The notes below the pieces were generated by a model. It ran no database searches and was not told where the DNA came from. It saw nothing but the letters and a program-made list of their open reading frames with translations. DNA of 64,000 nucleotides, from positions 186,001 through 250,000 of the forward strand of contig JASTWF010000277.1 of NCBI GenBank assembly GCA_030390025.1, read 5' to 3'. This stretch comes from Squalus acanthias (taxonomy: Eukaryota). The position numbers and the translations under genes are program-made. Shown in pieces: positions 1 through 64,000 of the stretch. The number at the start of each line of letters is the position of its first letter. The stretch's first letter is position 1.

Positions 1-13409: not shown

Positions 13410-14095
13410 TTCAGCAGAGAAAGTGGCCATTCAACCCAACAGGTTTCTGCTCCACAATAACTTCTTCGCACCCATCTCCATCTAACCGCATCCAGATATC
13501 CTTCTATTCCTTTCTCCCACATGTGTTTATATTTTGCTTCCCTTTAAATGCATCTATGCTATTCACCTCAAATTTAATTAACTTCTCTGCATTACAATTT
13601 TACCGCTCTACAAACGTTGCCCAGTGCTTTGTTTTTTTTTAGAGGATCTATTTACCTGCGTCGCTATCTTTACTGATGTTGTTTCTGTACATCAGATATC
13701 AATGTTCCTCTACCCCATTTAGAAACTTACCATCCAAGGAGTCCACTTCGTTTAAGTAAATAGAGAACAACCGTGGTCCCAGCATCGATCCCACCATTTT
13801 ACAATCTGAATAATTCCCTTTAGCCCCTATTCTCTGTGTGTTGCTTTGTTGCAGCTGGCTGTCCATTCTACGACTTGTCCCCTGACTCCACATGTTCTGA
13901 CCTTAGCGTTCAGTGTATTATGCGGTACATCAACAAAGGTATTTTGAAATTCAAAAATATTACGGCCACTGAATTAATCTGATCTGCCTTTCTGGTACTT
14001 CTTCAAATAATTCAATAAGGCTGGTCAAGCATGTCCACCCATTTGTAATCCGTGCTGGCTACTCTTTCTCATACTTCAGTTTCTAGATGATTATC
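13410..14095 (-). mobile_element. Old, internally deleted CR1 remnant
   Basis: GSMLGPRLFSIYLNE RT motif on the minus strand; CR1 3' UTR-like sequence near 13420-13570. Confidence 0.7.
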
Positions 14096-14129
14096 TATTA
14101 CAGCACAGAATAAGAAAACTATCACTTTC

Positions 14130-14990
14130 CAACAGCAGCAGACTGTGAGCAGAGAGATAAGTGTAAGATGTTTCCTAATAGTTAACGGGAGACAGTTTAT
14201 GATAAACAGCTACAGAGTGCATGCAGATTGATCAGTGTAGAAATATCTCTGATAGTTCCCGGGAGCAGTGTGTGTGATTGGTAGCTGCCTATTTTAGACA
14301 GATTGATCAGTGTAGAAATATCTCTGATAGTTCCCGGGAGCAGTGTGTGTGATTGGTAGCTGCCTATTTTAGGCACATTGATCAGTGTAGAAATGTCCCT
14401 GATAGTTCCCGGGAGCAGTGTGTGTGATTGGTAGCTGACTATTTTAGGCACATTGATCAGTGTATTAATGTTACTGATAGTTTCCGGGAACAGTGTGTGT
14501 GATTGGTAGCTGACAATTTTAGGCACATTGATCAGTGTATTAATGTCTCTGATAGTTTCCGGGAACAGTGTGTGTGATTGGTAGCTGCCTATTTTAGGCA
14601 CATTGATCAGTGTAGAAATGTAGCTGATATTTCCCGGGAGCAGTGTGTGTGATTGGTAGCTGACTATTTTAGGCAGATTGATCAGTGTATTAATGTCTCT
14701 GATAGTTCCCAGGAGCAGTGTGTGTGATTGGTAGCTGCCTATTTTAGGCACATTGATCAGTGTAGAAATGTCTCTGATATTTCCCGGGAGCAGTGTGTGT
14801 GATTGGTAGCTGACTATTTTAGGCAGATTGATCAGTGTATTAATGTCTCTGATAGTTCCCAGGAGCAGTGTGTGTGATTGGTATCTGCCTATTTTAGACA
14901 GATTGATCAGTGTAGAAATGTCTCTGATAGTTCCTGGGAGCAGTGTGTGTGATTGGTAGCTGCCTATTTTAGGCAAGTTGATCAGTGTAG
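14130..14990. repeat. 75-bp minisatellite, variant B (left part)
   Basis: Unit GATAGTTCCCGGGAGCAGTGTGTGTGATTGGTAGCTGCCTATTTTAGGCACATTGATCAGTGTAGAAATGTCTCT; resumes at 22203. Confidence 0.95.
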
Positions 14991-15093
14991 AAATATAGAA
15001 ATATAGAAACATAGAAAATAGGTACAGGAGTAAACCATTCGGTCCTTCGAGACTGCACCGCCATTCAATGCGTTCATGGCTGAACATGCTACC

Positions 15094-17900
15094 TCAGTAC
15101 CCAATTCCTGCTTTCTCGCCATACCCCTTGATCCCCCTAGTTGTGAGTGTTATATCGAACTCCCTTTTGAATATATTTAGCGAACTGGCCTCAACAACCT
15201 TCTGTGGAAGGGAATTCCATAGATTCACCAATCTCTGGGTGAAGAAGTTCCTCCTCAGCTCAGTCTTAAATGGCTTCCCCTTAATCCTTAGACTGTGACC
15301 CCTGGTTCTAGTTTTCCCTAACATTGGGAACATTCTGCCCGCATCTAATTTGTCTAAACCAGTCAGGATTTTAAATGTCTCTATAAGATCCCCCCTCATT
15401 CTTCTGAACTCCAGAGGATACAAGTTCAGTTGACCCAATCTTTCTTGATATGTCAGTCCGGCCATCCCAGGAATCAATCTAGTGAAGCTTCGCTGCACTC
15501 CCTCAATAGCAAGAATGTCCTTCCTTAAGTTAGGAGACCAAAACTGCGCACAATACTCCAGGTGTGGCCTCACCAAGGCCCTGTACAACTGCAGCATCAC
15601 CTCCCTACTCCTGTACTCAAATCCCCTTACTATGAAGGCCATCATTCCGTTTGCTTTCTTGACTGCCTGCTGCACTTGCATTCCCACCTTCAATGACTGA
15701 TGTACCATGATGCCCAGGTCTCGTTGCACCTCCCCTTTCCCTAATCTGCCACCATTCAGGTAATAGTCCGTCTCTCTATTTTTACCACCAAAGTGGATAA
15801 CCTCACATTTATCCACATTGTACTTCATCTGCCATACATTTGCCCATTCACCCAACCTGTCCAAGTCACTCTGTAGCCTCCTAGCATCCTCCTCATTGTT
15901 CACACTGCCTCCCAATTTAGTGTCATCCGCAAATTTGGAGATATTACATTTAATCCCTTCGTCCAAATCATTAATATATAATGTAAACAGCTGGGGTCCT
16001 AGCACCGAACCCTGCGGTACCCCGCTGGTCACTGCCTGCCATTCTGAAAAGTACCCATTTACTCCTACTCTTTGTTTCCTGTGTGCCAACCAGTTCTCAA
16101 TCCACATCAACACATTACACCCAATCCCATGTGCTTTAACTTTGCTCACCAATCTCTTGTGTGGGACCTTGTCGAAGGCCTTCTGAAAGTCCAAATACAC
16201 CACATCTACTGGTTCCCCCCTGTCCACCCTATTGGAAACATCCTCAAAAAATTCCAGAAGATTTGTCAAGCATGATTTCCCTTTCACAAATCCATGCTGA
16301 CTTGGACCTATCATGTCGCCACTTACCAAATGGTCTGTTATGACATCTTTAATAATTGCTTCCATCATTTTACCCACCACCGATGTCGGGCTGACCGGTC
16401 TATAATTCCCTGCTTTCTCCCTCCCTCCTTTTTTAAAAAGAGAGGTTACATTCGCCACCCTCCACTCCATCGGAACTGATCCAGAGTCTAAGGAATGTTG
16501 GAAAATGATCGTCAATGCATCCACTATTTCCAAGGCCACCTCCTTAAGTACTCTGGGATGCAGACCATCAGGCCCCGGGGATTTTTCAGCCTTCAGTCCC
16601 ATCAATTTCCCCAATACCTTTTCCCGACAAATTCGGATTTCCCTCAGCTCCTCCCTCTTACCAGATCCTCTGACGCCTTTTATTTCCGGCAGGTTGTGTG
16701 TGTCCTCCACAGTAAACACCGAACCAAAGTACTTGTTCAATTGATCAGCCATTTCCTTGTTCCCCATTACGACTTCCCCTGTTTCCGACTGCAGGGGACC
16801 TACGTTTGTTTTTACTAACCTCTTTCTTTTTACATATTTATAGAAGCTTTTGCAGTCCATTTTAATGTTCTCTGCAAGCTTCCTTTCATATTTTATTTTC
16901 CCTGCCCTAATCAAACCCTTCGTCCTCCTCTGCTGAGTTTTGAAGTTCTCCCAGTCCCCGGGTTTGCTGCTACTTCTGGCCAATTTGTATGCAAATTCCT
17001 TGGTTTTAATACTATCCCTGATTTCCCTTGTTAGCCATGGTTGAGCCACCTTCCCTTTTTTATTTTTACGCCAGACCGGGATGTACAATTGTTGTAGTTC
17101 ATCCATGCGATCTCTAAATGTCTGCCATTGCCCTTCCACTGATAGCCCCTTAAATATCGCTTGCCAATTTAACCTCGCCAATTCACGCCTCATACCATCA
17201 AAGTTGCCCTTATTTAAGTTCTGGACCATGGTCTCTGACTTAACTGTTTCCTTCTCCATCCTCATGTAGAACTCCACCATACTATGGTCACTCTTCCCCA
17301 AGGGCCCTCGCACCACAAGATTGCTGATTAGTCCTTCCTCATTACACAACACCCAGTCCAGGATGTCCTCCCCTCGAGTTGGTTCCTCAACATATTGGTT
17401 TAGGAAACCATCCCTTAAACACTCCAGGAAATCCTCCTCCACCGTATTGCTTCCAGTTTGAGTAGCCCAATCTATATGCATATTAAAGTCACCCATGATA
17501 ACTGCCGTGCCTTTTTTGCACGCACCTCTGATTTCCTGTTTCATACCCTCCCCCACCTCACTACTGCTGTTTGGCGGTCTGTACACAACTCCTGCTAACG
17601 TTTTCTGCCCTTTGGTGTTCTGCAGCTCAACCCATATTGATTCCACATCCTCCAAGCTGATGTCCTTCCTAGCTATTGCATTAATCTCCTCTTTAACCAG
17701 CAATGCTACCCCACCCCATTTTCCTTTTATTCTATCTTTTGTGAATGTTGAATACCCCTGGATGTTCAGTTCTCAGCCTTGATTGTTCTGGAGCCATGTC
17801 TCTGTAACCCAATCACATCGTATCCATTAACATCTGTTTGCACAGTCAATTCATCCACCTTATTACGGATACTCCTTGCATTAAGACACAGAGCCTTTAG
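15094..17900 (-). pseudogene. CR1 ORF2 (APE endonuclease + reverse transcriptase), disrupted near the N-terminus
   Basis: 869-aa open frame with YRPP, GDFN, SDH, KFADDTK; upstream LNARSIRNK...YDVIG is separated by a 1-nt deletion near 17807 (ITETW motif) and a TGA at 17773-17775. Confidence 0.92.
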
Positions 17901-18076
17901 GCTTGTTTTATTAACATCCTTTGTCCTTTTAGACTTATGATTTAGTATGGCCCTTTGTGTTTCTTGCCTTTGTTTACTCGGCCTTCCCCTATTGTTTCTC
18001 ACCCTTCTAACATTTGTTTCTGACTGCATATTACTTCCCCTTGTTTCGCTACATAGGTTCCCATTCCCCTGCCATA

Positions 18077-19021
18077 TTAGTTTAAATCATTCCGAACTGC
18101 ATTAGCAAATATTACCCCGAGGACATCGGTTCCAGTCCTGCCCAAGTGCAGACCATCCCTTTTGTACAGGTCCCACTTCCCCCAGAACTGGTTGCAATGC
18201 CTCAGGAATTTGAATCCCTCCCTCCTGCACCACTGCTCAAGCCACGTATTCAATCTCACTATCCTGTTCTCTCTATTCTGATTAGCACGTGGCCCTGGTA
18301 GCAATCCAGAGATTACTACCTTATAGGTCCTACTTTTTAATTTAGCTCCTAGCTCCCTAAATTCTGCTTGTAGGACCTCTTCTCGCTTTTTACCTATATC
18401 GTTGGTACCGACATGCACCACGACAGCTGGCTGTTCACCCTCCCTCTTCAGAATGTTCTGCAGCCGCTCCGAGACATCTTTGACCCTTGCACCAGGGAGG
18501 CAACATACCATCCTGGAATCTCGGTTGCGGCCACAGAAATTCCTGTCTATTCCCCTTACAATTGAGTCCCCTATCACTATAGCCCTACCACTCTTTTTCG
18601 CGCCCTTCTGTGCAGCAGAGCCAGCCATGGTGCCATGAACCTGGCTGCTGGTGCCTTCCCCTGGTAGGCCATCTCCCCCAACAGTATCCAAAGCGGCATA
18701 CCTGTTTTGGAGGGAGAAGACCACAGGGGACTCCTGTACTACCTTCCTGATATTGCCCTGCTTCTTTGTCACCCATTCACTGTCTGTCCTAGCCTTTACC
18801 TGCGGTGTGGACAACTCACTAAATGAGCGATTCACCGAGTTCTCAGCATCGTGCATGCTCCAGAGTGAGTCCACCCGCAGCTCCAGCACCGCCATGCGAG
18901 CTGTCAGGAGCTGCAGCTGGACACACTTCCCGCACACGTAGTTGTCAGGGACACTGGAAGTGTCCCTGGTTTCCCACATTGCACAGGAGGAGCATGAAAC
19001 GGGTCCGAGACTTCCTGTCAT
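18077..19021 (-). CDS. CR1 ORF1 protein: zinc finger, leucine zipper and SGNH esterase
   Basis: Intact 314 aa; CSSC...CGKC, heptad leucines, GDS, HVGTND and DGLH motifs. Confidence 0.92.
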   Translation of the reverse strand: MTGSLGPVSCSSCAMWETRDTSSVPDNYVCGKCVQLQLLTARMAVLELRVDSLWSMHDAENSVNRSFSELSTPQVKARTDSEWVTKKQGNIRKVVQESPVVFSLQNRYAALDTVGGDGLPGEGTSSQVHGTMAGSAAQKGAKKSGRAIVIGDSIVRGIDRNFCGRNRDSRMVCCLPGARVKDVSERLQNILKREGEQPAVVVHVGTNDIGKKREEVLQAEFRELGAKLKSRTYKVVISGLLPGPRANQNRENRIVRLNTWLEQWCRREGFKFLRHCNQFWGKWDLYKRDGLHLGRTGTDVLGVIFANAVRNDLN

Positions 19022-19375
19022 GACTTATCCCTTATGTTACTTTATTACTAAAATTTAAACTTATTTATCTTAGGTCCAGGAGTTAAGTCCCTGAAAACAA
19101 AATATAAAATCGAACCTACCTTTTAAATTCCCTCTACCCCTAATGGTTAGAGGAGGTGGGAGGGTGGGTGTCACTACTAGGGTAGTGTCTCGGCTTTCGC
19201 AACCGCTCCACCTATATACGGGTACCAATGAATTGGCCCCGCCCCCTGCCTTTGAAAAAGCCCGCGAAGCTCTTTCCCCGCTGGGGAAAAAGTCCACGTC
19301 GGTGAGTTTAATGACTCCCCTCAGGCCTCCGCCGCTCCAACCAGGACCGCCCCTCCCTCCCCGCTGCCGACCGCT

Positions 19376-22155
19376 ATACATAGAACAGTACAGCACAGTA
19401 CAGGCCCTTCGGCCCTCGATGTTGTGCCGAGCATTGTCCGAGACCAAGATCAAGCTATCACACTCCCTATCACTCTGGTGTGCTCCATGTGCTTATCCAA
19501 TAACCGCTTGAAAGTTCCTAAAGTGTCCGACTCCACTATCACAGCAGGCAGTCCATTCCACACCCCAACCACTCTCTGAGTAAAGAATCTACCTCGGACA
19601 TCCCTTTTATATCTCCCCCCATGCACCTTATAGTTATGCCCCCTTGTAACAGCTGCGTCTACCCGAGGAAATAGTCTCTGCACATCCACTCTATCTATCC
19701 CCCTCATCATCTTATAAACCTCTATTAAGTCGCCTCTCATCCTCCTCCGCTCTAAAGAGAAAAGCCCCAACTCCCTCAATCTTTCTTCATAAGACCTCCC
19801 CCCCAAACCAGGCAGCATCCTGGTAAATCTCCTTTGCACTCTTTCCAATGCTTCCACGTCCTTCCTATAGTGAGGTGACCAGAACTGCACACAATATTCC
19901 AAATGTGGTCTCACCAAGGTCCTGTACAGTTGCAGCATAACCTCACGGTTCTTAAACTCAAACCCTCTGTTAATAAACGCCAACACACCATAGGCCTTTT
20001 TACTGCTCTATCCACTTGAGTGGCAACCTTCAGAGATCTGTGGATATGAACCCCCAGATCCCTCTGCTCCTCCACGTTCCTCAGAACCCTGCCGTTGACC
20101 CTGTAATCCTTATTCAAATTTGCCCTACCAAAATGAATCACCTCGCACTTATCAGGGTTAAATTCCATCTGCCATTTTTCGGCCCAGCTCTGCATCCTAT
20201 CAATGTCTCTTTGCAGCCTACAACTGCCCTCCACCTCATCCACTACTCCACCAATCTTGGTGTCATCAGCAAATTTACTGATCCACCCTTCAGTCCCCTC
20301 CTCCAAGTCATTGATAAAAATCACAAACAGCAGAGGACCCAGCACCGACCCCTGTGGCACACCGCTGGTAACTGGTCTCCAGTCCGAAAATGTTCCATCC
20401 ACCACCACCCTCTGCCTTCTATGAGATAGCCAGTTACTTATCCAATCGGCCAAATTTCCCTCTATCCCACAACTCCTTACTTTCTTCATGAGACGACCAT
20501 GGGGAACCTTATCAAACGCCTTACTAAAATCCATGTATACGACATCAACTGCTCTACCTTCATCTACACACTTAGTTACCTCCTCAAAGAATTCAATCAA
20601 ATTTGTTAGGCAAGACTTACCCTTCACGAATCCGTGTTGACTATCCCTGATTAAGTTGCCCCTTTCCAAATGGTCATAAATCCTATCCCTCAGGACTTTT
20701 CCATTATCTTACCAACCACCGAAGTAAGACTAACCGGCCTATAATTACCAGGGTCATTCCTATTTCCTTTCTTGAAGAGAGGAACAACATTCGCCACTCT
20801 CCAGTCCTCTGGCACCATCCCCGTGGACAGTGAGGACCCAAAGATCAAAGCCAGAGGCTCTGCAATCTCCTCCCTTGCCTCCCAAAGAATCCTAGGATAT
20901 ATCCCATCTGGCCCAGGGGTCTTATCGACCCTCAGGTTCTTCAAAATTGCTAAAACATCTTCCCTCAGAACATCTACCACCTCCAGCCTATCCACCTTTA
21001 TCACACTCTCATCCTCAAGAACATGGCCCCTCTCCTCGGTGAACACTGACGAAAAGTATTCATTCATCACCTCTCCTATCTCTTCTAACTCCATGCACAA
21101 GTTCCCACTACTGTCCTTGACCGGCCCTACCCTCACCCTGGTTATTCTTTTATTTCTCACATAAGAGTAAAAAGCCTTGGCGTTTTTCTTGATCCGACCC
21201 GCCAAGGACTTCTCATGCCCCCTCCTAGCTCTCCTAAGCTCTTTTTTTAGCTCATTCCTTGCTACCTTGTACCCCTCAATCGACCCAACTGAACCTTGTT
21301 TTCTCATCCTTACATACGCTTCCTTTTTCCTCTTGACTAGACATTCAACCTCTTTTGTGAACCATGGTTCTCTCACTCGGCCATTTCCTCCCTGCCTGAC
21401 AGGGACATACCTATCAAGGACACGCAGTAATTGCTCCATGAAAAAGCTCCACTTTTCGTTTGTGCCTTTCCCTGATAGTTTCTGTTCCCATCTTATACTC
21501 CCTAATTCTTGCCTAATCGCATCATAATTACCCCTCCCCCAATTATAAACCCTGCCCTGCCGTATGGCCCTATCCCTCTCCATTGCAATAGTGAAAGTTA
21601 CCGAATTGTGGTCACTATCTCCAAAGTGCTCTCCCACATACAAATCAAACACTTGGCCCGGTTCATTACCCAGTACCAAATCCAACGTGCCCCCACCTCT
21701 TGTCGGCCTATCCACATATTGTGTCAGGAAACCCTCCTGCACACACTGTGCAAAAACTATCCCATCCGAACTGTTTGACCTATAAAGGTTCCAATCAATA
21801 TTTGGAAAGTTGAAGTCACCCATGACAACTACTCTGTGACCTCCACACCTATTCATAAGCTGCTTTGCAATTTCTTCCTCCACATCTTTATTACTATTTG
21901 GGGGCCTGTGGAAAACTCCTAACAACTTGACCGCTCCTTTCCTATTTCTAACTTCAGCCCATATTACCTCAGACGGCAGATCCCCCTCGAACTGCCTTTC
22001 TGCCGCTGTTAAACTATCCTTGATTAACAATGCTACTCCTCCACCTTTCTTACCAACTTCCCTACTCTTACTGAAACATCTATACCCCGGAACTTCCAAC
22101 AACCATTCCTGTCCCTGCTCTAACCATGTCTCCGTAATGGCCACCACATCGTAGT
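19376..22155 (-). mobile_element. Second-family CR1 LINE, ORF2 from the endonuclease YDVVAITETW motif to the 3' tail, frameshifted
   Basis: ORFs 20690..22147, 19911..20669 and 19450..19986 join into one EN-RT protein; distinct tail GGGCCGAAGGGCCTGTACTGTGCTGTACTGTTCTATG. Confidence 0.93.
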
Positions 22156-22202
22156 GGGAGAGAGGAAGAAAGAAAGGCTCCTCCTCCCCCGCTGTCGACG
22201 CT

Positions 22203-23365
22203 GATGTCTGTGATAGTTCCCGGGAGCAGTGTGTGTGATTGGTAGCTGCCTATTTTAGGCAGAGTGATCGGTGTAGAAATGTCTCTGATAGTTCCCGGGA
22301 GCAGTGTGTGTGATTGGTAGCTGCCTATTTTAGGCAGATTGATCACTGCATTAATTTCTCTGACAGTTTTCGGAAGCAGTATGTCTGATTGGTAGCTGCC
22401 TATTTTAGCCAGAGAGATATGTGCAGAAATTTCTCTGCCAGTTCACTGGAGGAGAGCGGGTGATAAAAAGTTGCAGACTGTAGGCAGGGAGATAAGTTTA
22501 GGAAGTTCTCTGACAGTTCCCGTGATGGCAGTGCGCAATTGATGGCTGCAGACTTTCTGCAGAGAGATACATGCTGAAATTCCCGGGAGGAGAGTTTGGG
22601 ATTGGCAGCTGGAGACTGTATACAGAGAGGGAAGTTCAGGTATTTTTCTGCCAGTTCACTGGAGGAGAGTGGGTGATTGGCAGCTGCAGACTGTATACAG
22701 AGAGGGAAGTTAAGGAATTTATCTGCCAGTTCACTGGAGGAGAGTGGATGATTGACAGCTACAGACTGTATACAGAGAGGGAAGTTCAGGTATTTTTCTG
22801 CCAGTTCACTGGAGGAGAGTGGGTGATTGACAGCTGCAGACTGTATACAGAGAGGGAAGTTCAGGAATTTATCTGCCAGTTCACTGGAGGAGAGTGGGTG
22901 ATTGACAGCTGCAGACTGTATACAGAGAGGGAAGTTCAGGTATTTTTCTGCCAGTTCACTGGAGGAGCGAGGGTGATTGACAGCTGCAGACTGTATACAG
23001 AGAGGGAAGTGTAGGAATTTATCTGCCAGTTCACTGGAGGAGAGTGGGTGATTGGCAGCTGCAGACTGTATACAGAGAGGGAAGTTAAGGAATTTATCTG
23101 CCAGTTCACTGGAGGAGAGTGGGTGATTGACAGCTGCAGACTGTATACAGCAAGGGAAGTTCAGGTATTTTTCTGCCAGTTCACTGGAGGAGAGTGGGTG
23201 ATTGACAGCTGCAGACTGTATACAGAGAGGGAAGTTCAGGTATTTATCTGCCAGTTCACTGGAGGAGAGTGGGTGATTGGCAGCTGCAGACTGTATACAG
23301 AGAGGGAAGTTAAGGAATTTATCTGAAGGCTGCCGGGAGGAGAGGGGTGATTGGCAGCTTCAGAT
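22203..23365. repeat. 75-bp minisatellite, variant B grading into variant C
   Basis: B units to about 22420, then C unit CCAGTTCACTGGAGGAGAGTGGGTGATTGACAGCTGCAGACTGTATACAGAGAGGGAAGTTCAGG... Confidence 0.93.
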
Positions 23366-23399
23366 GACGTGTACAAAGTAAAATACAGGGATGGAAAAG

Positions 23400-23510
23400 A
23401 AAAAAGATTGTCTTACATTTTGTTTGTTTCACCACCTCAGGACGTTCCAAAGCGCCCTGCTGCCAATTAAGTGCTTTTGAAATGTAGCCATTGTTGTAAT
23501 GTCGGAAAAC
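23400..23510 (-). mobile_element. DeuSINE 3'-tail fragment
   Basis: Reverse complement matches the SINE tails at 10820-10920 and 55500-55610. Confidence 0.6.
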
Positions 23511-23969
23511 TAAATGTAATATAATGCAAAACGAAATTCAATCAGGCGGAAGAAACGAAAAGTCAATGGGTTCTCAACTTAGTTTGATACAAGGCCAAGG
23601 TCGGGGGCTCAAACACCGGACGGAGCACAGAATTTTTTGGGGGGAGCGGGAAAATTCTTATTTTTTTCTAATCTTAAAAATGGAAAGACTGGAAGGGAAA
23701 GTACCGCAATCAGAACAAGGGAACAGCGGATTTTAAATAATTATTCTTGTATTTCAATAAAAAAAAAATTGAACAAATTACAGGGAGAGCTAAATTAAAA
23801 AAAAACACGTTGTTTTTTTAAATAAAACTGTAGTGTTATGAGCACGAGACACAAACATGGCCGACCGCATGTCATGCAAACATTGCCGAAAGAACGTCAA
23901 AAAGCATAGCCGAAATACGTCACATAAACAGGTTGAACGTCTGTCAAACAAAAATGGCCGAGCATAGGC

Positions 23970-24080
23970 CACACAAACATGGCAGACCAGACATCACACA
24001 AACATGGCAGACCAGACATCACACAAACATGGCAGACCAGACATCACACAAACATGGCAAACCAGACATCTCGGAAACAT
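23970..24080. repeat. 25-bp tandem repeat CACACAAACATGGCAGACCAGACAT, about 4 copies
   Basis: Direct tandem copies, with degenerate copies from 23850. Confidence 0.85.
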
Positions 24081-24432
24081 GGCGGACGGCACATATTTGA
24101 GTCAAATGAGGTCTACCATGTTGATATTACGACTCGGAGACTCTGTATGTGAGAGACATTGTCAAAATCTGTGTGTGAGGGATTGGGTCTCAGAGATACT
24201 GTGTGTGAGAGAGTGAGTCTCGAGATCCTGTGTGTCTCGAGTCTGTGTGTAAGTGGTTGAGTTTCTGATTATGTGGTGAGAGATTGAGTCTCAGAGATAA
24301 TGTGTGTGAGAGAGTGTTTCTTGAGTTTGTGTGAGAGAGTGAGTCACAGCTGCTGTGTGTGAGGGAGTAAGTGTCAGAGATACTGTATGTGCGAGAGTGA
24401 GTCTCGAGTCTGTGTTTCAGCCAGTGAGTCGG

Positions 24433-24900
24433 TGGCCTAGAAATTGGGCTGTTTATCACCACCCGTCGTGTCGCTGCACTGGCGAAAATGGCGTCCGCCT
24501 CTCTATCGCCCTTCTCTGCCGCGGGATTCGGCGGCCGCCATTTTAATGAGGGACGATAGCAGCGCTGGCCATGGAGCTGGAAACGAAGAGAGTGTGACAT
24601 CATTTGGGGTGCAACCCCTTGTAACTTCACGCTCTTCGAACTTAAACGTTAGCGCTGAGTTTAGCGCAGGGTCCTGAGCGCGCTTGAAAACTCAGCGTGC
24701 AGCAGACCTTCAGAGACGCTCTCAGCACCTCTTAAAGGGAAGCACACATCTTCCAGGCGAGTTTGTAGTTAAGCTTTTGGACTCGATTTTATTTAGGTCA
24801 TTGAAGGATTGGCTTGCTGCAATACATATTTAAACAGCTTTAATAAATACAGGGGTTCAGCGAGTGCTGCTGGACGTTTGCAAGGCTTTGGATGGTAAAG
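24433..24900. mobile_element. CpG-rich fragment of an unclassified interspersed repeat
   Basis: Abrupt CpG-rich block starting GGCCTAGAAATTGGG, similar to the start GCCCAGAAATTTGGG at 57314. Confidence 0.4.
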
Positions 24901-25119
24901 GAGGGCCTCTGGCAAGACATAAAATACTGGAAATACTCAGCATGTCAAGCAGCATCCGTGGCTTGAGAGAAAGAGTTCACCTCGGAGGTCGAAATTCTGC
25001 CTGACTTGCTGAGTATTACTGGAAAATTATGACTTGATTTTTTATTTACAGCACCCACTGGTAGATGGAAGAGTAAGATGCTGAAGATAAAGATGCAGAA
25101 GAGCAGGAACCCTTCAGAC

Positions 25120-28100
25120 ATTGGAAACAGTTTCTCTTTATTTACTCTGTCTAAATGCTTTTGAACACCTCCATCAAAGCTATTCTTATCACTCTCTGCT
25201 CTAAGGAGAATATCCCCAGCTTCTGAATCTATCCACGTAATTCTAATCCCTCAGCCTTCGAACCATTATGGTAAATCTCTTCTGTAGCCTCTACAAAGTC
25301 TTAACCTACTTTTTAAAGCGCAGAGACCAGAATTGGACACAATACTCCAGCTGGGGCCGGTATAGCGTATTTCACAGGTTCAGCATAACTTCCTGGCTCT
25401 TGTACTCTGTGCCTCTATTTAAAAAGTCCAGGATCCTGTCTGCTTTATTAACTGCTTGTTAACCTTTCCTGCCACATTCAACAACTTGTGCACAAACACC
25501 TCCAGGTCTCTCTGTTCTTACACCCAATTTATAATTGTAATATTTAACTTCTGCTGTCTCTCCTCATTCTTCCTTCCAAAATGTATCACCTCACAACATT
25601 CTGCGTTGATTTACATCTGCCACGTATACTCCCATCCCACTAGCCTCTCGATTTCCACTTGAAGTTTATCACTAGCTGTCTCAGTGGTCACTACACTTCA
25701 AAATTTCGTGTCATCTGCAAATTTCGAAAATGAGCCCTTTACCCAAAAGACCAAATCATTAATGTTTATCAAAGCAGCAGTGGTTTTGTACTGAACCTCG
25801 GGAAACACCACGGTAAACCTCCCTGCAGTCAGAAAGACAGCGTCTCACCACAACTCTCTGTTTTTATCTACAAGCCAATTTTATATCCATGCTACTACAG
25901 CCCCTTTTATCCCATGTGCTTCAATTTTGCTAGCAAGCCTAGTATGTGACAATTCATCAAACACCTTTTGAAAGTCCATATACAAAACACCAACCGCACT
26001 GCCCTCATCCACCCTCTCTATTAACTGAACAGCAAACTCAATCACGTCAGGCAAACATGATTTGCCCTTAACAAATCTGCGCTGATTCTCCTTTATTAGG
26101 CCATACTTTTCCCAGTGGCTGTTAATTTTCACACAGATTATTGTTTCAAAAAGCGAGGCCACCACCGACATTAAACTGACTGGTCTGTAATTGCCAGGTT
26201 CTTCCTTCTACCCTTTCTTGAACAAGGATCTTACATTTGCAACCCTCCAGTCCTTTGGCACCACCCCTGTCTCTAAGGAGGATTGAATGATTGTGGCCAA
26301 AACCTTCCCGAATTTTCTACCCTTACATCCCTCAGCATCCTACGCTGAATCCCATCCGGATCGGGTGACTCTTCCACTTTAATGACCACCAGCCTTTCAA
26401 GTACCTCATCGTTATCTATTTTTATGTCAACTAGTATCCCGACAACCTCCTCGTTTAGCACAGCATTGGCAAAGTCCTCTTCCTTGGTAAATACTGACAC
26501 AAAGTATTCATTTGCTACCTCAGTCAGGCCTTCTGCCTTCACCAATAGATCTCCATTTTGTTCTTTAATCGGCCCCACCGCTCCTCAGACAACCCTTTTA
26601 CTGTTAATATGCCAATAGAAGACCTTTGGATTCATCTTTATGTTCGTCGCCAATCTATTCTTGTACTGTCTTTTATTTATTTTTTCACTTCCTCTCTGAA
26701 CTTTCTATATTCAGCCAGATTCGCCCTTATATTATCAAGCTGACATCTGTCACATACTCCCCCTTTTCTGCTTCATCCGACTTTCCAACTCCTTCAACAT
26801 CCAGGGAGCTCTCTATTGGTTGCCCGCCCTTTCTCCCTTGTGGGAATGTACCTGGCCAATACCCGGACCATCTACTATATACAGGCCGCACACTGCTACA
26901 TTACATAGATACATAGAAGATAGGAGCAGGAGTAGGCCATCCGGCCCTTCGAGCCTGCTCCGCCATTTAATGAGATCTTGGCTGATCCTTCAATTCAGTA
27001 TCCCGTCCCCGCCTTCTCTCCGTAACCCTTAACCCCTTTTGCCTGTAGAAATATATCTAATTCCCTCTTAAATATATTTAATGAGCTGGCGTACACTGCC
27101 CTCTGTGGCAATGAGTTCCACAGGTTCACCACTCTCTGAGTGAAGAAATTCCCCCTCATTTCTGTCCTAAATGGTTTAGCCCTTATCCTTAAATTATGTC
27201 CTCTAGTTCTGTTCTCACCCGCCAAGGGAAACATTCCTTCTGCATCTAATCTGTCTAGACCTGTCAGAATTTTATACACTTCTATGAGGTCCCCTCTCAA
27301 TCTTCTAAACTCCAGTGTGTACATCCCTAAACTACATAGTCTCTCCTCATAGGTCAATCCCGCCATTCCTGGTATCAGCCTGGTGAATCGCCGCTGCACC
27401 CCCTCCATGGCAAGAACATCTTTCCTCAGATGAGGCGACCATAACTGTACACAGTACTCGAGGTGTGGTCTCACCAGTGCCCTGTACAGCTGCAGCAAGG
27501 TATCCCTGTTCCTGTATTCCAACCCTTTTGCTATGAAGGCCAGCATACCGTTTGCCTTCTTGACCGCCTGTTGCACCTGCATGCTCGCCTTCAGTGACTG
27601 GTGTACAAGAACACCCAGGTCTCTCTGTACTTCCCCCTCTCCCAATTTATTGCCATTTAAATAATAATTTGCCCTCCCGTTCCTGCACCCAAGGTGGATA
27701 ACTTCGCACTTGTCCACATTATAGTGCATCTGCCATTTATCCGCCCAATCACCCAGTCTGTCCAAATCGCTCTGGAGCTTCCTGGTCTCCTCCTCTGAGC
27801 CCACCCCCCCTCCTAGTTTAGTGTCGTCTGCAAATTTGGAAATGCTGCATTCGACTCCCTGATCCAGGTCATTAATATAAATTGTGAACAGCTGGGGACC
27901 CAGGACAGATCCCTGTGGTTCCCCACTTGTTACTGCCTGCCATTCAGAAAATGAGCCGTTTATTCCAACTCTCTGTTTTCTATCTGACAGCCAGTTCTCT
28001 ATCCACGTCAATACTTTCCCCTTTATCCCATGAGCTTCAATTTTCCATGCTAATCTTTTATGTGGGACCTTATCGAAGGCCTTTTGGAAGTCCAGGTACA

Positions 28101-29770
28101 CCACATCTACTGGCTCTCCCCCATCTATTTTACCAGTTACTCCCTCAAAAAATTCCAATAGATTAGTCAAGCACGATTTACCCTTTGTAAATCCATGTTG
28201 ACTCTGTCCTATCCTGTCCCCATTTGCTAAGTGCTCGGCTATTTCATCCTTAATGATGGACTCCAGCATTTTGCCCACAACTGATGTAAGGCTTACAGGT
28301 CTGTAATTACCTGCTTTTTCCCTACCCCCCTTTTTGAATAGTGGGGTAACGTTAGCTACCCTCCAATCCATGGGCACTGTTCCCGAGTCTAATGAATTCT
28401 GAAAAATCATGCTTAGTGCATCCGCTATCTCTAGGGCCACCTCCTTCAGTACCCTAGGATGCATGTTATCAGGCCCTGGGGATTTGTCCGCCTTCAATCC
28501 CTTTAGCTTCCTTAACATTTCTGCTTGCAAGACCTTGACACCAAGTGAACCGGGAGAGAACCCTCCTCAATTCGCTGAAAGTGGCTCTCCTACACTGAAG
28601 TATTTTTCTCTAGAATGATCCTTGTCCTTCTCCATAACTAAACAAAAGCTTCGGATACTATGATGGCTATTTCGAGATGTTCCCCTATTCTGGCATTCTC
28701 CAGTTGACCCATTCCATATCCCAGGACTAGATCCAGCAGAGCTTCCGTCCTCGTTGTGCAAGCAACATACTGATTATTTACTGCTAAACACATTTCAGAA
28801 ATTCCTCCCCTTCTCTGTCCTTAACTAAATCACTACTCTATTCAATGTGGTATTTAATGTCTCACATTGACGCTGATCTATAGTTCATGCACCTCTCAGT
28901 AATTTACCCGCAAATCTGCTCCTCTATCTCCATCCCACTATTTGGCCCATAAAATACACCAAGTGGCGTATTAGCTCCTCCATTGTTTCTCAACTCCAAC
29001 CAAATAGATTCTGCCTTTCAGCTTCAAGGACAGTCTGTCGTTCTAGCATTGGAATATTTTCCTTATTCATAAATGCGACCTCTCCTACATTTTTTTCTTT
29101 CCCATATCATTACTCTATACCTTTTACACAGGAATATTAAGCATTCAATCCTCCGCTTTTTGAGCCAGCACTCCAAACCTATCTTAGGCCTCTTTGTATT
29201 TTCTATGGTCTCACCTAAATCTCTAATATTTATATATCGAAATCTCTCTCCCAGTCCTCTGTTCACCTTCTTTCTACTTTTTACTACTACAGCTTGTTGC
29301 CCAACTCTCTGCCGAATTCGTGTAAATCCTCTCCACATCAGTAGTTATCCTGCCCGCAGGAGATTGGTACCGGCTCAGTTCAGGTACAACTTTCCCATCT
29401 TGAACAGGTTCCTCCTGCCACAGAACTGGTCGAAATGCCCCAGAATTCTGAAGTCCTCCCTCCTGCGCCATGTATCTAACCACGCATTAACCTGCCATAT
29501 CCTCCGAATTCTAGTCCCATTAGTGCGTTGCACTGGGAGTAATCCAGGAAGTAATTTCCTCCCCAGTCTCGATCCTTTTCATCTGTATTTCGTTGATTCT
29601 AACGTGAACCAGGATTCTGGCCATTCCTCATCCCCCCGCCAAATTTTCTGCACCCTCTCGGTGCTGTCCCTTACCGTGCACCAGGGAGGCAAAATATCAT
29701 ATCGGTCTCAACTCTGCGGTAGCAGAACTGCCTGTCTGTCCACCTGACTATCGAATTCCCAATTACTAGC
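25120..29770 (-). mobile_element. Old near-full-length decayed CR1, host to a young CR1 insertion
   Basis: RT fragments (FVKGKSCL, YFVSVFTKE), endonuclease remnants at 28550-29100 and SGNH ORF1 remnant at 29330-29760. Confidence 0.8.
26900..28517 (-). mobile_element. Young 5'-truncated CR1 with an open 511-aa RT frame
   Basis: Near-identical to 49157-50772; candidate TSD ACATT at 26898-26902 and 28515-28519. Confidence 0.93.
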
Positions 29771-29914
29771 TGGTACCGATGGAATTGATTGAATGGTTTC
29801 AAGGTTTGAAGGGTGGAAATTACACGGTATTACCCAGTAGTAAAAAGTATTTGCAGAACAGAAACAGGTCATTCGACTCAACAGATCCATGTTGTGTTTA
29901 TGCCCACATGAGTC

Positions 29915-30196
29915 CAAAAATGTGTGGGTTAGGTTGATTTGGCTATGATAAATTGACCCTTAGTGTTAGGGGGGATTAAATATATGGGGATAGGATGGGA
30001 TATGTTAGGGGGAATTAAATACGTGGGGTTACAGGGGTAGGGTGGGATATGTGTACTGTGGGGATTAAAGCAGGGACAGTGTACTGGATTTGGATGATCA
30101 GCCATGATCGTATTGAATGGCGGAGCAGGCTCGACGGGCCGAATGGCCTACTCCTGCTCCTAGATTCTATGTTTCTATGTTTCTATGTTTCTATGA
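29915..30196 (+). mobile_element. V-SINE (HE1-like) central domain joined to a CR1 3' tail
   Basis: ATGTGTGGGTTAGGTTGATTTGGCTATGATAAATTGACCCTTAGTG followed by a CR1 3' UTR and (TTCTATGT)3. Confidence 0.6.
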
Positions 30197-30199
30197 GCG

Positions 30200-31270
30200 A
30201 ACTCCCAGCCCTCTTTATCTCAACCCATCAGAATAGCGGTCGATTCCTTTGTCCTTCATTAACTTTCCTAGCTTTCACTTGATGCCATCTACGCTCTTCG
30301 CCTCAACGACTCACCGTGGTAAGGATTTTCACATTGTAACTATTCTTTGTTTAAAGACCTTGCTCCTGAATTCCCTGTTGGATTTAATAGTGACTCTCTT
30401 ATATGTGTGGCCCCTAATTCTGGTCTCGCCCGCAAGTGGAAACATCGTCTCTACGTCTCTCACAGGAACAGAGGAACAGCAGCAGCCCATTGAGCCCCTC
30501 GAGACTGGTCCGCCATTCAATGAGATCATGGCCGTTCTGTGGCGTAACTTCATATACACGCTTATGTCCCGTGTCTCTTGATATCTTTGGTTCACAGAAA
30601 TATATCAATCTCAGGTTTAAAATTAACAATTGACCCAGAATTAACTGACATTTGTGGAAGAGAGTTTCAAACTTCTACCACCCTTTGTGTGTAGAAGTGT
30701 TTCCTAACTTCACTCCTGAAATGCCTGGCTATAATATTTAGACTATGGCCCCCAGTCCTAGAATCAACAACAAGTGGATTCACTTTCTCTCTCTGTGCCC
30801 TTTCTGTTCCCTTTAATATTTTGAAAAATTCTATCAAATAAACCTGTAATCTGCTAAATCCCAGGGAATGCCACCCTAGGTTGTGTAATCTCTCCTGGTA
30901 CTGGAACACTTGGAGTTACGGTTTCAGTCCAGTAAATCTGCACTCACTCCATTAAGGCCGATATCTCCTTCCTAATGTTTGGTGCCCAGAACTGCTCCCA
31001 GTGCTCCAGGTGTTGTCTAACCAGGGCTTTGTACAGCTTTAGCATGATTTACAACACTTTGATTTCTAGTCCTCTAGATATAAAGGCCAACATTCCATTA
31101 GCCTTTTGAATATCTTCTGTACCTGTCCATGACATTTTAGTGATCTGTGTACATGAACACCTAAGTCTCTTTGGACCTCCACTGTTTTTAGATTTTCACC
31201 ATTTAGAAAAGAACCTGTTCTTTCCTTTCTAGCTCCAGAGTTGATGCCCTTATTGAAATTCATTTGACAC
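30200..31270 (-). mobile_element. Two decayed CR1 3' fragments
   Basis: MFPLAGETRIRGH, RKHFYTQRVVEV and VQRDLGVHVH motifs on the minus strand. Confidence 0.8.
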
Positions 31271-31334
31271 AGTTGTCCCGTTTCATCTTTGCCTTGCAAC
31301 CTATCGCCCTTTTTGCAAATCCTAATGTTTAAGA

Positions 31335-32525
31335 ATGTTTCAGACTTTCGATAAGGTCTCGCATAAGAGATTAGCGTGCAAAGCACACGGGATTGGGGGT
31401 AAGGTACTGATTTGGATAGAGAACTGGCTGGCAGAAAGGAAGCAAAGAGTTGGAATAAACGCTTCTTTTTCCGAGTGGCAGGCAATGAAAAGTGGGGTAC
31501 CGCAGAGATCGGTGCTAGGACCCCAGCTATTCACAATATATATTAATGATCTAGACGAGGGAACTAGATGTAATATCTCCATGTTTGCAGACAACACAAA
31601 GCTGGGCGGTGTGTGTGCTATGAGGAGGATGCAGAGAAACTCCAGTATGATTTGGACAGTTTCGGTGATTGGGCAGATGCATGGCAGATGCTGTATAACG
31701 TGGATAAATGCGAGGTTATGCACTTTGGTGGGAAAAACAGGAAGACAGATTATTATCTGAACGGCAATAGATTGGGAAAAGGGGAAGTGCAACGAGATCT
31801 GGGAGTCCTTGTGCACCAGTCGCTGAAGGTAAGCATGCAGGTGCAGCAGGCGAATATGAAGGCGAATGGTATGTTGGCCTTCATAGCGAGAAGATTCGAG
31901 TACAGGAGCAAGGATGTCTTGCTGCAGTTGTACAATGCCTTGGTGGGACCACACCTTGAGTATTGTGAGCAGTTTTGTTCGTCTTATCTGAGGAAGGATG
32001 TTCTTGCCATGGAAGGAGCGCAGCGAAGATTTACCAGACTGATACCTGGGATGGCAGGAATGACGTATGAAGAGAGATTGGGTCGATTAGGCTTATATTC
32101 GCTAGAGTTCAGAAGAATGAGAGGGGATCTCATTGAAACTTATACAATTCTGACAGGACTAGACAGACTAGATGTAGGAAGGATGTTCGCGATGGCGGGG
32201 GAGTCCAGAACCATAGGTCATAATCTAAGGATAAGGGATAAGCCATTTAGGACTGAGATGAGGAGGAATTTCTTCACCTAGAGAGTGGTGAACCTGTGGA
32301 ATTCTCTACCACAGAAGGCAGTTGAGGCCAATTCATTAAATACATTCTAGAAGGAGACAGATATATTTCTTAAGGCTAAAGGGATCAAGGGATATGGGGA
32401 GAAAGCAGGGACAGGGTACTGAATTTGGATGATCAGCCATGATCGCATTAAATGGCGGAGCAGGCTCGAGGGGGCGAAAGCCCTACTCCTGTTCATATCT
32501 TCTATGCTTCTATGCATCTTCTATG
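31335..32525 (+). mobile_element. 5'-truncated CR1 RT region with 3' tail
   Basis: FDKVSHKRL, SVLGPQLF, HLEYCEQF, RRNFFT motifs; CTATG-repeat tail. Confidence 0.9.
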
Positions 32526-33339
32526 TTTTTTATTGCAGCTTTTACAAATTGTTCTCTCACTTTCAGAGATATGCCTGTGCACTCCTGACACGTATTGTTA
32601 GAAGTGATGATGGAATTATCAAGAGGAAATGTTTTACGCAGATACTTACGGTTGGTGAAAATAAGCCAGGCTTTGTAATTGCTCTGCAGAATTATCCAGG
32701 TGTAATAAGTAATTGTGACAGAGGACACCGAGGCCATATATGTCTTAATGGGATCCAGCCAGGTCTGGTGAATGATGACTAAACGTCGACATTGGAGGTC
32801 AGCTCTTGTTTCCGTTTGACGCCCTGTGATTGGTCCTCTCACTTTCTGAATCAGAGATCAGATTTGGCCACGGACTCCATATCTCGCTGTTACAAGGCTG
32901 CTGACAGCTGGTTCCACACAAGTGGCCACATTTCAAGTGTGAACATGGACGAAATCGAATCAGTCGCCCTTGTACACCGCGCCCGAATTCAATGATGTCG
33001 AAGATTGGGCGCGATATTAAAGGGACATCTAATTTGAAATCGCAATGTTTACACAATCGCTCAGTTAAAATTATAAACATCTTTTTGCTGAAGGGAGAGA
33101 CAAAAGGGGTAAGGATCGTTAGAATGTTGAAAATATTTCAATCTCTGGGATCAATCATTAACCGTTTATTTTGAAAAATAGTTGTTGGGAAAAAATGCGA
33201 AGAGGACATTGATCAAAACTAAGATTCATATCGAGATTTACAGTGAAATGACGTCACAATGCAAATCACAGAAGCGTCATCGAACAGAAGCGGAAGCTGC
33301 AACAAAACTCAAAGTAAACATTCGGCGGGGCGACTGAAC

Positions 33340-34575
33340 ATTTTGCTGGAGGGCCGGGTTTTAGGGAGGATCTCAAAGGAGGAAAGAAGATGGACAGTCG
33401 AAAGGTTTAGATAGGGAAATCCAGAGCATGGGACTTGGGCGGCTGCAGACAGGGTGGGCAATGTTAAGGCGACAGTGAAGCATGGATAGGTAGCAGATAT
33501 TTGGGTGGTTGAGTCTTAAGGCTGGAGGAGGTAACAGACAGAGGCAGCAGCAAGGACATGATGAATATTTTACATTGGAGGTGGCGCGCGACAGCAACAT
33601 TGGGTAAGCGGGACTTTGGAAAAGTGCAGCAGAGGTTTAAATGTGTTCAGGTTTGCTGCGCTTGGGGAATGCCAGCCATGAGTTTTTTGGAATAGCAGGG
33701 ACTGAAGGTGGAAAAGGCACAGATGAGGGTTCAGTAGCAGATGGGCTGAGACAGGGAGGCAGCAGGGCAATGCTGCAGAGGAGGAAGTGAAGGAAACGTT
33801 ATACTGTCACAGGCTCGCCTAGAAATACGATAGACCACGAAACTGTGAACATCCGGGTTCAACCACAGACAGAGGTTGGACAATACAAGTTGCCTCAGGG
33901 GCCAGGGCACAGTGTTTGGGAAAAGGGGAGAAGACGATGGTCCCGGATTTCCCAATAATTAACGAAGAATTTGCGGTTCATCCAGCGCTGTAAAATCCTC
34001 CGATAATCTGACAGCACAGCGGCAGTGGGGAGATCGAGAGAGGTGGTGGAGACGTAGAGATTGGTGTCGTCAGCGTACTTGTGGAAGATGACTCCTTGTG
34101 TCCAGATGATGTTGCCAAAGGAGAGCATGTAGATGAGCAATCCGAGAGAGCAGAGGATTTATCTGAGGGAGAAACTAGACCAAAATGTGCGGGACAGGCA
34201 AATAAGCCGTTGCTGGAGATGCTCTGGCATTGATTTGATAGGTGTGACTGGAACCAGTCGAGAGCAGTCCAACTGGATTGGACACTGAAGGAGAGGCTTT
34301 GGAGGAGGAAGGTGTGGTTGGCTGCGTCAAAGGCCGCAGACTGGTGGAGGAGTACAAGAGAAACACGGTCAACGGGGATGTCAGCTGTAGTCATGGCTCC
34401 TTCACTGCTGTGGCAGGGGCGGGAATCTGATTGGAAACTTCAAACATGGAGTTTCTGTCAAAATTGGCACGGAATTGGGAGGTGACAAAACAGTCATGGT
34501 GTTTGGTGAGAGAAAACAGGTTGGAAATGAAGCGGTTGTTTCCAAGACCAGAGCGGGTTCAGGGTGGCTTTTCTG
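33340..34575 (-). mobile_element. Decayed L2 LINE RT fragment
   Basis: SAAFDAANHTFLL, ALDWFQSHLS, IYMLSFGNII...FHKYADDTNLY are L2-type RT motifs. Confidence 0.8.
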
Positions 34576-34689
34576 ATCCTGAGAAATTTATTTTCCAATA
34601 ATGTTATGAAGACTTGAAAGTAAAGTGGAGCTGAAGCCGCATGAACTAAAATCGATAATGAATATTGTGAACGAACAGAATCGGTGACC

Positions 34690-36078
34690 CTAGAAAATCC
34701 AATCCGGCCAATTAGCGCCTCATCAGACAGCTCTCAATCATCAGCAACGAGCTGGAATGTATCGCCGACAATGCTATTAAGCGGCATTTACTCACCAATA
34801 ATCTGCTCACCGATGCCTAGTTTGGGTTCCACAAGTAGCAGTCGTCTCCACCCTCATTACAGCCTCGTCTAAACATGGACCAAAGAGCTGAATTCCAGGG
34901 GTGAGATAAGAATGACTCTCCTTTACATTAAGTCAGCATTTGAGCGAGGGTAGCACCAAGGAGTCCGAGTTAAATCGAGGTCAATGAGAATCAGGGGTTA
35001 ATTCTACACTGGCTGTAGTCATACCTAGCATATAGGAAGATGTTTGTGGTTGTTGGTGGTCGGTCATCTCAGGCCCAGGGCATCGCTGTAGGAGATCCTC
35101 ATGGCAGTGTCCTAGACCCGAACACCTTCAGCTGCTTCATCAACGACCTTCTCTTGATGATAAGGTCAGAAGTTCGCTGGCGATTGCACATTATTCAGTT
35201 CCATTCGCAATTCCTCAAATAATGAATCAGTCCATGCCCGCATGCAGCAAGCAGGGGACAACATCGAGGCTGCTCCGATAATTGGCAAGTAACATTATCG
35301 CCACACAAGTGCCCAACAATGATGATCTAAAACAGGATAGAGTGCAGCCAGCTCCCGTTGACATCCAATGGCAGTAACATCGTCGAATCCCCCACGATCA
35401 ACATGCTGGGGCTTACCAATTACCAAAAACCTAACTGGATGAGCCACCTAAATATTGTGGCTACAGGAGCACGTAAGCGGCTGGGTATTCTGCGGCGAGT
35501 GTCTCACCTCCTGACTCCCCAAAGTCTTACCATCAGCTACATGGCAAAAGTAAGGAATGTGATGGAATACTCTCCACTTGCCTGGATGAGTGCAGATCCG
35601 ACAAAACTCAAAAAGCTCGCCACCATCCAGGACAAAGCAGCCCGCTTGATTTGCACCCCATCCACCACCTTAAACATTCACTCCCTCCACCACCGGCGCA
35701 CTGTGGCTGCTGTGTGTACAATCTACAAGATGCACTGCAGCAACTCCCCAAGGCTTCTTCGACAGCACAACCCAAACCCGCGAAATCTAACACCTAGAAG
35801 GACAAGGGCAGCAGGCGCATTGGAACACCATCACCTCCAATTCCCCTCCAAGTCAAACACCATCCTGACTTGGAAATATATCGCAGTTCCTTCAGCGTCT
35901 CTGGATCAAAAATCTGGAACACCCTCCCTAACAGCACTGTGGGAGGACCATCACCACACGGACTGCAGCGGCTGAAGAATGCGGCTCACTATCACCTTCT
36001 CAGGAGCTGTTAGTGATGGGCAATAAATGCTGGCCTTTCCAGCGACGCCCAAATCACATGAATGAATTCATTAAAAAA
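34690..36078 (+). mobile_element. LINE of the same family as 655-2030
   Basis: LGILRRVSHLLTPQS, MEYSPLAWMSA; tail GATGGGCAATAAATGCTGGCC...GAATGAAT. Confidence 0.85.
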
Positions 36079-36079
36079 A

Positions 36080-36935
36080 ACTCTTGTTATTTTCTTAAAT
36101 ACGTTTATTAGATCATCTCTCAATCTTCTATACTCAAGGAAATAAATGTCTAGTCTATTCAATCTGACCTCATTATTTAATCTTTTCTGTCCCAGTATCG
36201 ATCTTGTGAATATGCACTGCACTCCTTCCAGAGGTGCGGTGCCTAGAACTGAACGCAATACTCTAAATGGGCTCTAACCAGAGCTTTATATAATTGTAAC
36301 ATCACTGCCACCCTTTTGTATTCCTGCCCAATTGAGATAATGGCTAACTTTCATTTAGCTTTTTAAATTATTTTTGTACCTATCTTTTTGTATTTTTTAG
36401 TAATTTCTGAACTTAGGCGCCTAATAGTTTTTACTTTTCAATAGTTGCTATCTTCTCGCAGTTTAGAAAATACTCTGTTCTTCACCTCACATTGCTCCAT
36501 ATTGTACTCCATCTGTGACAGCTATTTCCACGCTCTTAATCTGACAATGTCCCTTTTCAACTTTATGCTCCGAACTACATTATTTACTGAGCCACCTAAT
36601 TTTAGCTAATTAATTTATAAATATTGTGAAAATCTGAGGCCGCAGTAGAGATCCCTGGCGGACATCACTAGACCCATCGTGCCAATGGAGTACATACCCA
36701 AAATCCTTAGTCTCTGTCTCCTACATTCTGATAAATTACAAAACCATGATAATAGGTTGCCTCCAGTTAAATGTGCTCTCATTTTTATTAACGGCCTCTT
36801 CTGTGTAACAGTATCGAATGCCTTCTGGGAAAACATAAGTTACATCGATAGACACGATCTTGTGAACGGCATTATTTAACCCTTCAAAAAAATCAACAAG
36901 GTTCGTTTGACAGGATTTATCCTATATAAATCCAA
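36080..36935 (-). mobile_element. Old CR1 remnant
   Basis: LEYRRLRDDLI and QKAFDTV motifs on the minus strand. Confidence 0.7.
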
Positions 36936-37774
36936 GCTAGGAGATGTGGCAGCGACAACTGAACAGATAGTCTCAATCTTAGCGACTGAAGACCCTGAGC
37001 TCCTCACACTTGTTTTTGGAGGTGACGGTGAGAGAGACAGCGTAGAGGGATTTAAGGAGATTGTTTGTCGTGGGATATCTTTGATCTACTGGAGTAGTGT
37101 GCCGATTTTGCAGTGTTGAGCTCGGTCTGACGGTGCTTGACGGATCTAGTGATGGAAGAACAAGGTTTGCGCCGCATACTCTGAAATCTGTGGCTCTTAG
37201 AATTGACGGAGTGAAGATGGAGCCAAACCTCGTGGAAAAAGCAAGTTGTTACTAGGGACAAGGTCATCAACGTTGGAGGCGAATGAATAAATCGAGGACA
37301 TGGAGTAGACAGTGAGAGAGATTCAAAAGTGAGAGAATCATGAGGGAGTCTTACGTGTTGGAGCTTTGTGCTTAATTAACTATCCAACCAAATTAGAGAA
37401 CTACAAGAACACCAGCACTCTCCAATATACTTCTACGAATCTGTAATACATTTATTCATAACTGAAAGCTTACAATAACTGTACAATCAAACGCACATTA
37501 TTTTATATTGCTATTAAAAACCTCTTAAATCTGGTAACAGCAATGCAGCAATACCCTGCAAACAGTGGTTCAGCAAACTACTGTGAAACCTGAGTAAAAT
37601 TTGTATTTCCCTCATGGGTGTTAAGCATCGGCTGGGCGTAGTGTAGGGAGGCAAATCTGGAAGGGGCGGATCTCACGGTTATAGCTAAAATGGAACACCA
37701 TTAATATTAATGGACAGGAAGTCAGTCGTGTTCCATAAGGAGAGTTAGATCACTGGCGCTAAAAAAAACAAATA

Positions 37775-38170
37775 CCAGGAGGTAGGATGGGCATCACTCG
37801 CAGATTGCATTTATATATACGGCCATTTGCAAACAAAAGTTTCTCTGGATAATATTGAAAGGTGTTAAATGGTAATGACAATTGGCTTGCTCGGCTCTGG
37901 ACCTCTTGTTGAGTGGGGCGCACCTTTTCCGGGGGGAGCTGCAAATATTCTACTGGTGCACCATCTTGTAGATGTTGGAGTCGTCACCGAATGTTTTGAA
38001 GGTGTCTCGATGAGTCTAAAAGGAAGGACGGCAAAATGCTAAAAAGAGCATTGTTCCAGTCGGCGGTCAGTAACGGAAAATATTGCACCACTGTAACGGA
38101 TTTTCATTGTCTGCTGACAGTTATATTTTCAGATGAAGTTATCAGCTCATGTTCATTTGTGTAAAAACCA
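37775..38170 (+). pseudogene. Putative decayed ZU5-domain coding segment
   Basis: Joined frames read GGRMGITRRLHLYIRP / MVMTIGLLGSGPLVEWGAPFPGGAANILLVHH / KYCTTVTDFHCLLTV, colinear with remembered ankyrin ZU5 motifs; by-eye similarity only. Confidence 0.35.
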
Positions 38171-38479
38171 GGAAGGACTCGCGAGCAGCAACAAGGAAAC
38201 AGGAGATTCTGGAAACAATTAGCGGCCTGAACTTTCCGGTGTACGAGGCATAAACCGCGTGTGATGAGATTGAACGCCCGCAGAACTGACATGGATGGAA
38301 TGGAAATCGGGAATGTTCACAAAGGCAGAATCCATATCGTCTGTTTTTCACCCCCCAAAAGGTGAAAGTTCCAGCGCCTACTTCCCACAGCACACAAAAT
38401 GAGTAGGGACACATGACGAGTCCAGGAGGTTTACAAAAAAATATTGTTGTAAGACATGGAGACCTCACAATTCGAGCTA

Positions 38480-38760
38480 TCTGGAGCTCCTCCCCACCCC
38501 ACCTGATATCCACAGCTCATCCTCACCCCACCTAATGTTTTCAGTTCCTCCCCACCCCAACTAATATCTTCAGCTCATCTCCGCCCACCTACTAGCTTCA
38601 GCTCCTCCCCACCCCGCCGAATTACTTCATCTTCACCCCACCCCACCTAATATCTGCACCTTCTCCCCAGGCCATCTAATATACTCATCCCCGCCCCACC
38701 CCACCTAATATAATATGGTCCTCCCCACCCCACCAATTATCTTCAGCTGATCTACACCCT
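38480..38760. repeat. About 30-bp C-rich degenerate minisatellite (AGCTCCTCCCCACCCCACCTAATATC)
   Basis: About 9 degenerate tandem copies. Confidence 0.8.
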
Positions 38761-38769
38761 TTAAGCTAC

Positions 38770-39240
38770 AAGGTGCATGTTTACAGGTCTGGAAGATTAG
38801 TAAGGGCAACTGAACGTGTTCTGTTGGTTTAACTTACATGGTGCATGTTTATAGGCCTGTTGGACAATTAAGGGCGAGCGTTCGCCCCCTGATGGTTTAA
38901 GCTACATGGTGCATCTTAACAAGTCTGCAGTATGAGTAAGGGCGAGTGTGCGCCCCCTGGTGGTTTAATGTAGAAAGTGCATATAACCAGGTCTGTAGTT
39001 TGAGTAAGGGCGAGTGTGCGCCCCCTGGTGGTTTAATGTACACAATGCCACTTACCAGGTCTGTAGTGAGCGTAAGGGTGCGTGTGCGCACCCTGCTGGC
39101 TTAATGTACACAATGCATTTTACCAGGTCTGCAGTGAGGGTTGGGGTGAGTGTGCGCTCCTGGACTTAATGTGAACAATGCATTTTACCAGATCTGTAGT
39201 GTGAGTAAGCGCGAGTGTGCGCCCCTGGTGGTTTAATGTG
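38770..39240 (-). promoter_or_regulatory. 68-bp tandem repeat carrying CTCF core motifs (CCACCAGGGGGCGC on minus strand)
   Basis: Perfect GCGCCCCCTGGTGG at 38950-38963 and 39018-39031; variants at 38883, 39086, 39154 and 39219. Confidence 0.7.
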
Positions 39241-41199
39241 GAATGTGCGGTGCTGTTTCATGCAACTTCGAGTTTCAGATCGTGAATTAAATCTTTATAA
39301 AACAGTTGAGGGACCATTACATATTTTACACAGAAATAATTATTTTCCGAAGAGTAATTCTAAAAGCCAATAATTTATTCGACAGTTTGAAGGAATGACT
39401 AACGTGGTTACAGAGTGACGGGGATAACTTTATTAACCTCTGCCCCATTGCAATGAATTTGATGAACTTTCATCTTTTCTCACTTTATAGACTATTTTTA
39501 GGGTCTTGGTAAAAATCTTCAATGTTTATAACACAGGGAACTCAGTGAGAAACTGTTCAGTTTAACAGGGTCCGGGCTGTCTGAAGACTAACAGACAACC
39601 AGTTACACAAGGCCCTGGTTGGGAATCCGGGGAATGTAAGTCTCTGCTAGAAACAGAAGCATCGTGTCGGAAACAAAGTTCAAGTGCCCGCAGAAACAGA
39701 GACTTGCAATGGAAATAAAACTGCCCAGAGTGTAGCGCTCACACATCTGTTTGTTACACCTACACGTTAAAGACTCAAAGCTCTGCACAACTCTGTCGCA
39801 GTAATATCTTGATTCCTAGGAATAGGCAGTAATGCGCTGTCTAAGGCGGCCATCGCTGCTATCCGCCGTCGCCTCGCTCACTCTGGGAACCTGGGAGCAG
39901 CGAAAAATTGATTCGCAAAAATCTGTTTAGAGTTTAGAGTTTGCACATAATTTTACAAAGAAAGAGACATTTTACAGGTGTTTTGATGTATTGCATTATA
40001 TTAATAGTTAGATACAAACTTTAATTATTACTAAAGGGCACTGGGGGAGGGCGCATACAGACGCAAGAATAATTTATTGAGGACACTGCACGTTTATCCT
40101 CCTCTCCGTTCACAGACAAAGACACTGTGGGTTCGGGATCAAGGTGGGGGAATCAGGCACTGTTTGGATGAGGTGCTGTGAACTGTGAAAATTGGGTTTG
40201 ACTGACAGGCCAGGGTTATATGAGGGGAGGCAGAACGAGTGGTCTCTCTATCTGCTCCTCGGTTGTGCTGTGAAGGAAATAGCCATATTCCAAGAAATAC
40301 ATGATCCTATAAACAAATTTGATAATATTAAAACATGACAAACTGGGGTTAAAAATCTAAAAGCCTCAACGACACAAGTCATAAAACAGAAATAAAGGCT
40401 TCTGAGATAAAGATCAGTTGTTAACAAAGTTGCAATGGGAAATGTTTATAAATACAAAGACATGGCCCTATTGAAACAGCAGGCTGGAGGGTCCTCTATG
40501 TCTGAACATTGGAACCAACACAATGGAATGACGGAAGTAAAGTGACAAAATCTAACACGTCGAACAGGTGCACACAACATTAAAAAATCAAGTGCCTTTG
40601 AAAAAATGACCAAGTAAAAGAAATACCTGTCGTTAAATAGTTTTATGTTAAAATTAGAACAAGGAGACATGATTCTTAATATAACCAAGTGAAATAACTA
40701 AGAAATGTAAAGAACACCCTAGATGAAGTGTTTTTGAATTACAAATTGTAAAAATTACCTACAGAGAGACTTTGTAGCTATTACATCAGTAGACGACCCC
40801 AAGCAATTACATTGTTTATGTGTTAAACTTGGAACGCAAAGAGACAGGAGTCTGTGTTACAAACAGCAGACGTGATTTAGAAATTCAATCGAAAGACTTC
40901 CTAAGAATGGCATCAAATAGATAAATCGATAATAAACATAAAAATGATAAGTTATTGAAACACCTAAAGGTAGAGACACAATCTGTTTGCAACAGTTGAA
41001 ACGAAAGTAAGAATAGAAAACAATTCAATAGTGTATCACAAGAGACAATTAGCTTACATTAAGAGAATACTTCAAAGACAATAACACTAAAAAGAGTATA
41101 AAAATAAGAGCTTTTCAGATGAAAAGTCAGAAGTCGCTGGATGGGCAAGCGTTTACAGAAAGTTGACAGAATCCCCACAGTGCAGATAGAGGCCATTTC

Positions 41200-44100
41200 G
41201 GTGGTGCAGTGGGTTATCAATTGCCCTTTCCCCTCTCTCTGGTGGGGGAGAGTGGGTACAGTGGGTTAACAATTGCCCTTTCCCCTCTCTTTGGTGGGGG
41301 AGTGCGGGTACAGTGGCTTAACAACTGCCCTTTCCCGTCTCTCTGATGGGGGAGTGGGTGTACAGTGGGTTAACAATGGCCCTTTCCTCTCTTTCATTTG
41401 GGGAGTGGGGTTACAGTGGGTTATCAATTGCACTTTCCCCTCTCTTTGTTGGGAGAGTGGGGGTACAGTGGGTTAACAATTGCCCCTTCATCTCTCTCTG
41501 GTGGGGGAGTGGGGATACTGTGGGTTAACAATTGCCCTTTCCCCTCTCTTTGGTGGGGGAGTGGGGGTAGAGTGTGTTAACAACTGCCCTTTCCCCTCTC
41601 TCTGGTGGGAGAGTGGGGGTACAGTGGGTTAACAATTGCCCTTTCCCCTCTCTGTTGGAGAGTTGGTAAATAGTGGGTTAACAATTGTCCTTTCCCCTCT
41701 CTCTGGCGGGGGAGTGTGGGTACAGTGGATTAACAATTGTCCTTTCCCCTCTCTCTGGTGGGGGTGTGGGGGTACAGTGAGTTAACACTTGCCCTTTCCT
41801 CTCTCTGTTGGAGAGTGGGGGTACAGTGAGTTAACAATAGCCCTTTCCCTTCTCTGTTGGGGAGTGGGGCTCCAGTGCTTTAACAATTCTCCTTTCCTCT
41901 CTCTCTGTTGGGAAGTGGGGGTACAGTGGGTTAACAAATGTCCTTTCCTCACTCTCTGGTGGGGGAGTGGGGGTACAGTGAATTAACACTTGCTCTCTCC
42001 CCTCGTTCTGGTGGGGACTGGGGTTACAGTGAGTTATCAATTACCCTCTACTCTCTCTGTTGGTGAGTGGGGGTACAGTGGGTTAACAATTGCCCTTTCC
42101 CCTCTCTCTGTGGGGGAGTGGGGGGTACAGTGGGTTAACAACTGCCCTTTCCCCTCTCTCTGGTGGGGGAGTGGGGGTACAGTGGGTTAACAATTGTCCT
42201 TTCCCCTCTCTCTGGTGGGAGAGTGGGGGTACAGTGGGTTAACAATTGCCCTTTCCCCTCTCTCTGTGGGGGAGTGGGGTACAGTGTTTGGACTTTTGCC
42301 GTTTTCTCTCTCTCTGGTGTGGGAGTGGGAGGTTAATTGGGTTAACTATTGCCCTTTTAATTCTCTGGTGCGGGAGTGGGGGTACAGTGGGTTAACACTT
42401 GCTCTCTCACCTCTTTCTGTTGGGGGTGTGTGGGTAAAGTTGGTTAATAATTGCCCTTTCCCCTCTCATTGGTGTGGGAGTGGGGGTGCAGTTGTTTAAA
42501 TTGTCCTTTCCTCTCTTTCTGGTGGGGAGTGGTGGTACACTGAGTCAGCAATTGCCCTTTCCCCTCTATCTGGTGGGCGTTGGGGTTACAGTGAGTTAAC
42601 AATTGTTGTTTCCACTCAATCTGGTGGGGGCGTGGGGTTACAGTGAGTTAACAATTGCCATTTCCCCTCTCTCTGGTAGGGGAGTGGGAGTACAGTGGGT
42701 TAACAATTGCATTGCACCCTCTCTCTGGTGGAGAGTGGGGGTACAGTTGGTTAACATTTGCACTTTCCTCTCTCTGTTGGGGATTGGGGGTACAGTGGGT
42801 TAACAATGGCCCTTTCCTCTCTTTCTGGTGGGGGATTGGGGGGTACAGTGGATTAACAATTGCCCTTTCCCCTCTCTCTGGTGGGGGATTGGGGGGTACA
42901 GTGGGTTAACAATTGCCCTTTCCCCTCTCTCTGGTGGGGGAGTGAGGGTACAGTTGGTTAACAACTGCCCTTTCCCCTCACTCTGGTGGGGGAGCGGAGG
43001 TACAGTGAGTTAACAATTGCCCTTTCCCCTCCCTGTTGGGGAGTGGGGGTACAGTGGTTAACAATTGTTCTTTACTCTCTCTCATGTGTGGAAGTGGGGT
43101 TACAGTGGGTTAGCAATTGCCCTATCCCCTATCTCTGCTGGGGGAGTGCGGGCGCATTGCGTTAACAATTGCCCATTCCTCACTCTCTGGTGGGGGCGTG
43201 GGGGTACAGTTGGTTAACACTTGCTCTCTCCCCTCTTTCTGGTGGCGAGTGGGGGTACAGTGAGTTATCAATTACCCTCTACTCTCTCTGTTGGTGAGTG
43301 GGGGTACAGTGGGTTAACAATTGCCCTTTCCCCTCTCTCTGGTGGGAGTTGTAGTACAGCGGGTTAACAATTGCCCTTGCCTCTCTCTCTGGTGGGGGAG
43401 TGGGGGTACAGCGGGTTAACAATTGCCCTTTCTCCACTCTCTGTTGGTGGATTGTGGGGTACAGTACGTTAACAATTGTCCTTTCCTGTCTCTCTGATGG
43501 GTGAGTGGGGATACAGTGGGTTAACAATTGTCCTTCCCCGTCTCTCTGAGGGGGAGTGGGGTACAGTGTTTGAACATTTGCCCTTTTCTCTCTCTCAGGT
43601 GGGGGAGTGGGAGGTTAATTGGGTTAACTATTGCCCTTTTATCTCTCTGGTGGGGGAGTGGCGGTACAGTGGGTTAACACTTGCTCTCTCAACTATTTCT
43701 GCTGGGGGTGTGGGGTACAGTGGGTTAATAATTGCCATTTCCCCTGTCATTGGTGTGGGAGTGGGGGTAAAGTGGGTTAAAAAATAACCTTTCCCCTCTC
43801 TCTGGTGGGGGAGTGGGAGTACAATTGGTTAACAATTGCCCATTCCCCTCTTTCTGGTTGGGGAGTGGGGGTACAGTAGGTTAACAATTGTCCTTTCCTC
43901 TCTCTGTTGGGGAGTGGGGGTGCAGTGAGTTAACAATTGCCCTTTCCCCTCTATCTGTTGGGGGCGTGGTGTTACAGTGGTTTAAAATTTCCCTTTCCTC
44001 TCTCTCTGGTGGGGGAGTGGGGGTACAGTGGGTTAACAATTGCCCTTTCCTCTCTCTGATGGGGGTGTGGGGGGTACAGTGGGTTAACAATTGCCCGTTC

Positions 44101-47100
44101 ACCTCTCTCTGATGGGGGAGTGGGGGCACAGTGGGTTAACAATTGCCCTTTCACCTCTCTCTGATGGGGGAGTGGGGGTACAGCCGGTTAATAATTGCCC
44201 TTTCCTCTCTCTCAGGTGGGGGATTGTGGGTGCAGTGGTTTAACAATTGCCCTTTCCTCTCTCTCTGCTGGGGGAGTGGAGGTACAGTGGGTTAACAATT
44301 GCCCTTTCACCTATCTCTGCTGGGGGAGTGGGGGTGCATCGGGTTAACTAATGCCCATTCCTCACTCTCTGTTGGGGGCGTGGGTGTACAGTGGGTTAAC
44401 ACTTGCTCTCTCCCCCCTTTCTGGTGGGGGATTGTGGGTACAGTGGGTTAACAATTGTCCTTTCCTCTCTCTCTGGTGGGGGAGTGGCGGTACAGCGAGT
44501 TAACAAATGCCCTTTCCCCTCTCTCTGGTGCGGGAATGGGGTACAATGTTTGAACTATTGCCCTTTCATCTCTCTATGGTGGATAAGTGGGGATACAGTG
44601 TGTTAAAACTTGCTCTCTAACATCATTCTGGCGGGGGAGTGGGTGTACAATTGGTTAACAATTGCCCTTTCCCCTCTCTCTGTTGGGGGAGTGGGGTTAC
44701 AGTGAGTTAACTATTGCCCTTTCCCCTCTCTCTGGTGGGGGAGTGGGGTTACAGTGAGTTAACAATTGTTCTTTCCCCTCTCTCTGGTGGGGGAGTGGGG
44801 GTACAGTGAGTTAACAATTGTTCTTTCCCCTCTCTCTGGTGGGGGTGTGGGGGTACAGTGAGTTAAAAATTGTCCTTTCCCCTCTCTCTGGTGGGGGTGT
44901 GGTGGTACAGTGAGTTAACAATTGTCCTTTCACCTCTCTCTGTTGATGGAGTGGGGGTACAGTGGGTTAACAATGCTCCTTTCCTCTCTCTCTCTGGTTG
45001 GGGAGTGGGGTACAGTGGGTTAACATTTGCCCTTTCCCCTCTCTGAGGTGGGGGAGTGGGGGTACAGTGGTTTAACAATTGCCCTTTCCTCTCTTTCTGG
45101 TTGGGGAGTGGGGTACAGTGGGTTAACAATTGCCCTTTCCCCTCTCTCAGGTGGGGGAGTGGGGGTACAGTGTGTTAACAATTGTCCTTTCCCCTCTCTC
45201 TGGTGGGGTGTTGTTGGTAGAGTGGGTTAACAATTGTTCTTTACTCTCTCTCATGTGTGGAAGTGGGGGTACAGTGGGTTAACAATTGCCTATTCCTCAC
45301 TCTCTGGTGGGGGTGTGGGGGTAAAGTTGGTTAACACTTGCTCTCTCCCCTCTTTCTGGTGGGGAGTGGGTGTACAGTGAGTTATCAATTACCCTCTACT
45401 CTCTCTGTTGGTGAGTGGGGGTACAGTGGGTTTACAATTGCCCTTTCCTCTCTCTCTGGTGGGGGAGGGGGGGTACAGCGGGTTAACAATTGCCCTTTCC
45501 TCTCTCTCTGGTAGGGGAGTGGGGGTACAGTGGGTTAACAATTGACCTTTCCTGTCTCTCTGATGGGTAAGTGTGGATACAGTGGGTTAACAATTGTCCT
45601 TCCCCGTCTCTCTGTGGGGGAGTGGGGTACAGTGTTTGAACTTTTGCCCTTTTCTCTCTCTCTGGTGGGGGAGTTGGAGGTTAATTGGGATAACTATTGC
45701 CCTTTTATCTCTCTGGTGGGGGAGTGGCGGTACAGTGGGTTAACACTTGCTCTCTCAACTCTTTCTGCTGGGGGTGTGGGGGTACAGTGGGTTAATAATT
45801 GCCCTTTCCCCTGTCATTGGTGGGGGAGTGGGGGTAAGGTGGGTTAACAATTGCCCTTTCCCCTCTCTCTGGTGGGGGAGTGGGGGTACAATTGGTTAAC
45901 AATTGTCCTTTCCCCTCTTTCTGGTTGGGGAGTGGGGGTACAGTAGGTTAACAATTGTCCTTTCCTCTCTCTGTTTGGGAGTGGGGGTACAGTGAGTTAA
46001 CAATTATTCTTTCCTCTCTATCTGTTGGGGGCGTGGGGTTACAGTGAGTTAACTATTGCCCTTTCCCCTCTCTCTGGTAGGGGAGTGGGGGTACAGAGGG
46101 TTAAAAATTGCCCTGCTCCCTCTCTCTGTTGGGGAGTGGGGTACAGTGGGTTAACAATTGCCCTTTCCCTCTATCTGGCGGGGCAGTGTGGGTACAGTGT
46201 GTTAACAATTGCCCTTTCCCTCTCTCTGGTGGGGGAGTACGGGTAAAGTGGGTTAACAATTTCCCTTTCCCGACTCTCTGGTTCGGGAGTGGGGTGTAAA
46301 GTGTGTTAACAATTGCCCTTTCCTCTCTCTCTGATGCGGAGTGGAGATACAGTTGGTTAACAATTGTCGTTTCCTCTCTCCCTGATGGTGGAGTGGGGTT
46401 ACAGTGGGTTAAAAATTACCCTTTCCTCTCTCTCATGTGGGGGAGTGGGGGTACAGTGTGTTAACAATTGCCCTTTCCTCTCTCTCTGATGGGGAGTGGA
46501 GATACAGTTGGTTAACAATTGTCGTTTCCTCTCTCCCTGATGGTGTAGTGGGGTTACAGCGGGTTAAAAATTACCCTTTCCCCTCTCTCTGGTGAGGGTG
46601 TGAGGGTACAGTGGGTTAACAATTGTGCTTTCCCCTCTCTCTGTTGGGGGAGTGGGGGCACAGTGGGTTAACAATCGTCCTTTCCGCTCTGTCACTTGGG
46701 GGATTGGGGGTACAGTAGGTTTACAATTGCCCTTTCCTCTCTCTCTGGTGAGGGAGTCAGGGTACAGTGGGTTAACAATGGTCCTTTCCCCTCTCTCTGG
46801 TGGGGGAGTCGGGGTACAGTGGGTTAACAATTGTCCTCTGCCCTCTCTCTGGTGGGGAGTGGGTGTAGATTTGTTTACAATTGCCATTTCACCTCTCTCT
46901 GTTGGTGGAGTGGGGCTACATTGGGTTAAGAACTGCCCTTTCCCCTCTCTCTGTTTGGGGTGTGGGTATAGAGTGTTTTAAAATTGTCCATTCCCCTCTC
47001 TGTGGTGGGGAGAGGGGGTAAATTGTGCTAACAATTGCCCTTTCCTCTCTCTCTGCTTCGGGAGTGGGGGTACAGTAAGTTAACAATTGCCCTTTCCCCT

Positions 47101-50100
47101 CTCTCTGGTTGCGAAAGTGGGTAAATTGTGCTAACAATTGCCCTTTCCTCTCTCTCTGGTTGGGGAGTGTGTGTGCAGTGTTTTAACAATTGTCCTTTCC
47201 CCTCTCTCTGGTGGGAAAGTGGGGGTATAGTGGGTTAACAGTTGCCCTTTCATCTCTCTCTGCTGGGAAAGTGGGGGTATAGTATTTTAACAATTGCCCT
47301 TTCCTCTCTTTCTGGTGGGGGAGTGTGGGTGCAGTGTGTTAACAATTGCCCTTTCCCCTCTCTCTGGTGGGGAGTGGGGGTACAGTGGGTTAACAATTGC
47401 CCTTTCCTCTCTCTCTGGTGTGGAAGTGGAGGGACAGTGGGTTAACAATTGCCCTTTCACCTATCTCTGCTGGGGGAGTGGGGGTGCATTGGGTTAACTA
47501 ATGCCCATTCCTCACTCTCTGGTGGGGGAGTGTGGGTACAGTGGGTTAACAATTGTCCTTTCCTCTCTCTCTGGTGGGGGAGTGGCGGTACAGTGGGGTA
47601 ACAAATGCCCTTTCCCCTCTCTCTGGTGCGGGAATGGGGTACAATGTTTTAACTATTGCCCTTTTTTCTCTCTATGGTGGGGGAGTGGGGATACAGTGGG
47701 TTAATACTTCCTCTCTAACCTCATTCTGGCGGGGGAGTGTGGGTAAAGTGGGTTAACAATGGTCCTTTCCTCTCTCTCTGATGGGGGAGTGTGGATAAAG
47801 TGGGTTAACAATTGCCCTTTCATCTCTTTCTGGTGGGTGAGTGTGGGTGCAGTGTGTTAACAATTGCCCTTTCCCCTCTCTCTGGTGGGAAAGTGGGGGT
47901 ATAGTGGGTTAACAGTTGCCCTTTCCTCTCTCTCTGGTGGGAAAGTGGGGGTATAGTGGTTTAACAATTGCCCTTTCCTCTCATTCTGGTGGGGGAGTGG
48001 AGGTACAGTGGGTTAACATTTACACTTTCCTCTCTCTGTTGGGGAGTGGGGTACAGTTGGTTAACAATTGCCCTTTCCTCTCTCTCTGGCCGGGGAGTAG
48101 GGGTACAGTGGGTTAACGATTTATTCTCTCCCCTCTTCCTGGTGGCGGAGTGGGGTACAGTGCGTTATCAATTGCCCTTTCCCCTCTCTCTGGTGGGGGA
48201 GTGAGGTACAATGGGTTATCAATTGCCCTTTCCCCTCTATCTGGTGGGGAGTTGGGGTACAGTGTGTTAACAACATCCCTTTCCCCTCTCTCTGGTGGGG
48301 GAGTGGGGGTACAGTGAGTTAACAATTGTCCTTTCCTCTCCCTCTGTTGGGGAGTGGGTGTACAGCGGGTTAACAATTGCCCTTTCCCCTCTCTCAGGTG
48401 GGGGAGTGGGGGTACAGTGGGTTAACAATTGTTGTTTCCTCTGTCTCTGGTGGGGGGCTGTGTGTACAGCGGGTTAAAAATTGTAATTTCCCCTCTCCCT
48501 GGTGGGGGAGTGGGGGTACACTGGGTTAACAATTGTCCTTTCCTCTCTCTCTAGTAAACAAGGGGAATTATGATGCCATTAGACGGGAACTGAGTAGGTC
48601 TGATTGGACAACGTTCCTGGGAGGACTGGAGGTAGATAAACAATGGCAAGCATTTAAAGATAGAATGACAAAATTGCAAAAATTGTTTATACCAATCTGG
48701 CATAAAAGGAAATCTAAAAAGGTGACTCAACCGTGGATAACAGGGGAAATTAGAGACAGCATAAAATCCAAAGATAGGGCGTATAAAATAGCCAAAAAAA
48801 GCGCCAGAGCGGAAGATTGGGAACAGTTTAAGATAGAGCAAAGGAGGACAAAGGGCTTAATCAAGAGGGGCAAAATAGCTTACGAAAGCAAGCTGGCGGA
48901 AAATATAAAAACTAACTCCAAAAGCTTTTATAAGTATATCAAGAGGAAAAGACTGGTGAAAACCAAAGTTGGTCCATTGCAGTCAGATACGGGGGAATAT
49001 ATAACGGGAAATAAGGAAATGGCAGACCAACTAAATGCATACTTTGGGTCAGTCTTTACGAAGGAAGACACAAAAAACCTCCCTGGGATATCGGGAAAAA
49101 TAGGGACATTGGCAAAGGAGGAACTGACGCAAATCAATATCTCTAAGGATATGGTGTTAAGGAAGCTAAAGGGAATGAAGGCGGACAAATCCCCAGGGCC
49201 TGATAACATGCATCCTAGGGTACTGATGGAGGTGGCCCTAGAGATAGCGGATGCACTAAGTATGATTTTTCAGAATTCATTAGACTCGGGAACAGTGCCC
49301 ATGGATTGGAGGGTAGCTAACGTTACCACACTATTCAAAAAGGGGGGTAGGGAAAAAGCAGGTAATTACAGACCTGTAAGCCTTACATCAGTTGTGGGCA
49401 AAATGCTGGAGTCCATCATTAAGGATGAAATAGCGGAGCACTTAGCAAATGGGGACAGGATAGGACAGAGTCAACATGGATTTACAAAGGGTAAATCGTG
49501 CTTGACTAATCTATTGGAATTTTTTGAGGGAGTAACTGGTAAAATAGATGGGGGAGAGCCAGTAGATGTGGTGTACCTGGACTTCCAAAAGGCCTTCGAT
49601 AAGGTCCCACATAAAAGATTAGCATGGAAAAGTGAAGCTCATGGGATAAAGGGGAAAGTATTGACGTGGATAGAGAACTGGCTGTCAGATAGAAAACAGA
49701 GAGTTGGAATAAACGGCTCATTTTCTGAATGGCAGGCAGTAACAAGTGGGGTACCACAGGGATCTGTCCTGGGTCCCCAGCTGTTCACAATTTACATTAA
49801 TGACCTGGATCAGGGAGTCGGATGCAGCATTTCCAAATTTGCAGACGACACTAAACTAGGAGGGGGGGTGGGCTCAGAGGAGGAGACCAGGAAGCTCCAG
49901 AGCGATTTGGACAGACTGGGTGATTGGGCGGATAAATGGCAGATGCACTATAATGTGGACAAGTGCGAAGTTATCCACCTTGGGTGCAGGAACGGGAGGG
50001 CAAATTATTATTTAAATGGCAATAAATTGGGAGAGGGGGAAGTACAGAGAGACCTGGGTGTTCTTGTACACCAGTCACTGAAGGCGAGCATGCAGGTGCA

Positions 50101-53032
50101 ACAGGCGGTCAAGAAGGCAAACGGTATGCTGGCCTTCATAGCAAAAGGGTTGGAATACAGGAACAGGGATACCTTGCTGCAGCTGTACAGGGCACTGGTG
50201 AGACCACACCTCGAGTACTGTGTACAGTTTTGGTCGCCTCATCTGAGGAAATATGTTCTTGCCATGGAGGGGGTGCAGCGGCGATTCACCAGGCTGATAC
50301 CAGGAATGGCGGGATTGACCTATGAGGAGAGACTATGTAGTTTAGGGATGTACACACTGGAGTTTAGAAGATTGAGAGGGGACCTCATAGAAGTGTATAA
50401 AATTCTGACAGGTCTAGACAGACTAGATGCAGAAGGAATGTTTCCCTTGGCGGGTGAGAACAGAACTAGAGGACATAATTTAAGGATAAGGGCTAAACCA
50501 TTTAGGACAGAAATGAGGGGGAATTTCTTCACTCAGAGGGTGGTGAACCTGTGGAACTCATTGCCACAGAGGGCAGTGTACGCCAGCTCATTAAATATAT
50601 TTAAGAGGGAATTAGATATATTTCTACAGGCAAAAGGGGTTAAGGGTTACGGAGAGAAGGCGGGGACGGGATACTGAATTGGAGGATCAGCCATGATCTC
50701 ATTAAATGGCGGAGCAGGCTCGAAGGGCCGGATGGCCTACTCCTGCTCCTATCTTCTATGTAATCTATGTAATCTAGTGGGGGATTTGTTGTACAGTGGG
50801 TTAACAATTGTTCTTTGCTCTCTCTCTGGTGTGGAAGTGGGGGTACAGTGGGTTAACAATTGCTCTTTCCCCTATCTCTGGTGGGGGTGTGTGGTACAGT
50901 GGGTTAACAATTGCCCTTTCCCCTATCTCTGGTGGGGAGTGGGAGTACAGTGTATTAACACTTGCTCGCTCCTCTCTTTCTGCTGGGGGTGTGGGGGATC
51001 AGTGGGTTAACAATTGCCCGTTCCTCTCTCTTGTGGGGGAGTGGGGGTACAATTGGTTAACAAATGTCCTTTCCCCTCTATCTTGTTGGGGAGTGGGGGT
51101 ACAGTGAGTTAACAATTGCCCTGCTCCCTCTCTCTGGTGGGGGAGTGTGGATACAATGGGTTAACAATAGCCCTTACTCATCTCTCTGGTGGGGAGTCGG
51201 GGTTCAGTCGGTTAACATTTGACCTTTCCTCTTTCTGTTGGGGAGTGGCGTACAGTGATTTAACAATTGCCCATTCCCCTCTCTGGTGGGGGTGTGGGGG
51301 TACATTGTGTTAACAATTGCCCTTCCCTCTCTCTCTGATGGCGGAGTGGGGGTACAGTGTTTTAACAATGGCCCTTTCCTCTCTCTCTGGTGGGGGAGTG
51401 GGAGGTACAGTTGGTTAACAAGTCCTTTCCCCTTTCTCTGGTGGGGGAGTGGGGGTACAGTGGGCTAACAATTACCCTTTCCCCTCTCTCTGGTGGGGGA
51501 GTGGTGTTACAGTGGGTTAACAATGGTCCTTTCCCCTCTCTCTGATGGCGTATTTGGGGTACAGTGGTTTAAGAGTTGCCGTTTCCCCTCTCTCTGGTGG
51601 GGGAGTGGGGGTACAGTGGATTAACAGTTGCCCTTTCCCCTCTCGCGGATGGGGGAGTGGGGGGTACAGTGGGTTAACAATTGCCCTTCCCCTCTCTCTG
51701 GTTGGAGAGTCGTGGTACAGTGGGTTAACAATTGCCCTTTCCACTCTCTCTGATGGGGGACTGGGGGTAAAGTGTGTTAACAATTGCCGTTTCCCCTCTC
51801 TCTGATGGGGGACTGGGGGTAAAGTGTGTTAATAATTGCCCTCCCCCTCTCTCTGGTGGGAGAGTGCGGTTACAGTGTGTTAACAATGGTCCTTTCCCCT
51901 CTCTCTGATGGGGGAGTGGGGGTACAGTGGGTTAACAATTGCCCTTTCCCCTCTCTCAGAAGGGGGGTGGTGGTACAGTGAGTGAACTATTGCTCTTTTC
52001 TCTCTCTCTGGTGGGGAGTGGAGGTACAGTGAGGTAACAATTGCCCTTTCCCCTCTCTCTGGTTTTGGAGAGGGGTACAGTGAGTTAACTATTGCTCTTT
52101 TCTCTCTCTCTGGTGGGGAGTGGTGGTACAGTGAGGTAACAATTGCCCTTTCCCTCTCTCTGGTTTTGGAGAGGGTACAGTGAGTTAACTATTGCTCTTT
52201 TCTCTCTCTCTGGTGGGGAGTGGTGGTACAGTGAGTTAACAATTGCCCTTTCCCCTCTCTCTGGGGGGGAGTGTGGGTACAGTGGGTTAACAATTGCCCT
52301 TTCCCTCTCTCATGGGGGGAGTGTGTGTACAGTGAGTTAACAATGGCCCTTTCCCCTCTCTCTGGTGGGGGAGTGGGGATACAGTGGTTAACAATTGCCC
52401 TTTCCCCTCTCTCGGGTGGGGGAGTGTGGGTACAGTGGGTTAACAATTGCCCTTTCCCTCTCTCTGATGGGGGAGTGTGGGTACAGTGTGTTAACAATGG
52501 CCTTTCCCCTCTCTCTGGTGGTGAGTGTGTTACAGTGGGTTAACAATTGCCCTTTCCCTCTCTCTGGTGCGGAGTGGGTGTACAGTGAGTGAACTATTGC
52601 CTTTCTCTCTCTCTGGTGGGGAGTGGGGGTACAGTGAATTAACAATTGCCCTTTCCCCTCTCTCTGGTTTTTGAGAGGGTTACAGTGAGTGAACTATTGC
52701 TCTTTTCTCTCTCTCTGGTGGGGAGTGGGGGTACAGTGAGTTAACAATTGCCCTTTCCCCTCTCTCTGGTTTTGGAGAGGGGTACAGTGAGTGAACTATT
52801 GCTCTTTTCTCTCTCTCTGGTGGGGAGTGGGGGTACAGTGAGTTAACAATTGCCCTTTCCCCTCTCTCTGGTTTTTGAGAGGGGTACAGTGAGTGAACTA
52901 TTGCTCTTTTCTCTCTCTCTGGTGGGGAGTGGGGGTACAGTGAGTTAACAATTGCCCTTTCCCCTCTCTCTGGTTTTGGAGAGGGGTAAAGTGAGTTAAC
53001 TATTGCTCTTTTCTCTCTCTCTGGTGGGGAGT
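41200..53032. repeat. About 52-bp G-rich satellite (GTACAGTGGGTTAACAATTGCCCTTTCCCCTCTCTCTGGTGGGGGAGTGGGG)n, interrupted by a CR1
   Basis: Roughly 180 units over 41200-48555 and 50773-53032. Confidence 0.97.
48556..50772 (+). mobile_element. Young 5'-truncated CR1 with an open RT frame of about 700 aa
   Basis: ORF 48533..50677 (start codon lies in the satellite); tail (CTATGTAAT)2; TSD TCTAGT at 48550-48555 and 50773-50778. Confidence 0.95.
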
Positions 53033-53496
53033 ACTTTTCGTGTTCGTGTGTGGCCCTCACTTCAGTTACCAGTGGCTGAGAAAGAAATGTGCTTTCCGCT
53101 GAAATTGATGAAGGAATTATTTTCTCCTCTGCACCCTGTTCAGTTTCCAGCCCGCAGCTGAGGAATATGCAATCCTTCTCTCTGAGTGCTTGGAGAGTTG
53201 AATTTACAGCACAGAAACAGGCCTTTCGGTCCAACAGCTCTGTGCCGAAGTTTTTCCGCCACAGGAGACACCTCCCACCTTACTTCAGCTTACCCCAATA
53301 ATATATCCTTCTATTCTTTTTTCCCTCATGAACTTATCTCGCTTCCCCTTAAATGCATGTTCTCGGGTCCCAGAATATTTCGTCAGTGGAATAACCAATC
53401 TGAATTATCAGAGTAGTCCATTATAGCACTTGGCCCTTACACAAACATTGGAAATAGACACAGTGTTTCACTTATTGCTACAATCTCACCGCTCAC

Positions 53497-53805
53497 CTGT
53501 TTCCTTCTGGATGGAATCTCTTATCGCACTCGGAATATCCTGATGGCTCACCACGCAGTAGAACTCATCCCCACTCAGCCAGGCTTGTGTCGAGATGTTG
53601 ATGTTGCTGATCACGCTGTTGGGATCCTCTCCGGGTTGAACGGCACTGTCTCATTTCAGAATCTCCTTTTCTCGAGTCCAGGTCACGGTGACTCCATCAG
53701 GAGCCTTGGACACGACGCAGGTTAAGGTCACCGTCGCCTCCAGTAAGACCTGTTCTAATGACGGTTGCCGAAGTGTAATCACTGGACCGTTGCTTGAGGA
53801 AGGAT
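53497..53805 (-). pseudogene. IGHM: IgM heavy-chain constant exon Cmu3 with premature stop
   Basis: 309-nt phase 1-1 exon, cacag acceptor and gtgag donor; [102 protein letters not shown] matches shark Cmu3; TGA at 53651-53653. Confidence 0.9.
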
Positions 53806-54499
53806 CTGTGAAACAGAAATGAAAGTCAAGCAATGCCTCATCTTCAGAATCCGGACACCAGTATTCAGCCATTACTGTCTCAAAGCTACTAAATCTCCTT
53901 TGAGATATCAACATCTCGCTGTAGCTTAAGCACCATCGTTAATAGAAGGACAATGAATTGGCAACGATTCCGGGAGACTCTTTAACATTTCCTGTTCTTT
54001 TGCACCCAGAACTTCCTGTAATGGGCTGTGAAGCAAATACCCGGCGTTAAACAATGAATAAATTCGGGCGCAATTGTTTTACGCACAGAATAGCGCTCTT
54101 CCCGAAATCTCTTGCTCCTTTACGCTCGTTTATAGATCCTGGTGCCCGAATACATCTCCGCTCATTATAATGGCCCCGCCCCCAGGTCAAGAGCTCTACA
54201 CGAAAATCACACTGGTTCAAAACGAGTGCCAACAAAATTCAGGATTTTAGGTGCAACAGGAAAAACGTGATTTTTTTGGTCTCTTGTTGCGATTTTTGGG
54301 GCGATGAAAATGTGCAAGAAATAGTCAGAGAAGAAGTGAAAGGTCGGGTGATTGGAATTCTGAAGGGGTCTTTTTCGTGGGGAATAATTTGTAATGCCGG
54401 TGTGAGGTAGTTTCTTAATTTCTGTCATAGTGAGCATTTCTCATGCCTGGTGAGAGATAGTCGGAATGAAATATGACCTCAGGGCAGCAATAGCAACAC

Positions 54500-55000
54500 A
54501 GGAACAGGAGGGGGCCATTAAACCCATCCAGCCTGTCCCGGCATTCAAGAGATCATGGCTGATCTGGAGCTCAAAACCATCTACCTGCATTGTTTCTGTA
54601 ACCCTTGATACTCTTGCCTAACAAAAATCTGCAATCTCAGTTTTGACATTTTCAATTGACGCCCATCTTCAACAGCTTTTTGAGAGTTCCAGATTCCCAC
54701 AGTCCTTTGCACAAAGAAGTGGTGCCTGACATCACCCCTGAACGGCCTAGCTCTGATTTTAAGGTTATTCCCGCTTGTTCTGGACTCCCCAGCAGAGGAA
54801 ATACTTTAACTCTATCTAACTACTGATTACAAAAATTATCTAATTAGTTCACCCCTTAATCTTCTATACTCAAAGCTATACAAGCCTATTCAGTGCAACC
54901 TGTCCTCATAATTTAAACTTTTAACCCCGTATCGTTCTGGGTAAATCTGCACTGAACCCGCTCCAAGAGCCTAGAATTGAACGCAGTTCTCTAAATAGGG
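54500..55000 (-). mobile_element. Decayed CR1 3' fragment in the Cmu2-Cmu3 intron
   Basis: GAGATCATGGCTGATCTG 3' UTR and ORF2 C-terminal remnants. Confidence 0.7.
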
Positions 55001-55191
55001 TAGATGTCCTTTCTAGCAGTGGGTACATGGACAGTTACCAGTAAAGGCCTCCAGACACCTACTGCCGCTCGGAAATGATCTGCCAACTCAGGGTAAACCT
55101 GAGCCCAAGGACACCTCACTCACTGTCTGACATCATAGCAGAGGGAAACCTTCTTTGGCGAGGTTAATACATCCTGAACCGTGAGGAATCC

Positions 55192-55612
55192 TAATTCAGA
55201 AGATGGTGGGTTCAAGTCCTCCTCCAGAAACTTGAACACAGAATGGAAGCTGACAGTCCCAATGCAGTACTGAAGGAGGGCGAGCCTGTCTTTCGGATGA
55301 GGTGTTAAACCGAGGAACCGTCTGCCCTCTCAATTGGATTAAGAGATCCCATGGCACCATTTCAAAGAAAAGCAGGGAGTTCTCCCGGTGCCGTGGCAAA
55401 TATTTACTCCTCAACAAATATCACTAAACAAAAAAAAATCTGGTCATTATCACATTGCTGTTTATGGGAGCTTGCTGTGCACAAATTGTCTGCCGCTTTT
55501 TGAACATTACAAAAGTGGCCACATTTCAAACGTATTTCATTGTCTGTCAAGCGGTTTGGGACAGTCTGAGGCCCCAAAAGGCGCTGTATAAAGCCAATTT
55601 TTTATTTTCTTT
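55192..55612 (+). mobile_element. DeuSINE (SacSINE1-like) SINE
   Basis: B-box GGGTTCAAGTCC, GTCTTTCGGATGAGGTGTTAAACCGAGG, GATCCCATGGCAC, tail AAAGGCGCTGTATAAAG...TTTTCTTT. Confidence 0.8.
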
Positions 55613-55910
55613 TACTTCGGAAGGACACACAAACTGCCTGATTGTCCATTAGAAACAGAGCTAACTCAGGATAAACCTGAGACCAAGGACACCTCACTCA
55701 CTGTCTGACATTACAGCTGAGGGAATCCTTCTTTACAGGCGAAGTTTTGGAATTCTGAACCGTGAGGAATCCCACTTACATGGGAAGAAAACACCAAACT
55801 GCTTGATTGTAAATTAGACAGTGTGCTGTGCTTTGGACTTATTCCAATAAAATCCTGACTCAGATCGGCACTCGACACGGTCTGGAACTTCCAGGGTTTG
55901 TGTCTCTTAC

Positions 55911-56219
55911 CCTGAGAGCTGACGATGTTTCAGCTTTGGGTGACCCCATCATGAGTGACCTGGCAGGTGTAGACCGAGCCGGTGAACCAATCCCCGGCGG
56001 GCACTGTCAGCAGACTGATCGCCGAGAAGATCCCGTTCACTTCAGAGACGGGAGAGGTGACGAAGCCCGAATGCATGAGTTGTCCATTCTTCAGCCAATT
56101 CACGGTCAGTGACTCTGGACGGAAATCCATGATTGAACACACGACGGTTGCATATTTGCTGCTGGTGATTTGGTCCCTGGCACTCCCCGTGAGGATAACA
56201 GTTGGATGGATGGAGTCAT
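55911..56219 (-). pseudogene. IGHM: IgM heavy-chain constant exon Cmu2 with premature stop and mutated acceptor
   Basis: 309-nt phase 1-1 exon; [10 protein letters not shown]...[34 protein letters not shown]...LTVPAGDWF...[19 protein letters not shown] is a C1-set Ig domain matching shark Cmu2; TGA at 55930-55932; donor gtaag intact; acceptor reads ccctaa. Confidence 0.9.
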
Positions 56220-56344
56220 TTAGGGAAGACATGTTATTGACATTCATTGCGAAATAAATGACTAAGAAATGCATAGTGTCCTTATATTTAAACAGGTCCT
56301 TTACTGACAAGCTCACACTAACCTGGCATTTCCAGAGACCAGAA

Positions 56345-57310
56345 CACTGCACAGTATTCTAAGTGTGAAATGGAGACAAGGATTCTGCACAGTATTCTAA
56401 GTATGATATGGAGACCAGGACTCTGCACAGTATTCTAAGTGTGATATGGAGACCACGACTCTGCACAGTATTCTAAGTGAGATATCGAGAGCAGGACTCT
56501 GCACAGTATTCTAAGTGTGATTTAGACACTAGGACTCTGCACAGTATTCTAAGTGTGATATGGAGACCAGGATTCTGCACAGTATTCTAAGTGTGATATG
56601 GAGACCAGGACACTGCACAGTATTTACAGTGTGATATGGAGACCAGGGCTCTGCACAGTATTCGAAGTGTGATATGGAGACTAGGACTCTGCACAGTATT
56701 CTAAGTGTGAGAAAGAGACCAGGACTCTGCACAGTATTCTAAGTGTGATATGGAGACAAGGATTCTGCACAGTATTCAAAGTGTGATATGGAGACCAGGG
56801 CTCTGAGCAGTATTCTAAGTGTGATATGGAGACCAGGACTCTGCACAGTATTCGAAGTGTGATATGGAGACCAGGACTCTGCACAGTATTCTAAGTGTGA
56901 TATGGAGACCAGGACTCTGCACAGTATTCGAAGTGTGATATGGAGACCAGGACTCTGCACAGTATTCGAAGTGTGATGTGGAGACCAGGATCATGTACAG
57001 TATTCTAAGTGTGATATGGAGACCAGAACTGTGCACAGTACTCTAAGTGTGATATGACGACCAGAATTGTGCACAGTAATCTAAGTTTGATATGGAGACC
57101 AGATTTGTGCTCAGTATTTTAAGTGTGATATGGAGACAATAACTTTGCACAGTAATCTAAGTGTGATATGGAGACCAGATTTGTGCACAGTACATTAAGT
57201 GTGATATGGAAACCAGATCTGTGCACAGTACACTAAGTGTGACATGGAGACCTGAACTGTGCAAAGTACACCAAGTGTGATATGGAGTCGAGGACTGTGC
57301 ACTGTACACT
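56345..57310. repeat. 38-bp minisatellite derived from CR1 ORF2
   Basis: About 25 units of GCACAGTATTCTAAGTGTGATATGGAGACCAGGACTCT; minus strand reads HLEYCAESWSPY. Confidence 0.92.
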
Positions 57311-57311
57311 A

Positions 57312-57800
57312 AAGCCCAGAAATTTGGGTCCCCACGGGTGAGTACACGCTGTGTACTCACCCGTAGGGGCACCGGAAGTGCCGGTTTCGCGCATGCACTG
57401 CGCATGCACGGGAAACCGGAACTTCCGGTCTTGTGAAGGAAGTTGTTCGCGGGTCAACCGCGTGGGCCGGGAGAGGCAGCGCGAACGTAGCGAACACTCG
57501 GCTTTTTTTTACAGGTTTCTCCCTGCGGGTAGGTCCCTGGCAGCTGCGCGGCAAAAAGCAGGCGCAAGGCCTGCTTTTAACAAGATAAGTGGTGAATTAA
57601 GTAAAATTAAAACATTTTTTCCACAGATTTATTATTTTTAAATACTTTAAAGAAAGCTAAGTTTATTTTTAGCCACGTTAAAAACTGTAATTATTTTTTT
57701 GAAATGTTCAAATTATTGTTTAAAATAGTGATTTTATGGAATTTATAGTTATTTTAAAAATATGATTTTTGTTGAAATGAACTTAATGAATTTGGGAAAT
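57312..57800. mobile_element. CpG-rich then AT-rich fragment of an unclassified interspersed repeat with an internal palindrome
   Basis: Sharp compositional block between two minisatellites; 18-bp inverted arms at 57371-57429. Confidence 0.45.
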
Positions 57801-60800
57801 GAGCTGTCTGTGTTTTTGTAATCAGCTTTCAATGTCGGTGAATGTTGCTGTCTGAGTCTGTGAATGGATTTGTCTGGGTCTGAAAATGGAGCTGCCTGGG
57901 TCTGTGAATGGAGCTGTCTGGGTCTGTGAATGGAGCTGTCTGGGTCTGTGAATGGAGCTGTCTGGGTCTGTGAATGGAGCTGTCTGGGTCTGTGAATGGA
58001 GCTGTCTGGGTCTGTGAATGGAGCTGTCTGGGTCTGTGAATTGAGCTGTCTGGATCTGTGAATGGAGCTGTCTGGGTCTGTGAATGGAGCTGTCTGGGTC
58101 TGTGAATTGAGCTGTCTGAGTCTGTGAATGGAGCTGTCTGGGTCTTTGAATGGAGCTGCCTGGGTCTGTGAAATGAGCTGTCTGGGTCTGTGAAATGAGC
58201 TGTCTGGGTCTGTGAATGGAGCTGTCAGAGTCTGTGAATGGAGCTGTCTGGGTCTGTGAAATGAGCTGTCTGGGTCTGTGAAATTATCTGTCTGGTTCTG
58301 TGAAATGAACATTCTGAGTCTGTGAATGGAACTGTCTGGGTCTGTGAATGGAGCTGTCTGGGTCTGTGAATGGAGATGACTGGGTCTGTGAATTTAGATG
58401 ACTGAGTCTCCGATTGGAGCTGTACAGGTCTGTGAAATTAATTGTCTGTGTCATGAATGGAGCTGTCTGGGTCTGTTAAATGAACTTTCTGAGTTTGTGA
58501 AATGAGCTGTCTGTGTTTTTGAAATCAGCTTTCCATGTCTGTGAATGTTGCTGTCTGTTTCTCTGAATGTGGCAGTCTGGGTCTGTGAATGGATCTGTCT
58601 GGATCTGTGAATGGAGCTGTCTGGATCTGTGAAATTAAGTTTCGGAGACTGTGAATGGAGCTGTCTGAGTCTGTGAATGCAGCTGTCTGGGTCTGTGAAA
58701 TTAGCTTTCTGAGACTGTGAATGGAGCTGTCTGTTTCTGTGAATGGAGCTGTCTGAGTCTGTGAATGGAGCTGTCTGAGTCTGCAAATGGAGCTGCCTCG
58801 GTCTGTGAATGGATCTGTCTGTGTCTGTGAATTGAGCTGTCTGGGTCTGTGAATGGAGCTGTCTGAGTCTGTAAATGGAGCTCTCTGGGTCTGTGAATGG
58901 AGCTGTCTGGGTCTGTGAATGGTGCTGTCTGGGTCTGTGAATTGAGCAGTCTGGGACTCTGAATGGAGCTGTCTGGGTCTGTGAATGGTGCTGTCTGGGT
59001 CTGTGAATAGAGCTGTCTGTGTCTATTAATAAGTTGTCTGGGTCTGTGAAATGTGCTGTCTGTGTCAGTGAAAGGAGCTGTCTGGGCCTGTGAATGGAAC
59101 TGCCTGTGTCTGTGAATGGAGCTGTCTGGGTCTGTGAAATGAGCTGTCTGAATCTGTGAAATGAGCTGTCTGAATCTGTGAATGGAGCTGTCTGGATCTG
59201 TGAAATGTGCTGTCTGGGTCTGTGAATGGAACTGTCTGAGTCTGTGAATGGAGTTGTCTGGGTCTGTGATTGAAGCTGACTGAGTCTGTGAAATGAGTTG
59301 TCTGATCTGTGAATGGTGATGTCTGGATCTGTGAATGGAGATGTCTCGGTCTGTGATTGGAGCTGTCTGGGTCTGTGACTGGAGCTGTCTGGGTCTGTGA
59401 ATGGAGCTGTCTGGGTTGGTGAATGGAGCTGTCTGGGTCTGTGACTGGAGCTGTCTGGCTCTGTGAATGGATCTGTCTGAGTCTGTCAATGGATCTGTCT
59501 GAGTATGTCAATGGATCTGTCTGGGTCTGTGAATGGAGCTGTCTGGATCTGTGAAATGATCTTTCGGCGTCTGTGAATGGAGCTGTCTTGGTCTGTGAAT
59601 GGAACTGTCTGCGTCTGTGGAAGGAGCTGTCTTGGTCAGTGAATGCGTCTGTGAATGGAGCTGTCTGGGTCTGTGAATGGAGCTATCAGAGTCTGTGAAT
59701 GGAGCTGTCTGGGTCTGTGAAATGAGCTATCTGGGTCTGTGAAATGATCTGTCTGGTTCTGTGAAATGAACATTCTGAGTCTGTTAATGGAGCTGCCTGG
59801 GTCTGTGAATTGAGCTGTCCGAGTCTGTGAATGGAGCTGTCTGGGTCTGTGAATGGAGCTGCATGGGTCTGTGAATGGAGCTGTCTGTGTCATGAATGGA
59901 GCTGTCTGGGTCTGTGAATGGAGCTGTCTGGGTCTGTGAATGAAGCTGTCTGGGTCTGTGAAAGAAGCTGTCTGGGTCTGTGAAAGGAGCTGTCTTGGTC
60001 TTTGAATGGAGCTGCCTGGGTTTGTGAATGGAGTTGTCTGGGTCTGTGAATGGAGCTGTCTGAGTCTGTAAATTGAGCTGTCTATGTCTGTAAATGCAGC
60101 TGTCTGGGTCTGTAAATGGAGCTGTCTGGGTTTGTGAATGGAGTTGTCTGGGTCTGTGAATGGAGCTGAGTCTGTGAATGGATCTGTCTTGGTCTGTGAA
60201 TGGAGCTGTCTGGATCTGTGAAATGAACTTTCGGAGTCTGTGAATTAAACTGTCTGGGTCTGTGAATGGAACTGTCTGTGTCTGTGAATGGTTTTATCTA
60301 GTTCTCTGAAATGAAATTTCTGAGTCTGTGAATGGAGCTGTCTGGGTCTGTGAATGGAGCTGTCTGGGTCTGTGAATGGAGATGACTGGGTCTGTGAATT
60401 TAGATGACTGAGTCTCCGATTGGAGCTGTACAGGTCTGTGAAATTAATTGTCTGTGTCATGAATGGAGCTGTCTGGGTCTGTTAAATGAACTTTCTGAGT
60501 TTGTGAAATGAGCTGTCTGTGTTTTTGAAATCAGCTTTCCATGTCTGTGAATGTTGCTGTCTGTTTCTCTGAATGTGGCAGTCTGGGTCTGTGAATGGAT
60601 CTGTCTGGATCTGTGAATGGAGCTGTCTGGATCTGTGAAATTAAGTTTCGGAGACTGTGAATGGAGCTGTCTGAGTCTGTGAATGCAGCTGTCTGGGTCT
60701 GTGAAATTAGCTTTCTGAGACTGTGAATGGAGCTGTCTGTTTCTGTGAATGGAGCTGTCTGAGTCAGTGAATGGAGCTGTCTGAGTCTGCAAATGGAGCT

Positions 60801-63800
60801 GCCTCGGTCTGTGAATGGATCTGTCTGTGTCTGTGAATTGAGCTGTCTGGGTCTGTGAATGGAGCTGTCTGAGTCTGTAAATGGAGCTCTCTGGGTCTGT
60901 GAATGGAGCTGTCTGGGTCTGTGAATGGTGCTGTCTGGGTCTGTGAATTGAGCAGTCTGGGACTCTGAATGGAGCTGTCTGGGTCTGTGAATGGTGCTGT
61001 CTGGGTCTGTGAATAGAGCTGTCTGTGTCTATTAATAAGTTGTCTGGGTCTGTGAAATGTGCTGTCTGTGTCAGTGAAAGGAGCTGTCTGGGCCTGTGAA
61101 TGGAACTGCCTGTGTCTGTGAATGGAGCTGTCTGGGTCTGTGAAATGAGCTGTCTGAATCTGTGAAATGAGTTGTCTGAATCTGTGAATGGAGCTGTCTG
61201 GATCTGTGAAATGTGCTGTCTGGGTCTGTGAATGGAACTGTCTGAGTCTGTGAATGGAGTTGTCTGGGTCTGTGATTGAAGCTGACTGAGTCTGTGAAAT
61301 GAGTTGTCTGATCTGTGAATGGTGATGTCTGGATCTGTGAATGGAGATGTCTCGGTCTGTGATTGGAGCTGTCTGGGTCTGTGACTGGAGCTGTCTGGGT
61401 CTGTGAATGGAGCTGTCTGGGTTGGTGAATGGAGCTGTCTGGGTCTGTGACTGGAGCTGTCTGGCTCTGTGAATGGATCTGTCTGAGTCTGTCAATGGAT
61501 CTGTCTGAGTATGTCAATGGATCTGTCTGGGTCTGTGAATGGAGCTGTCTGGATCTGTGAAATGATCTTTCGGCGTCTGTGAATGGAGCTGTCTTGGTCT
61601 GTGAATGGAACTGTCTGCGTCTGTGGAAGGAGCTGTCTTGGTCAGTGAATGCGTCTGTGAATGGAGCTGTCTGGGTCTGTGAATGGAGCTATCAGAGTCT
61701 GTGAATGGAGCTGTCTGGGTCTGTGAAATGAGCTATCTGGGTCTGTGAAATGATCTGTCTGGTTCTGTGAAATGAACATTCTGAGTCTGTTAATGGAGCT
61801 GCCTGGGTCTGTGAATTGAGCTGTCCGAGTCTGTGAATGGAGCTGTCTGGGTCTGTGAATGGAGCTGCATGGGTCTGTGAATGGAGCTGTCTGTGTCATG
61901 AATGGAGCTGTCTGGGTCTGTGAATGGAGCTGTCTGGGTCTGTGAATGAAGCTGTCTGGGTCTGTGAAAGAAGCTGTCTGGGTCTGTGAAAGGAGCTGTC
62001 TTGGTCTTTGAATGGAGCTGCCTGGGTTTGTGAATGGAGTTGTCTGGGTCTGTGAATGGAGCTGTCTGAGTCTGTAAATTGAGCTGTCTATGTCTGTAAA
62101 TGCAGCTGTCTGGGTCTGTAAATGGAGCTGTCTGGGTTTGTGAATGGAGTTGTCTGGGTCTGTGAATGGAGCTGAGTCTGTGAATGGATCTGTCTTGGTC
62201 TGTGAATGGAGCTGTCTGGATCTGTGAAATGAACTTTCGGAGTCTGTGAATTAAACTGTCTGGGTCTGTGAATGGAACTGTCTGTGTCTGTGAATGGTTT
62301 TATCTAGTTCTCTGAAATGAAATTTCTGAGTCTGTGAATGGAGCTGTCTGAATCTGTGAATGAATCTAACAACAGAAAACGCTGGAAAACTCTGCAGGCC
62401 AGGCACAATCCGTGGAGAGAGAAACAGAGTTAACGTTTCTGGTCGAAGGCCTATCGTCAATGGAGCTGTCTGGGTCTGTAAATGGAGCTGTTTTGGTCGA
62501 TGAAAGGAGCTGTCTGTGTCTTTGAATGGAGCTGTCTGGATCTGTGAAATGTGCTGTCTGGGTCTTTTAATGAAGCTGTCTGAGTCTGTGAATGGAACTG
62601 TCTGGGTCTGTAAATGGAGCTGTCTGGGTCTGGAAATGGAGCTGTCTGAGTCTGTGAATGGAGCTGTCTGGGTCTGTGAATGGAGCTGCATGGGTCTGTG
62701 AATGGAGCTGTCTGTGTCATGAATGGAGCTGTCTGGGTCTGTGAATGGAGCTGTCTGGGTCTGTGAATGGAGCTGTCTGGGTCTGTGAAAGAAGCTGTCT
62801 GGGTCTGTGAAAGGAGCTGTCTTGGTCTTTGAATGGAGCTGCCTGGGTTTGTGAATGGAGTTGTCTGGGTCTGTGAATGGAACTGTCTGAGTCTGTAAAT
62901 TCAGCTGTCTGGGTCTGTGAATGGAGCTGTCTATGTCTGTGAATGGAGCTGCGAGAGTCTGTAAACGGAGCTGTCTGGGTCTATGAATGGAGCTGTCTGT
63001 GTCTCTGAATGGAGCTGTCTATGTCTGTAAATGCAGCTGTCTGGGTCTGTAAATGGAGCTGTCTGGGTTTGTGAATGGAGTTGTCAGGTTCTGTGAATGG
63101 AGCTGAGTCTGTGAATGGATCTGTCTTGGTCTGTGAATGGAGCTGTCTGGATCTGTGAAATGAACTTTCGGAGTCTGTGAATTAAGCTGTCTGGGTCTGT
63201 GAATGGAACTGTCTGTTTGTGAATGGTTTTATCTAGTTCTCTGAAATGAAATTTCTGAATCTGTGAATGGAGCTGTCTGAATCTGTGAATGAATCTAACA
63301 ACAGAAAACGCTGGAAAACTCTGCAGGCCAGGCACAATCCGTGGAGATAGAAACAGAGTTTACCATTCAGGTCGAAGAACTATCTTCAATGGAGCTGTCT
63401 GGGTCAGTAAATGGAGCTGTCTTGGTCGATGAAATGAGCTGTCTGTGTCTTTGAATGGAGCTGTCTGGATCTGTGAAATGTGCTGTCTGGGTCTTTTAAT
63501 GAAGCTGTCTGAGTCTGTGAATGGAACTGTCTTGATCTGTGAATGGAGCCGTCTGGGTCTGTAAATGGAGCTGTCTGGGTCTGGAAATGGAGCTGTCTGA
63601 GTCGGTGAATGGAGCTGTCTGTGTCTGTGAATGGAGCTGTCTGGGTCTGTGAATGGAGCTGTCTTTGTCTGTGAATGGAGCTCCGAGAGTCTGTAAATGG
63701 AGCTGTCTGGGTCTGTGAATGGAACTGCGTGAGTCTGTAAATGGAGCTGTCTGGGTCTCTGAATGGAGCTGACTGTGTCTGTGAATTGAGCTGCCAGAGT

Positions 63801-64000
63801 CTGTAAAGGGAACTGTCTGGGTCTCTGAATAGAGCTGTCTGTGTCTGTGAATTGAGCTGCCAGAGTCTGTAAATGCAGTTGTCTGGGTCTGTGAATAGAG
63901 CTGTCTGAGTCTGTAAATGGAGCTGTCTGGGTCTGTAAATGGAGCTGTCTGTGTCTGTGAATGGAGCTGCCAGAGTCTGTAAATGGAGCTGTCTCAGTCT
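57800..64000. repeat. 22-bp AGCT-rich minisatellite (GAATGGAGCTGTCTGGGTCTGT)n, running off the window end
   Basis: Roughly 280 units; includes a 2006-bp higher-order duplication. Confidence 0.97.

Follow-up and report, generated by a model that had tools for sequence, protein, structure and literature searches.

A partly decayed tandem array of candidate two-part CTCF sites beside an IgM pseudogene fragment in Squalus acanthias

The DNA analysed here, a stretch of 64,000 nucleotides from Squalus acanthias referred to as the window, consists largely of repeats, with tandem repeats accounting for 37% and LINE sequence for 32% of its length (69% together). Two IgM constant-region exons are found on its minus strand. 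A Cmu3 pseudo-exon (53498..53803) shows 70% identity to Heterodontus francisci IgM (match 53803-53501), and a Cmu2 pseudo-exon (55910..56219) shows 68% identity to Heterodontus IgM (match 56217-55912) and matches the Pfam C1-set domain (E=1.3e-18). The named protein matches of these exons come from Heterodontus, Scyliorhinus, Chiloscyllium and nurse shark. Both exons contain an in-frame TGA (53651-53653 in Cmu3, 55930-55932 in Cmu2), and the inferred splice acceptor of Cmu2 reads AA, not AG. Searches with seven named shark IgM chains, and with an HMM built from them, detected no V, Cmu1, Cmu4, secretory tail or membrane exon in the window, where two isolated RSS-like matches occur without forming pairs. 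The V-D-D-J-Cmu1-4-TM organisation of a shark IgM minilocus is not seen in the window; its 5' parts could lie beyond base 64000. The absence of Cmu4 and TM indicates that a deletion occurred in this IgM gene, and the locus reads as an IgM pseudogene fragment of two exons. IgM pseudogenes have been described in the nurse shark (PMC2435157).

On the 3' side of these exons lies a 68-bp minisatellite (38757..39250), the subject of this analysis. The first-pass annotation had placed it downstream of a shark IgM cluster whose Cmu exons were 14 kb away. The distance holds, at 14,247 bp between Cmu3 and the array, and Cmu exons are indeed present, but the cluster is reduced to two exons, Cmu2 and Cmu3, both interrupted by a stop codon. 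Since the neighbouring IgM gene is broken and truncated, the array is not necessarily its native 3' flank. Of the intervening DNA, 11,827 bp (11.8 of 14.2 kb) are taken up by a 51/52-bp satellite (41203..53029, minus strand, identified with TRF, about 187 copies) and the LINE fragment that splits it (48554-50674), leaving approximately 2.4 kb. The satellite occupies the place expected for Cmu4 and the membrane exons. No TM2-like exon was detected between Cmu3 and the array, and a candidate TM or TM2 exon near 39.9-40.3 kb was discarded after a search that gave no match to Ig membrane exons. The same segment (39900-40330, minus strand) presents a good acceptor-like splice site near 40270 and an AATAAA at 40078, and resembles a terminal exon located some 830 bp upstream of the array.

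Leftward of the array, searches of the window revealed neither an Ig segment nor any other protein-coding exon. Pfam searches covered 141 of the 204 non-repeat stop-to-stop frames of at least 45 aa, together with four LINE frames, and returned only B-box (E=0.0016) and DUF2616 (E=0.0068) matches, both deemed noise; the 63 frames omitted correspond to the CT-rich region at 1979-9900, LINE-adjacent frames and the Cmu exons. No RNA genes were found in the window by Rfam gathering score or ARAGORN, and a sobemovirus hit that stayed below threshold (27.6 versus 55 bits) was put down to chance. A search for exact 40-nt matches in GTDB genomes yielded 0, as expected for animal DNA.

TRF reports a tandem repeat with a 68-bp period at 38821-39239 (5.5 copies, 80% matches). 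Phased alignment from 39250 down to 38779 resolves seven full units of 65-68 bp (u1 to u7) and a partial eighth (u8), which lacks a core and ends at a 29-bp minisatellite. The CTCF motif lies inside the repeat unit and has one orientation in every copy, with all cores on the minus strand. The array occurs once in the window, and it is old, since its units share only 51-84% pairwise identity.

Cores were scored with a reconstructed version of the JASPAR matrix MA0139.1, and every matrix p-value given here rests on that version. The exact 14-mer CCACCAGGGGGCGC occurs twice on the minus strand, at 38950-38963 in u5 (38915-38982) and at 39018-39031 in u4 (38983-39050). The u5 core (score 19.5, p 1.7e-7) forms part of the best two-part site of the array (38950..38981), with TGCAC located 13 nt upstream; u4 has the same perfect core, and its upstream element is altered to GGCAT. 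Medium cores are present in u3 (39051-39118; site at 39086..39117, score 12.8, p 1.1e-5, TGCAT 13 nt upstream) and u6 (38847-38914; site at 38882..38913, score 11.0, p 2.7e-5, TGCAC 13 nt upstream). The remaining three cores are broken. In u2 (39119..39183), which keeps TGCAT, a 3-base deletion and substitutions bring the score to about -6, and the decayed core of u7 (38779..38846), which keeps TGCAC, scores -6.7. The core of u1 (39184-39250; core 39219..39231) is one G short in its G run and scores 0.4, so that it is probably unbound, barring a homopolymer sequencing error. On this point, a minus-strand LINE elsewhere in the window (15097-17772 and 18080-19024) retains an endonuclease/reverse-transcriptase frame of 892 aa without interruption, along with a GDSL-esterase-type ORF1, which suggests a young insertion and an accurate sequence, and thus makes the one-base loss in u1 more likely to be real.

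Four of the seven units hence pass this matrix at p<1e-4 and two at p<1e-6 (scores 19.5, 19.5, 12.8 and 11.0). Window-wide, the two perfect cores are the only positions to reach p<1e-6, whereas the p<1e-4 threshold returns 45 hits: four in the array, 35 in the 51/52-bp satellite and six scattered. The satellite hits lie on the same strand as the array, but a far larger CTCF array there was ruled out: their scores range from 8 to 11, the GC end of the core is missing, and TGTAC is separated from the core-like start by about 10 nt. The 35 weak hits show that the p<1e-4 cut-off over-calls repeats. Among the 17 tandem arrays scanned, scores above 11 were obtained only in the 68-bp array.

The core was further compared with chance expectation. 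The degenerate core consensus is expected 0.05 times per window, and under an order-3 Markov model fitted to the window minus its main arrays a score of at least 19.4 was reached at 26 of 79.9 million positions. None of those 26 positions carried TGCA at the expected spacing. A chance origin of the core was ruled out both by this null model (0.04 occurrences per window) and by shuffling, with two consensus matches in 0 of 100 shuffles. Allowing one mismatch, the three core matches in the window are unremarkable against an expectation of 0.97, with eight of 100 shuffles reaching three.

The upstream element provides a second line of evidence. TGCA[C/T] followed by 13 nt and the core position is found in five of the seven full units (u2, u3, u5, u6 and u7) and in the partial u8, and it is joined to a usable core in u3, u5 and u6. 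The corresponding instances of TGCA[C/T], 13 nt and a core-like start (38887-38913, 38955-38981 and 39091-39117) compare with 0.07 expected and were not matched in any of 100 shuffles. TGCA itself occupies 0.5-0.65% of window positions, for a chance expectation of about 1% over two spacings. Only one of the two perfect cores, that at 38950, is accompanied by TGCA, and u1 reads CGCAC at the position of the upstream element. Beyond TGCA the element is poorly matched in most units, and only u5 fits well, with 7/9 matches to TGCAGTTCC, the upstream motif printed in PMC11194110. The first-pass annotation had described a 68-bp repeat with about six CTCF cores, two of them perfect and on the minus strand, and three named copies with TGCA[C/T] 13 nt upstream. 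The repeat, the perfect pair and the spaced upstream words all withstood analysis; repeated cores do exist, but their number had been overstated, the seven units containing two perfect, two medium and three broken ones.

A two-part CTCF motif has been described in 33-bp and 34-bp forms, is found at between one quarter and one third of the sites bound in mammals and is linked to stronger peaks (PMC3368268). The CTCF test sites printed in PMC11194110 consist of TGCAG, 12 nt and the core; by our own count, a 12-nt gap would correspond to the 33-bp form and the 13-nt gap of the array to the 34-bp form. The two-part motif is reported as unchanged across lamprey, chicken and human (PMC5504073), and sharks possess a broadly expressed CTCF with 11 fingers (PMC7471279). 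Inward-oriented CTCF motifs have been described at skate TAD borders (PMC10115646), and a 2026 preprint dates CTCF loop blocking to the origin of jawed vertebrates or before (10.64898/2026.10.19.759930). The array shares with the two-part (M1+M2) vertebrate site (PMC3368268, PMC5504073) the perfect core, the TGCA spacing of the 34-bp form and the order of the parts. It departs from it in that the second half of its upstream element is weak except in u5 and in that the site recurs every 68 bp. The array copies share descent from one unit and statistically represent one event, so that significance concerns the founding unit. Given the rarity of such scores under the null model, the presence of TGCA at the right spacing, the conservation of the motif from lamprey to human and the existence of CTCF in sharks, it is very probable that this unit began as a true CTCF site.

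The copies were also examined for preferential conservation. Selection on the cores was not demonstrated by three tests. Mismatch to the consensus was 18.4% in the 14 core columns versus 19.1% in the other 50 (p=0.56), in a permutation over seven units that makes for a weak test. A neutral star model, in which the consensus was mutated at each unit's own rate outside the motif, yielded 2.8 passing units on average, with four or more passing units (P=0.28) and two or more perfect ones (P=0.10) both compatible with neutrality. Removing the dead units u2 and u7 lowered core mismatch to 7% versus 17% (p about 0.05), a circular post-hoc step that we discounted. Hints of selection beyond a neutral origin are the core CpG, intact in all seven units while a second CpG has decayed in three, probably through two events, and the low mismatch of the four TGCA columns (7.1%, p=0.13 by the same weak seven-unit permutation). 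The observed/expected CpG ratio reaches 0.59 within the array and 0.63-0.73 on either side of it; the window as a whole has 0.38 and the adjacent satellite 0.11, a difference suggesting that methylation decay has been milder at the array and its flanks. The array is not a CpG island, since its GC content is only 0.49. Methylation at core position 2 is known to affect CTCF binding (PMC6600276). The array cores read CA at that position, and binding-relevant methylation there is unlikely because position 2 precedes an A.

The orientation of the array bears directly on its possible function. The upstream element followed by the core reads toward lower coordinates, which is the direction of Ig transcription, and the array shares the minus strand with the Cmu exons and is located 3' of them. 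We take module 1 of the CTCF motif to be this upstream element. With forward CTCF sites defined as modules 1-4, and forward promoter sites looping to downstream reverse sites (PMC7087399), the array motifs face away from the Cmu exons, as a caveat in the first-pass annotation had correctly stated.

The proposal in that annotation of a super-anchor finds no support if understood in the sense of the mouse 3'Igh CBEs. Like those elements, the array comprises several same-orientation motifs 3' of heavy-chain constant exons (PMC7826415, PMC10293834). The ten consecutive mouse CBEs insulate class switching (PMC7826415), are oriented convergently with both IGCR1 CBE2 and the VH CBEs, and thus face into the locus (PMC10293834), following an enhancer and an active gene. 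The array, in contrast, faces away, has two strong and two medium sites in place of some ten intact ones, displays no significant preferential conservation and follows a broken, two-exon pseudogene, not a complete working heavy-chain locus. The mouse elements that, like the array, point along Ig transcription are IGCR1 CBE2 and the VH-associated CBEs (PMC10293834); mouse IGCR1 consists of two divergent sites located between V and D, whereas the window contains no V, D or J segment. The broader idea of a minisatellite-amplified two-part CTCF motif that could insulate is supported. CTCF insulation is reported to be orientation-independent (PMC7087399, PMC10293834) and medium motifs gain ChIP signal when grouped (PMC10497529), so that the array could still insulate.

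Tandem repeats that carry a CTCF site are known from other systems, and the mouse DXPas34 repeat is a short-unit precedent. In the DXZ4 macrosatellite (PMC3491370, PMC3287207) and the 1q23.3 tRNA VNTR (PMC4041453), as in the array, the site lies within the unit and expansion generates a same-orientation series, for which a boundary role has been proposed; their units are homogeneous and measure 3 kb and 7.3 kb, whereas that of the array spans 68 bp, is old and has partly decayed. Clustered motifs within one CTCF peak and tandem CTCF insulators (PMC10497529, PMC7087399) likewise combine strong and medium motifs within a few hundred bases, but these are mammalian and their binding and insulation have been measured. 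The human 61-29-37 subtelomeric repeats were also considered as a parallel and set aside: only the 29-bp period is common, and CTCF is not placed inside the 61-bp unit in the portion of the source text available.

The reading that we favour, and to which we give a little better than an even chance, is that the array is an amplified, partly decayed two-part CTCF site acting as a local boundary of a known kind, its link to Ig being incidental. Under this interpretation, one genuine two-part site, with a core bound by zinc fingers 4-7 and an upstream element bound by fingers 9-11, would have been caught in a 68-bp unit that was multiplied long ago by slippage or unequal exchange, as with the other minisatellites of the window, and that has since partly decayed. 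An ordinary origin of the multiplication is favoured by the repeat-rich context, given the share of the window taken up by tandem repeats and LINEs and the presence of other minisatellites that also multiply factor-like words. Binding of CTCF to u4 and u5, and more weakly to u3 and u6, is a prediction in which we place considerable confidence, and these units would merge into one broad peak. The 68-bp pitch exceeds the footprint of about 40 bp, so that neighbouring units could be occupied together. As all sites read upstream element and then core toward lower coordinates, the array would be expected to stall cohesin arriving from the left, to anchor loops leftward and to insulate only partly in the other direction. 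The bound cluster would thus probably constitute a modest, polar loop-extrusion barrier, or local boundary. The region is satellite-dense, and its chromatin may be closed.

Such chromatin is central to an alternative in which the motifs would be present yet unbound or ineffective, as an inert relic buried in methylated satellite and LINE chromatin. The repeat content of the window fits this reading, as do the loss of three of the seven cores, a pattern of decay compatible with neutrality, and the fact that no intact gene needing insulation was found in the window. Against these points stand the persistence of two perfect cores, one of them with its upstream element, and the CpG ratios of the array and its flanks, which exceed those of the window and the adjacent satellite. 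We regard inertness as unlikely, though deserving of serious consideration.

The boundary could instead serve the Ig miniloci, an outcome that we consider improbable even when both Ig-linked readings are pooled. In the first of these, itself distinctly doubtful, the array would be a built-in boundary of the shark IgH miniloci, copied with each cluster and comparable to an IGCR1 CBE2 placed between head-to-tail clusters and not to a 3'CBE. It would prevent cohesin-driven RAG scanning that starts from the J of the next cluster, as well as the enhancer reach of that cluster, from extending back into this one, and so help to keep rearrangement within each minilocus. Its location 3' of Cmu on the same strand, the short distance to Cmu3 that remains once satellite and LINE are removed, the age of the array and the retention of the core CpG all accord with this proposal. 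Shark IgH rearranges within miniloci that lie at least 120 kb apart (PMC2435157), a spacing at which the empty 38 kb left of the array leaves room for a second cluster, and IGCR1 CBE2, which faces downstream, helps to block RAG scanning in the mouse (PMC10293834). On the other hand, the IgM gene is a fragment devoid of Cmu4 and membrane exons, of which the array may not be the native flank, the leftward part of the window yielded no Ig segment or other coding exon, and core conservation is not significant. Furthermore, shark V, D and J lie within 2 kb, and locus contraction is inferred to play no major part (PMC2435157).

The second Ig-linked reading, which we judge highly unlikely, would make the array an equivalent of the 3'Igh CBEs, closing off the domain either of the present IgM gene or of a leftward Ig cluster in the opposite orientation. 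It draws on the several same-orientation sites 3' of Cmu, on the mouse precedent of ten consecutive insulating CBEs at that position (PMC7826415) and on the ability of CBEs to impede extrusion in either orientation (PMC10293834). The orientation of the array relative to the gene is nonetheless opposite to that of the mouse elements, its two strong sites fall within about 80 bp instead of forming ten separate elements, the gene itself is dead, and the window shows no Ig cluster on the opposite strand.

Two further readings have little to recommend them. CTCF-BORIS heterodimers are recruited where motifs cluster, and such clusters can turn into start sites (PMC10832218), and catshark CTCFL is testis-biased (PMC7471279), but a germline 2xCTS-like site that CTCF and CTCFL/BORIS bind jointly, and that serves as a testis promoter and not as a boundary, is very hard to reconcile with the lack of any detected downstream coding exon and with a GC content short of a CpG island. 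The idea that the array is the internal repeat of an unrecognised transposon spreading CTCF sites has precedents in lamprey, where 72% of CTCF peaks overlap repeats (PMC5504073), and in mammals, where sites have spread by retrotransposition (PMC3368268), but is barely credible for an array that lies outside the LINE segments, has no second copy in the 64-kb window and shows neither convincing terminal inverted or long direct repeats in its flanks nor a tRNA-like head.

How shark IgH miniloci stay autonomous has been posed as an open question (PMC2435157), and a literature search, judged by titles and the beginnings of abstracts and with most subscription papers outside its scope, found nothing on CTCF at the Ig loci of cartilaginous fish. 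It is a rather slim prospect that a 3' downstream-facing CTCF array forms part of the duplicated IgH minilocus unit in cartilaginous fish, with this copy decaying beside a dead cluster. If true, such an array would give a DNA-level reason why up to 200 clusters rearrange independently. Should the 68-mer mark Ig clusters, CTCF fencing of antibody loci would reach back to the first jawed vertebrates, with an orientation that differs from that of the mouse 3' end; should it not, the array would be an ordinary, though neat, minisatellite multiplying a CTCF site. The evidence in hand does not tie the array to antibody genes, and the array reads as a CTCF-bearing tandem repeat, a kind already known.

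Several other repeats of the window present features of their own. The 29-bp minisatellite abutting the array (38478..38748, minus strand, 9.4 copies, 71% matches) has no CTCF match and is G-rich on the Ig-sense strand, where GGGGT occurs eight times and GAGCT four times in 271 bp (29.5 and 14.8 per kb, versus 0.88 and 0.75 window-wide). Both words are characteristic of switch regions in mammals; the sequence at 38478-38748 yielded no canonical G-quadruplex pattern. Factor-like words are multiplied by several other arrays of the window. Related 75-bp minisatellites at 12306-13389, 14223-14994 and 22204-23364 contain TGATTGACAG 17 times and TGATTGGTAG 12 times, which we take to be PBX/PREP-like and CCAAT-box-like words, respectively, and 25-bp repeats at 11526-11655 and 23852-24087 carry a CAAACATGGC-type word, presumably YY1-like. 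Upstream of Cmu2, at 57300-57600, a CpG-rich, near-palindromic element presents two opposed CCGGAAGT words, which we assume to be ETS-like, and is possibly a small transposon. A 22-bp satellite at 57834-64000, where Cmu1 might be expected, contains an internal block duplication with a 2006-bp offset (e.g. 58578 and 60584). Lastly, the right flank of the array includes a 98-bp interspersed repeat fragment (39771-39868) that recurs, inverted and 81% identical, at 11260-11357.
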